A DNA stretch of 64,000 nt. It comes from Planctomycetaceae bacterium (GTDB taxonomy: Bacteria > Planctomycetota > Phycisphaerae > Phycisphaerales > UBA5793). Position numbers and translations under genes: made by a program. Of this stretch, positions 1 to 64,000 are shown in pieces. The stretch covers positions 487,017 to 551,016 of the forward strand of contig JBDZVA010000002.1 in assembly GCA_040255465.1 (NCBI GenBank), given 5' to 3'. Position 1 is the first letter of the stretch. Each line of letters opens with the position of its first letter. The notes below the pieces were generated by a model. That model made no database searches and had not been told where the DNA came from. It saw only the letters and a program-made list of their open reading frames with translations.

Positions 1-2
1 AT

Positions 3-1730
3 CTTCGCCTCGATCTCACGCCGGGCCTGAATGTCTTCACCGGCCAGACTGGCGCGGGCAAATCGCTCATTCTCGGCGCCTTTGAGATGCTCCTCGGCCG
101 GCGGACACTCGCCGACATGCTCCGACCCGGCGCCGCGGAGGGACGCGTCAGTGGAGTATTCGAAATTGGCGATCCGAGCGTTGCAGCCGAGATCCATCGT
201 GTCGCCGATTTGCCCCAGACGGACACGCTGGAATCGGGCGAATCGCTGCTGATTACCCGCAAGATGTTTGCCTCCGGCCGCTCCAGCGCGTCGATCAACG
301 GTCACCCCGTCACCATCGCCATGCTGCGCGAGGTGGGAGATCGCCTCATCGACCTGCACATCGGCGATGAAGGGGGATCGAGTGCCGCCGGCGATGCGCC
401 GTTCCTGCTGCGCCCGTCCAATCAACTCGCCGTCATCGACGCTTTTGCTGGCAATGACTCCCTCCTTGAACAATACGCCGCGCTGCACCATCAGTTGGTC
501 GAGACGAATCGCCTGCTTGATGAATCGCAACGCGGCAGCACGCTGCGCAGCGAACAACTCGACCTGCTCGAGTTCCAGGCCGCGGAGATCGACGCCGTCG
601 AGCCAGCGCCGGGAGAGTACGAGGAACTCTCTGCCCGGCATCGGGTCCTGGGAGAGGTCGATCGTCTCACACGGCAAGTCGGCCTCGCGCACACCCTGCT
701 CTACGACTCGGATGAGTCCGTCGCTTCGCGTCTTCAGGCACTTGTCGGCATCATGCGCGAGCTGTTGGAAATCGACCCGTCGCTTGCTGACGCCGCAGGG
801 CAGATCGAAGCGGCAGCCGCTTCGGCGCAGGACGCAGGCTTCATGCTCGGCCGCTACCTCGGTCGGCTCGATCTCGATCCCGTGGAACTCGGCGAGATCA
901 CCGACCGTCTCAACGCGCTCAACCGCCTCATTGCCAAATACGGCCACGGCTCGCTCGATGATGTACTTGCGTTCCGGGAGGAGATCAGTCGAGAGATTGC
1001 GGAGTTGAGCGGCGTGGGCCTCGACACGGCTGCGATCAAACGCCGACAGGCTGAACTCGATAAGCAAGTCGGGGAGATCGCCGCGCGGCTGCACGCAACG
1101 CGAGTCAAGGCGGCCAAGGCGCTCAAGCCGCGCATCGAGGCCGAACTCGCTCAGCTCGCCATGGCCGAGGCGGAGTTTGATGTCGCGTTCGAATCGCTCG
1201 ATGAGCCGGGGCCGACCGGATCGGACCAGATCGAGATGATGATCCGCACGAACCCCGGCCAACCCTCGCGCCCGCTGCGTCGCATTGCGTCCGGTGGCGA
1301 ACTCTCGCGCATCATGCTGGCACTCAAGACCGTGCTGGCCGGGGCCGAACGCATGAGCGTACTCGTCTTTGATGAGATCGACGCGAAGATCGGCGGTCGC
1401 CTGGGCTCAATCATCGGCGCCAAACTTCGTGCCCTGGCCGGCCGCCACCAGGTGCTGTGCATTACCCACTTGCCGCAGATCGCCGCCTACGGCGACACAC
1501 ACCTGCGCATCGCCAAGCACACGCGCAAGAACGAGACGCATATCGAGGTGGCTACGCTGAGCAGCGATGAATCTCGACGCGTCGAACTGGCCGAGATGCT
1601 CGCCGGCAAGTCCGCCACCGACATCACGCTGCGCCAGGCGGATGAACTGCTGGCCACGGCGCGAAACGGCGAGACCCCATCTTCGTCCAAACCGCCTTCA
1701 AAGCGGAAGACGCGCGCGACGAAAGCCTGA
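3..1730 (+). CDS. recN: DNA repair protein RecN (5'-truncated by window edge)
   Basis: Frame open from nt 3: LNVFTGQTGAGKS (Walker A). C-terminal ASGGELSRIMLALK, VFDEID and QVLCITHLPQIAA are RecN hallmarks. Confidence 0.97.
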   Translation, partial: LRLDLTPGLNVFTGQTGAGKSLILGAFEMLLGRRTLADMLRPGAAEGRVSGVFEIGDPSVAAEIHRVADLPQTDTLESGESLLITRKMFASGRSSASINGHPVTIAMLREVGDRLIDLHIGDEGGSSAAGDAPFLLRPSNQLAVIDAFAGNDSLLEQYAALHHQLVETNRLLDESQRGSTLRSEQLDLLEFQAAEIDAVEPAPGEYEELSARHRVLGEVDRLTRQVGLAHTLLYDSDESVASRLQALVGIMRELLEIDPSLADAAGQIEAAAASAQDAGFMLGRYLGRLDLDPVELGEITDRLNALNRLIAKYGHGSLDDVLAFREEISREIAELSGVGLDTAAIKRRQAELDKQVGEIAARLHATRVKAAKALKPRIEAELAQLAMAEAEFDVAFESLDEPGPTGSDQIEMMIRTNPGQPSRPLRRIASGGELSRIMLALKTVLAGAERMSVLVFDEIDAKIGGRLGSIIGAKLRALAGRHQVLCITHLPQIAAYGDTHLRIAKHTRKNETHIEVATLSSDESRRVELAEMLAGKSATDITLRQADELLATARNGETPSSSKPPSKRKTRATKA

Positions 1731-1731
1731 T

Positions 1732-2517
1732 TCAAAACTGCTTGTGTGTCGGCCGATCCTGCGGCGGACGCACGCCGAGCACGGCGCGAACGAGATGCAG
1801 ATCAGCCGGCGTGGTGATCTTGATGTTGCGCGGATCGCCGTTGACGACGTAGACCGCCTCGCCGAGTCGCTCGACGAGTGACGCGTCATCGGTGGCACCG
1901 GTCAGGTCTTTCTGTTCATAAGCACGAATGAGCAGGCCGCGCTCGAAGATTTGTGGTGTCTGCACCTCCACGAGCCTTTGACGATCAATCGTCGCTTCGA
2001 CCTGACGGGCCAGATTCTTGGGTCGGGCCGCATCGCCGAGAATGGCCGCCGCGATCGGGTCCGCCTCCGCCGCCTGCTTGGCTTCCTTCGACACGCGCTT
2101 GATCGTCGCCGTGACTGGCACGGCCGGGATCACCGCATCAAACATCCTGGCTGCCTCAAAAACCCGCTCGATCACATCAACAGGCGTCGCGGGTCGGGCG
2201 GCATCGTGTACAGCCACGTGCGTGCAGTCGCCGGGCACCTCCAGCAGGGCATTCCTGACTGTCTCCCATCGCTCCACGCGACCGCCGGGAACGATCCTGG
2301 CGCCATGGAAGCCGAGCTGATCGCCGAAGCGGAAGCGGAAGTCGTCGAGGTGGTCCGGCGGGCCGGCGACGATGACGCAGCCCACCTCGGGGCGCTTGTT
2401 GAAGAGTTCGACCGTCCGCATGAGCAGCGCCCGGCCGCCCAGGTCCTCGTTGAGCTTGTCCCGCCCGCCGAAGCGTTCGCTCCTGCCCGCGGCGGTGATG
2501 ATTACGGCGATGTTCAT
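1732..2517 (-). CDS. ispD: 2-C-methyl-D-erythritol 4-phosphate cytidylyltransferase
   Basis: AAGRSERFGG, VHDAARP, QTPQIF, TDDASLVE and NIKITTPADL motifs. Confidence 0.95.
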   Translation of the reverse strand: MNIAVIITAAGRSERFGGRDKLNEDLGGRALLMRTVELFNKRPEVGCVIVAGPPDHLDDFRFRFGDQLGFHGARIVPGGRVERWETVRNALLEVPGDCTHVAVHDAARPATPVDVIERVFEAARMFDAVIPAVPVTATIKRVSKEAKQAAEADPIAAAILGDAARPKNLARQVEATIDRQRLVEVQTPQIFERGLLIRAYEQKDLTGATDDASLVERLGEAVYVVNGDPRNIKITTPADLHLVRAVLGVRPPQDRPTHKQF

Positions 2518-2620
2518 GGTGAAAGGTTATCCCGACACCCACGATGAGGCTCCGCGAATCGTGCGGCGTCTCCGGCGCTCGAGTGCGAATCGCGCTATCA
2601 TCAGGTGTTCTTTGACATCT

Positions 2621-2970
2621 GGGGCCGACTGGTTTCGACCGGACAAGTTAGGGCTGTCGTGGCGTGTCGCGGCGCACGTGGACCGCGTTATCAAATGTGC
2701 AAAACCATAACTGCCAACACGCAGTTCGCTCTTGCTGCTTAACATAAGCGGCACGATCCGTCTCTCTTGCCTGCGGGCGGGGCGGATCGAAAACACAGCA
2801 GGCTGGCCCGGAGAGTCCATCGCGAACTCACAAGGGCGAGAAACGATCGCGAAGTGATCCAAAGGTAGGCCGTCGATGGTCGACCGAGGATCGAGATCAA
2901 AACATCGACTACACACGTAGAGGCGGCAGTTCGGCTGTACGGGACGGGGGTTCGATTCCCCCCGGCTCCA
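2621..2970 (+). ncRNA. ssrA: tmRNA; tag peptide ANTQFALAA (2713-2742)
   Basis: 5' GGGGCCG...GGTTTCGAC pairs with 3' CGGCTCCA (G3.U wobble). T-arm GGGGGTTCGATTCCCCC. Resume context ATAACT-GCC and a tag ending ALAA-stop. CCA is not encoded. Confidence 0.97.
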
Positions 2971-3019
2971 TTCGACTCCGCGCGAGGGGCAAGCCCTCGC
3001 GCGTCGCTCATGGCAAGCC
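2971..3019. repeat. GC-rich hairpin / REP-like element immediately after tmRNA
   Basis: Perfect 10-bp stem CGCGCGAGGG (2979-2988) / CCCTCGCGCG (2994-3003), flanked by TTCGACT and TCGCTCATGGCAAGCC; no U-tract. Confidence 0.5.
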
Positions 3020-3661
3020 ATCACGACTCGCGCCCGTTTGCGCGGCGTAGGTCGGGACAAGGCTCCGCGCAGGCCCGGCGAATCCGTGACCAACGCGCGA
3101 CGTGCGTTCAATTTGCACAGCGCCCCCAACCCGCCGGACCGCGCTCCGTTCGGCATTGCTCACGCCAGGCAAAGCAGCGGTTCCGACCCACGCCCGATTC
3201 GGCGTTTCGCGCCCGCACTCCGGGCAAACGTCATGATCCGTCCCGCGAAGGTCGTAGCCGCACTTGCTGCACAACCCCGGTGGGCGGCGGCGGTCGCGGT
3301 ACCAGAGGTAACAAGTCGGGACGCTGAGCACGAGCAGGACGGTCCAAATGGGCACATATGCATCCATTCGCAGTAACGCCCCGCTGAGGGAACTCCTGTA
3401 TTGGCGCCAGTACACCCACCAATGGACGCCGGCGCGATGCCTCCAAACCGGGGTTGGCCATTCACCATTCGCGACCATCTGGGCGAGCATGTTCGAGCTC
3501 TCGTAGCGAACGAAGAGCCCGCCACTGTCGATGCCAGCAATGGTTGTGCGTCCAACAAGACCACCGAAACCCCACCACGCACTCCCCACCCACACGACCA
3601 GCAGCAGCACGGTCAGCACCGTGCCGCTCCACTTGATCGTGCTGCGCAGGCGCGTTCGCAT
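3008..3661 (-). CDS. Two-TM membrane protein with C-terminal zinc ribbon
   Basis: Start MRTRLRSTIKW, hydrophobic helix, second TM (VPIWTVLLVLSVP), then CSKCGYDLRGTDHDVCPECG. The ORF portion upstream (3662-4246) overlaps a repeat array and a real + strand gene, so it is excluded. Confidence 0.8.
   Translation of the reverse strand: MRTRLRSTIKWSGTVLTVLLLVVWVGSAWWGFGGLVGRTTIAGIDSGGLFVRYESSNMLAQMVANGEWPTPVWRHRAGVHWWVYWRQYRSSLSGALLRMDAYVPIWTVLLVLSVPTCYLWYRDRRRPPGLCSKCGYDLRGTDHDVCPECGRETPNRAWVGTAALPGVSNAERSAVRRVGGAVQIERTSRVGHGFAGPARSLVPTYAAQTGASRDGLP
3047..3191. repeat. Degenerate inverted pair of GTAG-type REP-like sequences
   Basis: GTAGGTCGGGAC at 3047-3058 and GTTCCGACCCAC at 3180-3191 (reverse complement GTGGGTCGGAAC; 10/12 match). 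Confidence 0.45.
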
Positions 3662-3770
3662 CAGTCGATTGTATCGCGCGCCATTTGCCCGAATCGGCCG
3701 GCGCCGGGCATGCGTTGAGAATGGACCGGAGGTTTTGATGCATTTCGTGTGTTCTGCGCCTCCTACGGAT

Positions 3771-3890
3771 CGCGGAGTGCGCCCGCGAGTCTGGGAGTGC
3801 GCCCGCGAGACTGGGAGTGCCTCCGGAGGTCTGGGAGTGCGCCCGGGAGGCTCGGAGGGTCTCCGAGGTTCTCGGAGAGCGACCGAAAAT
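3771..3890. repeat. Tandem array of about 6 degenerate 20-bp units (consensus CTGGGAGTGCGCCCGCGAGN)
   Basis: Units start at 3771, 3791, 3811, 3831, 3851, 3871; CTGGGAGTGC is exact in three consecutive units. Confidence 0.85.
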
Positions 3891-4042
3891 CTCTCCGAGC
3901 GCCAGAATTGGCGGGAGGATGCGCTGCGGATGATGCGGGCCGAATCCGGATGATGCGACATTCCCGCAACCGACGCCGATAATCCTGCGAACGGGTTGGT
4001 GGTTCGTTTGAAACTCGAACCAACTCCGCCAAGGAGGATGCG

Positions 4043-4861
4043 ATGCGCTTCCCGATTCAACCGACTCGACGCGGGTTGACACTGATCGAAGTGATCATCG
4101 TGATCGTTCTGACGATCGTTGCCCTGGCGCTCGTGGTTCTGATGCTGCCCGTGGCGAGGCCGCACCACCATCACGATCACGAACTCACCTGCGCCACGCG
4201 CGTGAACCAGATCCACAAAGGGCTCATCCTCTTCGCCGTCGACCACAACGGCCGCTTCCCCGTCCCCACGAGCCTCTCCGCCGAGACCGCTGCACTCACC
4301 GTGCAGCCCGGCAACTCCTCCGCGAGCCTGTTCTCATACATGATCTTCGAAACGTACTACTCGCCGGAGGTCGTCCTGTGTCCGTCCGAGCCGAGCCCGA
4401 ACGTGAACGTGAAGACGGACTACCGATACGGCACACCCGATGACACGGACTGGAATTCTGCGTGGAAATGGGACCCGAGTTTCAGTGGGGATATCACCAC
4501 GCCTGGCGCCAACGTCAGCTATGTCACGCAGGCAATACTCGGTGAGCGTGTCAAAACACAGTGGCGCGATTCGCTCGATCCAGACTTCGCTGTTGCCGGC
4601 GATCGCGGCCCCAAGGACGGCATCTGGGATGCGAAGTCGCTCACCCTGCTCAGCCACGGCCGGCGCGATGACTGGACCGGGAACGTCGGCTTCAATGACG
4701 GCAGTGTGCGAAGCATGACCTTCACGAAGAAAGACAAGGCGCCCTTCACCGTCAACGGCGACAATCTCTTCTTTGCCGACGACGGCGAGATGGGTGGGGA
4801 CATGTGGCTCGGCCTTTTCGGTGCGACCGATGAAACGACGACCACGCCGTACTGGGATTGA
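4043..4861 (+). CDS. Prepilin-type N-terminal cleavage/methylation protein (DUF1559/H-X9-DG-like), copy 1
   Basis: RRG|LTLIEVII leader and C-terminal H-X13-DG (HGRRDDWTGNVGFNDG). RBS AAGGAGG. Confidence 0.88.
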   Translation: MRFPIQPTRRGLTLIEVIIVIVLTIVALALVVLMLPVARPHHHHDHELTCATRVNQIHKGLILFAVDHNGRFPVPTSLSAETAALTVQPGNSSASLFSYMIFETYYSPEVVLCPSEPSPNVNVKTDYRYGTPDDTDWNSAWKWDPSFSGDITTPGANVSYVTQAILGERVKTQWRDSLDPDFAVAGDRGPKDGIWDAKSLTLLSHGRRDDWTGNVGFNDGSVRSMTFTKKDKAPFTVNGDNLFFADDGEMGGDMWLGLFGATDETTTTPYWD

Positions 4862-4877
4862 GAGAGGAGAATCCATC

Positions 4878-5696
4878 ATGCGAGCCGGCCGTTGTTCCGC
4901 TCGTCGCGGCTTTTCGATCGTCGATGCATTCGTTGTCATCATGGTGCTGGCGGTTGTTCTGGGGATGGGGATCGTTTTGCGCGCGTGCAATCGTCCGCGC
5001 GGCGGGCGCGGCAAAACTCTTACGTGCTCTACGAGAGCGCGGCAGATTCACAGGGGCCTCGTCCTCTTCGCCAACGACTTCGGCGGAACCTATCCGATCC
5101 CCATGGACATCTCGCCCGAGACCGCGGCAATTTCCACGCAGACCGGCAACTCATCCGCGAGCTTTTACTCCTACATGATCTTTGAGACGTATTACTCGCC
5201 GGAAGTCATCAGGTGTCCGGAAGACGCGAATCCGAATCTGTTGTACAAAGACGACTTCCGCTACGGCACGATGGACGATCCGAACTGGAACCCGGCCTGG
5301 AAGTGGGACCCCAACTTCAGTGCCGACATCAGCAGGCCCGGATGCAACGCGAGTTACGCGACACTGGCCATGATCGGCGATCGCCGCAATACGCAGTGGC
5401 GCGACTCGCTCGATCCCAACTTCGCCGTGGTCAGCGATCGCGGGCCAAAGGACGGCGCGTGGGATGCCAAGTCGGTCACCATGAAGAGCCACGGCAACAC
5501 GAAGGACTGGGTCGGCAACGTCGCCTTCAACGATGGCCACGTGCAGAAGTTCACCTTTTCCGCCAAAGACCCCAATGCGTTCACAGTGAACGGCGACAAT
5601 CTGTTCCGCGTCGATGACCTCGAAAAGGGTGGCGACATGTGGCTCGGCCTCTTCGGCGCGACGGATGAGAAGACAACGACACCGTACTGGGACTGA
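4878..5696 (+). CDS. Prepilin-type protein, copy 2 (tandem paralog)
   Basis: RRG|FSIVDAFV leader, HGNTKDWVGNVAFNDG, RBS GAGGAG. Same 819-nt length as copy 1 with many identical blocks. Confidence 0.88.
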   Translation: MRAGRCSARRGFSIVDAFVVIMVLAVVLGMGIVLRACNRPRGGRGKTLTCSTRARQIHRGLVLFANDFGGTYPIPMDISPETAAISTQTGNSSASFYSYMIFETYYSPEVIRCPEDANPNLLYKDDFRYGTMDDPNWNPAWKWDPNFSADISRPGCNASYATLAMIGDRRNTQWRDSLDPNFAVVSDRGPKDGAWDAKSVTMKSHGNTKDWVGNVAFNDGHVQKFTFSAKDPNAFTVNGDNLFRVDDLEKGGDMWLGLFGATDEKTTTPYWD

Positions 5697-7154
5697 TCAG
5701 GCGCTGCTGCACGCGGCCGGGGTCCCGGCGAGCAGGTCGTCAATGACCTCGTCTGCCGTATAGCACTGCCCGTCGGGTCGGATGTAGCGGGCGATGTCGC
5801 GCAGGCCCTGGCCCGCGGTGATCAGCATCGGTTCCTCATCGCCTCCATTACGAATCTGTGGCAGGCCGATGGCGGCAATCAGCCCGTTGCACAGACACTT
5901 GCGGCCGACGGCGTCCTCGGCCTTTCCGCCGCGGCTGACGTAGTCGTCAGCCGGTTCCGCCGGGCAGCGCCAGCCGATGCTTCCATCCTCGCGCCGATAC
6001 GCATGTCGGAAGTAGCCAAGATCGCAATAGCGCGGCCGGGCGTCGTACAGGCACGGATCCGAGAGCGTCTCATCGAGTTGAACGATCTTGAAGGGCAGGC
6101 CCGCCGGTGATGCAAGTGGATCGGTCAGCACATCGGCGCGGTCGGCCAGTACCGCTTCGTGCACGCGCCGCTTGACGTCCTGCGTCATGGCGGACTCGGC
6201 GCAGAAGGCGAACGGAGTGCCTATCTGCACTCCCTGCGCGCCGGCCTCGATCGCTGCGCGCACGCGATCAGGATGGCCCCGAGTGCCCGCGAGCCAGAAG
6301 GGCACGCCGAGTTCCCGGAACACGGCCAGGTCGGCGACATCGCGCGGACCGAAGATCGGCTCGCCACGTTCGTTGAGTTGCATGCGGCCGCGAGGCCGGG
6401 CGTTGTGGCCGCCCGCAGTGAAATCTTCGATGACAAACCCGTTGATGCGCCCCGTTGCTTTTCGCGAGAGCATCGTGGCGAGCGAGTCGTAGGAGACGAT
6501 GGCATAGAAATCGGGCCGTCCAAGTGACGGCATGGCGCCGCCGCGCAACTCGCAGAAGGCGCGCGGGTCGAAGTGCATCAGCGCGCTTTCGCCCTCCTGC
6601 ACTTCGAGGGGCAGCTCAACACTGCGGCCCTGGGCGAGTCGGTCGAGAATGCCGGGGATGGTCGTGGGGATCCCGGCGCCCATCAGGACGACATCGACGC
6701 CAGCAAGCATGGCGCCGAACAGGGACGGCAGTGTGGGTGGCTCGATCTTGCGCAAGTAGTTGATGCCGACAAGACCGTCGTGACCCTCCTTGGCGAGGAA
6801 CACTTCGACAAAGTTGGCGGCAACGAGCAGTTCGAGGTGGAAGGACGTTGGCTGGACACAGGGCATCGGCACGGCGCGGTAGGGGGTCGTCGGTGACTTG
6901 CCGCCTTCGATGAAGTAGCGATCGAGGATGCGCTCCGCCACACCGGGCAGCGGCAGGTGATCCAGAGCGCGACGGAGATGTCCCTGGGGATCGCCGTGCT
7001 GGAGTCGTCGCGCGAACACGGCATCAAGAGCCGTGCCGGAAACAACGCCGAGCTGGCCGCGCAGAGAAACCGCTCGGGCGAGCGGCCAGTGCGACACTCC
7101 AATGCCCATCCCGCCCTGGATGATGGTCGGCTGGGTGCGGATGCCCATGCGCAT
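5697..7154 (-). CDS. Nitronate monooxygenase-family FMN oxidoreductase
   Basis: IIQGGMGIGVS, MGAGIP, AGGHNA and GAQGVQIGTPF motifs; Cys-containing C-terminal extension. Start approximate. Confidence 0.85.
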   Translation of the reverse strand: MRMGIRTQPTIIQGGMGIGVSHWPLARAVSLRGQLGVVSGTALDAVFARRLQHGDPQGHLRRALDHLPLPGVAERILDRYFIEGGKSPTTPYRAVPMPCVQPTSFHLELLVAANFVEVFLAKEGHDGLVGINYLRKIEPPTLPSLFGAMLAGVDVVLMGAGIPTTIPGILDRLAQGRSVELPLEVQEGESALMHFDPRAFCELRGGAMPSLGRPDFYAIVSYDSLATMLSRKATGRINGFVIEDFTAGGHNARPRGRMQLNERGEPIFGPRDVADLAVFRELGVPFWLAGTRGHPDRVRAAIEAGAQGVQIGTPFAFCAESAMTQDVKRRVHEAVLADRADVLTDPLASPAGLPFKIVQLDETLSDPCLYDARPRYCDLGYFRHAYRREDGSIGWRCPAEPADDYVSRGGKAEDAVGRKCLCNGLIAAIGLPQIRNGGDEEPMLITAGQGLRDIARYIRPDGQCYTADEVIDDLLAGTPAACSSA

Positions 7155-7199
7155 GATGCTAGTGCATCGGCCCGTCGCCGCCAAAGGCTGAAGTGCGGA

Positions 7200-9812
7200 T
7201 TAGATCAACTCGACAAGATCGAGATACGGCAGATCGGGGGCGTTCTCAAACAGGCCGCCGTCGCGAAGGAAGAAACGCAACCCATCTGCCGCAGCGAATT
7301 TGGCTTCCCGGACAGACCCGGCGCCCAGGCTCGTCATGGCGGCATCCGATACGCGACCCAGATCGAGGTGGTCGATGTGCGGCGCCGCGATGGTCGAACC
7401 GCTTGTGGTTCCCTTGACCGTCAGCTTCGCCAGGGTGCTTTCAGGTGCATCAAACTGGGCGAGTGAACCGGGCAGGCCGCCACCCCAATTGCGCAGACCC
7501 ATATAGATGGCTGAATCGAGCAGCGAGCCGAGCATGATCTCGTTCATAGAGGCTTCGACGGAGATCGTGGCGCCGTCACGGGCATCCCCCCGAATGTTCA
7601 ATCGCGTGGTGTCGGCGCTGCTGAAGTTGAGGGTCCCGCCGGTCAGCGAACCACGAACATCCGCCTTGCGGGCGCGGCTGATGTTGATGGTGCCGCGTAC
7701 GTCGCCGCGCACATTGAGGGTGCCGCCATCGACGTTGAGGATGGTGCCGGTCTCGACATCGCCGTCGACGCGCACCTTTACGTTGTCTTCGCCGAACAGG
7801 CTAAGTGAGCCCGAGTCAAACGACCCACGAATGCGCATGTTGAGCAGGCCGCGGATGTCGCTGTCGTCGGTCAGGCGCAGACCTCCGTGAATGTCAAGGC
7901 GCTGAAGGTGCTCCATCTCGATGTGCATGTTGGAGAAGTCGTCGTCGCCGCGCACGGTGATCTTGCGCACTGATGAGCGGCCGGTGCGGTCGTCATTGAG
8001 TTCGAGTTCGCCGTGGCCGTCGATGATGACGTTGCGAACTTCGGTCTCGCCGCGGAAGGTCCATTGACCGGAGGCATCGCCGCGCACGCGGATGCGGTTG
8101 ATGGTAGTGGGGGAGTTGTCATCCCCCGCGTCAATGTCGAAATGGCCATCGCCCTTGATGTTGATGTTCTGGACGGACTTGATGCGCAAGCCGCCGCGGA
8201 TGTTGAGTGAGTCGGCGGTGATCGAACTCACATCGCCAAGGTCGAATGAGCCATCGGTATCCACGCGTCCAAGCGTCAGACGACCGACTCTTCCGCTGAT
8301 GGAGGCGGTTCCGGTCAGGCTGCCGAGTTTGACGGTATCGGCTCCATCGATCACGAGCCCCTGACCGGTGAAATCGACGTTGCGCAGGTCGATGGAGCGG
8401 AGGTGCAGCGATTCGATGGGCAGGCCGTTCGCGCCCACAAGCTCGCCGACGGAGAGGCGGCCGTCACTATTGCCGCCGCGTCGTACGCGGGATGAGAGTT
8501 TGCCGCTGGAGAAGTCTTCGCCGTCGAGGATGATGCGGGCGATGCCGCCGTGATCGTCGGTCTCGTAACGGATGGTGCCGTTGGAGCCGTTGAGGCTCAG
8601 GGTGATTTCGTCGCCGTCGTCTTCGTAGATGTAGACCTGGTTGGCCGCGGCGCTGTTGTCGATCGTAATGGTGGCAGAGAGTGTGCGTGTCGAAGAGTTC
8701 TCGTCTTCGATGACCGCGAAGAAGTCCTGGTCGCCGGTGCCCCAGGTGTGGCTCACGCCACCGACCCAGCGAAAGCCGAAGTCGTCGTTGAAGTCCGAGC
8801 CGAGCAGGGCATCGTCTCCGTCGAGCGATCCGTTGTGATTGGAGTCGCGGTAGAACCAGGCCCGGCGAACTTCAAACTCACTTTGATTGCCGCCGCCGCG
8901 TCGTCCACCACCGTGCCCGTCGTTTTCGATCTTCAGGGTGAGAGTATCGCCGTGACGGACGATACCGGGCGTGGCTGACAGGCTTGGCGGGAGGTTGTTT
9001 CCGTTGTTGCCGCCACCACCACCTCCGCCGCTGCCCTCAGGACCTTCAAGTTTGAAAGTGAAGGTCCCGACATCAAAGCCAGAGATGTCCTGGCGCACAA
9101 GGAAGTAGTACGTGGCGCCTCCGACGACCGAAGCGTTCCATTTGCCCTCGTTGCGGGGATTGACATCGCGATCGACTTCAGTTCCCGAGGCATCGAAGAT
9201 GAAGAGGTCGGTGTCAAAGTCCTCGCCGTTCTGGCGGAGGTCGTCGCTCTCGGCTTCGACTTCGATGAGCCCGCTCGACGGGGCGACGTACTCAAAGTAC
9301 CAGGATTGGGTCGCGGTGTCGAATCGCAGCAGGCCGCTGGTGTAGTCGCCGCTGCTGTCGAGCGAGAGTGTGGTGATCTGCGGTGTGGGGAGACTGATCG
9401 ATGCGGCGTAGTCGGTGGACTGGCCGATGTTGGAGCGGACGACCAGCCGATACTCAACTCCGCCCTCGACGCTGGCCTGCATGGCGCTGCTGCCGTCAGC
9501 ATCGTTCTCGGCCGCGACGAGGTTGTTGCCGCGATACAACTCCATGGTTAGCGCCGAGTCTGGACCGGAGCCGCCATGGTCGAACTGAGCCGTGCCGGAA
9601 GCGCCGGCCGTGAAGAGAAACTCGGCGCTCTGACCCTGGGTGTTGAGCGAGCCTGCGTGAGCCGGCGCAAGACCAGCGGGATCGAAAATCAGATGCGGCG
9701 TAATGACAGTCAAGAGCCGCCGGGGCTCGAGCGGGTTGAAAACCGGTCGAGCGTCGGCGGAAGAGGTCTTGCGGGTGTAGCGGTTGGCGCGACTGTGGTT
9801 TTGCGGTGCCAT
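7200..9812 (-). CDS. Large extracellular LEPR-XLL protein with PPC-like beta-sandwich repeats and a repetitive beta-rich C-terminus
   Basis: FNPLEPRRLL near the N-terminus, DTDLFIFDASG...GATYYFLV PPC-like units, Gly/Asn linker, repeated (I/V)xVRGD strands. Confidence 0.8.
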   Translation of the reverse strand: MAPQNHSRANRYTRKTSSADARPVFNPLEPRRLLTVITPHLIFDPAGLAPAHAGSLNTQGQSAEFLFTAGASGTAQFDHGGSGPDSALTMELYRGNNLVAAENDADGSSAMQASVEGGVEYRLVVRSNIGQSTDYAASISLPTPQITTLSLDSSGDYTSGLLRFDTATQSWYFEYVAPSSGLIEVEAESDDLRQNGEDFDTDLFIFDASGTEVDRDVNPRNEGKWNASVVGGATYYFLVRQDISGFDVGTFTFKLEGPEGSGGGGGGGNNGNNLPPSLSATPGIVRHGDTLTLKIENDGHGGGRRGGGNQSEFEVRRAWFYRDSNHNGSLDGDDALLGSDFNDDFGFRWVGGVSHTWGTGDQDFFAVIEDENSSTRTLSATITIDNSAAANQVYIYEDDGDEITLSLNGSNGTIRYETDDHGGIARIILDGEDFSSGKLSSRVRRGGNSDGRLSVGELVGANGLPIESLHLRSIDLRNVDFTGQGLVIDGADTVKLGSLTGTASISGRVGRLTLGRVDTDGSFDLGDVSSITADSLNIRGGLRIKSVQNINIKGDGHFDIDAGDDNSPTTINRIRVRGDASGQWTFRGETEVRNVIIDGHGELELNDDRTGRSSVRKITVRGDDDFSNMHIEMEHLQRLDIHGGLRLTDDSDIRGLLNMRIRGSFDSGSLSLFGEDNVKVRVDGDVETGTILNVDGGTLNVRGDVRGTINISRARKADVRGSLTGGTLNFSSADTTRLNIRGDARDGATISVEASMNEIMLGSLLDSAIYMGLRNWGGGLPGSLAQFDAPESTLAKLTVKGTTSGSTIAAPHIDHLDLGRVSDAAMTSLGAGSVREAKFAAADGLRFFLRDGGLFENAPDLPYLDLVELI

Positions 9813-9868
9813 GTGTGAGTCCCCTTGAGCGATCTTGCTTCATGGGTCGGATCGCTTTCCGGGCTCAA

Positions 9869-9884
9869 TGCAACGGCTGTGCCA
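9869..9884 (-). promoter_or_regulatory. Sigma54 (-24/-12) promoter candidate
   Basis: Minus-strand TGGCACAGCCGTTGCA matches TGGCAC-N5-TTGCA, about 57 nt upstream of the LEPR-XLL start. Confidence 0.75.
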
Positions 9885-9917
9885 GCGTGTTCATGGCGTT
9901 TGATGGGGCTTCAAGAG

Positions 9918-9943
9918 AAAAACTGGCCGCCACTGGCCAATTT
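9918..9943 (-). terminator. Inverted repeat after thiG (terminator or activator-binding site)
   Basis: AAACTGGCC/GGCCAATTT arms, followed on the minus strand by a T-run. Confidence 0.45.
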
Positions 9944-10001
9944 CCGCTCCTGGATGGTCACAATTCCCGCCGGGGAAGAGGAGACGGAAATCCAGTACAT
10001 C

Positions 10002-10826
10002 TCACTCGCCCGGAATGTACGAAATCACCCCTTCCCATGGGCTGCTGGCCGTGGCGTAGAGGCGCTTGGGAATCCGGCCGGCGAGATAGGCCGCGCGGCC
10101 CGCGATACAGGCGTGGTTCATCGCCGACGCCATCGTGATCGGATCCCGGGCGTGGGCGATGCCGGTGTTGAGCAGCACGCCGTCGGCGCCGAGTTCCATG
10201 GCGATCGTCACGTCGCTGGCGGTGCCGACCCCGGCGTCGACAATAACCGGATACGACGGGTCGCCCTCCTTGAGCCGCTCGAGAATAATGCGGATCGCGG
10301 CAGGGTTGGCGATACCGCGCCCCGACCCGATCGGCGAACCGGCGGGCATGACGCTCGTCGCACCGGCCGCCTTCAGACGCACGGCCGCAATCGGATCATC
10401 CGAGGTGTAGCAGAGTACCTTGAACCCGTCTTTCACGAGCTCGCGGCATGCTTCGAGCGTGCCCGCGGGATCGGGCAGAAGTGTCTGCTTGTCGCCGAGC
10501 ACCTCGAGTTTGACCCACCCCCTGCCGGGGTTGTTCATCTGGCTGAGGATCTCGCGACCGAGCCGGGCCACGCGAACGGCATCACTCGCGTCAAAGCACC
10601 CAGCGGTGTTGGGCAGGATCGTGTATCGATCGAGGTCGATGAAATCGAGCAGCGAGCGGCCCTTGTCATCCACCAGTCGCTCGCGCCGCACCGCCACCGT
10701 GATGACCTGCGCTCCCGAAGCGTCGAGCGACGACTGCATCAGGTCATAGTTGGCGTACTTCCCGGTGCCGACGATGAGCCGTGAAGTGACTTCCAGTGAT
10801 CCGACTTTGAGAGTATCCGACATCAT
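10002..10826 (-). CDS. thiG: Thiazole synthase
   Basis: [45 protein letters not shown] and ASSP motifs. Confidence 0.98.
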
Positions 10827-10873
10827 TCCCGATCCGTTAGAGTGCCCGGTATGTGGAGTGGTGAGGGGCGCCT

Positions 10874-11074
10874 TTAGCCGCCGCCGACGAGCGTGACCAG
10901 TTCGATTCGATCGCCCTTGCGGATGCGCGTTTCCGCATGTCGTTCGCGCGGAATCAACTCGCGATTGACCTCGACGGCCACGGCGCGATCGCCCAGGCCG
11001 AAATGCTCAACGAGGTCTGCCAGCGTCGGGCAGCCGGCGATGTCAATCTCTTCACCGTTCACGACAATCTTCAT
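10874..11074 (-). CDS. thiS: Sulfur carrier protein ThiS
   Basis: 66 aa, MKIVVNGE...VAVEVN...LVGGG C-terminus, adjacent to thiG. Confidence 0.96.
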
Positions 11075-11580
11075 GCTGGCCAATCATAGGTCCGGTCGCA
11101 GATAATTCCGGCAACGCGGTCGTCGTGAAAGACCGGATTCCGCCACGAGGAAGAATCGGTCGGGGTGGTCGGTGAGAGTGTCGAAAACCGCGCGATCATG
11201 TAGATGTACCAGAGGGTAACGGAGATCAGGCCGAGCGTGACACCGACGCGGGCCTGCAGCCGTTGCATCTGCACTTCTTCGGGCATGCGGTCGATCGGCG
11301 TATGGCGGTACGTCCACAGGGCTAACAATCCGGTGGACAAAGCAGCGGCCCAGACCAGCACCGTCGTGATCGCCCAGAACTCCGGTTGCGTCGTCCACCA
11401 GAGCCAGGCCGCGATGAAAACCGACGCCACTCCCAGCCATACCGAAGAAAAGGACAGCGTGGTCGCCGCCAGTGAGGCCGTCACCGGTTCGCCGGGGATG
11501 CGCCACATCCACCACAGCACGCCAAAGATGATGATCAGCGAGACAATGACCTGGATGGTGAGTCGAATTTCGTCGGTCAT
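11071..11580 (-). CDS. Small four-TM membrane protein, unknown function
   Basis: MTDEIRLTIQVIVSLIIIFGVLWW with four hydrophobic segments; stop overlaps the thiS start (ATGA). Confidence 0.75.
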   Translation of the reverse strand: MTDEIRLTIQVIVSLIIIFGVLWWMWRIPGEPVTASLAATTLSFSSVWLGVASVFIAAWLWWTTQPEFWAITTVLVWAAALSTGLLALWTYRHTPIDRMPEEVQMQRLQARVGVTLGLISVTLWYIYMIARFSTLSPTTPTDSSSWRNPVFHDDRVAGIICDRTYDWPA

Positions 11581-11727
11581 GGCTGATCCGGTCGAAGGGA
11601 GACTGGCATCGTATCCTCCAATCAACGGGTTGAACGCGGCGCCGGGCTCGGGAGCGGCCCTGCATCTCGACCACCGCGGGCCGGTAGAGAAAACGGGTGG
11701 TTCCGATCCCACTGCGAGGTTCTGCAA

Positions 11728-12573
11728 ATGCGGACGGCAATGCGAGTTTGCGTGCTGATAGCCATGGCGATGGTGCTGACGGGTCTGCCCGGGTGTCGGC
11801 GCACCCGTGCGTACAACCAGTCCTCCGCGGACGCCACCGTTCGCTCGCTGGCGGACATGCTCAAAGATGGCAACGTTCAGCAGATTCCCTCGCTCATTCA
11901 CGCCGAAGACCCCAAAATGCAGGAGTTGCTCGACAAACTCGGCCCGCTTTTTGCCCGCCTGCACAATCTCTCCGAGACGCTGCAGGAGAAGTACCCGGAG
12001 GAGTTCAATGCCCTGCTCGAGCGGGCTGCCGACGCGGGGAGCACGAAGCTGGCCGACTCGGGCCGCACTTCGCAGAATCGAGACCAGTGGCGAGAACGGA
12101 TGACGCTCATGATCGCGAACCCGTTCGGCACGCTGGACGGTGAGATGGAGCGATTGAGCACGGTCTATGTTGATGACGAGACCTTCGCCCTGACGATCGA
12201 TGGAAAGCCTGCGTTCGGAGTGGGCGTGTTGATTCGCCAGGCCGAGGACGGCAAGTGGTACTTCCACATGCCCGACAACATTCCTGGCCTGAACTCGCAA
12301 CTGCCCAAGACCGACGCCGAGTGGCGCATCATGAACGCGATGCTCAAGAGCGTCACCAACGGCATCGAATGGACCGAGCGGCGCATCGCCGAAGAAAAGA
12401 ACGCCGGTCAACTCGAGGAGATCTGGGGTCAACTCGCCATTGATGTCGGACCGCAGCTCGTGCTCCAATGGGGACTCTACGAGCAGGCCACCAAGGCGCG
12501 CGAAGCACGGCTCAAGAAGGAGCGTGAGGCGCAGGCGCCAACACCGTCCGATCCGCCGCAGGATGGCGGATAA
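11728..12573 (+). CDS. Putative lipoprotein, unknown function
   Basis: Signal peptide ending GLPG-C; protein-like composition. Confidence 0.75.
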   Translation: MRTAMRVCVLIAMAMVLTGLPGCRRTRAYNQSSADATVRSLADMLKDGNVQQIPSLIHAEDPKMQELLDKLGPLFARLHNLSETLQEKYPEEFNALLERAADAGSTKLADSGRTSQNRDQWRERMTLMIANPFGTLDGEMERLSTVYVDDETFALTIDGKPAFGVGVLIRQAEDGKWYFHMPDNIPGLNSQLPKTDAEWRIMNAMLKSVTNGIEWTERRIAEEKNAGQLEEIWGQLAIDVGPQLVLQWGLYEQATKAREARLKKEREAQAPTPSDPPQDGG

Positions 12574-12602
12574 GACGGCGAATGCCTGCAGCGCGGCGCT
12601 GC

Positions 12603-15446
12603 CTACTTGCGTCGGGAGGGCCTGCCATTGCGGCCCTTGCCGGCCGAAGCGGTCTGCCTCTTCTTCTTCCTGGCGCCGGGGGCGGGTGTGCGGGCGATCT
12701 TGCCGTTCCCGGATGTCGCGGCGGTCTCTCTGACCATGGCTTGGGCGGCCGCGAGCCGGGCGATTGGCACACGGAAAGGCGAGCAACTCACGTAGTCCAG
12801 GCCGACCTTGTGGCAGAAGTGTACGGATTGCGGATCGCCACCGTGTTCGCCGCAAATGCCCAGCTTGAGATCGGCCCGGACGGCGCGCCCCTTGGCGCAC
12901 GCCATTTCAACCAGTGCGCCGACCCCCTTCATGTCGATCGTCTGGAACGGATCGAAGGGGAGGATGTCCTTGTTGAGATAGTCGGGCAGGAAGGTATTGA
13001 TGTCGTCGCGGCTGAAGCCAAAGGTCATCTGCGTCAGATCGTTGGTGCCGAAACTGAAGAAGTCGGCTTGCGTCGCGATTTCGTCCGCGGTGATCGCGGC
13101 GCGAGGCACTTCAATCATCGTGCCAACGGGGATGTGCAGCTTCTTCTTGTGCTGCTGCTCGGTGATGACCGTTTCGATGGTCTCAATCGTCAGTTTGCGA
13201 AGCAGTTCGAGTTCCTTCTGCGTGCCGGCCAGCGGGATCATGATCTCCGGTCGGGCATCGACGCCACGACGCACGCAGTCGATCGCTGCTTCCGTAATCG
13301 CCCGCACCTGCATGACGAGAATCTCGGGGTAGGTGACGGCCAGACGGCATCCACGATGTCCGAGCATCGGGTTGGCCTCGTGGAGCAGCTCCACGCGCCG
13401 CTGAATGTGATCCAGTGTGACGTGCGCCTCCCTGGCCAGTTCGCGCTGCTGTGCTTCCTCGTGAGGGAGGAACTCGTGCAGCGGCGGATCCAGCAGTCGC
13501 ACCGTGACGGGCAGGCCAGCCATTGCGGTGAAGATGCCGATGAAGTCATCGCGCTGGTAGGGGAGCAGTTTGGCAAGGGCCGCTTCGCGATCGGCCAGAT
13601 TGTCAGCGAGAATCATCTGCCGCATGGACTTGATGCGCTCGTCCTGGAAGAACATGTGCTCGGTGCGGCACAGCCCGATGCCCTGCGCGCCGAACTCTCG
13701 TGCTTTGCGGGCGTCTTCCGGCGTGTCAGCGTTCGTGCGCACACCCATCCGGCGAAGCTTGTCCGCCCAGGCGAGCAACTGCGATTGCGGGCCGCCGAGC
13801 GTCGGTTCGACGCGGCGCAGCGCCCCGATGAACACTTCGCCCGTCGAGCCGTCGATCGAAACGACATCGTCGGGTCCGAGTGTGCGACCACCAACTTCGG
13901 CCTTGCGGGACTTGGCGTCGATGTGAATCGCGCCGGCGCCGGCGACGCAGCACTTGCCCCAGCCGCGGGCCACGACAGCTGCGTGAGAGGTCATGCCGCC
14001 CGTACTGGTGAGAATTCCTGCGGCGGCGTGCATGCCTTCGACATCTTCCGGGCTCGTTTCCTTGCGGACGAGGATGACGCTCTCTCCCCTGGCTGCCCGC
14101 TCGGTGGCTTCCTCGGCGGTGAAGGCCAGTTTGCCGACCGCGGCGCCTGGTGAGGCCGGCAGACCCTTGGCGACAGACTTGTTTGAGTTTTTCGCCGCGG
14201 GATCGAAACTCGGCAGCATCAACTGGATGAGATCGCCGGCGGGGACGCGAAGAATCGCTTCTTCTTTGGTGATGAGTTTTTGCTTGACCATTTCCACAGC
14301 GACGCGCACTGCCGCAAACCCGGTGCGCTTGCCGTTGCGCGTCTGGAGCATGTACAGCGTGCCTCGCTCAACCGTGAACTCAAAATCCTGCATGTCGCGG
14401 TAGTGGGCTTCGAGTTGCTTGCGGACTTTGAGCAGTTGCTTGTGAATCTCCGGCCGCCACGACTTCAGTTCGGAAACAGGTCGCGGCGTGCGAATGCCCG
14501 CAACCACGTCTTCGCCCTGCGCGTTGACAAGAAACTCTCCGTAGAAGTCATCTTCGCCCGTCGAGGGATTGCGAGTGAAGGCGACGCCCGTACCACTGTC
14601 TTCGCCCATGTTGCCAAAGACCATGGCCTGAACATTGACCGCCGTGCCGAGCAAGCCGGTGATGCCCTCTTTTCGGCGATACGTAATCGCCGAATGCTTG
14701 TTCCATGAGCCGAACACGGCCTCGATCGCCTCGGTCAACTGCTCGATGGCGTTCTGCGGAAACGGCTTGCCGACGCCCTTCTGGTAGACTTCCTTGTACG
14801 CCTCGCACAGTTCCTTGATGCCTTCGGTGGGAACGTCGGTGTCGAGCTTGGCGTCGTACTTCTTCTTGACGGCGTCAAACGCGTGCTCGAAGAGTTCGTG
14901 ATCGACGCCTTTGACGACGTCGCCGAACATGTTGATCAGGCGACGGTACGCGTCGTAAGCGAACCGCTCATTGCCCGTGTCGGAGGCCAGTCCCTTGACG
15001 GTCTTGTCATTGAGGCCGAGGTTGAGGATTGTGTCCATCATTCCCGGCATCGAACTGGCAGCGCCGCTGCGGACCGAAACGAGCAGCGCGTTATTCGCTC
15101 CGCCAAACGTGCGGCCGGTTTCTCTTTCAATGAAAGCGATGCCTTCATGGACCTGCTTCATCAGGCCGACGGGCAGTTTGCGACCGGCCTTGTAGTAGGC
15201 GTCGCAGGTCTCGGTGGTGATCGTAATGCCGGGCGGAACGGGGAGGCCGATCGAGGTCATCTCGGCGAGATTGGCGCCCTTGCCGCCGAGCAGCGGCTTC
15301 ATGGTGGCGTTGCCGTCGGTACGAGTGCGGCCAAAAAAGTAAACCATCTTCGGGCCGGCCGACTTGCTGTGTTTGACGACTTTGGTGGTCTTTCGGGTTG
15401 AGGAACGCTTCGAGGATCGTTTCATGGGTTTTGCGCTCTTGGCCAT
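12603..15446 (-). CDS. ppdK: Pyruvate, phosphate dikinase
   Basis: LLGGKGANLAEM, SVRSGA, GGMTSHAAVVARG (phospho-His), GLCRTEHMF, FSFGTNDLTQ and GICGEHGGDP motifs. Confidence 0.98.
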   Translation of the reverse strand: MAKSAKPMKRSSKRSSTRKTTKVVKHSKSAGPKMVYFFGRTRTDGNATMKPLLGGKGANLAEMTSIGLPVPPGITITTETCDAYYKAGRKLPVGLMKQVHEGIAFIERETGRTFGGANNALLVSVRSGAASSMPGMMDTILNLGLNDKTVKGLASDTGNERFAYDAYRRLINMFGDVVKGVDHELFEHAFDAVKKKYDAKLDTDVPTEGIKELCEAYKEVYQKGVGKPFPQNAIEQLTEAIEAVFGSWNKHSAITYRRKEGITGLLGTAVNVQAMVFGNMGEDSGTGVAFTRNPSTGEDDFYGEFLVNAQGEDVVAGIRTPRPVSELKSWRPEIHKQLLKVRKQLEAHYRDMQDFEFTVERGTLYMLQTRNGKRTGFAAVRVAVEMVKQKLITKEEAILRVPAGDLIQLMLPSFDPAAKNSNKSVAKGLPASPGAAVGKLAFTAEEATERAARGESVILVRKETSPEDVEGMHAAAGILTSTGGMTSHAAVVARGWGKCCVAGAGAIHIDAKSRKAEVGGRTLGPDDVVSIDGSTGEVFIGALRRVEPTLGGPQSQLLAWADKLRRMGVRTNADTPEDARKAREFGAQGIGLCRTEHMFFQDERIKSMRQMILADNLADREAALAKLLPYQRDDFIGIFTAMAGLPVTVRLLDPPLHEFLPHEEAQQRELAREAHVTLDHIQRRVELLHEANPMLGHRGCRLAVTYPEILVMQVRAITEAAIDCVRRGVDARPEIMIPLAGTQKELELLRKLTIETIETVITEQQHKKKLHIPVGTMIEVPRAAITADEIATQADFFSFGTNDLTQMTFGFSRDDINTFLPDYLNKDILPFDPFQTIDMKGVGALVEMACAKGRAVRADLKLGICGEHGGDPQSVHFCHKVGLDYVSCSPFRVPIARLAAAQAMVRETAATSGNGKIARTPAPGARKKKRQTASAGKGRNGRPSRRK

Positions 15447-15609
15447 TGAGATGGACCTGACTCTGGTAAAGGACTCGGACGGACGGCTGCGGTGGGGGAG
15501 GGTGATCCCGCTTCAGCAACGGCGCTGAACTTCTGCGCGCAACCGAATGAACCGCTATGTTAGCGGATTCGCCGAGCGCCATCCAGAAATCTGGCGCGTG
15601 CGGGGCGCG

Positions 15610-16482
15610 TTACGAGGTCGGATTCTCGTGAATCGCATCAATGGGCGGGGCTGTTTCCCCGGGCGTTTTACCCAAACGTCGGTGGGCCAACTCGCGGCGG
15701 CAACAGAAGTCGTGGAACGACGGAAACGCGACCATTGCACCGGCTGCCAGTCGAGTGATGTGGCTGGTCCAGACTTCGGGCGTGGGCTTGCGCAGGCACT
15801 TGACGATTGCTCTGGCCACGCGCTCGGGCGGCTGCACGAACAGCTTCGGCGAGTGCTTGGGAATGCCACGACGATCCGTACCGGCCACGTCCGAAGCCGT
15901 ATCGAAGAACTCCGTTCGCGTCGTGATCGGGTGGATTACCGAGACGTTGATTCCCTCCTGTTTCAACTCCAGGCTCAACGCTCTGGCCAGGTGTGTCTGG
16001 GCCGCCTTGGTTGCGCTGTACGCGGCGAAGTAAGGCAGCGTGAAGCGCGACAGGCAACTGCTCGTGATGAGCAGGTGGCCCTGGCCCCTTCTGCGAAACG
16101 CCTCGACGGCCGCGCGAGTGACCCGTACCGTGCCGAAAAAGTTGACCTCGAAAATGCGCCGCAACGCCTCGTCGGTGAGGTCGACGATTGAACCCTCATG
16201 CCCGTAGCCGGCATTGGCGAGAACGGCATCCACACGGCCGAATCGCTCGATGGACCGAGCCAAGAGCATGCCGGCATCCGCGTCGTTTCCAACGTCGCAT
16301 TGGACTGCCAGTGCTTCGCTTCCCTGCGCGCTCAGCTCCGACGCAAGTTGCTCCAGTCGATCGACCCGACGGGCGGCAACGACGACGCGCATGCCGGATC
16401 TGGCGCACTCAACGGCCGTGGCGCGGCCAATCCCGCTGCTGGCGCCCACGATGCAGATGACTCGATCCTGAAGGGGGTTCAT
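15610..16482 (-). CDS. SDR family NAD(P)-dependent oxidoreductase
   Basis: GASSGIG, NAG and catalytic YSATK motifs. Confidence 0.93.
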   Translation of the reverse strand: MNPLQDRVICIVGASSGIGRATAVECARSGMRVVVAARRVDRLEQLASELSAQGSEALAVQCDVGNDADAGMLLARSIERFGRVDAVLANAGYGHEGSIVDLTDEALRRIFEVNFFGTVRVTRAAVEAFRRRGQGHLLITSSCLSRFTLPYFAAYSATKAAQTHLARALSLELKQEGINVSVIHPITTRTEFFDTASDVAGTDRRGIPKHSPKLFVQPPERVARAIVKCLRKPTPEVWTSHITRLAAGAMVAFPSFHDFCCRRELAHRRLGKTPGETAPPIDAIHENPTS

Positions 16483-16520
16483 GGGTGGATTGTAAACCCC
16501 TGCCTCCGGAAAGGTTCTGA

Positions 16521-18281
16521 TCAGGGCTCGACACCGCTTTCACGGCGCAGCAGCCACCGCATCTCATCGAGTTTCATGATCGAAGCCGCCCCGATGAACA
16601 CGACGATTCCAAGGACGGTGAAGCCGGCCAGTTCGAGCAACGAACCTTGCCAATCGCGGGTTTCGACAGTGCAGACGTACCGACCGATCCCCAATGCCGC
16701 TGTCATGATGGCGGCTGCGATCGCAATCCTGCCGATGTGACGGGCGAGCGATCTGTCGACGACCTGCCCCGTCACGCGCCGCATGCCGCGCACCAGCAGG
16801 ATGACCTGGAGCATCGCGCAGATCGACGTCGAAGTCGCCAGCCCGGCCTCGCCAAGCCACCAGATCAGCAGCACGTTGAGCGTCAGATTCGCGCCAACCA
16901 TGTAGAGGGAGATGCGCACCGGCGTCAGCGAATCACCCCGGGCAAAATAGGCGCGGGTGATCACATGGATGATCGAATAGGCGCAGACTGCGGGCGCATA
17001 GCCGAGCAGCACCCGCGCGACACGGATGACATCATCTGCGGGGAATTGACCGCCGTGATAGATGACGGCGGTCATCGGCGTGGCGACGAACATCAGTCCG
17101 ATGGTGGCGGGCAGGCCGATGAAGATCGTCAGCCGCAGGCCATGGCGCACAACCTCGATGAATTCGCCGTCCATCTTCGATGCCCGAGCCAGGGCCGGAT
17201 AGATCGCAGTAGCGACGGCAATGCCAAAAACGCCCAACGGAAACTGGTAGAGGCGCTGGGCGTAGCCGACGACCGCCGCGGAGTGGCCGTCAAGTGGATA
17301 GTCGAGTCCGAGGAACTTGGGCCCCACGAGAAACGGATACGACGCGATCACACCGTCAAAGAAGGTATTGAGTTGCAGCACGCCGAGCCCGATGATCATG
17401 GGCAGCGCAAAGCGCCAGGTGCTGCGCAGATCGGCTCGTCTCTCACGCAACTCTGCACGGGCAGGGGCTGGCACTCCGCGACGAGCATCCCGCAGCGCCC
17501 AGAGCGACCAGATGATCTGCACCACACCCGACATGAGAATCGCCGCGCAAACGAAGTAGAGCCCGGTCGAGCGTTCGAATTCGGGGTGCGCGGCGGCATA
17601 GAGCGCCGTGACGAGCGTCGGGACGATAATGCCGAGGTTGAGCAGGATCGGCGACGCGGCCGTTGGACCGAAGCGGCCATGCACCTGAAGGACGGCGCCG
17701 AGCAGCGCCGTCACGCACACCATGGGCATGTAAGGAAAAACGAGCATCGTCAGCTCGACCGCCAGAACGCGCGTCGAGATGTCCGGCTGCCCGTGCCAGC
17801 GCAGCCAGAGCGCACCGAGAACGAGCTCGACCAGTACGGTGATCACCGTCAGCACCAGCGCCGTGGAACCAATGACGAGGCGCGCGTACGCCCTCGCCTT
17901 GCGAGGATCTTCGTCGACTAAGGTGGTGTAGCGAGGCAGAAACGAGGCGCTGAGCGCGCCTTCGCCGAAGAGTCGGCGGAACAGGTTTGGAATGAGGAAC
18001 GCAAAGGTAAACGCGCCAAACTCCGGCCCCGATCCGAACGTGCGCGAATTCCCCGCATCGCGCGCCAGGCCGGCGATGCGCGACACCAGAGTCAGGGCTG
18101 AGATGACCCACGTATCAGCGACAAGCCGCCTCGCTTGCGACGCGGGTTGGCCCGAAGTGGTGGCGGCGGATTCTGGCGTCGGTCGGGAAGGCACTTGGGA
18201 GTCGGTTTCCTGGCGTCGGTCGCGAAAAGACCAGCCTCCGCGGCCCGATTCGAGTTCCGGCGGAGAACACGCCTTACTCAT
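16521..18281 (-). CDS. murJ: Lipid II flippase MurJ (MviN)
   Basis: SRIAGLARD, PNLFRRLFGEGALSASFLP and RLYQFPLGVFG motifs. Start uncertain. Confidence 0.95.
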   Translation of the reverse strand: MSKACSPPELESGRGGWSFRDRRQETDSQVPSRPTPESAATTSGQPASQARRLVADTWVISALTLVSRIAGLARDAGNSRTFGSGPEFGAFTFAFLIPNLFRRLFGEGALSASFLPRYTTLVDEDPRKARAYARLVIGSTALVLTVITVLVELVLGALWLRWHGQPDISTRVLAVELTMLVFPYMPMVCVTALLGAVLQVHGRFGPTAASPILLNLGIIVPTLVTALYAAAHPEFERSTGLYFVCAAILMSGVVQIIWSLWALRDARRGVPAPARAELRERRADLRSTWRFALPMIIGLGVLQLNTFFDGVIASYPFLVGPKFLGLDYPLDGHSAAVVGYAQRLYQFPLGVFGIAVATAIYPALARASKMDGEFIEVVRHGLRLTIFIGLPATIGLMFVATPMTAVIYHGGQFPADDVIRVARVLLGYAPAVCAYSIIHVITRAYFARGDSLTPVRISLYMVGANLTLNVLLIWWLGEAGLATSTSICAMLQVILLVRGMRRVTGQVVDRSLARHIGRIAIAAAIMTAALGIGRYVCTVETRDWQGSLLELAGFTVLGIVVFIGAASIMKLDEMRWLLRRESGVEP

Positions 18282-18404
18282 CGTCGCGAGCGAACCGCGC
18301 GCATCATTATTGCCCGCACCGTCACCTCAACGGATGGCCGAGCGGCCTACCGGCGCGTCGAAAAAGTGGAGCGACACGCGGCAGCGCGACGGCGGGGGCC
18401 GGAC

Positions 18405-19874
18405 TCACGCCTGCTTGAGGCTGCGGGCCTCTTCGGAGAGGTATCCCGGGCCGCGTGTAAAGGCGACTTCCTTGCCCACGGGCATCACATCTTCAAACAT
18501 GCCCTTGCGCGGGGCGGAACGGCGCGACACGATCGCGGCTCCCATCACGAGGATGTAGAAGCCAAAGAACGCGACTCCCAGCGCGGTCAGAATCCACTGG
18601 GTCAGGATCTGAAGCGAACCGACTTCGCCCGTCAGATGAGCGACGTTGGCAGTCAGGCCGGCGTATTCGGCCCGCACGCCGGCCGCGGGCTGAACCAGCG
18701 CAATCCAGCATGCTGTGCCGACGAACATCGCCAGGCTCAGCGGAAGCAGGCCTTTCACGCAGCCGTGCATGACCTGATCGATGCGAATGCGCGGCACCGT
18801 CCAGCGGATCCACATGTGGATGAAGACGACCAGCAGCGCCTTGCCAACGACCCAGCACATGCCGTAGATGTTGAGCACGAGCAGGCCGAACCACCCGCCG
18901 CTCATGCCCATCGCCGCGGCCAGTTCGCTCCAATTGGAGATGCCCAGTAGGTGTCCCGTAAAGTACATCTTTCCAACGACGACCGGGTCGTAGTGCAGGG
19001 CCATGTAGACGGGGTCGAGAGAGCCCAGCGGGCTGTTCCAGGCGCCCAGGAAAAGCACCGCCTGGATGCAGCCCACGACGAACATTCCCGCGTACTCCGC
19101 AAAGAAGAAAAACGAGAATCGCAGACCCGAGTACTCCGTGTGGAACCCGGCAACGAGTTCGGATTCGCCTTCGGGCAGGTCGAAGGGCGCCCGCTTGGAT
19201 GAGGCGAGCGACGCAATGAAGTAGATGAAGAACGCGCCGAAGATGAATGGATTCTGGTAAAACAGCCAGGTCTGGATACCGCCGCCCTGCAGGTAGCCGA
19301 GATCGACGAGGTTGAGTGTCCCGGCAACCAGCACGCCGCAGAGGATCGCCACACCAAGCGGAATCTCGTAGCTGACCATCTGGCACGCTTCGCGCATGGC
19401 CCCGTAGATGGCCCACTTCGAGTTGCTCGCCCAGCCCGAGAGAATCACGCCCATCACTTCCACGCCGAGAATCGCGAGGATGTAAAGCAGACCGACATTC
19501 AATCCGGCTTCAAATACGAACTGTGGTCCAAAGGGAATCGCCAGAAACGCGGCGAGCACGGGAGCGAACGCAAGATACGGTGCGAGGCGAAAGAGGAATG
19601 AATCAGCCCCGGCCGGAACGAGATCTTCCTTGATGAGCAGTTTCAGGCCGTCGGCCAGTGACTGAAGGATGCCGAACGGTCCGACGTGCGTGGGACCAAG
19701 ACGACCCTGGATATGCCCCGCCACTTTGCGCTCCGCCCAGATGCTCAGCATCGCCAGGAGGCTGATCCCGGGGAGAAACACCACCGCGGCGACCATGACC
19801 TTCACCATGACAAGGCAAAGCCAGAAGGGCACGCCAAGGGCGTCAGCCAGACTTTGAGACAACTCTGCAAGCAT
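18405..19874 (-). CDS. nuoH: NADH-quinone oxidoreductase subunit H (enlarged)
   Basis: ERKVAGHIQGRLGP, ADGLKLLIKED, QMVSYEIP, RAPFDLPEGESELVAGFHTEYSG and RWTVPRIRIDQ motifs. Confidence 0.95.
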   Translation of the reverse strand: MLAELSQSLADALGVPFWLCLVMVKVMVAAVVFLPGISLLAMLSIWAERKVAGHIQGRLGPTHVGPFGILQSLADGLKLLIKEDLVPAGADSFLFRLAPYLAFAPVLAAFLAIPFGPQFVFEAGLNVGLLYILAILGVEVMGVILSGWASNSKWAIYGAMREACQMVSYEIPLGVAILCGVLVAGTLNLVDLGYLQGGGIQTWLFYQNPFIFGAFFIYFIASLASSKRAPFDLPEGESELVAGFHTEYSGLRFSFFFFAEYAGMFVVGCIQAVLFLGAWNSPLGSLDPVYMALHYDPVVVGKMYFTGHLLGISNWSELAAAMGMSGGWFGLLVLNIYGMCWVVGKALLVVFIHMWIRWTVPRIRIDQVMHGCVKGLLPLSLAMFVGTACWIALVQPAAGVRAEYAGLTANVAHLTGEVGSLQILTQWILTALGVAFFGFYILVMGAAIVSRRSAPRKGMFEDVMPVGKEVAFTRGPGYLSEEARSLKQA

Positions 19875-20183
19875 GCTTGAAATCCGTTTCGCTGGCCATG
19901 GACCGGTAAGGGCCAAGTTTAGCCGAACCGAAGTGGCCGGCAAACTGCCAGAACCTCTCTCGGGGCGCATCCGTATAGGAGTATGCGACAGCAGTCGTCG
20001 GCACAACATCGCCGTAGTGGCCCAGTCGGAGCAGGCACAGGGCTTCCTTATCGAAGCAGGGTTTCCTCCATGCGGCACGCGGCGATGAGCCGTTTTTCTT
20101 CCATTCGACCCTCAGACTTCACCTAGGATTGTGGCACAGCCCGACCAAGCTGTGCCCCCCGAGAGCCGCCCGGAGATCCCGCC

Positions 20184-21176
20184 ATGCAGCCAGTCAATCG
20201 CTTCATCGTTTCCTGCAGTTCGTTGATCGCGCTGGGCACATCCGGTGTCGTCCTGGGCCAGGCCACGATCCAACGCCCGGTGGTTCAAACGGCTCGAGTC
20301 CGGACAACGGTCAGCGCGCCGGCCTCAGTCGTGGCGCCGCCTCTGCCTTCTCAGGAGGCGACTCGAGCGTTTATCATCGCCAAGCGGGCATATGACAAGG
20401 ACATCAAGCGCATCCGTGGTCAATACCTGGGTGGCAAGCAGTTTCCGGCAACGAGGCAGCGAGGCCTGGAAGAACTGGCCAAGCTGACCGACGCTGCTGC
20501 GGTGGAGCCGCTGATAGACCTGGCTCGCAAAGAAAAGTCCGATGTTCGCGAGTGGCTCTTCGAGCACTTCGCCGAACGCCTTGATCCCGAGGTTGGTCAA
20601 TCAACCCTCGCCTGGATGGCGATTCATGATCAGGATCCCGAAATGCGCAAGGGTGCTCGTCAACACCTCCGAGGGCCGGCCGGGAAGACCACGCAGATGG
20701 TTGTCGAGCGCGCCATCGATTCCGCCAACATGGATATCGTCAGCGCCGGAGCCGGTGCGGCCGGAGCGCTGCACCTCGTCCAGGCCATTCCGCATCTCAT
20801 CGTCGCCCAGCAGCCCGTGCCGTCCATGAGTGGATCGGGCGACCTGGCGTTCATCTCCGTCGGAACGCAGCGCTATCTGGTGACAGACCTTCAGCCAGTG
20901 GTCGGTGACAATTCGGTGGGATTCGATCCGACGCTGACCGTTGCGACCGAAGGAACGGTCGTTCGGATCATTGATGCCGTTGTAGAGTTCTACAACCTCG
21001 ATGCGCACAACGCTCTGGTCAACATCGTCAAAGATGATTTCGGCCAGCCCGTGGACTTCGGGTTCAATGTGCCGCGCTGGAAGCAATGGTATGAAGAGGA
21101 GTATCTGCCCTTCGCCCAGGCGCGTGATGCCAAGCGTGCGGCTCCGCCATCGGGTCGCCTAGAGCCCGCAAAGTAG
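20184..21176 (+). CDS. Secreted HEAT-repeat-like protein
   Basis: Signal peptide (VVLG-Q); helical repeats AAVEPLIDL, DPEMRKGA and QAIPHLI. Confidence 0.7.
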   Translation: MQPVNRFIVSCSSLIALGTSGVVLGQATIQRPVVQTARVRTTVSAPASVVAPPLPSQEATRAFIIAKRAYDKDIKRIRGQYLGGKQFPATRQRGLEELAKLTDAAAVEPLIDLARKEKSDVREWLFEHFAERLDPEVGQSTLAWMAIHDQDPEMRKGARQHLRGPAGKTTQMVVERAIDSANMDIVSAGAGAAGALHLVQAIPHLIVAQQPVPSMSGSGDLAFISVGTQRYLVTDLQPVVGDNSVGFDPTLTVATEGTVVRIIDAVVEFYNLDAHNALVNIVKDDFGQPVDFGFNVPRWKQWYEEEYLPFAQARDAKRAAPPSGRLEPAK

Positions 21177-21302
21177 TCCGAGAAGTTGCCCACACCAGCC
21201 ATCTCGCCGACGACGAGGGGCAGAACCGGGCCAACGCCGCATGGAGCCTCAGCGTTCACCTGATTATCCTCTGTCAGGTTACGATCGCATTGGAGGCCCA
21301 GG

Positions 21303-22469
21303 ATGAGCACCACCAGCAAGCCGAATCTTTCACACCTCGACCCTGAGAAGCACACTCCCAAGGAGCATGGCTGGCTCGAACTCGTCGACGTCGACCACGT
21401 CGAGTTCTACGTCGGCAACGCTCGACAGGCTGCGTACTACTACGCCGCCGCGTTCGGCTTCAACATCACCGCGTACAAAGGGCAGGAGACCGGCAGTCGC
21501 GATGCGGCCAGCTACCTGCTGGAGCAGGGCAACATCCGATTCGTGCTCACGACGGGACTGACCAAGGACCATCCCGCTCAGCGGCACGTTAGCCTCTTTG
21601 GTGACGGCGTCAAGGGCGTCAACTTCACGGTGAAAGACGCCGAGGACGCTTACGAGCAGACCACCCGTCGCGGCGGCCGCAGCGCACAGGAACCGACTGT
21701 GGAGAAAGACGACCACGGTCAGATCACTCGTTCGGCTATCTACACCTACGGCGAGGTGAATCACGCCTTCATTGATCGGTCCCGGTACAAGGGCAAGTTC
21801 CTGCCCGGGTTCATGCCCATCGACCCGCCGGTGAACAAGGTGAATGCGGACGGCGATTGCGGCCTCAAGTTTGTCGATCACCTCGTCGGCAACGTCGAGT
21901 TGGGCAAGATGAACGTCTGGGTGAAGTGGTATGAAGAAGTCATGGGCTTCACCATGTTCAAGCACTTTGACGACAAAGACATTTCCACCGAGTACTCCTC
22001 GCTGATGAGCAAGGTCATGAGCAGCGGTCGCGGCCTCATCAAGATGCCCATCAACGAACCCGCTCCGGGGCGCGGCAAGAGCCAGGTGCAGGAATACCTC
22101 GACTGGCACAACAACACGCCCGGCGTGCAGCACCTCGCGCTGCGATCTCGCGATGAACTCAACTCCGTCCGACTGCTCCGCGAGCGCGGCGTCGAATTCC
22201 TCAAACTCCCCGACACCTATTACGACATCGTCTGGGACCGCGTGGGCGAGATCGAGGAAGATCGCCAGAAGATCAAGGAACTGGGGATCCTCGTTGATCG
22301 CGATGACGAGGGGTACCTGCTCCAGATCTTCAGTCGGCCCGTCCAGGATCGTCCGACGCTCTTTTTCGAGATCATCACGCGCCGTGGTTCGCAAAGCTTC
22401 GGCAAGGGCAACTTCAAGGCCCTCTTTGAAGCGCTTGAACTCGAACAGAGCCGTCGCGGCAACCTGTAG
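21303..22469 (+). CDS. hppD: 4-hydroxyphenylpyruvate dioxygenase
   Basis: DHVEFYVGNA, DHLVGNV, GVQHLAL, GYLLQIF and C-terminal FGKGNFKALFEALE motifs. Confidence 0.97.
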   Translation: MSTTSKPNLSHLDPEKHTPKEHGWLELVDVDHVEFYVGNARQAAYYYAAAFGFNITAYKGQETGSRDAASYLLEQGNIRFVLTTGLTKDHPAQRHVSLFGDGVKGVNFTVKDAEDAYEQTTRRGGRSAQEPTVEKDDHGQITRSAIYTYGEVNHAFIDRSRYKGKFLPGFMPIDPPVNKVNADGDCGLKFVDHLVGNVELGKMNVWVKWYEEVMGFTMFKHFDDKDISTEYSSLMSKVMSSGRGLIKMPINEPAPGRGKSQVQEYLDWHNNTPGVQHLALRSRDELNSVRLLRERGVEFLKLPDTYYDIVWDRVGEIEEDRQKIKELGILVDRDDEGYLLQIFSRPVQDRPTLFFEIITRRGSQSFGKGNFKALFEALELEQSRRGNL

Positions 22470-22471
22470 CG

Positions 22472-23272
22472 CTAGCGGAGATCGAAGAGTCGATTGTCCG
22501 CAGTTGCGCCAAACCATCCGATGTGCAAATCGCGCATCTGCGATTCGGTGACGCCGTAGATGTTGCCCTTCGTAAACGAGAGTTCGCGACGGGCCACGTG
22601 GCCGTCCGCCCAACCGACGTTGGCCGCGCCGGCATGGCGGAAGTGAATGGACGGATCCAGAGGATACGGCGAGTCGCGCTGCAGTGGAGGCTCGGCAAAG
22701 CTGTACTCGATCAATCGCAGAGTCGGGACCGGCATGGCCAGAGCCGTGTCGGCGAACAGAACCGTTTCATCGGGGCGCGCAATGGCGGAGCATCGCACGC
22801 CGACTTGATCGCCGTCATCGCCCACGCCGATGTACGCATTGTTGTACCCGTAGCCGCCGCAGCCCGCCTCAAAATCCATCTGTTCGTTGCGCGGCCCGGG
22901 CACGAAAGAAGGACACTGACGCACGGCGCCCTGAGGTCCCAAATGGGGTGACAGTGGCCCGTTCCGAGGCTCGAACGCATCGCGCGAATGGGGTCGCGTC
23001 CCGAACCAGCGATCGAGATTGCGCTCGAACCGGGCGGCGCCCGGCACTAACCGCCCCGCGTTTTCGTTTGAGTACGCCAGATTTGCGAGGACGAGCTGGC
23101 GGAGATTCGAAGCGCACGCTGCGCTGCGCGAAGCGTCTCGCGCTCCGCGCAGCGCCGGCACGAGTAGACCGACAAGCAGTGCGACCACTCCCATCACGAC
23201 GAGCAGTTCGATGAGTGTGAACCCCTGGTCGCTCCCGACTGATCGAGTTGGTCTTCGGCTCATGGAGTTCAC
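22472..23272 (-). CDS. Prepilin-type N-terminal cleavage/methylation protein with H-X9-DG motif (DUF1559-like)
   Basis: [10 protein letters not shown] leader, CASNLRQL, and [12 protein letters not shown] (exact H-X9-DG). Confidence 0.92.
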
Positions 23273-24171
23273 CTCACCGCGGCCACGCCGCCGATTTCCG
23301 CCGACACCTCGCCGAATGGCCCGTTCTGGGCATCGACCGCAGTCGTAATGCGAACAAAGTCGATGCCGCGCAGATGTGCCGACTGACCCGTCAGCGGATC
23401 AACCGCCCAGGCAATGTCGAACCCATCCCCGCCACCGCTGCCCGGCGTGATGCCTTCGATGCGAGGATCATCAGGCACGGTGTAGAAGTCCTCCGGTCCC
23501 AGGTTCGGATCATCGATGATGTTGTCCGCGTTGAGGTCGCCGAGCAGCAGCGTGGGGTTCATGTCCGCGTATCCCCAGAAGGCTTCGCTGCCGTCCGTGT
23601 TCGTGTTGAAGATCGGCGGATGGCCGAACGGCTCGTCGGGCAGAATGAAGTAGCCGTCGCGCCGCTGACGCTTCGGGTCGGTCAGGTGCGAACCGGGAAT
23701 CACGAACCAGGGGTCATCGGCAAGCCCGTTGTGATTGGCGTCGTAACTGACCTCGACCACCGCCGCCTCTGCCCATCGGATCGATGGGAGCCCGATGAGC
23801 CAGGACGCATTGCCAAAGACGATGAAATCCAGTCCCATGGGGTGGTCGGCGTCGTCCCAGATGGTCTGATCAAAGCCAAGAGTAATGGACCCCCCGAACC
23901 CGCCGAGCGTGACGAGCTTGAAGTTGTCGGGTGCGATCGTGCCGCCCCCGATCGGCGCGCCAAGCGCCCTTTGCGAATCGTTGTACAGCGGGTCGTTTGT
24001 AAACTGGCCGGGCGCGGGAGAGTAGTCGATGACGCGCGTCGCGAAGGGCGAGTGCCTTCCGGCGCCGGGTGCGATGGCACGCCACGGTGGATTGGCGGCA
24101 GCGGCCGGAGTCATTGTCGCACTGAGCATCAGTGTTGCGGCCGCGAAGACGGTAGAGTTACGTCGCATCAT
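23269..24171 (-). CDS. Secreted protein resembling Bacteroidetes cell-surface proteins of B12 loci (BtuH-like candidate)
   Basis: Signal peptide; [54 protein letters not shown] and IDFVRI motifs. Family link is from recall and not searched. Confidence 0.65.
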
Positions 24172-25243
24172 GGCGGCTCCCGTCCCGACGCCGCCGCCGA
24201 ACCAGGAAACCAGTCCCCATCGTCAGCACCAACAGCGTGCCCGGTGCGGGAATCGGAGCATAGCGATAGAGCGTGAATGAGGAACCGGAGGCGATCAACC
24301 ACTCTCCCGTAACTTCATTGAACATCGCGCCATAGAAGCTGAACGGCTCAGCTTCCGGATCATCCGTAAACAGATCGGGCCAGTCGAGGGCGCCCAGTCC
24401 GTCAAATGCTCGGCGGACCGCCGACCCGTCCGCGAGGGCAAAGTAGTCGATGGCTCCTCGGTCGAAATCGCCGCCGCCGATGAATAGCTGGCCCGCTGAG
24501 TCGAACGAGAGGCCCGAGGCGGAAAGCACGCGACCAATGTACTGGCCTGAAGTGGCGAAGTCGATCACCCCCTGTTGCCCGCTGAGCACTTCCGCGAGGT
24601 CCGCGGCACGAAATGCGCGGATGTCTCCAATATCCGATCCACCCGGGATGAAGTCGTAGCCGTTGCCGGTAAAGAGATTGCCCTGCCCATCGAAGGCGAG
24701 CCCGCCCGAAGCGCCGTCGAGGTTGAGCACGAGTGTTGACGATCCATCGACGAGATCGAGGATGCGCACTTCGCCGAGGAACGTGCCCGGGTTGGCGGCG
24801 GTGATGGCCAGGCGATTGTTGTCGTACCACGCCGCGGCGTAGTTCTCGTGTTCAAACGCGCGATGCGAGATCGGCCCGCCGTTGAGATCGGAAAGCGCAG
24901 CCTCGAATACGTGCGCGCCGCCGAAGTTGCCATCACCGACGACGAATCGCGTCCCATCCGGGCTCACCGATAGAAACGATGCGCCATACTCGCTGATGAG
25001 CCCGGGATCGAAAAAGCCCATCGTGGTGAACTGCCCCGAGGTCGGAGCCGTCTCGATGAGCACTGAATCGCCGTCAATGCCAATCAGCCGGCCATCTACT
25101 AGTACGTCAAACGCTCCGCCCGGCCCTTGCTGGTTGCCGACGTAGCGCAGCGGTGGGGCGGCCGAGATTGCCGCAGTGTTGATCGAGCACATGATGAGCG
25201 CCGCAAACCGCGGCGCCCATCCCGCAAAGGGAAACGCAGGCAT
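24158..25243 (-). CDS. PEP-CTERM-type sorted surface protein, probable beta-propeller
   Basis: Signal peptide; repeated blade-like motifs (LSVSPDG, LAFDGQGNLF, LSFDSAGQLF); C-terminal IPAPGTLLVLTMGTGFLVRRRRR. Confidence 0.8.
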   Translation of the reverse strand: MPAFPFAGWAPRFAALIMCSINTAAISAAPPLRYVGNQQGPGGAFDVLVDGRLIGIDGDSVLIETAPTSGQFTTMGFFDPGLISEYGASFLSVSPDGTRFVVGDGNFGGAHVFEAALSDLNGGPISHRAFEHENYAAAWYDNNRLAITAANPGTFLGEVRILDLVDGSSTLVLNLDGASGGLAFDGQGNLFTGNGYDFIPGGSDIGDIRAFRAADLAEVLSGQQGVIDFATSGQYIGRVLSASGLSFDSAGQLFIGGGDFDRGAIDYFALADGSAVRRAFDGLGALDWPDLFTDDPEAEPFSFYGAMFNEVTGEWLIASGSSFTLYRYAPIPAPGTLLVLTMGTGFLVRRRRRDGSRHDAT

Positions 25244-25439
25244 CTTTGAAACTCCTGTCTGTCACCTCTGATCGCGAGAGGTGGTTCCTGGACACAACCG
25301 GCGACACGGCCGTTCTCGCCGAGTCGGGGTCGAGCCTCTGTCAGGAACAAACAGAAGTCGAGAGCCGCGACGTCCCGGAGCGCGAGGACGACCAAGGAGA
25401 GGTTCCGCGATCGCGACCCGTTGCGATCGTGGCCTCGTG

Positions 25440-25675
25440 CCAGTGGCAGGTCTTCCGGCTCAGAGTCTGGTCTCGCCCGACCGCCTTCCCATCCTTTTTC
25501 TCATCCGGAGAGGGATGAGGGACAGTGGCGTTGTGGTCGGCCGATGCCCCAGGGAAAGAACCCCAGGGCGACCCATTACGGCGGCGCGTCCGCGGTGGAT
25601 TTGCACCACGCTTCCCATTTCAGCCTCTGTCATTCGCGTGGCTCAGCCACCGCGAACGGCTCGGGCACCATTGAC
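25440..25675 (-). ncRNA. Cobalamin (B12) riboswitch
   Basis: Minus strand: GGTGCCC...AATGGGAAGCGTGGTGCAAATCCACCGCGGACGCGCCGCCGTAA...GCCACTG...GGGAAGGC...GAGCCGGAAGACCTGCC (B12 box). Confidence 0.95.
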
Positions 25676-25680
25676 TCGCC

Positions 25681-25709
25681 ACTCTACCGGCAGTCTGCCT
25701 CCCGGTCAA
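25681..25709 (-). promoter_or_regulatory. Sigma70 promoter of the riboswitch operon
   Basis: TTGACC-N17-TAGAGT, ending just upstream of the riboswitch 5' end. Confidence 0.75.
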
Positions 25710-25767
25710 CGTCTCTCGCTCGGGTGCTGAGCCGGACAAATCGGAACAGCCCTTTTCGGGCTCCGCA

Positions 25768-25796
25768 TTGACACTGAGGCCTCCAGTCGATACATT
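25768..25796 (+). promoter_or_regulatory. Sigma70 promoter for the HEAT-repeat gene
   Basis: TTGACA-N17-TACATT. Confidence 0.75.
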
Positions 25797-25917
25797 CCGT
25801 TCTTACGATGACGCAACTTCCGGCTGTGACCGGGGGTTGCGCCTCATGGGCGACCAGGGGCTTGCGGACCTTCGGTCGTTGCGTGCTGTTTCCACCCCCC
25901 TTTGGCGGAGGTTGCCT

Positions 25918-28083
25918 GTGTTCTACACGTCACTGCGCCGACTGTGCCTGCTCGGCCTCATCGTCTGCTGTCTCGGCCTCGTCACCAACGTGGTCGCGCA
26001 GCCCACCGGACAGGAAACCAAGTCCAAAGAAGCAGAACTGCTCGAGGACTTTGTTCACTACGTTCTCGTCGCCAGACCCGAACTCGCCCATAGCGCTGCT
26101 CAGGCGCTCGTCGAATCGAGCATCAGCGATGCGGATCTGTACATGCTCGTTGACGACATGGGAATCGGAAAGCGCATTGATGACGCGCTCGTCCGGGCCG
26201 CCCGCATCGCGGAACTCGAAGAGATCGCCGGAATGCTGCAGAGTCGTTTGAACAAGGGCCGCATTGATATGGCCCGCGATCCTGAAGAGATTGCTCGCCA
26301 TATCCAGAATCTGGTTGGCACGCCGCGCGGCCGCTTGATGGCGGAAACCGCTCTCAAGTCCGCAGGCGAGTACGCTGTCCCGCAACTGCTCGATGTGCTC
26401 ACCGGCACGAACTCGGCGGAACTCAAGGCCCGCTGCACCCAGGTGCTGCTCAACATCGGTCGTCAGGCCGTCACGCCGCTGACCGTCGCGCTGCCTCACC
26501 TTGATCCGGTGAGCCAGGAGCGCATCTGCGACATTCTCGGCCAGATCAACTACTTCCATGCGGTGCCCTCGCTTCGCACATTGATGGAAGACAGCAGGAC
26601 GACCCCCGCCGTGCGGACCGCCGCGCGAGCCGCCGCCGATCGCCTCGGTGCGGTGATTGATGCCGAACCTGTACAGATGTGGGTTTCCCTGGCGGAACTG
26701 TATTGGGGCGAGTCCGAGAGTCTCATCGCCTGGCCGTCCGAAGCGACCAACAACATCTGGTACTACAAGAATGGCACAGGTCTCTACGCCGTTCCGGTGC
26801 CGACGCAGATCTTCTCTGAAGTCATGGCGATGCAATGTTCGGAGCAGGCCCTGAAGCAGTCGGCGAATTCGCTTGACGCCCTGAGCATGTGGATCGCCGC
26901 GAACTTCCGTCGCAGTGATGAACTCGGCGATGGTGTCGACCCGACCTACGGACCAAACCGTCGACCGCCGCTTTATTACGCAGTCGCGTCCGGCCCCGCC
27001 TCCGCGCAGGTGGTCCTCGAGCGGGCCAATCGTGATCTCAACGCCCGTCTGGCCCGTCACGCGATCGAGGCGTTGAGCGGCACGGCGGGCGGCTCGAGCT
27101 TGTGGCTCGGCAACAACCGTCCTTCTCCGCTCATTGAGTCGCTCGAATTCCCCGAACGCCGCGTCCAGTACGATGCCGCGCTCGCTCTGGGCCGGGCGCT
27201 TCCCATGGAGACCTTCGACGGCGCCGATCGCGTGGTGCCGATTCTGGCTGGCGCGATTCGAACGCGCGACGAGCGCTTTGCCGCCGTCATCGCCGAGAAT
27301 CAGGAAGACCAGCGCAGCCTCGCGTCCAACCTTCGTGATATGGGATTCACCGTCTTGCCGCCCCGCTCGACCTTCGCGGGCATGCAGGCTGATCTCGCCG
27401 CAGCGCCGGCCGTCGATCTCTTCGTGCTGATGATTTCGCCGGACCGTCTGCTCGACACCATCGCGTCGATCCAGGCCGATGAGCGCATCTCGGCGTCGCC
27501 GGTGGCGGCGCTCGTCGCCTCGCAGGATGTTCCCAAGGTTCGGAACCAGTTCGATAGCAATCGCCGAGTGGCGGTCATTCGCCTCGGTTTGCAGCAGGCG
27601 CAGATGGATGCAGCCCTGCAAGCGCTGATTGGCCGCACGACAGGTGAACTCATCACCAAGCAGGAAGCGGATGCGTATGCCGATGAGTCGCTGCACGTCC
27701 TTCGCGACATTGCGGTGCGGAACAGCGCGGCCTACGACATCAAGCGAGCGGAGACGGCGCTGGTGGAGGCCCTCTCGACGTATTCCGGGGAACTTCGACT
27801 GACCGCCGCCCAGACCCTGGCGTGGGTCAACGGTTCTCGGGCTCAGTCGGCTCTGCTGACTGCATCGCTCGGGGAAACCGACGAAGCGGTCCAGATCGCC
27901 ATGCTCGACTATGTCGCGCAATCCGCCCGGCGGTATGGGTCGTACGCCAGTGAGGCGCAGATCCGATCGCTTGTCAATCTCGTCAAGACCGCCCGAGGTC
28001 CGGTAGCCACCGCGGCTGCGCAGGCCCACGGCGCGCTCAATCTGCCGGCTTCCAATATGGTCCCGCTGATCATCTCCAACTGA
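25918..28083 (+). CDS. Large secreted HEAT-repeat protein
   Basis: GTG start with GGAGG RBS; signal peptide; HEAT-like repeats (AVPQLLDVL, AVTPLTVAL, AVPSLRTLM, VQYDAALALG). Confidence 0.8.
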   Translation: MFYTSLRRLCLLGLIVCCLGLVTNVVAQPTGQETKSKEAELLEDFVHYVLVARPELAHSAAQALVESSISDADLYMLVDDMGIGKRIDDALVRAARIAELEEIAGMLQSRLNKGRIDMARDPEEIARHIQNLVGTPRGRLMAETALKSAGEYAVPQLLDVLTGTNSAELKARCTQVLLNIGRQAVTPLTVALPHLDPVSQERICDILGQINYFHAVPSLRTLMEDSRTTPAVRTAARAAADRLGAVIDAEPVQMWVSLAELYWGESESLIAWPSEATNNIWYYKNGTGLYAVPVPTQIFSEVMAMQCSEQALKQSANSLDALSMWIAANFRRSDELGDGVDPTYGPNRRPPLYYAVASGPASAQVVLERANRDLNARLARHAIEALSGTAGGSSLWLGNNRPSPLIESLEFPERRVQYDAALALGRALPMETFDGADRVVPILAGAIRTRDERFAAVIAENQEDQRSLASNLRDMGFTVLPPRSTFAGMQADLAAAPAVDLFVLMISPDRLLDTIASIQADERISASPVAALVASQDVPKVRNQFDSNRRVAVIRLGLQQAQMDAALQALIGRTTGELITKQEADAYADESLHVLRDIAVRNSAAYDIKRAETALVEALSTYSGELRLTAAQTLAWVNGSRAQSALLTASLGETDEAVQIAMLDYVAQSARRYGSYASEAQIRSLVNLVKTARGPVATAAAQAHGALNLPASNMVPLIISN

Positions 28084-28122
28084 ATCGTCGGCTCGGACCG
28101 GTAACTGAGAATTGAACCCTTG

Positions 28123-28152
28123 AGCACGCAGGCCGCATGGCCTGCGTGCTTT
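28123..28152 (+). terminator. Stem-loop after the HEAT gene
   Basis: Perfect 12-bp stem AGCACGCAGGCC-GCAT-GGCCTGCGTGCT with a short T-tract. Confidence 0.6.
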
Positions 28153-28521
28153 CATATGGCCTGTTCCGGGTGAGCGGTGACGTCTCAATACACGTCTATG
28201 CGCACAGACGACAGAGTTCACCCCGGCTTGACGTCCAGCTCTGCAGTTGGTTTGCCGCCCGACCGATTGAAAACGATGATGTATCTCATGTCCACACTCC
28301 ATTCGTGCGTGAGGGGTACTCGCTCGCCTGGTATCGCGAGTGAGAATCCGTTGAGCGGCTCCGGCGCACGGTGTCTTGGTGGGGAAGACACCGGCTCCGG
28401 ACCTTGCCTTGTCGGGCGTCATGTGACTCCCGGGGCAGTTTCTTCATCTGTGTCCCGCGGCGTCGGTCCGTCAAGGCGGTTCACACGAGCAGGTTCGGAC
28501 CTTTTTGTGAAGGAGTCATCG

Positions 28522-28971
28522 ATGATTAAGGTGAGAAGTCGAACGAAGGGCTTTACGCTGGTTGAAATTCTGATCGTGGTCGTGATTCTCGGCATCCTCG
28601 CCGCGATCGTGATCCCGCAGTTTACCAATGCCAGCCAGGAAGCGTCTGCATCTTCGCTCTCGAGTCAGTTGCAGACGGTTCGCAGCCAGATCGAGCTGAT
28701 GCGCGTCAAGCACAACGGGTTCATGCCGGACTTCTCGGCTGAACAGTGGGTGCCCCTGACCGATCCCTCGACCTACAACGGCGCGTGGACCGAGGGCGCT
28801 TACCTCCAGTCCGATCCCATCAATCCGTTCACGGGCAATTCGCTCATCGTTGCCGGCAGCGATCCGCTGACGGAAGGTGATCCCGCGACGGATGGCTGGC
28901 TGTGGGATGACGCCAACGGCCGTATCTACGCCGTCGGCTTCGACGAGATCAACAAGCTCTACAACCGATAA
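28522..28971 (+). CDS. Major pilin/pseudopilin (GspG/PilA-like)
   Basis: KG|FTLVEILIVVVILGILAAIVIPQF; AAGGAG RBS; followed by its own terminator. Confidence 0.92.
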   Translation: MIKVRSRTKGFTLVEILIVVVILGILAAIVIPQFTNASQEASASSLSSQLQTVRSQIELMRVKHNGFMPDFSAEQWVPLTDPSTYNGAWTEGAYLQSDPINPFTGNSLIVAGSDPLTEGDPATDGWLWDDANGRIYAVGFDEINKLYNR

Positions 28972-28993
28972 TGTTGTCTGAGCAGATCCATTC

Positions 28994-29028
28994 AGAGGCG
29001 GCAGCGGAAACGCTGTCGCCTCTCTTTT
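28994..29028 (+). terminator. Rho-independent terminator after the first pilin
   Basis: AGAGGCGGCAGCG-GAAA-CGCTGTCGCCTCT followed by CTTTT. Confidence 0.85.
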
Positions 29029-29080
29029 GTTCGAGTGGTGGATTCGTCACGGAACACCGCGTGACGTGGAGCCCAACGCC

Positions 29081-29509
29081 ATGTGCATGAGTCATCGACC
29101 AACCTCTCGGGCCTTCACCCTCATTGAGATTCTCGTCGTTGTGGTGATTCTGGGGATCCTGGCGGCCGTCGTCATTCCGCAGTTCACCAACGCCAGAGTG
29201 GAAGCATCGACCTCAACTGTCAAAAGCCAATTGCAGACAGTGCGTGGCCAAATCGAGGTCTACAAGGCCCGTCACAGCGCGTTGCCGCCCTTTGGGACCA
29301 CTGGGACCGCCGCCGATTGGGATCCGCTTGTGAACCCGCCCGATGAAGTCATCTATCTGCAGGCCGCGCCCTATAACCCGTTCACAGGGTCTGCAGGAAT
29401 CGGCACCGTCGACTCAATTGACATCGGATGGGTGTGGGATGACGTCAATGGAGTGATGAGCGCACCGTATTTTGACGAAATCACCAATACGTACAACCCA
29501 CCGGGCTGA
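29081..29509 (+). CDS. Pilin/pseudopilin 2
   Basis: RA|FTLIEILVVVVILGILAAVVIPQF; paralog of the 28522 pilin. Confidence 0.9.
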   Translation: MCMSHRPTSRAFTLIEILVVVVILGILAAVVIPQFTNARVEASTSTVKSQLQTVRGQIEVYKARHSALPPFGTTGTAADWDPLVNPPDEVIYLQAAPYNPFTGSAGIGTVDSIDIGWVWDDVNGVMSAPYFDEITNTYNPPG

Positions 29510-29613
29510 GTCCTGGCGGGATCGACCATCGGGCCGGAAAACCCACAAGCATCGCTCTCGACATGCTGTGGAATCCCGATGGGCGGCGTGCGATGGAGTG
29601 GCCGATGCCCGGT

Positions 29614-30153
29614 ATGCGAATCCAGACTGGTCTTGAGCATCGTCGCGATCGACGCGCGTTTACGCTCGTCGAACTGGTGATCGTCGTGCTCATCATCGCG
29701 ATTCTCGCGGCCATTGTGGCGCCTCGATTCTCCGGTGCTTCGGATCTCGCAGGAAGTTCGGCACTGCTCCAGGACCTGCGGTACATTCGCCAACAGATTC
29801 AGGTCTACCGCGCGCAGCATTTCGGCGTGTCGCCCGGCTATCCCGGCGGCGATCCGAACGCGACGCCCTCCGAAGCCGACTTTGTCGCGCAGATGACCAA
29901 TCCGACTGCCTCCGACGGCTCCGTAGGAACCAGTTCGTCGCAGACGTTCCGCTTCGGACCGTACATGGCCGAGATGCCCATCAATCCGATCAACAGCTCA
30001 AGCGCCGTCATGGTGGTGCCCAACGGCTCGCCGCTGCCGCCACCGCCCACGGGTCCGTCGGTGTATGGTTGGCTCTACAAGCCGGAGACACTCGAATTCA
30101 GGCCATACGTTGCCGGTCAGGATGAGAATGGTCGTGCGTTCTTCGACTATTGA
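29614..30153 (+). CDS. Pilin/pseudopilin 3
   Basis: RA|FTLVELVIVVLIIAILAAIVAPRF; FGPY...MPINP. Start approximate. Confidence 0.9.
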   Translation: MRIQTGLEHRRDRRAFTLVELVIVVLIIAILAAIVAPRFSGASDLAGSSALLQDLRYIRQQIQVYRAQHFGVSPGYPGGDPNATPSEADFVAQMTNPTASDGSVGTSSSQTFRFGPYMAEMPINPINSSSAVMVVPNGSPLPPPPTGPSVYGWLYKPETLEFRPYVAGQDENGRAFFDY

Positions 30154-30811
30154 GTCCTCGCCTGCTCGGCTCAACTCCAGACGAGCCATCGCGTGGGGTG
30201 AAGCCCTCACGCTTCTCGCCCTGTCGTCGTTCATGGCGATCTCAGTGGTGGTGATCGGACCGCGGCTGCTTCGGGGCGCCTCCCTCGCTTCTTCATCGGA
30301 AACCCGACTGAGTGCCTCTCTGCTCGAGCAGGAAACGACGCTTCGCACCCTGCTGCGGAAGTCCTCGTCGATCCTCGCCATTCATTTCACCGAGCCGCAC
30401 GCCGCGCAGCTCGACACGCTCGTGCTCTGGGTGTCCGATGACCGGTACCCCGGTCGGGTCAATCTCTCCGAAGTGCTGGTCATTCGCTTCAGCCCGCTGC
30501 TGCGAAGCGTCATCGCGTACACCTGGTCGCCGGATGCGGAACTCGACTCGGAGGTGGCGGGCGCGGATCTGCGAGATCTGCATCGCCTCGAGGAACTGGC
30601 CGGAAGATCGGACGTTGTCCGCGCCGTGATCGCTCAACCGGTTCTGGCCTGCGAGGTTACCGGAATCTCAACGGCCCAACCGGTACGTCCGGACACATCT
30701 GACGGGCCGCTCGGGTTGATGCTTACCTGGTTTGACGAATCTACCGATAGTCGCGATGTGAGCACGATTCGGACGGAACTGCACCTGCTCGATCGGTCCA
30801 ACCGGTTCTGA
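30128..30811 (+). CDS. Hypothetical protein, possible degenerate minor pilin
   Basis: RRA|IAWGEALTLLAL resembles a class III leader with E5; sits between pilin genes. Start uncertain. Confidence 0.55.
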   Translation: MVVRSSTIESSPARLNSRRAIAWGEALTLLALSSFMAISVVVIGPRLLRGASLASSSETRLSASLLEQETTLRTLLRKSSSILAIHFTEPHAAQLDTLVLWVSDDRYPGRVNLSEVLVIRFSPLLRSVIAYTWSPDAELDSEVAGADLRDLHRLEELAGRSDVVRAVIAQPVLACEVTGISTAQPVRPDTSDGPLGLMLTWFDESTDSRDVSTIRTELHLLDRSNRF

Positions 30812-30864
30812 ACGGCGCCTCGAGGTCGGTTTCCCGTCCGCTTTCAATCCACAGGAGGGGCGTC

Positions 30865-31149
30865 ATGCGCCGAGCCAAGTATCTCAATGCTGTTCTAACC
30901 GTTAACGCGGCTGCTCTGTGTCTGTTGGTCGCCATGTTTGCGCTGGATCGAGGCACGCTGGCTCGCCCCGCGATGGCGAGCGAACAGCAGTTCGGCATCC
31001 CGGATGCCGCAAGTCAGCGGCTTGAGATGATCCGCGAGTTGCGCCGAATCTCGGCGAGCATGGAAACTCTGCGCAAGGACCTCGAGCAGCGCGAGTTCAA
31101 CGTCAAGGTGACGTCGATGCCGCCGGTGCGCGTTGAGAACGAGAAGTAG
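30865..31149 (+). CDS. Small membrane-anchored coiled-coil protein
   Basis: AGGAGG RBS, N-terminal hydrophobic helix, heptad-like C-terminal half. Confidence 0.75.
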   Translation: MRRAKYLNAVLTVNAAALCLLVAMFALDRGTLARPAMASEQQFGIPDAASQRLEMIRELRRISASMETLRKDLEQREFNVKVTSMPPVRVENEK

Positions 31150-31193
31150 TCCAATCGTCACGCCAGGGTGTTGGAGGTACGGAGCAGTTCCAC

Positions 31194-31748
31194 ATGGTCT
31201 CCTTTGCGATCAATCAGCGGTGCAGCCGAACTCGACGGGCGTTCACGCTCATCGAGATTCTCATCGTGGTAACTCTCATGGGGATTGCCGCAACCATGCT
31301 CATTCCCAACATGAGCCACGCGGTCAGCTTCGAAACTGAAGCAGTTGTCCGTCGAATCGTCGCGGACTTGTCATTTGCGCAATCTGACGCGATGGCGCAG
31401 CAGGCGCCGCGCCGCGTGCTGTTTGCGGACAACGGCAGCGGCTACCGCATCCTCGCCTCTCCATATGACCCCGACAATGACGTGCTCTACGACCCCATTT
31501 CAGATGGCGGATCGGATAAGTACATCGTGGATTTCGTCACGGACAGTCGCTTTCGAATGGTCTCCATCGCCGACGTGAACTTCGATGGAGGGAATCACTT
31601 CATCACGTACGACGCGATTGGCGGCCCGATCAACGGTGAGAACACCTCAAGCATCGGCGGCTCGCTCGTCGTCAACGGCAGCGATGGGAGTTACCGGATC
31701 AGCGTGAGCGGCTTTACGGGTCGAGTATCCGTCGAGAAGCTGGAGTAG
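31194..31748 (+). CDS. Minor pilin (GspH/FimT-like)
   Basis: RA|FTLIEILIVVTLMGI; DLSFAQSDAM; C-terminal ISVSGFTGRV. Confidence 0.85.
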   Translation: MVSFAINQRCSRTRRAFTLIEILIVVTLMGIAATMLIPNMSHAVSFETEAVVRRIVADLSFAQSDAMAQQAPRRVLFADNGSGYRILASPYDPDNDVLYDPISDGGSDKYIVDFVTDSRFRMVSIADVNFDGGNHFITYDAIGGPINGENTSSIGGSLVVNGSDGSYRISVSGFTGRVSVEKLE

Positions 31749-31788
31749 CGGTGGGCGGCAAGTGCAAACGTGAGAAGGAGCACCTCGG

Positions 31789-32964
31789 GTGAGATGGAAC
31801 ATCCTGAACAAGGCGGCATTGCCCATCGGTGTGGACATCGGCCACAGCGGCGTCAAGTTGATGCAACTTGATGACGACGGAAGCGCCCTGCGCGCCTCGG
31901 CGGCGGCACGCAAATCCTTCGGCCGACCCTTGCCCGAAGAGCCCGTGCAACGCAAACTCGAAATCGAGCGAACATTGCGCGCCGCGCTCGAAATGACGCA
32001 ATTCAAGGGCGACTCCTGCGTGCTCGCGCCGAGTCCTTCCGATCTGATGATCCGAGCCGTCCGCCTGCCGTCCATGACGGATGACGAGCGGCAGAAGGCG
32101 GTTCAATGGGAGGCCTCGGAGCGCTTTGGAGTGCCGATGGACGAACTCCAGGTCGAGTGGATCCGGGCCGGCGAAGTGTCTCAGGGCCACGATACGCGCG
32201 ATGAGGTGATCTTGGTCGCCGCACGCCGCTCCGTGCTGGACACCTATCTCGAAGCGGCAATCGGCGCCGGCTTGCGGCCGATGGCGGTGGATGCTTCGTT
32301 TCTTGCCTCGGCCCGCAACCTCACCCGACCGCTGCGTCGCCAGGAGGACCAGTCTGTTGTTCGAATGATTATCGACGTCGGGCTGAGTCTCACGACCGTC
32401 AGCATCACCCGCGGTCGGGAACTCGCTTTCATCAAGCCAATCGATATTGCCGGCAAGGAATTCAACAAAGCGGTCTCCGACCGACTGAGCTTGGATGATG
32501 ACGCCGCCCGGCAGTTGCGCATCGAGAGGATGTCGCAGGATGACGAGCAGGGCGGGAATGATCGCGTGAGTCGCGCTGCATTCGAGGCGATCCGTCCGCT
32601 GATGCACGAGTTGGCGCAGGAAGCCGCTCTCTGCCTGCGCTACTACAGCGTGACGTTCCGCGGGGCTCGACCGGACTTTGTGAGCATCATCGGCGGTGAC
32701 GCACGTGAGCCCAAGCTCGCCGCGGTTCTCGCCGAGCACCTGAAAGTCGACGCTCGCGTCGCCAGCCCACTCGACGGCATTGACGTTACCGCAGCCGAGA
32801 TGAGGCTGGATCGGCGTCACGCGTCGCTCACCGAATGGGGGGTCGCGGCGGGATTGAGCATGCGGCCGGCATCCATGTTTCAATCCTCGCTCGCGGGCCG
32901 AGCCCTCGCCATTGGCTCCAAGCGGAAGTCGACGGCGCCTGAACGAAAGCGAGGTGCGGCGTGA
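31789..32964 (+). CDS. pilM: Type IV pilus assembly protein PilM
   Basis: PIGVDIGHSGVKLMQL, IIDVG and IIGGDA actin-like motifs; precedes PilN/O-like genes. Confidence 0.88.
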   Translation: MRWNILNKAALPIGVDIGHSGVKLMQLDDDGSALRASAAARKSFGRPLPEEPVQRKLEIERTLRAALEMTQFKGDSCVLAPSPSDLMIRAVRLPSMTDDERQKAVQWEASERFGVPMDELQVEWIRAGEVSQGHDTRDEVILVAARRSVLDTYLEAAIGAGLRPMAVDASFLASARNLTRPLRRQEDQSVVRMIIDVGLSLTTVSITRGRELAFIKPIDIAGKEFNKAVSDRLSLDDDAARQLRIERMSQDDEQGGNDRVSRAAFEAIRPLMHELAQEAALCLRYYSVTFRGARPDFVSIIGGDAREPKLAAVLAEHLKVDARVASPLDGIDVTAAEMRLDRRHASLTEWGVAAGLSMRPASMFQSSLAGRALAIGSKRKSTAPERKRGAA

Positions 32965-33650
32965 ATCGCCAGATCAACCTCATGCCCGAATCGTATCGCG
33001 AACGGTTGGGAAACTCCCGCCTGCGTCAACAGCACACAAACTATGGGCTGATTGCAGCCGTCATCATTGGCGTCCTGGTCGTCCACTCTCGATTCGGCGT
33101 CGGTCGCATGAACGCGCTGGCGAAGGAACTCACCGGCAAGGTCGCGGAACTCGAAGCGGTTCGGGCCGAATCGCTCGATCTCAATCGCAAGGCCGATGTG
33201 CTTGCCAAAAACCTCGAGAGCTACTACCGCCTCGCACTGCCTATTGAAATCACGGATGTGCTGGGGCTCATCAGCCAGGAGATGCCCGAGGGACTGTACG
33301 TCACTGATTTCAACATGGGCGTGTCACAGCGCAGTGAGTCCATGTCGGCGATGGAGGAACTTCGCCAACGCGTGAATCGCTCCAAGAGCCGCAAGGTGGA
33401 TGATCGCCGTCAAGTGCGCTATCTCTCGATCGATCTGACCGGCCTCGGCATGGACGGCGTCAAGGTGGCCGACTTCATCGGCCGGCTCGAGTCTCAACCG
33501 GCCTTTGGTCGCGTCCAACTCGATTTCGATCGCACCAAGAGTGTCGGCGGCTTGACGGTCCGCGAGTTTCGCGTGCGTTTCGAGATCGATCTCGAGAATC
33601 GATTCGTGGCGGGCGCTGATCCATCGAAGGGAGAACCCAGCGATGAGTGA
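32961..33650 (+). CDS. pilN: PilN-like protein
   Basis: N-terminal INLMP motif, TM helix, coiled coil, MPEGLYVTDF. Confidence 0.85.
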   Translation: MNRQINLMPESYRERLGNSRLRQQHTNYGLIAAVIIGVLVVHSRFGVGRMNALAKELTGKVAELEAVRAESLDLNRKADVLAKNLESYYRLALPIEITDVLGLISQEMPEGLYVTDFNMGVSQRSESMSAMEELRQRVNRSKSRKVDDRRQVRYLSIDLTGLGMDGVKVADFIGRLESQPAFGRVQLDFDRTKSVGGLTVREFRVRFEIDLENRFVAGADPSKGEPSDE

Positions 33651-34203
33651 ACTCATGGGTCGGATCAAGTACAGCGCCATTCTCATCGGAGTCAGTGGAG
33701 CGGCCTATTTCGCGCTCGTGCGACCCGCTTACCAGACGAGAGCCGCCGTCCTCGCGGACATCCAGGCGCTGAACAACAGAGTCGCGCAGGCGCAGGAAGA
33801 CTTTGACGCGCGGGATCGCGCCCGCCGGCGCCTGGCGGACCTGCAGTCCCGGCTGGCGGCGGAGACGAAGCCCATTCCCGACTCGGGAGACGTTGCGGGG
33901 GTAATCAGCGGCATCTCGTCTGACATTCGTGAACTTGAGCTGAGCGGGGCCAAACTCAACCGCGGCAAGGATTCCGCTGTCGGATCTACGGCCAGCAGTG
34001 GGTTGTTGATCGAGACCACCGGGCAATTCGATGTGATCGTGGAGCTGCTCCGCCGCATTGAGCGGCTGCCGCGGCTGGTTCGCATCAGTTCGCTTGTCGC
34101 TCAGAATGTGAATCGCGAGACGGGTGAAGTCAAGGCGACCATCGGGCTGGACGCCTACTACCGCATTGCGGGAGAGACGGCGTCAGTGCCGACCAAGCCG
34201 TGA
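33643..34203 (+). CDS. pilO: PilO-like protein
   Basis: TM helix, coiled coil, and GQFDVIVELLRRIERLPRLVRI. Confidence 0.85.
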   Translation: MSELMGRIKYSAILIGVSGAAYFALVRPAYQTRAAVLADIQALNNRVAQAQEDFDARDRARRRLADLQSRLAAETKPIPDSGDVAGVISGISSDIRELELSGAKLNRGKDSAVGSTASSGLLIETTGQFDVIVELLRRIERLPRLVRISSLVAQNVNRETGEVKATIGLDAYYRIAGETASVPTKP

Positions 34204-34217
34204 GGAGGAGGCCGAGA

Positions 34218-34817
34218 GTGAACGAAGATTTGCAACGTCTTTGGATTCGCATGACTTCGGATCGTCGCAAGTTCAGCATCATGTGCGGGCTGGCGGTCGT
34301 CGGATTGCTGCTTTGGGCCCGGCTGTTGCTGCTCAATGATGTGCCTCGCACCGGACTCGCTGACCCGATTGGCTCGGCGTCGACTGCGACGACTCCGACG
34401 TCCGAAACGAACGAAGCAAAGAAGCAGGATCGACCTTCGATCGAGTCGGCGCCCGTGGTTTATCTGGACGCCTCCACCAGGCTGGCGCGCAATTTTTTCA
34501 AAGTGCCGGAGGCAATGTTTCCCCAGACGGAACAGGCCGCACCGGTTCACGACACTGCCCCCAAGTCACAAACGGATACGCCCGAAGATTCTGTGGAAGC
34601 GGAGCGTCAACGCGTTGGCGCCATTGAGGCCGAGGCGGCCAAGCTCCGCCTCGGAAGCCTGATCCTCGGAGCCGCACCGGCAGCGGTCATCAACGGCCGG
34701 GTCGTGCGCGAGGGCGGGCACATTGACGGATTCAGGCTTGAGCGTGTGCTCAAGCGGAGTGTGATCCTGCTGAAGGATCAAGTGCGGGTGGAACTGAAGA
34801 TGGACACTCCGGGATAA
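34218..34817 (+). CDS. PilP/GspC-like alignment protein
   Basis: TM anchor, linker, and C-terminal AAVINGRVVREGGHIDGFRLERV; positioned between pilO and the secretin. Confidence 0.65.
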   Translation: MNEDLQRLWIRMTSDRRKFSIMCGLAVVGLLLWARLLLLNDVPRTGLADPIGSASTATTPTSETNEAKKQDRPSIESAPVVYLDASTRLARNFFKVPEAMFPQTEQAAPVHDTAPKSQTDTPEDSVEAERQRVGAIEAEAAKLRLGSLILGAAPAAVINGRVVREGGHIDGFRLERVLKRSVILLKDQVRVELKMDTPG

Positions 34818-34860
34818 CGCGGTGCCAAAGCGCACCGACCTGGGGAGGGAGAAAGCAATC

Positions 34861-37383
34861 ATGTTGGACTGCACGAACGGGAAGTTCTTCTCGCTGGGTT
34901 CGCTCCGATCATATGGGTTGGTCTGTGCCGCCTGCGTTGGCCTGGCAAGCACGGCCTCGGCTCAGCTCGATCTCGATTCATGGGCCAAGGCGCCGCCGGC
35001 CACACCGGCCGCGAATACCGACACCGGAGAGGACCTCGAAGGTCAGGTGGCTGTCTCCGCCTACTCCACGGTCGATATTCATGTCCAGAACACGGATCTC
35101 GCCAAGGTGCTCCAGATGCTCAGCATCCAGAGCCAGCGCAACATCATCGTCTCCAAGAACGTCAGCGGCACCGTCAGCGCCGACCTCTACGACGTGACGT
35201 TCTTTGAGGCCCTCGACGCCATCCTCAACTCGAATGGTTATGGCTACATCGAGGAGGGCGCGTTCATCAAGGTGTACACCCTTGAAGAACTCCGGACCAA
35301 GAGGGAGGAGGCGCGCAAACAGGTGAGCCGAACCTTCCAGTTGAGTTATCTCAATGCGACCGACGCCTCGGTCTTCGTCACGCCGCTGCTCTCTGAGAAG
35401 GGCACGATTGCCATCAGCGCCGACGTGGCGGCCGGATTCAAGCCTGACGAGTCCGATGGCGGATCAGACAGCTGGGCAAACTACTCCACGATGGTGGTCC
35501 ACGATTTCGAAGAGAATATGGACGACATCGCCCGGCTCGTGGACGAACTCGACACCCGTCCCCAGCAGGTTCTCGTCGAGGCGACGGTTCTCCAGAGTTC
35601 ACTCAACGAAGACAATGCGTGGGGCATCGACTGGAGCATCCTGGCTGACGTCGACTTCCTCGACTTCGGCAACCCGCTCTCAACCGTGGACAACCTGCTC
35701 AGTGGCGCAGGCGACGGCGGCTTCCAGCCCGGCGACAACAAGGCGTTCGCGGGTCGCTCGAACGTCGGCCAGACGTCTCGCGCCGGCGGCTTGAAGATCG
35801 GCGTCATCTCCGATGACATCTCCGTCTTCCTGCGCGTGCTGGACGAAGTGACGGACACCACCGTGCTCTCGCGTCCGCGCGTCCTGGCGGTCAACCGCAA
35901 TCGCGGACAGATCCTCATTGGCCGCCGAATCGGCTACCTGTCCACGACGTCGACGGAAACGAGCACGACGCAAACCGTGCAGTTCCTCGATACCGGTACC
36001 CAGTTGATCTTCCGGCCCTTCATTGGCAAGGACGGATTCATCCGCATGGAGCTCAAGCCCAGCGTCTCGGAAGGCATCATCCGCGATGTGACCGGCAGCG
36101 ACGGCAGTACGTTCACGATTCCTGACCAGATCACCAATCAGCTGCAGACCAACGTCGTGGTCAAGGACGGTCACACGATCGTGCTCGGCGGCCTGTTCCG
36201 CGAGGAAACGACGCTCACGCGCCGCCAGGTGCCGATCCTCGGCGATATCCCCGTCATCGGGGCTGCCTTCAAAGGCAAGGAAGACGCAACGCGGCGCAGC
36301 GAGATCACCTTCCTCATCACACCGTCCATCATGAAGGACGAGGTGCTCATGGCCGAGGGCGATCGCGCCAACGAACTGGTCGACGATGCCCGGTTCGCGG
36401 CCCGCAATGGCGTGCTCCAGTGGAGCAACGACCGCCTGACCTCGAATCACAACCTGATGGCCCAGGAGGCGATTGCGGCCGGCGACTTTGAGCTCGCCCT
36501 CTGGCACATCGATCTCTCGCTCCACCTGCATCCGAACCAGCCGCTCGTCATCGAAATGCGCGAGCGCCTGCTCGGCAAGTCGGACAAGTGGTTCAACGGT
36601 TCGATGATGCGTCACCTCACCGACGAGCGCATCAAGTCAAGCATGGCGCCCGCCGGATTGGGCAACGAGACGGCAACGGCCCCCACAGGCTTTGCGACCG
36701 ACCCGCTCGTCGGATCCAAGCCCAGGTCGACCGGCAACGCCACGCCTTCGTCGAACAACACCAACGCGCCGACTCAAACGCCCACGGCGACGCCGGCGTC
36801 CAGCAACCAGACGACCCCCGGTGCAACACCGGCTTCCACCGAACCGGCAACGAAGAGCGAGTCGAAGCAGCAGTCCAGTTCGACCAAGTCCACACCTGGT
36901 TCATCGAAGACGGCTAGCGCATCCTCGACGCCCGCTGCCAAGCACTCCACATCTGCTGCAAACGCTTCGACACGCGGCAATGAGATTCAGTGGGGCGGGA
37001 CGGATGATCCCAACTTCATTGGCCTTGAGCCGTGGTGGGGCGAGTTTACCGCCGCCATCGGGCCCGATGGTCAGCAGGTCTGGGAGAGGACGCCGCCCAG
37101 CTACGGCGAGTCGAGCAACAGTGTGAAGATCAACCCGCAGGGTGACCCCTGTCTGATGGAAGCGCTCAACGGCGGCTCCCAGCGCCAGATTGCTCAGTAC
37201 AACGCCCAGATCGGCCAGACGCTGGCGATCTTTCAATCGCTCAGCCCCATGGGCACGCTCTACTTCGGCCCTGTCTTCTCCCAGTATCAGGCCCAGTACC
37301 AGGCGTGGCTCAATACCCAGCCCGTACAGCAGGGGTACGCCGAGGTGCCGACCGATGGCGAATTCAACGACCCCATCAAGTAA
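34861..37383 (+). CDS. Outer-membrane secretin (PilQ/GspD family) with a long C-terminal extension
   Basis: QVLVEATV, VLSRPRVL, DGHTIVLGGLF, VPILGDIPVIGAAFK and FLITP motifs. Confidence 0.93.
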   Translation: MLDCTNGKFFSLGSLRSYGLVCAACVGLASTASAQLDLDSWAKAPPATPAANTDTGEDLEGQVAVSAYSTVDIHVQNTDLAKVLQMLSIQSQRNIIVSKNVSGTVSADLYDVTFFEALDAILNSNGYGYIEEGAFIKVYTLEELRTKREEARKQVSRTFQLSYLNATDASVFVTPLLSEKGTIAISADVAAGFKPDESDGGSDSWANYSTMVVHDFEENMDDIARLVDELDTRPQQVLVEATVLQSSLNEDNAWGIDWSILADVDFLDFGNPLSTVDNLLSGAGDGGFQPGDNKAFAGRSNVGQTSRAGGLKIGVISDDISVFLRVLDEVTDTTVLSRPRVLAVNRNRGQILIGRRIGYLSTTSTETSTTQTVQFLDTGTQLIFRPFIGKDGFIRMELKPSVSEGIIRDVTGSDGSTFTIPDQITNQLQTNVVVKDGHTIVLGGLFREETTLTRRQVPILGDIPVIGAAFKGKEDATRRSEITFLITPSIMKDEVLMAEGDRANELVDDARFAARNGVLQWSNDRLTSNHNLMAQEAIAAGDFELALWHIDLSLHLHPNQPLVIEMRERLLGKSDKWFNGSMMRHLTDERIKSSMAPAGLGNETATAPTGFATDPLVGSKPRSTGNATPSSNNTNAPTQTPTATPASSNQTTPGATPASTEPATKSESKQQSSSTKSTPGSSKTASASSTPAAKHSTSAANASTRGNEIQWGGTDDPNFIGLEPWWGEFTAAIGPDGQQVWERTPPSYGESSNSVKINPQGDPCLMEALNGGSQRQIAQYNAQIGQTLAIFQSLSPMGTLYFGPVFSQYQAQYQAWLNTQPVQQGYAEVPTDGEFNDPIK

Positions 37384-37447
37384 CGCCGCCGGTCGGCGAT
37401 CGATCAAGATTTGAACCACATGCATCAAACAGGATGAGGCTGAACCC

Positions 37448-38686
37448 ATGAGCATTCCAACGACGATGAGAACTCTTGCAGCCGGATGCGCACTGCTGGC
37501 AATCGGCCTGACGGGATGCTCGACGAACACCGGCGCGGCCGGCAAAGCCCGAAGTGATGCACGCGAGCGATTTGCCAACGGCCGTGCGGAACTCGGGGCC
37601 CAGCAGGCGCGACAGGACTACGAAGTCGGCAACCTCAAGAATGCACTGTTCAACATCGAAGGCGCCATCACGCTCGACCCCGAGCAGCCGAACCACTATG
37701 TCATGAAGGGCCGCATTCTCATCGAGATGAACCATCTCGATCCGGCACTTCAGGCGTTCCGCAAAGCGATCGAACTCAAACCTGACCTCGGCGACGCCCA
37801 CTATTACGCTGGTCTCGTCTATCAGCGCTGGTCCGATCTGCCGCGTGCGGCCGATGAATACCTGGCGGCACTGCATACGAGTGTCTCCAACGCCGACTAC
37901 ATGCTCGCCGCACTCGAGACACTGATCTCGATGCGCCGCCTTGATGAGGCGGAGGCGCTGATCGAATCATCCCGTCCGCATTTCGAGAATAATGCGGCCG
38001 TCAGGCGGTCCCGGGGCCACCTGGCGATGCTGCGTGACCAGCCCGTGCTCGCCGCAGAACACTTCCAGAAAGCCTTGCTGCTCACTCCGGATGACAAGAG
38101 CATCGTGGAAGTGCTCATTCTCGCCTACATGAAGGCCGGCAACTTTGCCAAGGCGGAGTACTACCTCGATCAACTTCTTCGTGATTCCGCCTACGCCTCC
38201 CGTCCGGATCTGCGACATCTCAAGGCGTTGTGTCTGACCGCTGCCGATCGCCTGGTTGAAGCGCGCTCCACTTACCTGAAGCTTGTCGATGATGATCCGA
38301 GCGATCCTCAGATCTGGTTTGAACTCGGCAGCGTGGCCTACAAGCTCGGTGACATGCGCCGCGTGCAGAATGTCGTGAGTCGTACGATCGCCGTGTGGCC
38401 CACCCGATTCGAAAGCTACATGCTTCGCGGCATGGTGGCCGAGCACGACAATCGACTCGATGATGCGATACGAGACTACAAGCGGGCATGCTCGCTTCAT
38501 CCCGCGCATGAAGAGCCCTACATCCTGCTCGGCCTGGCTTTGCGGACCAAGGGGCAGAACGCCGACGCGGCTCAGGCTTTTGAGACCGCGCGGATGATCG
38601 CACCCGACAGTGAGCGGGCCCAGCGCCTCGTCACGCTGGCCGGCGTGGATACCGACTCCGAAATGAACGACTCGCTGAACCGCTGA
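37448..38686 (+). CDS. TPR-repeat lipoprotein (pilotin/PilF-like candidate)
   Basis: Lipobox LTG-C, many TPR units, directly after the secretin. Confidence 0.85.
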   Translation: MSIPTTMRTLAAGCALLAIGLTGCSTNTGAAGKARSDARERFANGRAELGAQQARQDYEVGNLKNALFNIEGAITLDPEQPNHYVMKGRILIEMNHLDPALQAFRKAIELKPDLGDAHYYAGLVYQRWSDLPRAADEYLAALHTSVSNADYMLAALETLISMRRLDEAEALIESSRPHFENNAAVRRSRGHLAMLRDQPVLAAEHFQKALLLTPDDKSIVEVLILAYMKAGNFAKAEYYLDQLLRDSAYASRPDLRHLKALCLTAADRLVEARSTYLKLVDDDPSDPQIWFELGSVAYKLGDMRRVQNVVSRTIAVWPTRFESYMLRGMVAEHDNRLDDAIRDYKRACSLHPAHEEPYILLGLALRTKGQNADAAQAFETARMIAPDSERAQRLVTLAGVDTDSEMNDSLNR

Positions 38687-38715
38687 GCACCTCGCAACAC
38701 AGAGGAGACTGGAGG

Positions 38716-40155
38716 ATGAGACTGGCTTTGACTATCTCGCTGTGCGCGGGCGCGGTGGCGCTGCTCGCCACGTTACTCAGTGCACTGATGGCGGCGGTGC
38801 TCGGCCCCGGCTTTGCATCGATCCAACTGGCGCCACTGCTTCTCGGCGCCGGCATCGCGGGGTTGATCGGTGCGGGAATCGGGTGGGCGGGAGGCTGGTA
38901 CGCCGACAAGCAACTCTCTCGCCTGCGGGCGGTCGTCAGTGCGGTCGAGGTGGCTGAAGCGCCGACGACGCGTCTCGTTGGACCACTGGCGCCGATTGCC
39001 CGGCTTCATCTCGATGTCATCGAGCAACTCGAGCAGGACCGGCGCAGCGCTCGGTCGCAGGTGCGCCAGATCGAGATTCGCAAGCATCTGGCCCAGACCG
39101 AAGTCGAGCACCTCTCGGGCGTGCTGCACTCGCTCCGTGACGCGGTGCTCGTCACCAACGAATTCAATGAACTGGTCATGGCCAACGAAGCCGCGGCTTC
39201 GCTCTTCAAGTTTGATCGCGAAGGTGCGCTGAACAAACCCATTGGCCAGGTTCTGCCCGAGAAGGAAATCGTTTCGCTCATCGGCGAGGCGGCCGTGGCC
39301 GGCAACACCTCGTCTCGCAAGCACACCGAGTGCACCCTCGCACGGGAGCCTGAACCGCTCAGCCTGGAAGTCTCGCTCTCGTCGCTGGCCGACGCCACGC
39401 ATGAAGCGGCGAGCGTCGTGACCATCCTTCACGACATCACGCAGGAACGCCAGGTCAGCCGGATGAAGAACGAGTTCGTCAGCAAGGCCAGTCACGAGCT
39501 GCGCACCCCTTTGAGTTCGATCAAGGCCTACATCGAAATGCTCCTCGATGGCGAAGCCGAGGACGAAAAGGCGCGACGCGAGTTTTACGAGATCATTCAG
39601 CACGAGGCCGAGCGGCTGGGGCGCATGATCGACAACATGCTCAATATCAGCCGGATCGAAGCGGGCATGATCAGCGCGACGTGGGAGAACATCGACATCG
39701 TTCCCATCGCCCAGGAGGCGGTCGAACTGCTCAAGCCGCAAGCGGCGGAGAAAAACATCTCCATCACGTTCCAGCGCCCGCACCAGTCCTGCCATGCCGA
39801 CGTGGACAAGGACATGATCAAGCAGGTGATTACGAATCTCATCTCCAATGCCATCAAGTACACGCCAGAGGGCGGTCGCGTCACCGTGGCGCCGGATCTG
39901 ACAGACTGCGATCGCTCGGTCATCGTGTCCGTGAACGACTCAGGATTGGGTATTCCCCCCGAGTCGCTGCCCAAACTGTTCAGCAAGTTCTATCGCGTTG
40001 ACAAGCACGAGCGCGTCGCCAAGGGAACAGGACTGGGGCTCAATCTCGTCAAGCAGATCGTCGAGGCCGTCCATCACGGCGAAGTCGGAGTCGAAAGCGA
40101 AGTTGGCAAGGGAAGCCGCTTCTGGTTCATCGTCCCATGCAAACAGGGAGCGTAG
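38716..40155 (+). CDS. Membrane PAS-domain sensor histidine kinase
   Basis: Two TM helices, PAS-like segment, H-box SHELRTPL, N-box NLISNAIKY, G1 DSGLGI, G2 GTGLGL. Confidence 0.95.
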   Translation: MRLALTISLCAGAVALLATLLSALMAAVLGPGFASIQLAPLLLGAGIAGLIGAGIGWAGGWYADKQLSRLRAVVSAVEVAEAPTTRLVGPLAPIARLHLDVIEQLEQDRRSARSQVRQIEIRKHLAQTEVEHLSGVLHSLRDAVLVTNEFNELVMANEAAASLFKFDREGALNKPIGQVLPEKEIVSLIGEAAVAGNTSSRKHTECTLAREPEPLSLEVSLSSLADATHEAASVVTILHDITQERQVSRMKNEFVSKASHELRTPLSSIKAYIEMLLDGEAEDEKARREFYEIIQHEAERLGRMIDNMLNISRIEAGMISATWENIDIVPIAQEAVELLKPQAAEKNISITFQRPHQSCHADVDKDMIKQVITNLISNAIKYTPEGGRVTVAPDLTDCDRSVIVSVNDSGLGIPPESLPKLFSKFYRVDKHERVAKGTGLGLNLVKQIVEAVHHGEVGVESEVGKGSRFWFIVPCKQGA

Positions 40156-40157
40156 CA

Positions 40158-40571
40158 ATGCGTAAGACAGGCCAAGGCGCCAAAGACGGGGCGAAGACGA
40201 GAATCCTGGTGGTGGATGATGAAACGTACATTCAGCACGTTGTTCACCTGAAGCTGTCCAACGCCGGGTACGAAGTTCTGACCGCCTCCGACGGCGAAGA
40301 GGGGCTTCAGACGGCGACGGAGGAACATCCCGACCTGATCATCACCGACTACCAGATGCCGTTCCTCACCGGCCTGGAGATGTGCCAGCGCCTGCAGCAG
40401 AACCCGGCGACAGCGTCAATTCCCGTCATCATGCTGACGGCTCGCGGATTTGCCCTTGATGATGCCGATCTGCGCTCCGTCAACATACTCAAGTGTCTCG
40501 GAAAACCCTTCAGCCCACGGGAACTCGTCGCCTGCGTGGCGGCGGCGGTGGGCGCGAAATCTGTTGCATGA
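40158..40571 (+). CDS. Single-domain response regulator
   Basis: ILVVDDE, ITDYQMP, MLTA and KPF motifs; no output domain. Confidence 0.93.
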   Translation: MRKTGQGAKDGAKTRILVVDDETYIQHVVHLKLSNAGYEVLTASDGEEGLQTATEEHPDLIITDYQMPFLTGLEMCQRLQQNPATASIPVIMLTARGFALDDADLRSVNILKCLGKPFSPRELVACVAAAVGAKSVA

Positions 40572-42223
40572 GCGATGCGGCACCGTTGAATCCTCTTGAT
40601 CGCGGCGAACTGCGAGAAGTGCTCGAGCATCTGGCGGAACGCTGTCACTCGCTTCCGGCGGCGATGATCGCGACGGGGCCGGCGTTCGAAGCGCCGCGAG
40701 CCCTCGACAACCAGTTTGCCTGGTTTGTGGATCTCCTCGGTGGGACACAGGCTGTCGTCAGGATGGCGACGGAGCAGATTGGAACGGAGATCGACTCGGC
40801 TCGCGGACTGGCCCTCGAAGTACCACTGCTGCTCATCGTCGTGCCCATTCTCCAGCGCCGCCGACGGGTCGGCTACGTGATCTGCCTCGCGGCCGCCCGA
40901 GAGCTTCCCGATCACCCGCTGATCCGTTCCCTGAAACGACCCGCCAGCAGCAGCGGGCGCGATCCGCGCGCTCAACTGGTGGTGCAGCCGCTGCCGGATC
41001 GGAGCACGATTCCAACGCTGATCCAGGCGGTGGAGTGGTGGTTGCACGATCTGTGTGAATTGCGCGATGCAGCAATGCACATCGAGTCATTCGGCCGCCA
41101 GCTCACCGACGCTTATGAAGAGCTGGCCCTGCTTCAGAAGGTCAGTCGGAACATGAACGTGCTGCGGCAGCCGCGGCAGTTTCTTGAGTCGGTGTGTCAG
41201 GATCTGCTCGAAGTGATGCCGTATCAGTGGACGGCTCTCAAACTGAGCACCAGGAAACAGGGATGCGATGAATTTGCCGATGTCCTGTTCTCGGCCGGCG
41301 ACCTCACCTGCAACCGCGACCAGTTGCTTCGCGTGGTCAGCACGATCATCGACACCCGCAGCGACAGCAAGCCGATTGTCCGTGAGGAAGGATTGAGTTG
41401 CGACTGCCCCGAACTCGAGACAATGGCTCGCTCGGCCATCGTGCAGCCTCTCGCGGATGACCAGACCGTCTATGGCGCGATCATCGTCGGCGGAAAGATC
41501 GGCGAGGATGCGCAGGTCAATTCATTCGACCTGAAGATTCTTGGTGCGACGGCCGAGCACGTTCGCATCTTCTTGAACAACGTCGGACTGTACGACGACC
41601 TCCAGAAGATGTTCCTGGGGACGCTTGAGGCGATCACCGCCTCCATCGACGCCAAGGATCGATACACCTGCGGTCACTCGCGGCGCGTGGCGTACCTCAG
41701 TCGCGAACTGGCTCTGCACGCCGGCCTCGATGCGGCCGTGGTCGAGCGCGTGCACATTGCCGGACTGGTCCACGATGTCGGCAAGATCGGCGTGCCCGAG
41801 GCCGTCCTCTCCAAGCCGGGGCGGCTCACGGACCAGGAGTTTGACATGATCAAGAAGCACCCCGAAATCGGGGTGCGCATTCTGCGCGATATCCCCAACT
41901 TTGACGACATCATCCCGGGTGTCATGTCGCATCACGAGCGCTTCGATGGACGGGGCTATCCGCAACAACTCACCGGCCTCGATATCCCGCTGTTCGGTCG
42001 CATCGTCGGAATCGCCGACGCCTTCGATGCGATGAGTTCGACGCGCACCTATCGCCGGGCTTTGTCTTCCGAAGACGTGCTGGCGGAGATGCGCCGCTGT
42101 GCCGGATCGCAGTTTGATCCGGAACTGATCCCGTACTTTCTTGAAATCAATTTTTCGGTGTACGAGCAGATGCGCGATCGCGATCGCGCCATCGAGCAGG
42201 ACCAGAGTGGAGTGGCGGCATGA
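40568..42223 (+). CDS. HD-GYP phosphodiesterase with a GAF-like N-terminal region
   Basis: YTCGHSRRV, HDVGKIG, HHERFDGRGYP and ADAFDAM motifs. Confidence 0.93.
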   Translation: MSDAAPLNPLDRGELREVLEHLAERCHSLPAAMIATGPAFEAPRALDNQFAWFVDLLGGTQAVVRMATEQIGTEIDSARGLALEVPLLLIVVPILQRRRRVGYVICLAAARELPDHPLIRSLKRPASSSGRDPRAQLVVQPLPDRSTIPTLIQAVEWWLHDLCELRDAAMHIESFGRQLTDAYEELALLQKVSRNMNVLRQPRQFLESVCQDLLEVMPYQWTALKLSTRKQGCDEFADVLFSAGDLTCNRDQLLRVVSTIIDTRSDSKPIVREEGLSCDCPELETMARSAIVQPLADDQTVYGAIIVGGKIGEDAQVNSFDLKILGATAEHVRIFLNNVGLYDDLQKMFLGTLEAITASIDAKDRYTCGHSRRVAYLSRELALHAGLDAAVVERVHIAGLVHDVGKIGVPEAVLSKPGRLTDQEFDMIKKHPEIGVRILRDIPNFDDIIPGVMSHHERFDGRGYPQQLTGLDIPLFGRIVGIADAFDAMSSTRTYRRALSSEDVLAEMRRCAGSQFDPELIPYFLEINFSVYEQMRDRDRAIEQDQSGVAA

Positions 42224-42555
42224 AACTGAAGTACGAAGATCACGACAAGATCTCCATCGTCTCCATCGACGGCGACATGACGTCGGACCACATCGACTCG
42301 TTCCGACGCACAGTCACCGAACGCATTCACAAAGGAACGCGTGATTTCGTATTGCAGATTCAGGGAATGACGTTCATCGACAGCGCGGGGCTCGAGTCGC
42401 TCCTCTGGCTGCAGGAGGCAGCCGCCGAGCATCTTGGACAGATCCGGCTCGTCGCGCCAGAGGACAACATCCGCAAGATCCTGGAGATCACCAGGCTGCA
42501 ACACCAGTTCGACATGCACGACGAAGTGACGGACGCGATTCGCAGCCTTCGCTAG
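42220..42555 (+). CDS. STAS-domain anti-sigma factor antagonist
   Basis: FIDSAGL with the conserved Ser; ILEITRL. Confidence 0.9.
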   Translation: MKLKYEDHDKISIVSIDGDMTSDHIDSFRRTVTERIHKGTRDFVLQIQGMTFIDSAGLESLLWLQEAAAEHLGQIRLVAPEDNIRKILEITRLQHQFDMHDEVTDAIRSLR

Positions 42556-42603
42556 AAAAGTAGAGCGCCGCCGGCCGGCATTCGCGGCCGCAGGGGGTAC
42601 GTC

Positions 42604-44343
42604 ATGATTCAGGCATCCGCCGCAACCGATCGCTGCTCGCTCCGCGACGGCACCAAGATGCAACTTGGTGAGATGCTCCTCGACCGAGGGCTGCTCACCG
42701 AGGAACAACTCAAGGAAGCGCTGGCCGGGCAGGGGCAGGGCGGGCACCGCAAACTCCTCGGTGAAGTGCTCGTCGAGATGGGCTATGTCAGTGAGGACCA
42801 GGTCCTCTCCGTTCTTGCCGAAGCCTACGGCGTGCCCTATGCCAAAGTGTCTCCGAAACTGGCCGATCCGAAGGTCATCGAATCCCTGCCGCGCGAGTTC
42901 CTCGAAACGCACGGCGTATTGCCGCTGTTCCTGGTCCGGGGCCGCCTGACCGTGGCGGTGGCCGAGCCGGCCAATCTCTACCTCGTTGAAGAGATCACGC
43001 GACTGAGCAATCACGATGTCCAGATCGTCGCCAGCGCCGCGACGGACATTCAAAACACCCTGCGCCAGTACCTGCCCGACGCCAATGTCTTCGTCATTGA
43101 CGATATCTACCAGGAGTTGAATGACGACGATTTTGCCGTGGTCGAGCGGCAGATCACGGAGCTCTCGAAACTCGAGGAAGTGGCGGGACACTCGCCGGTT
43201 GTCAAACTGGTCAACTTCCTGATCTACTCCGCCGTGCAGGAAGGCGCTTCGGATATTCACATCGAGCCCGAGAACGGCCGCTTGCGCGTCCGCTACCGTG
43301 TGGACGGCCGACTGTACCAGAAAATCAGCCCGCCGCCCGCCATGCAGCTGGCCATCGTCAGCCGCATCAAGATCATGTCCGGCATGGATATCTCCGAGCG
43401 CCGCCTGCCTCAGGATGGCGACATCCACGTCATGCTCGACGGCCGCCCGGTTGACCTGCGCGTTTCGACCATGCCGGGAAAGAACGGTGAAAAGGTCGTC
43501 GTCCGCATCATCGACAGCAGCAACGTGATCGTCAATGTTGAAAAGCTCGGTTTCACCCCCGACATGCTCAAGACTTGGCGCGGAATCGTCAGTCAGCCCA
43601 ACGGCGTGGTACTCGTGACCGGGCCGACAGGCAGCGGAAAGTCCACGACACTCTACTCGGCGATGGTGGAACTGAACTCCGAGGAAATCAACATCAGCAC
43701 CGTCGAGGATCCGGTGGAGGCGGGCATCGCCGGCATCAACCAGTTCCAGGTCAATGAGAAAGCGGGCTTCACCTTCGCCACGGCGCTGCGGTCGCTGCTG
43801 CGACAGGATCCCGATGTCATCATGGTCGGCGAAATCCGTGATAGCGAAACGGCGCGCATCGTAACGCAGGCGGCGCTGACCGGACACCTCGTGATGAGCA
43901 CCTTGCACACCAACGATGCCCCCAGTGCGGTCACTCGACTCATCAACCTGGGCATCGAACCATACCTCGTCGCCGCGATTGTCCGAGGCGTTCTGGCCCA
44001 GCGGCTCGTTCGAAAGATCTGCGTGCACTGCAAGGAGCCGGTCGAGGTCGACGCCATTACGCGAAAAGCGGTCGAGCAGTCCATCGGCAAATTCGAGACG
44101 CTCTACCACGGCGCGGGCTGCACCAAGTGCCGCGCCACGGGCTACTCCGGCCGCGTTGGAATCTTTGAACTGTTCATACCGAGCGAACATGTGCTCGAAG
44201 CCATCGGCAAGGGCGCCAATCTGCATGAGTTGCGGGCGGTGCTTAGCAAGGTCAAGTATGTCAACTTGCGTCAGGATGGGTTGCGCAAGGCCGTCGAGGG
44301 GCTGACAACCGTTGAGGAAGTCTTCTTCTCGACCGCTCTCTAG
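42604..44343 (+). CDS. pilB: Assembly ATPase PilB/GspE with an MshEN-like N-terminus
   Basis: ASDIHIEP, GPTGSGKSTT, TVEDPVE, LRQDPDVIMVGEIRD, TLHTND, and CxxC...CxxC. Confidence 0.95.
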   Translation: MIQASAATDRCSLRDGTKMQLGEMLLDRGLLTEEQLKEALAGQGQGGHRKLLGEVLVEMGYVSEDQVLSVLAEAYGVPYAKVSPKLADPKVIESLPREFLETHGVLPLFLVRGRLTVAVAEPANLYLVEEITRLSNHDVQIVASAATDIQNTLRQYLPDANVFVIDDIYQELNDDDFAVVERQITELSKLEEVAGHSPVVKLVNFLIYSAVQEGASDIHIEPENGRLRVRYRVDGRLYQKISPPPAMQLAIVSRIKIMSGMDISERRLPQDGDIHVMLDGRPVDLRVSTMPGKNGEKVVVRIIDSSNVIVNVEKLGFTPDMLKTWRGIVSQPNGVVLVTGPTGSGKSTTLYSAMVELNSEEINISTVEDPVEAGIAGINQFQVNEKAGFTFATALRSLLRQDPDVIMVGEIRDSETARIVTQAALTGHLVMSTLHTNDAPSAVTRLINLGIEPYLVAAIVRGVLAQRLVRKICVHCKEPVEVDAITRKAVEQSIGKFETLYHGAGCTKCRATGYSGRVGIFELFIPSEHVLEAIGKGANLHELRAVLSKVKYVNLRQDGLRKAVEGLTTVEEVFFSTAL

Positions 44344-44382
44344 CACCATCTGTCGGGCGCGACGAATCTGGAGATCTGAACC

Positions 44383-45609
44383 ATGGGTGTCTTCACGTAC
44401 CGAGCCCGCGACCTTCGAGGTGAGTTGATCGACGGCACGATCAACTCGGAATCCATCATGGAAGCCAGCCGCGTCCTGCGCGCCGAGGGCAAGTACGTCC
44501 TCGACATTACCCCTGGCGTGGTGAAGTCGATGGAAAGCCGCGTCGAACAGATCCGCACCGCCGAGGCGGCCCGGCGCGTGTCTCGGCCGGATGTGATCGA
44601 ATTCTGCCACCAGATCAGCGTCATGCTCGACGCCGGCGTGCCGCTTGGCGATGCGCTTGAAGCGTTCAATGCAGTGGGGCAGACGACCCATTTCCGCCGG
44701 ATCTCGCGCGCCATCCAGGATGAAGTCCACTCCGGTGCCACCCTCTCCTCGGCCATGGCCCGCTGGCCCCGCGTCTTCCCGCCGATCACGGTGACACTCG
44801 TCAAGGCGTCCGAGGCGTCGGGCACGATGTCGCTCATGCTCGGCCGCGTTGCGAAGTACATGAGCAAGGAGCTGAAGACCGCCAAGCAGATTCGCGGCGC
44901 GCTCGCTTACCCCTGCGTGATGATCATTCTCTCTCTGGCGATTACCGCGTTCCTCGTCACCATCGTGCTTCCGCGATTTGCGACCATCTACGCAAAACGC
45001 GCCGCCATGCTGCCGCTCCCGACAAAAATCATGCTCGGGATCAGCAGCTACCTGCAGCACAACTGGATTCCCATCGTCCTGGGTATCGGCATCGTGGGCG
45101 TGGCGCTGGCGATCTTCCTGAGAACACGAAGCGGTCGCCGCACCATCGACTGGACCAAGCTTCACGTGCCGATCATCGGCGGCATGTACCGGCAGCTCTT
45201 CCTTACACGCAGTGCTCGCACAATGGCAACGCTGATTGTGTCCGGCGTCGATCTACTCGAAGCCGTGTCCATCACCCGCGGCATCACGAACAACCACTAC
45301 TACCAGACCCTCTGGAAACAGGTGGAGTTCGATCTCGAGCAGGGGCGTTCGTTGAGCAACGCCTTTTCGCAGAGCGATCTCATCCACCCGAGTGTGGTGC
45401 GGATGATCTCCGCCGGCGAGCACACCGGCCGTCTGGGGCCCGTCATGGAGCAGATCGGCCAGACCTCGGAGGATGAACTCGATGACACCATCACGCGGGC
45501 GACCCAGTTCATTGAGCCGGCCATGATTGCCATCATGGGTACGGTGGTTGGCTTTGTCGCCATCGCGATGCTGCTGCCAATCATGACGATCTCCAAAGTC
45601 ATCAAGTAA
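44383..45609 (+). CDS. pilC: Inner-membrane platform protein PilC/GspF
   Basis: MLDAGVPL, EASGTM, ALAYP, AGEHTGRL and FIEPAMI motifs. Confidence 0.94.
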   Translation: MGVFTYRARDLRGELIDGTINSESIMEASRVLRAEGKYVLDITPGVVKSMESRVEQIRTAEAARRVSRPDVIEFCHQISVMLDAGVPLGDALEAFNAVGQTTHFRRISRAIQDEVHSGATLSSAMARWPRVFPPITVTLVKASEASGTMSLMLGRVAKYMSKELKTAKQIRGALAYPCVMIILSLAITAFLVTIVLPRFATIYAKRAAMLPLPTKIMLGISSYLQHNWIPIVLGIGIVGVALAIFLRTRSGRRTIDWTKLHVPIIGGMYRQLFLTRSARTMATLIVSGVDLLEAVSITRGITNNHYYQTLWKQVEFDLEQGRSLSNAFSQSDLIHPSVVRMISAGEHTGRLGPVMEQIGQTSEDELDDTITRATQFIEPAMIAIMGTVVGFVAIAMLLPIMTISKVIK

Positions 45610-45635
45610 CGCCGCGCGTGATTAGAAAAACGATC

Positions 45636-45665
45636 GGGACCGGCGGAGGGCGCTCCACCGGTCCC
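45636..45665 (-). terminator. Terminator between convergent pilC and peptidase genes
   Basis: GGGACCGGCGGAG-GGCG-CTCCACCGGTCCC hairpin with a nearby A-run on the + strand. Confidence 0.65.
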
Positions 45666-45685
45666 GGCGTTGAATGTCGCGGTAT

Positions 45686-47239
45686 TCAGTTGTTATTCTG
45701 CCGCCCGCGACGCGGAGCCGGGGCGTCGTTGGCCGCCTCATCGCCGGTCCCTTTGTCTTCGCGGGGCAGAAGGGTCGGGGCGTTGGCGAGATTGAATGCC
45801 GTTACGGCTGCGCACGTCGACGATTGCACAAGGTACTCCGGAATCGCCTGGTCCAGCTTGTCGTTCTGGGTGTGCCAGGCGTACCGATAGTCCGCCCGGC
45901 CGACCTCGTCCCAGAAGAAGCCCGGCACGCCCTTGGCGTTGAACGAAGCATGATCGCTCGCGCCGCCGCGCGGCATGCGCGGATGGATGTGAATCTCAAC
46001 GGGCATGTCAGGAAAGGCTGCATTGATCGGAGCCGTCGCCTCCGTGAGCATCGCCGCCATCGGTTCGACGACCTGCAGTCCGCCCTCGTAGTTCGTGCCG
46101 CCGTCGTCGACGAACACGGCGGAGATCTTGGAGAGCTCTTCCTCGCTCAGCGTGTTCACGTACGCCCGCGAGCCCAGCAGGCCCTGCTCCTCGCCCGTCC
46201 AGAGCATGAAGCGGATGGTGCGCTTGGGCTTGACGCCGCTGGCGGCCAGGATGCGAGCCGCCTCGAGAGTCACGCAGGTTCCCGTCCCGTTGTCGACGGT
46301 CCCTTCAGATCCGGGTCCATCCCAGCTGTCGGTGTGGGCGGAAACAATCACGACCTGGTCAGGCCAGACGGTGCCGGGTATTTCCGCGATGACGTTGTAG
46401 CACGGAACCGGACCCGGGATGAACGTCGCTTTGCAGTCAAACTCCACGACCACATCTTCCCCGTCGGCCAGGCGACTGTTGATCGCGTCGTAGTCCGATC
46501 GGCGCACCGTCACGTTCGCCCACTTGGGCAGGGTTTCGAGATCGACGCTGTTGTACCGGCCACTCGTGTGCACCAGTTCGCCGCCTCGCGCCGCGGAGAT
46601 GACTCCCGCGATCCCGGCGTCCTTGCACTTGGCCAGCCAGTCGGTCGGCGTCGCGCCGGAAGTCTCGACGACCCCGCGACGCGAGCCGCGCGCCCGGGCC
46701 GGCTGCAGAATCCATGCCCCTGCCAGAGTGTTGGCGATGGCGTCAAACTCTTCCTGGGTCGTCGGCTCGCGGTAGACATTCCCTTTCTTGGGACCATCCG
46801 TACCGGGGCTCCACGCCGGCCAGGTGAACTCGAATTCTCGATCAGCCGGGGCCACCATGCGCCCGTAAGACGGGCCGCGATCAAAACCGACCGGAATCGT
46901 TCCCCACTCGCGCACCTCGACGTTCTGGAGGCCCCACGAGCGAAACATCTCCGCCTCCCAGTCGTTGGCCAACTTGGCCCGCGTCGAACCCGTCAGCCGG
47001 GGGCCAATCTCCTGTGTCAGGTGCGTCAGGCGGTCCATGACCTGGTTGCGGTTCTTGCCCTCATCGATGATCCGCATGACCTCAGCCGACCATTGTTGCT
47101 CGGCCGCTGTCGCGCTGGGGGCGAGATGCGCGTTTGACGAATCGTTCCGGGCCGCGCACCCGGTCAGCAGGGCGGCGAGTCCGAGAGTCAGGCAGAGATG
47201 GAAACGGTTTGCTCCGGCCGGCACGGGACGTGGAAACAT
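45686..47239 (-). CDS. M28 family metallopeptidase (carboxypeptidase Q-like), lipoprotein
   Basis: IGPRLTGS, SAHTDSWD, GTVDNGTG, GEEQGLLGS, SDHASF and WHTQND motifs; LTG-C lipobox. Confidence 0.92.
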   Translation of the reverse strand: MFPRPVPAGANRFHLCLTLGLAALLTGCAARNDSSNAHLAPSATAAEQQWSAEVMRIIDEGKNRNQVMDRLTHLTQEIGPRLTGSTRAKLANDWEAEMFRSWGLQNVEVREWGTIPVGFDRGPSYGRMVAPADREFEFTWPAWSPGTDGPKKGNVYREPTTQEEFDAIANTLAGAWILQPARARGSRRGVVETSGATPTDWLAKCKDAGIAGVISAARGGELVHTSGRYNSVDLETLPKWANVTVRRSDYDAINSRLADGEDVVVEFDCKATFIPGPVPCYNVIAEIPGTVWPDQVVIVSAHTDSWDGPGSEGTVDNGTGTCVTLEAARILAASGVKPKRTIRFMLWTGEEQGLLGSRAYVNTLSEEELSKISAVFVDDGGTNYEGGLQVVEPMAAMLTEATAPINAAFPDMPVEIHIHPRMPRGGASDHASFNAKGVPGFFWDEVGRADYRYAWHTQNDKLDQAIPEYLVQSSTCAAVTAFNLANAPTLLPREDKGTGDEAANDAPAPRRGRQNNN

Positions 47240-47344
47240 GACATACCCCTTGGAATGTTGACAAATCCGAACGCCTCCTCGTATGGCCGAGCGGCCACCG
47301 AGTTGCGTTTCAACCACAGGGGGTATCCTATCCGTCCACCTCGA

Positions 47345-50300
47345 TCAGATGATGCGGCCCAGCAGGAAATCATCGCTGTTGTCGTTGTCGACAAACCAGG
47401 TGTCGCTCTTGTTGGTGATCTTCCCGGTGCCGGTGTCGTACTGGATTCGATCGACGCCCCGGGCGGACAGGCCGAAGGGAACGCCACTGTTGTCCCCGTT
47501 GATGTCGCCGAGCGTGACCTTGCCGAACGTCACGGCGGAGAAGATCGAATTGACCATGTCGAACATCTCGTCCCGGACGCCGCGGAGTTTGAGCGTCTTG
47601 ACGCGAGCATCCTCGTTGACGATCAGGTTCGGGTCAACGATCAGCCCGCTCGTAATCGAGAGGTCGAAGCCGACATAGAAGTTGCTGTCAATCGCAGCGC
47701 CGAGTTGGAGCAGGTTGACAGAATCCTGGGTCTGGAAGAGCACATCGCGAGCCACGCCGGTGACCTTCACCGATCGGGCGGCTTCCTTGAAGTCGCTGCC
47801 GTCGTGTCGCAGCACCATCGAACCGGTCCAGTCTCCCTTCAAAGTGGCGTTCTTGAGAGCAAGCACATCCACGTCGCCGTCGAAGTCTCCTCGCACCTTG
47901 ATCGTCGAGAGTCGACCCGGCGTCTCGATCATGACGCCGATCACGGCGCCGCGAACATCGATCTTCTTCCACGATTCGTGATCGTCGTTCTCCGTCCAGA
48001 CGGTCCACAGTCCGCCGATCGCGTCGCCGCGCACCTTCACGAATGTCTGGAGGCCGTCCTCGATGTCCAGTCGCTGAACCGTCAGATCGTTGCGAGCGTC
48101 GAGGCGGTCGAGTTCTCCGAACGCGTAAGTGCCTCCGGTGATCTCCTCGGCGCGGAACTTGCGCGTGTTGCGGCCGACCACGAATCGCGAGTCGCCGCCG
48201 ATGGCCTCGAAGCGGAAGTCTCCCTTGACGCCGTCATCCTGGCGGATGTTGAAACTCGTTCCTTCGGCAATGCTCTCGAATCTCCCGGTCTTGAGGCTGG
48301 TCAGATCGATGCCGGCGCCATCGATGTCAGTCTTCTGCACCTTGAGTGTCTTCAGCCCCGACCCGAGCACGCCGCTGATCGTCGAGCGTCCGTCGCCGCC
48401 GCTGCGCTTCTTGACGTTGAGTGTCAGCGTGTCGCGCGAAGCATCGGTCTCCGCGAGGGTGATGACCAGACCGCCATCCGTCTCCGCCACAGCAAAGAGC
48501 CCGGTGCGCGAGTTGAGCTTGATCGTGACGACGTCGCCGTCCATCTCAGTGTACTCGAACGTCGTGTAGTACACCGTCGTGTCCGCCACCGCGGTCCGGA
48601 TGACCGTTGAGCTTCCGCGGAAGACCGGCTGGGAGCCGATCTCCTGGAACAGACTGATGAGCACGATTTGCGCGTCGTCGGTGACCTGGTTGTACTGCCC
48701 AAGGTTGCGCGGACCGTAGGTTTCGTAGGTAATGGCACCTCCATCACGACTCGCAGCCGTAATGACGATCTGCGGATCACCGCCGGCATAATCCGTAACG
48801 AGGACCTGGTTCGTCTCCCAGATATCGGCGACGGTCGTTGTCGTGCGGGTGTGCTTGTCGCCGATGACGACGAATTGTGCATCGAACAGATGGCCGCGCA
48901 CGGGCGGCGTGATGGTCCAGTGAGCCTCATTCAGTTTGGCGATGTCAGTGCGTGCACGGAAGATGCCCGGATCGCCCGTGGAAGAGCCGAGGATGTCCAG
49001 CAGCACGCTGTGCGCGTTCTGGCGCATGATCGTGGCGCCTTGCGTTCGATCGCCCCACTGGATGCTGAGCAGATTGACATTGTTGTCGAGGAATTGATCC
49101 CCACGACTGGCAATGTCCTCGTTCATGATCGAGTCGACTGCGTTGAGATCATTGGGGCTCTCGGAGCGCAGCCCGAGATTCCGGCCGATGTAGTGGGCGA
49201 TCGTGTTCCGCAGATCGCTGTAGTCGAACTCGCCAAAACGGGCGATCTCTTTGGCGAAGACAACAGCCATGTCGCCCCGATCATTGTTGTCGAGGTCGAG
49301 TCGATCGGCGAGGCCAAAGGATCGCTGCGTGCCATTGGCATTGCGGAAGTTCACATAGTTGAACAGTTTGCCGAATGTCGTCGAGGCGTTGAGCGGACGA
49401 CGCAGCCACTCGGTGTTCCGGGTGTTGGCAATCGTGACGGTATCGCTGTTGCGGCCGCCCACCACCACGTGCATGAAGTCGCCGCTCGACGGGAGCGACG
49501 TCGTGAAGATGATGCTGTAGTCAGCGAACAGCGTCTCCATGTCGGTGCGAATCACGTCCGCAAAGTCGCCACCGAGCCCGAAGTCATTCGCGTCAAACGA
49601 CCCAACGACGTAATTGGTGCCCTCCAGGAAAAACGAGCCGATGTCCTCACCGTCGAAGTCGAGATAGACAACCTGCGGCTCCTCAAACCGGATATTGTCG
49701 ATCAGCGCCCACGCGTCCTTCATCGGATCATTCGAGTCTGCAATGGTGATCTCGATGTCCAGCGACATGATGCCGTTGGGGATCGTGTACGAGGCAGTGA
49801 GCAGGTTGGAATACTCGGTTCCAACTTGAAACCCGTATCCCGGAACGTCGGCGTCCAGTTCAGGATCGCGCTCATTGGTCACATACGCCCCGCCGGCCCC
49901 GATGCGGCCGCGGCCGTCTGACTGCGCGATGTTGACGCCGTTGACGATGATGTCGAAGTAATCGCCCCCATCTGTGTCCATGTCCGAGGTATAAAGGAAG
50001 TCGATGAGCAGACGCTGGACGTTGGCGGAGTTCGGCACAGTCAACGTGAATCGCACCGTCGCGTAATCATCGGCCGCGCCTTCATCGCCCAGGTCGCGGT
50101 AATGCGTCGTGGCGTCGCGCGTCCCCGAGTCCGTCGTGCGAACACCGTCAAACGCATGTGCCGTGCTGATGGCCAGGAACTGGCCGTTCGGCCCGGACGG
50201 CATGCCAAGCAGGCCCTGGACGGTGTAATTCTCAAACACCCCGACCGCGTCGCTGTGCCCTTCGTAGGTCACAATGACGCCTTCGGGAAGGTCAAGCGCC

Positions 50301-50419
50301 GCGGCGATCTCGGCCGGCGTGGCGCTCAGCAGTTTGCGCGGCTCCAGAGACTGGAACGCGGGGCGGGAATCAGGCTGGACATTCCGACGACGAATCGTGC
50401 GATCGCGAAACGCTGGCAT
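47345..50419 (-). CDS. Large extracellular LEPR-XLL multidomain protein with a degenerate metzincin-like domain
   Basis: FQSLEPRKLL, VVYLDFDG...NTIAHYIGRNLGLRS...SIMN, and a C-terminal region related to 7200-9812. GGAGA RBS. Confidence 0.82.
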   Translation of the reverse strand: MPAFRDRTIRRRNVQPDSRPAFQSLEPRKLLSATPAEIAAALDLPEGVIVTYEGHSDAVGVFENYTVQGLLGMPSGPNGQFLAISTAHAFDGVRTTDSGTRDATTHYRDLGDEGAADDYATVRFTLTVPNSANVQRLLIDFLYTSDMDTDGGDYFDIIVNGVNIAQSDGRGRIGAGGAYVTNERDPELDADVPGYGFQVGTEYSNLLTASYTIPNGIMSLDIEITIADSNDPMKDAWALIDNIRFEEPQVVYLDFDGEDIGSFFLEGTNYVVGSFDANDFGLGGDFADVIRTDMETLFADYSIIFTTSLPSSGDFMHVVVGGRNSDTVTIANTRNTEWLRRPLNASTTFGKLFNYVNFRNANGTQRSFGLADRLDLDNNDRGDMAVVFAKEIARFGEFDYSDLRNTIAHYIGRNLGLRSESPNDLNAVDSIMNEDIASRGDQFLDNNVNLLSIQWGDRTQGATIMRQNAHSVLLDILGSSTGDPGIFRARTDIAKLNEAHWTITPPVRGHLFDAQFVVIGDKHTRTTTTVADIWETNQVLVTDYAGGDPQIVITAASRDGGAITYETYGPRNLGQYNQVTDDAQIVLISLFQEIGSQPVFRGSSTVIRTAVADTTVYYTTFEYTEMDGDVVTIKLNSRTGLFAVAETDGGLVITLAETDASRDTLTLNVKKRSGGDGRSTISGVLGSGLKTLKVQKTDIDGAGIDLTSLKTGRFESIAEGTSFNIRQDDGVKGDFRFEAIGGDSRFVVGRNTRKFRAEEITGGTYAFGELDRLDARNDLTVQRLDIEDGLQTFVKVRGDAIGGLWTVWTENDDHESWKKIDVRGAVIGVMIETPGRLSTIKVRGDFDGDVDVLALKNATLKGDWTGSMVLRHDGSDFKEAARSVKVTGVARDVLFQTQDSVNLLQLGAAIDSNFYVGFDLSITSGLIVDPNLIVNEDARVKTLKLRGVRDEMFDMVNSIFSAVTFGKVTLGDINGDNSGVPFGLSARGVDRIQYDTGTGKITNKSDTWFVDNDNSDDFLLGRII

Positions 50420-50647
50420 AGTCGTTCTCCCGTGTCTCAAACTTCTGGTTCGATGCATCGTCCAAGACGCACGAAACCGGATGTCATTCGCCCCGACGTT
50501 GGTGGGAAAGCGGAAGGCGGCTTCCGCCGAAACCTCGCAGTGTCGCGTCGCGCGACTTCGCGTCAGGTCGATTTGGTTCGGCGGTGGGCCCGCCTCGTTC
50601 ACGCTCGTGCAGCGCCGACCGCGCGGCGCTGCGTCTACACTTGCGGC

Positions 50648-51790
50648 GTGTCGTCAACGATTGCACATCTCAGCACAGCCGCAGCCATACTCGCGATGTT
50701 ATGCGCCATTCTGCTGGGCGTCATCCCCATTCTCGCAAAGGAACCGCCCCAATCGCGGGCTCTCAAGTCCTGGCTCGACATCTGGCTGCCGTTGCTGCTG
50801 GCGCTGCCCATCGTGGCCGTACCGCTGCTTCCGGGGGCCACACATCTCCCATCGCCGCTGCTGCTCAGCCTCGTCAACCTCATCCCCGTTTCACTCGCCG
50901 CCCTGATCGCCGGGGCCGCCCTCATCGACTCCCGCTGCCGGCCTGTTCGGTGCATTGACGGCAATCATGTCATCGCATTGATCGCAATCGCCATCGTGCT
51001 CCTGCTTGCGGCATTCACGGGACGCTTGATGGACTGGTCCGGCCACTTGCTCATCACTGCGGCGATGTTGTGGCTTTGGACGGTGAGCAGCGAACCGAGC
51101 ACCGCCGCAGGCCAAGCCTCGACCCAGGGCGACCCGGTGTTTCTGGTCGACTGGACGGGTCCGCTCCGCCACCCGATTGGAGCTCTGGCTCAGAGCCTGC
51201 TGCTCCTGGCGCCGCTGGGCTTGCTCCTGGCGGTCCTGTCGCGGTATCTCATGGCCGTCCCGGAGCCAGCGGGGATGTCCGTGCCCATGCAGGCCGCGCT
51301 ACTGCTGCCCGCCGTGGCTCAAGCGGCGGTGCTCGCGGCTCTGTGGATCCGGGTCGCTCCCGCGGCGGCCATTCGCTGCTCGGTTTCCACCAGTATCCTC
51401 ACGGTCCTGTTTGGTCTGGGCGTGTTGTGTGCCCGGCTCATCCCGTGGCTTTCGCTGGTCGCGGGCCTGCGCCACGGGGTGGAGTCCTCCTACGAGGTCA
51501 CCGACCTCACGGGCCTGTCCACGCTGCTGCTGCCCGCACTGCTCCTGCTCGCGCTCGCGGCTCTGGGGGTGACCCAGTTCTGCGCCCGCCGAACGTTGCT
51601 GACGATGGGCTGGGGGCTCGTCGCGGTCGCGCTCGTCGTTCTGGCCATCAGCCTCTCCGTGGCCCGATCGCACTGGCCCGCAGCGCCGCGGCAGGCCACA
51701 CCCTCCGCCGCTCCGCCCGCCCCCAACGGCAGCGGCGATTTGGCGCCGCAATCAAGCACCGGGACTTTTCTACAAGACTCCGCCATCTGA
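50648..51790 (+). CDS. Polytopic membrane protein, unknown function
   Basis: About 10 Leu-rich hydrophobic segments; start inferred. Confidence 0.7.
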   Translation: MSSTIAHLSTAAAILAMLCAILLGVIPILAKEPPQSRALKSWLDIWLPLLLALPIVAVPLLPGATHLPSPLLLSLVNLIPVSLAALIAGAALIDSRCRPVRCIDGNHVIALIAIAIVLLLAAFTGRLMDWSGHLLITAAMLWLWTVSSEPSTAAGQASTQGDPVFLVDWTGPLRHPIGALAQSLLLLAPLGLLLAVLSRYLMAVPEPAGMSVPMQAALLLPAVAQAAVLAALWIRVAPAAAIRCSVSTSILTVLFGLGVLCARLIPWLSLVAGLRHGVESSYEVTDLTGLSTLLLPALLLLALAALGVTQFCARRTLLTMGWGLVAVALVVLAISLSVARSHWPAAPRQATPSAAPPAPNGSGDLAPQSSTGTFLQDSAI

Positions 51791-51848
51791 CCGAACAAGA
51801 ATCACGTTTGGTGCTCTCACTCCCGCGGCGCACGAGGCGCTGCGTCCC

Positions 51849-52262
51849 ATGGCCCATCCCACGGAAGGGGTTGCCGCGTTGAATGCCGTCATGACCTACA
51901 GCCGCCGAGTCCTGCCTTCGGTCCGTGAGTCGATCACTCACAAGTTCTGCATCAACGGACAGGAGGGGTACCTGACCATCGGTCTGCACGCCGACGGCAC
52001 GCCGGGCGAGGTCTTCATCAAGATCAGCAAGGAAGGCTCGACGCTCTCGGGCCTCATCCAGGCCTACTGCCTCGCCTTCAGCCTCGCGCTGCAATATGGC
52101 CTGTCGCTCGAAGACGCCATCGTTCGCTTCAAAGGCATGCGCTTCGACCCCATGGGCCCGACAAGCAACCCCGACATCCCCGAAGCCAAGAGCATCATCG
52201 ACTACACCGCGCGCTACCTCGAACTGCACTTCGTCAAACGCAAAGCCGACACGCACAACTGA
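51849..52262 (+). CDS. Stand-alone TSCPD domain (C-terminal module of class II ribonucleotide reductase)
   Basis: SITHKF...EGYLTIGL...GTPGEVFIKISKEGSTLSG...SLALQYG...FDPMGPTSNPDIPEAKSIIDY. Confidence 0.88.
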   Translation: MAHPTEGVAALNAVMTYSRRVLPSVRESITHKFCINGQEGYLTIGLHADGTPGEVFIKISKEGSTLSGLIQAYCLAFSLALQYGLSLEDAIVRFKGMRFDPMGPTSNPDIPEAKSIIDYTARYLELHFVKRKADTHN

Positions 52263-52360
52263 GTCAGCGCGGCCGCTGACGAGCCGACCCCACCAGACGT
52301 AAGTCTGCTCTCATCCGCGCAGGGCCGACGAAGTGGCAACGCAGAGATTCAACCGCGTGA

Positions 52361-52882
52361 TCATACCATCATCGACTTGTTCATGATCACGCTGCGGTAG
52401 TTGGTAATGTCCCACTTGGCTTCGCCGACGATCTTGTAGCCGCGCCGCGCGTACATTGCGATCAGTTGCGTTGCGCCCTCGGCCGTGTCGAGCGCGAGGT
52501 TTGCGATGCCGCGCCGCCTCGTCTCCTGCTCCACGGTCTCCAGCAGCCGGTTGCCGATCCCGCGCCCCTGCAACTCGGGCTCGACGCCGAACTGCCCGAA
52601 GCACGCCACGTCGCCGCGATCATACCACGCGCAGCCAAAGACATTTGGCGGCACATAGAGCGTCACCGTGCCCACGATCGCTCCAGCGCGCTGAGCGACA
52701 AACGGCACGCCGTCCGTGAGCCGCTTGAGCGTGCCGGCCGCGTCCTGCCAGGTGGCGTGGTAGCGGAACCCAAGCCGCGCCAACTGCCCGTACGCTCGAT
52801 GCAGCAGGTGCGTGATGGCCAACACGTCATCATCCTCACGCCACGGCCGAACAACGATCGAGGCATCCACGCTGGCCGCCAT
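52361..52882 (-). CDS. GNAT family N-acetyltransferase
   Basis: FGVEPELQGRGIG motif A; LIAMYARRGY. Confidence 0.9.
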   Translation of the reverse strand: MAASVDASIVVRPWREDDDVLAITHLLHRAYGQLARLGFRYHATWQDAAGTLKRLTDGVPFVAQRAGAIVGTVTLYVPPNVFGCAWYDRGDVACFGQFGVEPELQGRGIGNRLLETVEQETRRRGIANLALDTAEGATQLIAMYARRGYKIVGEAKWDITNYRSVIMNKSMMV

Positions 52883-53083
52883 AGTCCCGTCCTCGCCGGT
52901 TGAGCGCAAGTTCGCCCGATCGGGCTCCCTCGTCCGATGTGACCGAGCCTATGCCACGGGATGGTGTGCCGCAAGACACCTGCGCGGGCGATCAAAGTAG
53001 CACGGACCCTCGGTCGGCGGATCGCGCTGTCACTGCATCGCCCCGAGACGGTCGTACGCTATCAACGGACGCCGCCGCAGCGC

Positions 53084-53878
53084 CTACGGCCCCTTGCGCT
53101 CATCCAGTGGCTGGATGTCGACGCGCCAGCCGTCTTTGAGCGATGGCGTTGCGGTGCTGAACTCTTCGGGCTTGATCTCGGCCGTGTTGATCGTGGTGTT
53201 CGCCAGGTCGACCTGCACGGTGTCTCCGCCGCGCTGGGTGATCAGGGCCCGGCCGGGAAGCAGCGTTTGGGGGTGGTACCAGAGATCAACCGTTTCCAGG
53301 TCGTCATCGGCGCGGCGGGCGCTGAGGCGAAGGCGGTAGTAACCCGCGAGCCGAGCGCTGGCCTCGGATGATTCTCGATCGAGCAGCGTCGCGGTGAAGC
53401 GCTTGAGGATCATCGCCTTGGTCTGCCCGATGGGCAGGGGCAGGGGGCCGTCGATCGCCAGCGGGTCAATTTCCTGTCCCGGCCGCACGACCTCGCGCTT
53501 GATGAAGTGCTTCTCTTCGTTGAGGCGCTCGACGAGGTAATACCCATCGAAGATATAGTCGCGGCTCTGCTCTTCGATTCCCCGGCTGCTGATGAACTGG
53601 GTGAACGACACGCGGAACTGCTTGAGGTTGCGGTCCGGCGAAATGCTCAACACCGCCGTCCCCTTGCGCACCTGAGTGTCATCGAGCAGGGCCTGCACGG
53701 TTTCGTAACGGATCGTCGTTTGGAGGGTGTTGATCTTTGCGTCCGAGGCGGAGACGGCGTCGAGCAGCTCGTCCGCCGTTGTGAACGCGGGAGTTGCCGC
53801 CACATCCGCCGGAGTTGATTCCGCGGGTGGCGTCAGGCCGAGCATCAGTGCCAGCAGCAGTGAGGCGATCCATGTCAC
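53084..53878 (-). CDS. Periplasmic LolA-fold-like protein
   Basis: Signal peptide; beta-rich pattern (TLQTTIRY, DYIFDG, DLWYHPQTLLP, NTAEIKPEEF) reminiscent of LolA-like carriers. Confidence 0.55.
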   Translation of the reverse strand: MTWIASLLLALMLGLTPPAESTPADVAATPAFTTADELLDAVSASDAKINTLQTTIRYETVQALLDDTQVRKGTAVLSISPDRNLKQFRVSFTQFISSRGIEEQSRDYIFDGYYLVERLNEEKHFIKREVVRPGQEIDPLAIDGPLPLPIGQTKAMILKRFTATLLDRESSEASARLAGYYRLRLSARRADDDLETVDLWYHPQTLLPGRALITQRGGDTVQVDLANTTINTAEIKPEEFSTATPSLKDGWRVDIQPLDERKGP

Positions 53879-53908
53879 GAGTCAGTCTCCTTGGAAGCCG
53901 TAAGGCGG

Positions 53909-54439
53909 CTATCGCGGCTGGGGCGTCGCGGTGGGGGTCCCTTGAGTCCGATCACCGAGGGCCTCGAGTATCTCTTCGGATAAGACGCCGTTGGCGCAAA
54001 TGTATTTCCATTCGACTTTGGCCGCGTACAGGCTCACGAGCAGCGCCAGCCACGCTCCGATGCCCTCCCAGCCCCGCCAGATGGCTCTCTCGCCGGCTGC
54101 CGCTCCAGCCCAGAAGTGGAGCATCATGGCCACTGAGGTGAACACAATGGCGATAAAGCCGTACCGGAACGCCTTGAGCTTGTAGGACTTGGCCACCTGC
54201 CTGGCACTCGCATCCGCGTAGCCGTGCTCCTCGATGGCGCTTTGCACGAACTTGCCGCTGACGATGAAATAGGTGTAGATGATCGAATGGACGGTCAGCG
54301 AAAACAGCCCGGCCAGGACGACGAGCACATCAAACTGCCGGTTCCATGTCGAATCGCGCGCGACGAAATGGCCCCAGACAATGACGAGTGTAAGCAGCAG
54401 GAGATTGGAAACGGTGAGTTGGAGAAGCAGTCGCTTCAT
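53909..54439 (-). CDS. Four-TM membrane protein
   Basis: Hydrophobic helices; start overlaps the ruvX stop. Confidence 0.75.
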   Translation of the reverse strand: MKRLLLQLTVSNLLLLTLVIVWGHFVARDSTWNRQFDVLVVLAGLFSLTVHSIIYTYFIVSGKFVQSAIEEHGYADASARQVAKSYKLKAFRYGFIAIVFTSVAMMLHFWAGAAAGERAIWRGWEGIGAWLALLVSLYAAKVEWKYICANGVLSEEILEALGDRTQGTPTATPQPR

Positions 54440-54897
54440 GTCTGCGCAACGGTAGGGGGCGCATCGTCATCCGTCGCCGCGCCGGCCCCGCCACGGGCAT
54501 CGAGAAAGGACCTGAGAATGGCCGCTGCCGCCAGCGAATCGCGCCGCTGCTTCTTCTGCTTGTGCGTCAGGCCGCTCTGCGACATCGCTTCGTCGGCCGC
54601 GAACGAACTGAGCCGCTCGTCCTGCAGGTGAATGGGCAGCAGCACCGTCTCGGCGAGGCGCTCGGCGAATGCGGCGATCTTCTTAGCCCGCGGGCCGTGC
54701 GTGCCATCCATGTTGAGCGGCAGGCCGATGACCAGTTCATCCGGCTCGTGCTCGTCGACGATCGATCCAAGGCGTTCGACCAGCACGCCGTCACTGGCCA
54801 CCTCGATCATTCCCAGCGGGCTGACGATCCAGGTCTCATCGTCGCCGAGGGCCGATCCAGTCCGTTTGTCGCCGATGTCAAAGCACAGATATCGCAT
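54436..54897 (-). CDS. ruvX: YqgF/RuvX family nuclease
   Basis: FDIGDKRTG, VIGLPLNMDG, QDERLSS and DSLAAAAIL motifs. Confidence 0.95.
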   Translation of the reverse strand: MRYLCFDIGDKRTGSALGDDETWIVSPLGMIEVASDGVLVERLGSIVDEHEPDELVIGLPLNMDGTHGPRAKKIAAFAERLAETVLLPIHLQDERLSSFAADEAMSQSGLTHKQKKQRRDSLAAAAILRSFLDARGGAGAATDDDAPPTVAQT

Positions 54898-54912
54898 CAG
54901 GTCGTTCCTTGT

Positions 54913-55416
54913 TCACGTCAGCGCTCCAGCGCGAAGGGTTGAATGGCGTCGTGCGGCACAGAGAGCAATGGCGATCGCATCGGCGACGTCGGGCGGGTGC
55001 GGCATCTCACGAAGGCCGCACTGCGCCTGCACCGCGATCTGCATCTGCCGCTTACTCGCGTGCCCGTTGCCTGTGACCGACTTCTTGATCTCAGTCGCTC
55101 CGAGTTCCTGCAGCTCAATGTGGCGCTGCTGGGCGGTCAAGAGAATCACCCCGCGCGCGTGCCCCATTTTGATCGCCGTCGTGGGATGGGCGTAGTGGGC
55201 GTACAGCTTCTCGACCGCCATGCACTCAGGTTCCAGTTGATCGAGAATCGTGCCAAGGTCGGCGAACAGCTCGACCAGACGCTGAGCCACGGACTGGCCC
55301 GTCGTGAGTCGGATCACCCCCGCCTCGACAAGTTCAGGCTCCAGTCGATTGGGGGCGATGGTCACGCAGCCGTAGCCGGTCAGCCGCAGTCCGGGGTCGA
55401 TGCCGATGATCCGCAT
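54913..55416 (-). CDS. ruvC: Holliday junction endonuclease RuvC
   Basis: IIGIDPG, GHARGV, IKKSVTGNGHASK and DVADAIAIA motifs. Confidence 0.97.
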   Translation of the reverse strand: MRIIGIDPGLRLTGYGCVTIAPNRLEPELVEAGVIRLTTGQSVAQRLVELFADLGTILDQLEPECMAVEKLYAHYAHPTTAIKMGHARGVILLTAQQRHIELQELGATEIKKSVTGNGHASKRQMQIAVQAQCGLREMPHPPDVADAIAIALCAARRHSTLRAGALT

Positions 55417-55422
55417 GCACTG

Positions 55423-56238
55423 TTAGGATACGGCCGTCGGCTGCGGATCGCGCGGTCGGGTCGGCAGTTGATCCGACAGAATCCCGCTGCGGCGCAGGAC
55501 CTCATCTGATTCGAGCCGGCCGTCCCGCAGACGCACCACCCGTTCGCATCGGGAGACGACTTTGTCATCGTGGGTGACGAGAAAGATCGTCAGGCCATGC
55601 TCATGCAGGCTCTGCATCACTTCGAGAATGGCCTCACCCGTCTTCGAATCGAGATTCCCCGTCGGCTCGTCCGCCATGATGATCGCCGGCTCATTCACCA
55701 GCGCCCGGGCGATGGCGGCTCGCTGCTGCTGGCCGCCCGAGAGTTCGCTGGGGCGGTGGTGCAGGCGATCGCCGAGGCCGACGAGTTCGAGCTTTGCTTT
55801 CGAGCGGCGATGTCGCTCCGCCGGCGTGATGCCCTGGTAGAACAACGGCACTTCGACGTTTTCAAGGATCGTCAAGGCCGGGATCAGGTTGAACGCCTGG
55901 AACACAAAGCCGATCTTGCGGCCGCGAATGGCGGACAGGCCCACATCATCGAGTTCCGCCACGTTCTCGCCGTCGAGGATGTACTTTCCCGAGGTTGGGC
56001 GATCGAGCGCACCGAGCAGGTTCATCAGCGTTGACTTGCCTGAGCCGGACGAACCCATGATCGCCACGTACTCGCCGCGCTGCACCTCAAGATCGAGCCC
56101 GCGCAGGGCTTCGACGAGCACCGAGCCGTCGGGTTTGAAGTAGGTCTTGGTCAACCCGGATAGCGCGGCGATCACCTCGCGCCCGTTCGAAGAGGCGGAA
56201 GCAGATCGCCTGGCGCCATGTTGTGAGATTTCAGACAT
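55423..56238 (-). CDS. ABC transporter ATP-binding protein (LolD/MacB-like)
   Basis: GSSGSGKST, GFVFQAFNL, LSGGQQQR, ADEPTGNLD and VTHD motifs. Confidence 0.93.
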   Translation of the reverse strand: MSEISQHGARRSASASSNGREVIAALSGLTKTYFKPDGSVLVEALRGLDLEVQRGEYVAIMGSSGSGKSTLMNLLGALDRPTSGKYILDGENVAELDDVGLSAIRGRKIGFVFQAFNLIPALTILENVEVPLFYQGITPAERHRRSKAKLELVGLGDRLHHRPSELSGGQQQRAAIARALVNEPAIIMADEPTGNLDSKTGEAILEVMQSLHEHGLTIFLVTHDDKVVSRCERVVRLRDGRLESDEVLRRSGILSDQLPTRPRDPQPTAVS

Positions 56239-56309
56239 GCAGCCAAGTGTACCGGCCACGCACCGATCGGGTTCGACGCAGATTGGAATTGGGGGGCTGA
56301 CCGGCCCGT

Positions 56310-56660
56310 CTACTCCGCTTCGTCCGCCGCCATCTGCAGAGCCGCCAGCGCACTGGCGGTGTCCTCTTCCTGCGGGAAGAGACGGTCAAGATGGGTCACC
56401 TCGAGCACCGACGCGATGCTCGAATTGATCGAGCAGAGGCAGAGGCGTCCGCCGCCGACACGCAGGGCCTCACGAACGCGAAGCAACTGGCTGATGTTCG
56501 AGCTGTTCAGGAATCCAACCGCCTGGAAGTTGAGCACGACATCGCAGGGGGACTCCTGCGATTCAAGTCGCTCTGCGAGGATCTGCAGATCGTCGCTCAG
56601 GAGCGGCTCGTTCTGCAGATCAACGACCACCACGTGCTCCGACCATTCATGAATCGACAT
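56310..56660 (-). CDS. STAS-domain protein
   Basis: VVLNFQAVGFLNSSNISQLL...VLEVTHL. Confidence 0.85.
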   Translation of the reverse strand: MSIHEWSEHVVVVDLQNEPLLSDDLQILAERLESQESPCDVVLNFQAVGFLNSSNISQLLRVREALRVGGGRLCLCSINSSIASVLEVTHLDRLFPQEEDTASALAALQMAADEAE

Positions 56661-56712
56661 ACCCCACCCTTATGTCTGGACTCTCGATCAGCAGGCGAGT
56701 CGCCGTGGACCC

Positions 56713-59301
<2,589 letters not shown>

Positions 59302-59490
59302 GAACGCGGGGCCTTAAAATGGCGGAATCAGCCAAAAATGGTGAGCTGCGACGGGACGCCCAGTCTCTCCCAATTGTAGACCATGCAGCCTCGAATTGCG
59401 CAGCGCTTGACCGCCCGGTCGGCCCTCATTTGGCCGGTGCCAGCCGACGCCGGCCCTCCCCGGATTCCAGGCGATTCTGATCGGGGCTTC

Positions 59491-59721
59491 TCAATCGTCC
59501 GCCGACTGATCGTGCTGAAAAACCTCGTCGAGCGGAACGTCGAACGCCTCGGCGATGCGGAACGCGAGTTCAAGCGAAGGTGCGTACTTCGCGCTCTCGA
59601 TGGCGATGACGGTCTGGCGGGCAACCCCGATCAGGTCCGCCAGCGCCTGCTGCGTCATTTCGCCGTGATGAAATCGCAGCGTTCGAATCTGGTTGCGAAC
59701 GCGCGTGCCGCCGCCTGCCAT
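59491..59721 (-). CDS. XRE-family helix-turn-helix regulator
   Basis: MTQQALADLIGVARQTVIAIESAKYAPSLELAFRIA. Confidence 0.93.
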   Translation of the reverse strand: MAGGGTRVRNQIRTLRFHHGEMTQQALADLIGVARQTVIAIESAKYAPSLELAFRIAEAFDVPLDEVFQHDQSADD

Positions 59722-59723
59722 GC

Positions 59724-60143
59724 TCAGATCCCCCGCCGGTAGTACACGATCTGAAACGCAAAGCAGAGCACCTGCGAAAGGAATAGTGAGAGCAGCAGCA
59801 GGTGGGCGACCCAGACGACTTCGATCGAGAATACAAGGCAGGTGATCGCAGCGAGCACTCCCACAGCCAGGATCCACGATGAGTGGCTCTCGGCCCGCCA
59901 GCCGATCAGTCGATCCCGTTCATCGCGCGGTTCACGACGAGAGACAATCGCCGCCACGACGAGCCCGGCCACTAGAGCGACGACCATCAGAATAACGGCG
60001 CCAATGAACAGCGGCACATATGGGACGATCTCCGTGACACCCTTGGAAAGCATGACCCCGGCGATGGCAAAGTAGGTTCCCAATCCCACGACGGTGCCAC
60101 CAAGTTGAATCCAGACGCTCTTTTCTTCGAACGACGCGCTCAT
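59724..60143 (-). CDS. Four-TM membrane protein co-transcribed with the XRE regulator
   Basis: Hydrophobic helices flanking a DERD motif; GGAGG RBS. Confidence 0.8.
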   Translation of the reverse strand: MSASFEEKSVWIQLGGTVVGLGTYFAIAGVMLSKGVTEIVPYVPLFIGAVILMVVALVAGLVVAAIVSRREPRDERDRLIGWRAESHSSWILAVGVLAAITCLVFSIEVVWVAHLLLLSLFLSQVLCFAFQIVYYRRGI

Positions 60144-60185
60144 CGAAGACCTCCGCTTTCAGCTCACCGCTGCAAATCGATTCTG

Positions 60186-60245
60186 AGTAAAGAACACAAG
60201 ACAAAGTGTAAGCCGCAGCATACACAATGTCAAGTATTCATGACA
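60186..60245 (-). promoter_or_regulatory. Sigma70 promoter overlapped by three 18-bp TGT-N12-ACA-type operators
   Basis: Minus-strand TTGACA (60228-60233) -N17- TACACT (60205-60210); boxes start at 60186, 60207 and 60228. Confidence 0.8.
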
Positions 60246-60268
60246 TTCCGTTCTCAGGATCTCGGGAA

Positions 60269-60907
60269 TCAGCCTCGGATGGCTGGCTCGCCCTCGGCCC
60301 CCGCGTGCGGTGCCAGCAGCGCCAGGAACTCGAGGTTGCCCCGCCTGCCCTTGGATGCTCCGCCACGGAGGGGTGATTCGATCAGCCCCAGGACGGCGGC
60401 GGTGCGACTTGCGAGTTCTTCAGCCACCCGCCGGGCGATGAGTGGAGACTGGGCGTCATCCACGACTCCGCGCGCCATCCGGCCCCTTCGCCCCGTCGAC
60501 TCCCCTTCGGCGCTTTGCTCATAGTGCGGCTTGATCAGCGTGATGATCCGCCCACGCTCCCGTCCGCCGAGCCAGCGCGACGCGGCCGGCACGATCAACC
60601 GCTGCGGCGTCCAGCCGGCGTCAATGACGACGAGATCGACCAGCTCATCCGGTGGGGGGGCGTGCAGGGCATTGGTCCGTTCCATCACGACGACTCGCTC
60701 ATCGCGGCGCAGGTTGTAATCCAGCATCCCATAGCCCGTGTCCACCGCATAGACGCGCGTGGCTCCGCGTCGCAGGAGGCACTCTGTAAACCCGCCGATG
60801 TTGCATCCGAAATCGGCCGCGACGAGCCCCGTGCAGTCAACCTTGAACTCGCGCAGCGCGTGCTCCAGCTTGAGCCCGCCGCGTCCAACGTAGGGTCGAT
60901 CCTCCAC
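60269..60907 (-). CDS. tlyA: TlyA family rRNA methyltransferase lacking the S4 domain
   Basis: YVGRGGLKL, DFGCNIGGFT, AVDTGYG, MERTN, LIKPHYE and GNLEFL motifs. Confidence 0.88.
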   Translation of the reverse strand: MEDRPYVGRGGLKLEHALREFKVDCTGLVAADFGCNIGGFTECLLRRGATRVYAVDTGYGMLDYNLRRDERVVVMERTNALHAPPPDELVDLVVIDAGWTPQRLIVPAASRWLGGRERGRIITLIKPHYEQSAEGESTGRRGRMARGVVDDAQSPLIARRVAEELASRTAAVLGLIESPLRGGASKGRRGNLEFLALLAPHAGAEGEPAIRG

Positions 60908-60912
60908 GCGAC

Positions 60913-61758
60913 TCAGTCCATTCCCACGATGGCCACACCGAGCCGATCTGCCGCCGCAATCACCTGCGGCTTGTCGATCAGAATCACGCGCCCGACGCCC
61001 AGCGCCAGCGCGCGACCACCTGCGGCGCGGAGGCGCTCGATCGTGTCCACGCCGATCGTTGCGACGTCGGCGCGCATGTCATGATCGCGGCTCGAAGCCT
61101 TGAGCAGCACCCAGGGCCGCTTGCCGCACACGTCGCCGGCCCGTTCGATCATGCCGTTTGTGCCTTCCGCCGCCTCAACCGCGATGACATCGCGCCCCCG
61201 CACCGCCATCGCCTGCCCGACCCCCAGCGCGAGTAACTGCTCCAGCAGCGCCCAGCCAAACTCGATGTCCCGCTCTGCCTCGGCAGTGGGGGAGGTGCGC
61301 GTCATCGAGCCGGCCGCGGCAAGGTGTTCCGGGATGTACGTGCGACTGTCGATGAGCGTGACTCCGTTGCGTCCAAGTTCCTCCGCCAGTGCGGTGAGCA
61401 CGGCGGGGGTGCGCCGATCGTGACGCAGGTAACGATACCACAGCAGAATGGCCCGCCAATCAGGCGGATGACGCAGCCATTGAAATCGAGCGTACTTCCG
61501 CTTCTGCGAGACCCGGCCCACCATGACCGCCTCATGCACGCCCCAGCGGTGAAACGTGGAGATCCACCGGCCCAGACTGGTCAGCCCGACCTCCCGGAAG
61601 GTGTCGCAGTGCTCGGGCAGCGCCGATTCGAACTGGCCCGCCAATCCGATCGCCGCCACCCGGTGGCCCGCCGCGCGAATGCCATCCGCCACCAGCAGCG
61701 GCAACTGCCCCTGACCGGCGATCAGTCCCACGCTCGGCTTTGACGCCGCTTTGTTCAT
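60913..61758 (-). CDS. lpxI: UDP-2,3-diacylglucosamine diphosphatase LpxI
   Basis: GLIAGQGQLP, GQAMAV, AVEAAEGTNGMI and DMRADVATIG motifs. Confidence 0.88.
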   Translation of the reverse strand: MNKAASKPSVGLIAGQGQLPLLVADGIRAAGHRVAAIGLAGQFESALPEHCDTFREVGLTSLGRWISTFHRWGVHEAVMVGRVSQKRKYARFQWLRHPPDWRAILLWYRYLRHDRRTPAVLTALAEELGRNGVTLIDSRTYIPEHLAAAGSMTRTSPTAEAERDIEFGWALLEQLLALGVGQAMAVRGRDVIAVEAAEGTNGMIERAGDVCGKRPWVLLKASSRDHDMRADVATIGVDTIERLRAAGGRALALGVGRVILIDKPQVIAAADRLGVAIVGMD

Positions 61759-61803
61759 GCCGGCAATCCTAGCGAGTGCAACGCGGCCGGCAGAAAAGCA
61801 CAA

Positions 61804-61830
61804 GGGGGTCGGCGCATCGCGCCGACCCCC
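61804..61830 (-). terminator. Terminator after the secreted propeller gene
   Basis: GGGGGTCGGCGC-ATC-GCGCCGACCCCC stem, then TTGTGCTTTT on the minus strand. Confidence 0.7.
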
Positions 61831-61861
61831 GAGACTGACGATTGACTCGATCAGGCGAAAC

Positions 61862-62677
61862 TCATCGGCCGTAGTGGCGCGAGAGGTGCAGGTACCGGAA
61901 TCCGGTTCCTGTCATGATGGTTCGAATTGGCGTCCCGTCGAGGCCGTACTCGTACAGTCCCGAGTTGCTCGACACAAGCAGGTTTCCGTTGCCCGCTTGA
62001 ATGATGCCACGCCCGGAACCAGAGATCGGGAACGACGACTCAATGCTGCCGCCGGGCGTGATGATCGTCACGTTCTGCGCTGTGAACCCAGCCACTGCGA
62101 CGCGCGGCCCATTGGGTGTGTTGATCAGCGTGGCCTGCTCAGGGAACGCAATGCTGCTGTTGGGCAGACCGCCGATGAGTTGGCCGCTGAGGTTGTAGAC
62201 ATCAACCGTGTTATCACCGAGGTCGGAGGCAACCAGACGGTTCTGGATGAAGAACACGTCAAAAAAGTTGCCGGGGATGTTCTGCGAGAGCACATCGCCA
62301 TTGTTGTTCCAGGCGTAGATGCCCGAAGCCGCAGCGCCAACAACGTAGCCATTGGGCAGCCGGTTGATCCCGCGCAGATTGTCGATGGGGGCGCTGATGT
62401 ATTCTCCGATCAGGGAACCATCCGAGTTCATCTGCCAGATGGTGTCGGCGCTCTGGTCGCTCATGAGCAGCGTGCTGCCGGGTCCGTCGATCACCGCGAT
62501 ACCCAGCGTTGAAAAGCCAACGTCAAAGCTGCCTATCGGATCGCCGGTATTCCGGTCCAGCACCTGCACCGAATCCGCCGTCGCATCGTTCATCAGGATG
62601 ACCTGTGCCTGCACCTGCGACGCGCCCATCGCTGTCAGCGCCGTAGCCAGAGCGACCTTCGTTATTGTGTTGAACAT
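61862..62677 (-). CDS. Secreted beta-propeller-like protein
   Basis: Signal peptide (VQA-Q); repeated Y(N/G)LxG-type blade ends; AAGGAG RBS. Confidence 0.75.
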   Translation of the reverse strand: MFNTITKVALATALTAMGASQVQAQVILMNDATADSVQVLDRNTGDPIGSFDVGFSTLGIAVIDGPGSTLLMSDQSADTIWQMNSDGSLIGEYISAPIDNLRGINRLPNGYVVGAAASGIYAWNNNGDVLSQNIPGNFFDVFFIQNRLVASDLGDNTVDVYNLSGQLIGGLPNSSIAFPEQATLINTPNGPRVAVAGFTAQNVTIITPGGSIESSFPISGSGRGIIQAGNGNLLVSSNSGLYEYGLDGTPIRTIMTGTGFRYLHLSRHYGR

Positions 62678-62864
62678 TCTCTCACAACTCCTTCCGCTTG
62701 CCCGTCACCCGGCGCGTTGCGCGACTGGATGTGCCGGACGTCGACACCACTTCCGGCCGCGATGGGACAATCGCGAGGGCAACGGAGACCGTTTTTTGAG
62801 TATACGTGGCCCGCGATGCAAGGGGCGGCGATTTCGGCAACGCAGCGGCCGGACCCTTGCGACT

Positions 62865-63410
62865 TCAGCCGATGCGCTCAACGGCCTCTTCCGGTCGCGT
62901 CACCACTTCCAGCAGATCGCGTACGTCGGCTGTCATGAACCCCTCATCCACGCCGCGCTGCAGCATCGCAAGCAGTGAATCAAAGTAGCCGTTCACATTG
63001 ACGATGATCAGCGGCTTGTCGTGATCGCGAAGCTTGCGCGCCACGAGCATCTCAAACAACTCTTCGTACGTGCCCACTCCGCCCGGCAGCGTAATGAAGG
63101 CATCAGCAAGTTCCTCCATGCGCTGCTTGCGAATGCGCATCGTCAGTACGACTTCCAGTTCATCGCAGGTCTGGCGGGCGAATTCGAGGGTCGCGAGTTT
63201 CTCAGTGATAACGCCATGCACCCGCCCGCCGTGGCGATGCGCAGTGTCCGCCACGCAGCCCATCAGGCCCAGGCTGCCGCCGCCGTACACCAGCGTCAGT
63301 CCCGCACGCGCGATCGCTTCACCCAGCCGCTCGGCGGCCTCCACATAGACGCGGTCAAGGCCCTCGCTGGAGGCGCAGTAAACGGTAACTTGGCGGATCG
63401 GTCGATTCAT
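62865..63410 (-). CDS. LOG family protein (TIGR00730-type)
   Basis: LVYGGGSLGLMG, RKQRM and LPGGVGTYEE motifs. Confidence 0.93.
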   Translation of the reverse strand: MNRPIRQVTVYCASSEGLDRVYVEAAERLGEAIARAGLTLVYGGGSLGLMGCVADTAHRHGGRVHGVITEKLATLEFARQTCDELEVVLTMRIRKQRMEELADAFITLPGGVGTYEELFEMLVARKLRDHDKPLIIVNVNGYFDSLLAMLQRGVDEGFMTADVRDLLEVVTRPEEAVERIG

Positions 63411-63508
63411 GGGAGCGGCAGGGCCGGCATCATAGCGTGCCGACGCGCGAAGTCGGCGGTCGATTCAGATCCCGACTGAACCCGACCAAACCTGTCGCGG
63501 CGCGGCGG

Positions 63509-64000
63509 CTACGGCCGCCTGCGAACAATCCGCCTCGTGGTTCGGTATCCCTGGCGGAATCGATTGAGCATCGGATGCGAGGGGGTCGCATTGTGCGCTT
63601 GCGTCAACGTTTCGATCGCTGCATCCAGATCGCCCTCGGCTCCGATCCACGACCAGAACTCGGGAAACTGTGTCTCCAGGTGTTCCAACTCAATCGTCAT
63701 CGCGTTTGGTTTATCGCGAAGAAAATGCGCGATGTTGGCGTTGACGCTGGCGACGTAGAGGCGAACCACGTCGATCGTCTGTTCGTTCACGCAGAGAATG
63801 TTGTTGGCAAACGCGCGAATGATCGAGTGCCGGGCTCGCCAGCGGTGCATGAAACTTTCGGCCACCGCCTCCGGATCACGCTTCAGATGGACGTAGTAGG
63901 CGGCGGCGCCATACCGCCTGGCGAGCGTGCCCAGGAACCACGAGAGGCGGTTGTCAATCTCAATGTGCTGGTCGCGGTATTTCAGCCGCCTCTGAATCGG
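63509..64000 (-). CDS. Hypothetical protein, sulfotransferase-like (5'-truncated)
   Basis: Frame open to the window edge: HIEIDNRLSWFLG...YYVHLKRDPEAVAESF resembles a PAPS 3'-phosphate-binding motif. Confidence 0.5.
   Translation of the reverse strand, partial: PIQRRLKYRDQHIEIDNRLSWFLGTLARRYGAAAYYVHLKRDPEAVAESFMHRWRARHSIIRAFANNILCVNEQTIDVVRLYVASVNANIAHFLRDKPNAMTIELEHLETQFPEFWSWIGAEGDLDAAIETLTQAHNATPSHPMLNRFRQGYRTTRRIVRRRP

Follow-up and report, generated by a model that had tools for sequence, protein, structure and literature searches.

In Phycisphaerae, the gene for a distinct type IV prepilin lies behind 119 of 143 cobalamin riboswitch leaders (115 of 122 genomes), and one such unit, in which the pilin gene follows two genes for putative secreted proteins, is found in the window, the 64,000-nucleotide stretch of a Phycisphaerales bacterium analysed here. 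It is quite probable that this pilin is a working part of cobamide acquisition, counting import and the export of binders jointly. On balance, though without great conviction, we favour reading the operon as serving pilus-assisted, TonB-independent cobamide import at the cell surface, with a dedicated pilin instead of BtuB; outer-membrane import of B12 is taken to need the TonB-dependent BtuB (PMC13616437). Sequence comparison also supports the view that the B12-linked pilin subfamily may stand in for BtuB in most Phycisphaerae. The features of the unit are all on the minus strand:

25681..25709, minus strand: sigma70-type promoter-like site, TTGACC-17-TAGAGT, with the start predicted near 25675, at the first stem of the aptamer
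25428..25687, minus strand: cobalamin riboswitch aptamer (RF00174; 68 bits, E 1.2e-14, model positions 1-189)
25250..25359, minus strand: predicted expression platform, a long stem (RNA folding)
24158..25243, minus strand: P0001, six-bladed beta-propeller, secreted and anchored C-terminally by PEP-CTERM, 361 aa (TIGR02595 and AlphaFold model)
23269..24171, minus strand: P0002, secreted BtuH-family protein, 300 aa, with no C-terminal anchor of its own (7BIZ and 8BLW matches)
22472..23263, minus strand: P0003, type IV prepilin (signal G|FTLIE) whose head is DUF1559-like and carries H-X9-DG (TIGR02532, TIGR04294)

The first-pass annotation had described a sigma70 promoter, a clear cobalamin riboswitch and three overlapping genes ending convergently at hppD. 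The riboswitch was confirmed by a covariance-model scan, in which the aptamer exceeded the gathering score of 31.5 bits, with the whole model covered, and was the single match in the genome (4.55 Mb, 95% complete). The gene arrangement also stands: neighbouring genes overlap or abut, and 2 bases separate the last stop from that of hppD (TIGR01263, 418 bits). The promoter fared less well; the -10 hexamer, 6 bases ahead of the first aptamer stem, is shared unchanged by the two closest relatives (L002 and L003), but the pattern alone is not above chance (2 sites found against 0.8 +/- 1.1 in shuffles). RNA folding pairs the AGGAG ribosome-binding site of P0001 (25256-25252) within the long stem, with a probability of 1.0 for the five Shine-Dalgarno bases, and this stem is kept in both relatives. 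A transcription terminator was rejected, since a search of the leader found no terminator-like site. From the sequestering stem, the leader is likely to be a translational OFF switch, and control of the operon by a B12 riboswitch, predicted from sequence, is supported. One metatranscriptome (0.05 word share) yielded five short contigs, from a related strain, over the leader and the genes; they are evidence neither of transcription nor of habitat.

That P0002 is a real BtuH homologue is supported by single-sequence searches (E 1.8e-14 against 7BIZ and 1.5e-21 against 8BLW) and by the profile of its family, which spans the whole BtuH domain (E 3.7e-25, chain residues 222-486); the APGQF and LGGFGG motifs, noted earlier in this secreted protein, are present. 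Like BtuH2 (BT1956) of Bacteroides thetaiotaomicron (7BIZ; the H domain of BtuG1/BtuGH; PMC8941943, PMC13616437), P0002 is under a cobalamin riboswitch and carries the motifs PAPGQF, GN, WGY-x-D and GE-x-S-x-E. In the alignment, Q56 and F57 correspond to Gln333 and Phe334 of BtuH2, and N121, E135, D203, S290 and E292 to Asn399, Glu406, Asp522, Ser582 and Glu584, the five residues of the Na/Ca site, which hold the phosphate of B12 (Asp522 was mapped by eye via the WGY-x-D motif, and the numbering offset of 100 was derived from the alignments). These positions are conserved in relatives: N121 and E135 in 50/50, D203 (D or E) in 48/50, S290 (S or T) in 50/50, E292 in 49/50 and Q56 in 35 of 39 ungapped sequences. 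In contrast, the corrin-ring contacts Tyr475, His476, Tyr510, Trp511 and Trp577 of BtuH2 have no clear counterpart; P285 stands at the position of Trp577 and S123 at that of Phe401 (F in 29/50 relatives, with W124 adjoining), and the remaining contacts fall in poorly aligned loops. P0002, which further differs from BtuH2 in having neither lipobox nor PKD stalk and in having a pilin instead of BtuB as its neighbour, is predicted to bind cobamides.

Residues 331-353 of P0001 match TIGR02595 (18.4 against a cut-off of 16; C-terminal motif, hydrophobic stretch and basic tail), and the AlphaFold model (pLDDT 94.5) has six blades as read from the strand list, with NHL, SMP-30 and PknD propellers as the top fold matches (Z about 22). 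Atlas look-ups gave solely unnamed or NHL/PEP-CTERM clusters. An earlier suggestion that this protein is an analogue of BtuG is upheld for the anchor and the propeller fold, but not for the likeness to BtuG: BtuG is a seven-bladed propeller (PMC13616437), and it is absent from the sequence matches and from the 50 fold matches listed, both full of generic propellers. We rejected P0001 as BtuG for its blade number and the missing sequence match, the absence from the 50 listed fold matches excluding nothing. Homologues of P0001 occur in 55 of 80 loci, in 5 of them within the same ORF as the BtuH domain, and the protein is likely to be a surface tether or a second binder.

P0003 measures 263 aa from the ATG and 266 aa from a GTG at 23272. 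It has a class III signal, G|F-x-x-x-E, then a hydrophobic helix; the cleavage site is recognised by TIGR02532 (26.1 against 16.3) and PF07963 (26.2 against 21.2), and H-X9-DG, at residues 207-223, by TIGR04294 (19.6 against a cut-off of 19). The proposal of a DUF1559-type prepilin thus holds for the signal and the H-X9-DG motif, but PF07596 (DUF1559) aligns to residues 41-66 only and scores 21.4 against a gathering threshold of 23.3, and for this reason we term the protein DUF1559-like. Fold matches 1-25 of the model (pLDDT 86.7) are all pilins or pseudopilins, with a best Z of only 5.8 (rmsd 3.2, 121 aligned). Structure prediction with fold comparison, suggested in the first-pass annotation as a check, put no BtuG among the 50 matches listed for the propeller, and Foldseek gave nothing for the pilin at E 0.001; the BtuH homology comes from sequence. 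The genome encodes about 30 such H-X9-DG/DUF1559-like paralogues, P0003 being one, and the subfamily profile gives 141 bits for P0003 against 40.5 for the next paralogue; as judged from such profiles, P0003 is in a prepilin subfamily linked to cobalamin riboswitches and separable from the other DUF1559-like paralogues. P0003 thus resembles the DUF1559/H-X9-DG prepilins of Planctomycetota (PF07596, TIGR04294) in its class III signal, long N-terminal helix and H-X9-DG, and differs from them in the tie of its subfamily to cobalamin riboswitches and in falling below the PF07596 cut-off. The DUF1559 family has no assigned function and counts 68 paralogues in P. limnophila (PMC10632474).

In the host, NrdJ, MetH and MCM score over their cut-offs, searches of the genome found no CbiC and no MetE, and BLAST found no CobS, CobU, CobT, CobQ, CobD, NrdB or NrdD. 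The riboswitch unit contains no BtuB, as had been noted before, and no BtuB-like receptor was found in the genome. Its one TonB receptor, 95 kb from the unit in an unrelated cluster and without a riboswitch, fits a siderophore-type profile (190 bits) better than BtuB (64 bits), whereas TIGR01779 is the best profile for four receptors that are linked to riboswitches (183-337 bits); that it serves as BtuB is disfavoured. The TIGR01779 cut-off is passed by only one of three control genomes, however, so that a low score is compatible with B12 transport. The host also encodes TonB and ExbB, four PilT-family ATPases, seven secretins and, unlinked to the unit, a BtuFCD-like ABC transporter (G000:C9:165691-168382).

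The survey of synteny, also proposed at the outset, bore out the link between riboswitch and pilin. Under one strict motif rule, the pilin is found at 73/143 cobalamin leaders, against 0/12 TPP leaders and 1.5% of windows taken at random, and no pilin lies behind TPP riboswitches within 1.5 kb (0/30 loci) or about 5 kb (0/12); a general vitamin-riboswitch pattern was rejected on these controls, TPP being the only class compared. The subfamily is present in 142/150 genomes, with one strong match per genome. A dedicated btuB elsewhere combined with a synteny that is not conserved, the outcome named beforehand as speaking against the module, was not what the genomes revealed, and literature searches returned no description of a pilin-centred B12 module. 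The pilin could still be a hitch-hiker with another role, co-inherited with the riboswitch operon, in which case the unit falls back to a variant of a Btu locus. The surveyed genomes, mostly metagenome assemblies, are mutually related and hence not independent samples, and five genomes of genus g167 carry stand-alone pilins of the same clade with no cobalamin riboswitch or binder nearby (the RF00174 match is absent in four). We nevertheless regard a hitch-hiker as very improbable, because the link is kept over deep pilin clades, different binders and Hydrogenedentota-labelled records, because the pilin is the first gene after the riboswitch in 4/119 units and in L278, and because the pilin occurs fused in frame to BtuH proteins, 3/80 loci encoding binder-TM-prepilin polyproteins that tie binder and pilin together. 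The pilin tree, quick and unfinished, with long branches among paralogues, does not demonstrate a single origin.

Binders vary while the pilin is constant: BtuH-like proteins occur in 65/119 units, DUF4465 in 19/119 and either in 83/119. No direct PDB match to BtuH was obtained for two distant partner families, c1 and c2, whose link to BtuH comes from partial matches with the P0002 profile. These loci resemble the Bacteroides Btu relay (BtuJ, BtuH, BtuG, BtuB, BtuFCD) in several ways: a riboswitch leads them, their surface binders are interchangeable (BtuH, DUF4465/BtuJ, propellers), some propellers are fused to BtuH, and the genome encodes a BtuFCD-like transporter for the inner membrane. They differ from that relay in other respects: the unit lacks BtuB, and no BtuB was detected in most Phycisphaerae; what stays constant is a prepilin gene, the propeller has six blades and not the seven of BtuG, and the anchors are PEP-CTERM or dockerin-like tails.

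No match to PF00593 or TIGR01779 was found in 59 of the 115 genomes with a pilin unit, five of them single-contig, and 58 of these 59 encode the B12-dependent ribonucleotide reductase NrdJ; CbiC is found in none of the 59. In G045 and G119 the riboswitch leads a BtuB-like gene and the pilin subfamily is absent, and in L043 and L064, which belong to two further phyla, the riboswitch and a BtuB-like receptor gene precede the same pair of binders, with no pilin. Strict mutual exclusion of BtuB and pilin was rejected, since G008 and G134 carry a BtuB-like receptor (351 and 178 bits) together with a pilin unit. Moreover, the remaining 56/115 genomes, like the host, have some TonB receptor. The operon might then serve to store B12 at the cell surface, or encode an adhesin, regulated by B12, that holds on to B12 producers, with import left to a porin, a TonB receptor encoded elsewhere or non-specific uptake into an enlarged periplasm; BtuJ1 is described as an extracellular reservoir (10.1101/2025.07.01.662609), a type IV-like pilus is proposed for substrate attachment in Akkermansiaceae (PMC13174399), and the pilin persists in g167 with neither riboswitch nor binders. 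We consider this improbable given the 59 genomes with no detected TonB receptor and the pilin itself, which is near-universal in the class at one strong match per genome, unlike variable adhesins, and has many invariant residues in its head.

A more serious, if still unlikely, alternative is that P0003 acts as a pseudopilin, specific to its cargo, in secretion of the type II-like kind, and exports or displays the co-encoded PEP-CTERM or dockerin-tailed B12 binders, B12 entering otherwise. The P0003 clade occurs with c2, c3 and c7 and the other clades mostly with c1, and this tracking of binder type by pilin clade would be expected of a partner, an export adaptor or plain co-inheritance alike. 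Where such binders lie beside a BtuB-like gene, the pilin is missing and they have PKD domains and N-termini resembling those of lipoproteins, as befits a sorting role, and the polyproteins would co-produce cargo and adaptor. Against export, one pilin subfamily would have to serve binders of unrelated folds (BtuH, DUF4465, propellers), the pilin is in some units the first gene after the riboswitch, and 15 other PEP-CTERM-like proteins of the genome (by a rough motif) may do without it; nor does export name an outer-membrane route for the 59 genomes lacking a TonB receptor.

In the import reading, the leader would release the ribosome-binding site when B12 is low, and all three coupled genes would be made. 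P0002 would grip the phosphate and nucleotide loop of the cobamide, and the PEP-CTERM propeller P0001, as the fusions suggest, would keep P0002 at the surface. In the third and weakest step, prepilin peptidase would cleave P0003, which, as a minor subunit of one of the host type IV filaments, would take the cobamide from the binder, and retraction would carry it through a secretin. Finally, the BtuFCD-like ABC transporter would bring it across the inner membrane for NrdJ, MetH and the mutase. In preferring import by a modest degree, we count for it the host need for B12, the riboswitch-pilin link, the gap in TonB receptors, the BtuB/pilin swap and the type IV machinery, and against it G008 and G134, the 56/115 genomes with a TonB receptor, g167, the clade-binder tracking and the missing corrin contacts.

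These results bear on planctomycete B12 import and on the role of the very large DUF1559-like pilin family. Tentatively, and with somewhat less confidence than we place in import, the DUF1559-like subfamily may itself be the cobamide receptor, fed by interchangeable surface binders and working through secretin and retraction, and replace BtuB class-wide; by extension, the DUF1559-like paralogues that each planctomycete genome carries by the dozen may be substrate-specific uptake pilins, a counterpart of TonB-dependent receptor repertoires. Pilins with a part in acquiring substrates include ComP (a minor DNA-binding pilin, per PDB titles), PilA2 of Legionella, whose role in iron acquisition is independent of PilT and PilD (PMC13170364), and MUL2 of Akkermansia, proposed for attachment (PMC13174399); unlike P0003, these concern no vitamin and are not paired with cobamide binders.

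The first-pass annotation had proposed a cobalamin riboswitch leading three overlapping genes and an operon that ends convergently at hppD, and each of these was recovered: the genes overlap or abut downstream of the riboswitch, and the last operon stop lies 2 bases from the hppD stop. The components are:

25428-25687 (-), cobalamin riboswitch (RF00174, 68 bits), the single RF00174 match found in the host genome (95% complete)
24158-25243 (-), P0001, first gene, propeller
23269-24171 (-), P0002, second gene, BtuH-like protein
22472-23263 (-), P0003, third gene, prepilin

The closest named relatives are Phycisphaerales. The sigma70 promoter proposed upstream stands in part; a site is present at 25709-25681, but its score alone is not above chance. 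Both of the closest relatives have exactly the same -10 box, and the predicted RNA start falls at the first aptamer stem. Because RNA folding places the AGGAG site of the P0001 gene in a paired state, and because the leader has no terminator-like site, control of the operon is likely to be translational.

P0002 matches 8BLW, chain B of which we take to be BtuG1, with an E value of 1.5e-21, and 7BIZ with an E value of 1.8e-14, in agreement with its earlier description as BtuH-like. 7BIZ is named in PMC13616437 as BtuH2 with cyanocobalamin. A profile built from 50 sequences spans the entire BtuH domain; all five residues that make up the Na/Ca site for the B12 phosphate are present in P0002 and near-invariant among its relatives, as are the counterparts of Gln333 and Phe334. 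Thus, although several of the BtuH2 corrin-ring contacts are absent from P0002 or not alignable, P0002 likely binds B12. Judged by sequence, P0002 joins the BtuH family, itself already known. It has no C-terminal anchor tail; dockerin-like or PEP-CTERM-like tails were read by eye in many relatives. P0001 does carry the PEP-CTERM tail and propeller fold expected of it (model pLDDT 94.5), but the model has six blades and its nearest folds are of the NHL and SMP-30 types, so that the suggested analogy to BtuG is not borne out. The tie of P0001 to B12 is genomic: of the 80 loci of P0002 relatives, 55 contain a homologue, five of them in one ORF with the BtuH domain. Two records, with the labels Bacteriovoracaceae and Thermodesulfobacteriota, have homologues next to BtuB-like receptors.

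P0003 is, as first annotated, a prepilin with an H-X9-DG head. Its model (pLDDT 86.7) gives weak but consistent pilin matches (ranks 1-25, best Z 5.8), and many positions of the head do not vary across 40 close relatives. A prepilin gene lies downstream of the BtuH gene in 68 of the 80 loci; four of the other 12 stop no more than 150 bases short of the end of their contig, and no pilin match was obtained downstream of the BtuH gene in L025, L032 (where bases are masked) and L071. RF00174 is present in 21 of 22 loci taken from the 80 for Rfam scanning. Three of the 80 loci encode the BtuH protein and the prepilin as one continuous ORF, with a hydrophobic and then a basic stretch between them:

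L063:5719-8976, BtuH domain, linker, hydrophobic helix, basic stretch, G|FTLIE prepilin
L067:5905-8979, the same arrangement
L074:5941-8259, the same arrangement

Cleavage of these polyproteins by prepilin peptidase would yield two proteins. Pilin representatives of at least 420 aa number 10 of 150, six of them with a BtuH-like match. At another locus (G007:C1:2465100-2472210) one cobalamin riboswitch leads two distinct subfamily-like pilins arranged in tandem; the genome is a single contig, and a TonB receptor was not found in it. The host paralogue nearest to the B12-linked subfamily (C12:222023-223003 (+), 40-43 bits) is without a cobalamin riboswitch.

RF00174 occurs in 143 of 151 Phycisphaerae genomes, which are kin and mostly metagenome-assembled, usually in single copy. 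The survey took in 150 RF00174 places among the matches listed, with 21 further ones outside it; 6 places with <2.5 kb of contig downstream were left out, the remainder being 143 leader units in 122 genomes. A prepilin follows the riboswitch in 119 of these units and 115 of these genomes; the synteny is conserved across the class. The 24 units lacking a prepilin lead nrdD (3), nrdAB (3), genes of cobamide salvage (4, of which one closes with a BtuB-like gene), radical SAM proteins (3), cbiM (1), a BtuB-like receptor (2), binder-like genes (7, three cut by a contig end) and a cut fragment (1). Such genes are usual in B12 regulons, and the riboswitch calls gain support from them. By a single strict motif rule, a pilin lies within 5.3 kb of 73/143 cobalamin leaders and of 0/12 TPP leaders; random windows drawn from the host genome contain one in 1.5% of cases. 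The partner in the 119 pilin units is BtuH-like in 65, DUF4465 in 19 and either one in 83; eight DUF4465 proteins are reported as B12 binders in PMC13398666. A profile from 88 distant riboswitch-linked pilins scores 29 held-out linked pilins at 65-112 bits and 29 unlinked host paralogues at no more than 43 bits. A 58-head profile gives one strong match (79-190 bits) per positive genome, with paralogues at no more than 55 bits, and including its results a subfamily member occurs in 142 of 150 genomes; the eight negatives include G045 and G119, where the riboswitch leads a BtuB-like gene. By predicted function, this is a real, class-wide B12 acquisition module of which the pilin is the constant part. 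No report linking DUF1559 or pilins with cobalamin or its riboswitch in planctomycetes was found in the literature searched, which was mostly non-subscription papers, and the system is without a described counterpart there.

The host encodes NrdJ, MetH and a mutase; MetE and CbiC were not found in its genome, nor, by BLAST, were salvage genes, NrdB or NrdD. Its BtuFCD-like ABC transporter is unlinked to the operon, and none of the three profiles reaches its cut-off. The gene for a PilT-family ATPase is some 2.3 kb from this transporter, two genes apart (C9:162399-168382). The one TonB receptor of the host is siderophore-like by best profile, and its neighbours (L082:2994-19407, C9 ~601-617 kb) are exbB, tonB, a sodium/solute symporter and several repeat-rich secreted proteins, PQQ-type propeller-like by eye. 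The BtuB cut-off (TIGR01779) was passed in 0/151 genomes; four score above 170 bits as BtuB-like, and 74 have any TonB barrel. As to a btuB elsewhere that might account for uptake, 59 of the 115 pilin-unit genomes have no match to BtuB or the TonB-barrel family (PF00593), including the single-contig G007, G046, G049, G063 and G095. CbiC occurs in 0/59 of these and NrdJ in 58/59; these genomes need some path for cobamides across the outer membrane, and none turned up among TonB receptors in these searches.

From the observed riboswitch, homologies, synteny and distribution we infer capture, hand-over and passage, a sequence of events that we somewhat favour. P0002, tethered via P0001, would capture cobamide at the cell surface and pass it to the pilin P0003, and retraction would draw it through a secretin; the host has four PilT-family ATPases and seven secretins as candidate machinery. 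A less probable, though the main, rival is that the pilin serves export or display of the binders: binder type goes with pilin clade, and binders beside BtuB have lipoprotein-like N-terminal starts. Against retraction-driven uptake, G008 and G134 each have a BtuB-like gene and a pilin unit, and some TonB receptor occurs in 56 of the 115 pilin-unit genomes. The BtuH genes of L025, L032 and L071, with no matched pilin downstream, and the kinship of the mostly metagenome-assembled genomes count on the same side. A reservoir or adhesion role, with B12 import elsewhere, seems rather improbable. Also counter to uptake, five genomes of one genus (loci L276, L277, L279, L280 and L281) have the pilin clade without riboswitch or binder, and in the three loci read these P0003-clade pilins lie upstream of a gene that is NHL-repeat-like by eye.

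Divergent from the riboswitch, the window carries at 25768-45606 (+) a strong promoter-like site, TTGACA-17-TACATT, then a HEAT-repeat protein gene and a type IV pilus or type II secretion cluster:

28177-30153 (+), three tandem pilins
same cluster (+), PilM, PilN, secretin, PilB-type ATPase and PilC

Since pilins upstream on the opposite strand occur only in L002-L004 and L047 among the 80 loci, this cluster is probably not part of the B12 module. The window also holds a tmRNA gene at 2621-2973 (+) (RF00023, 161 bits).
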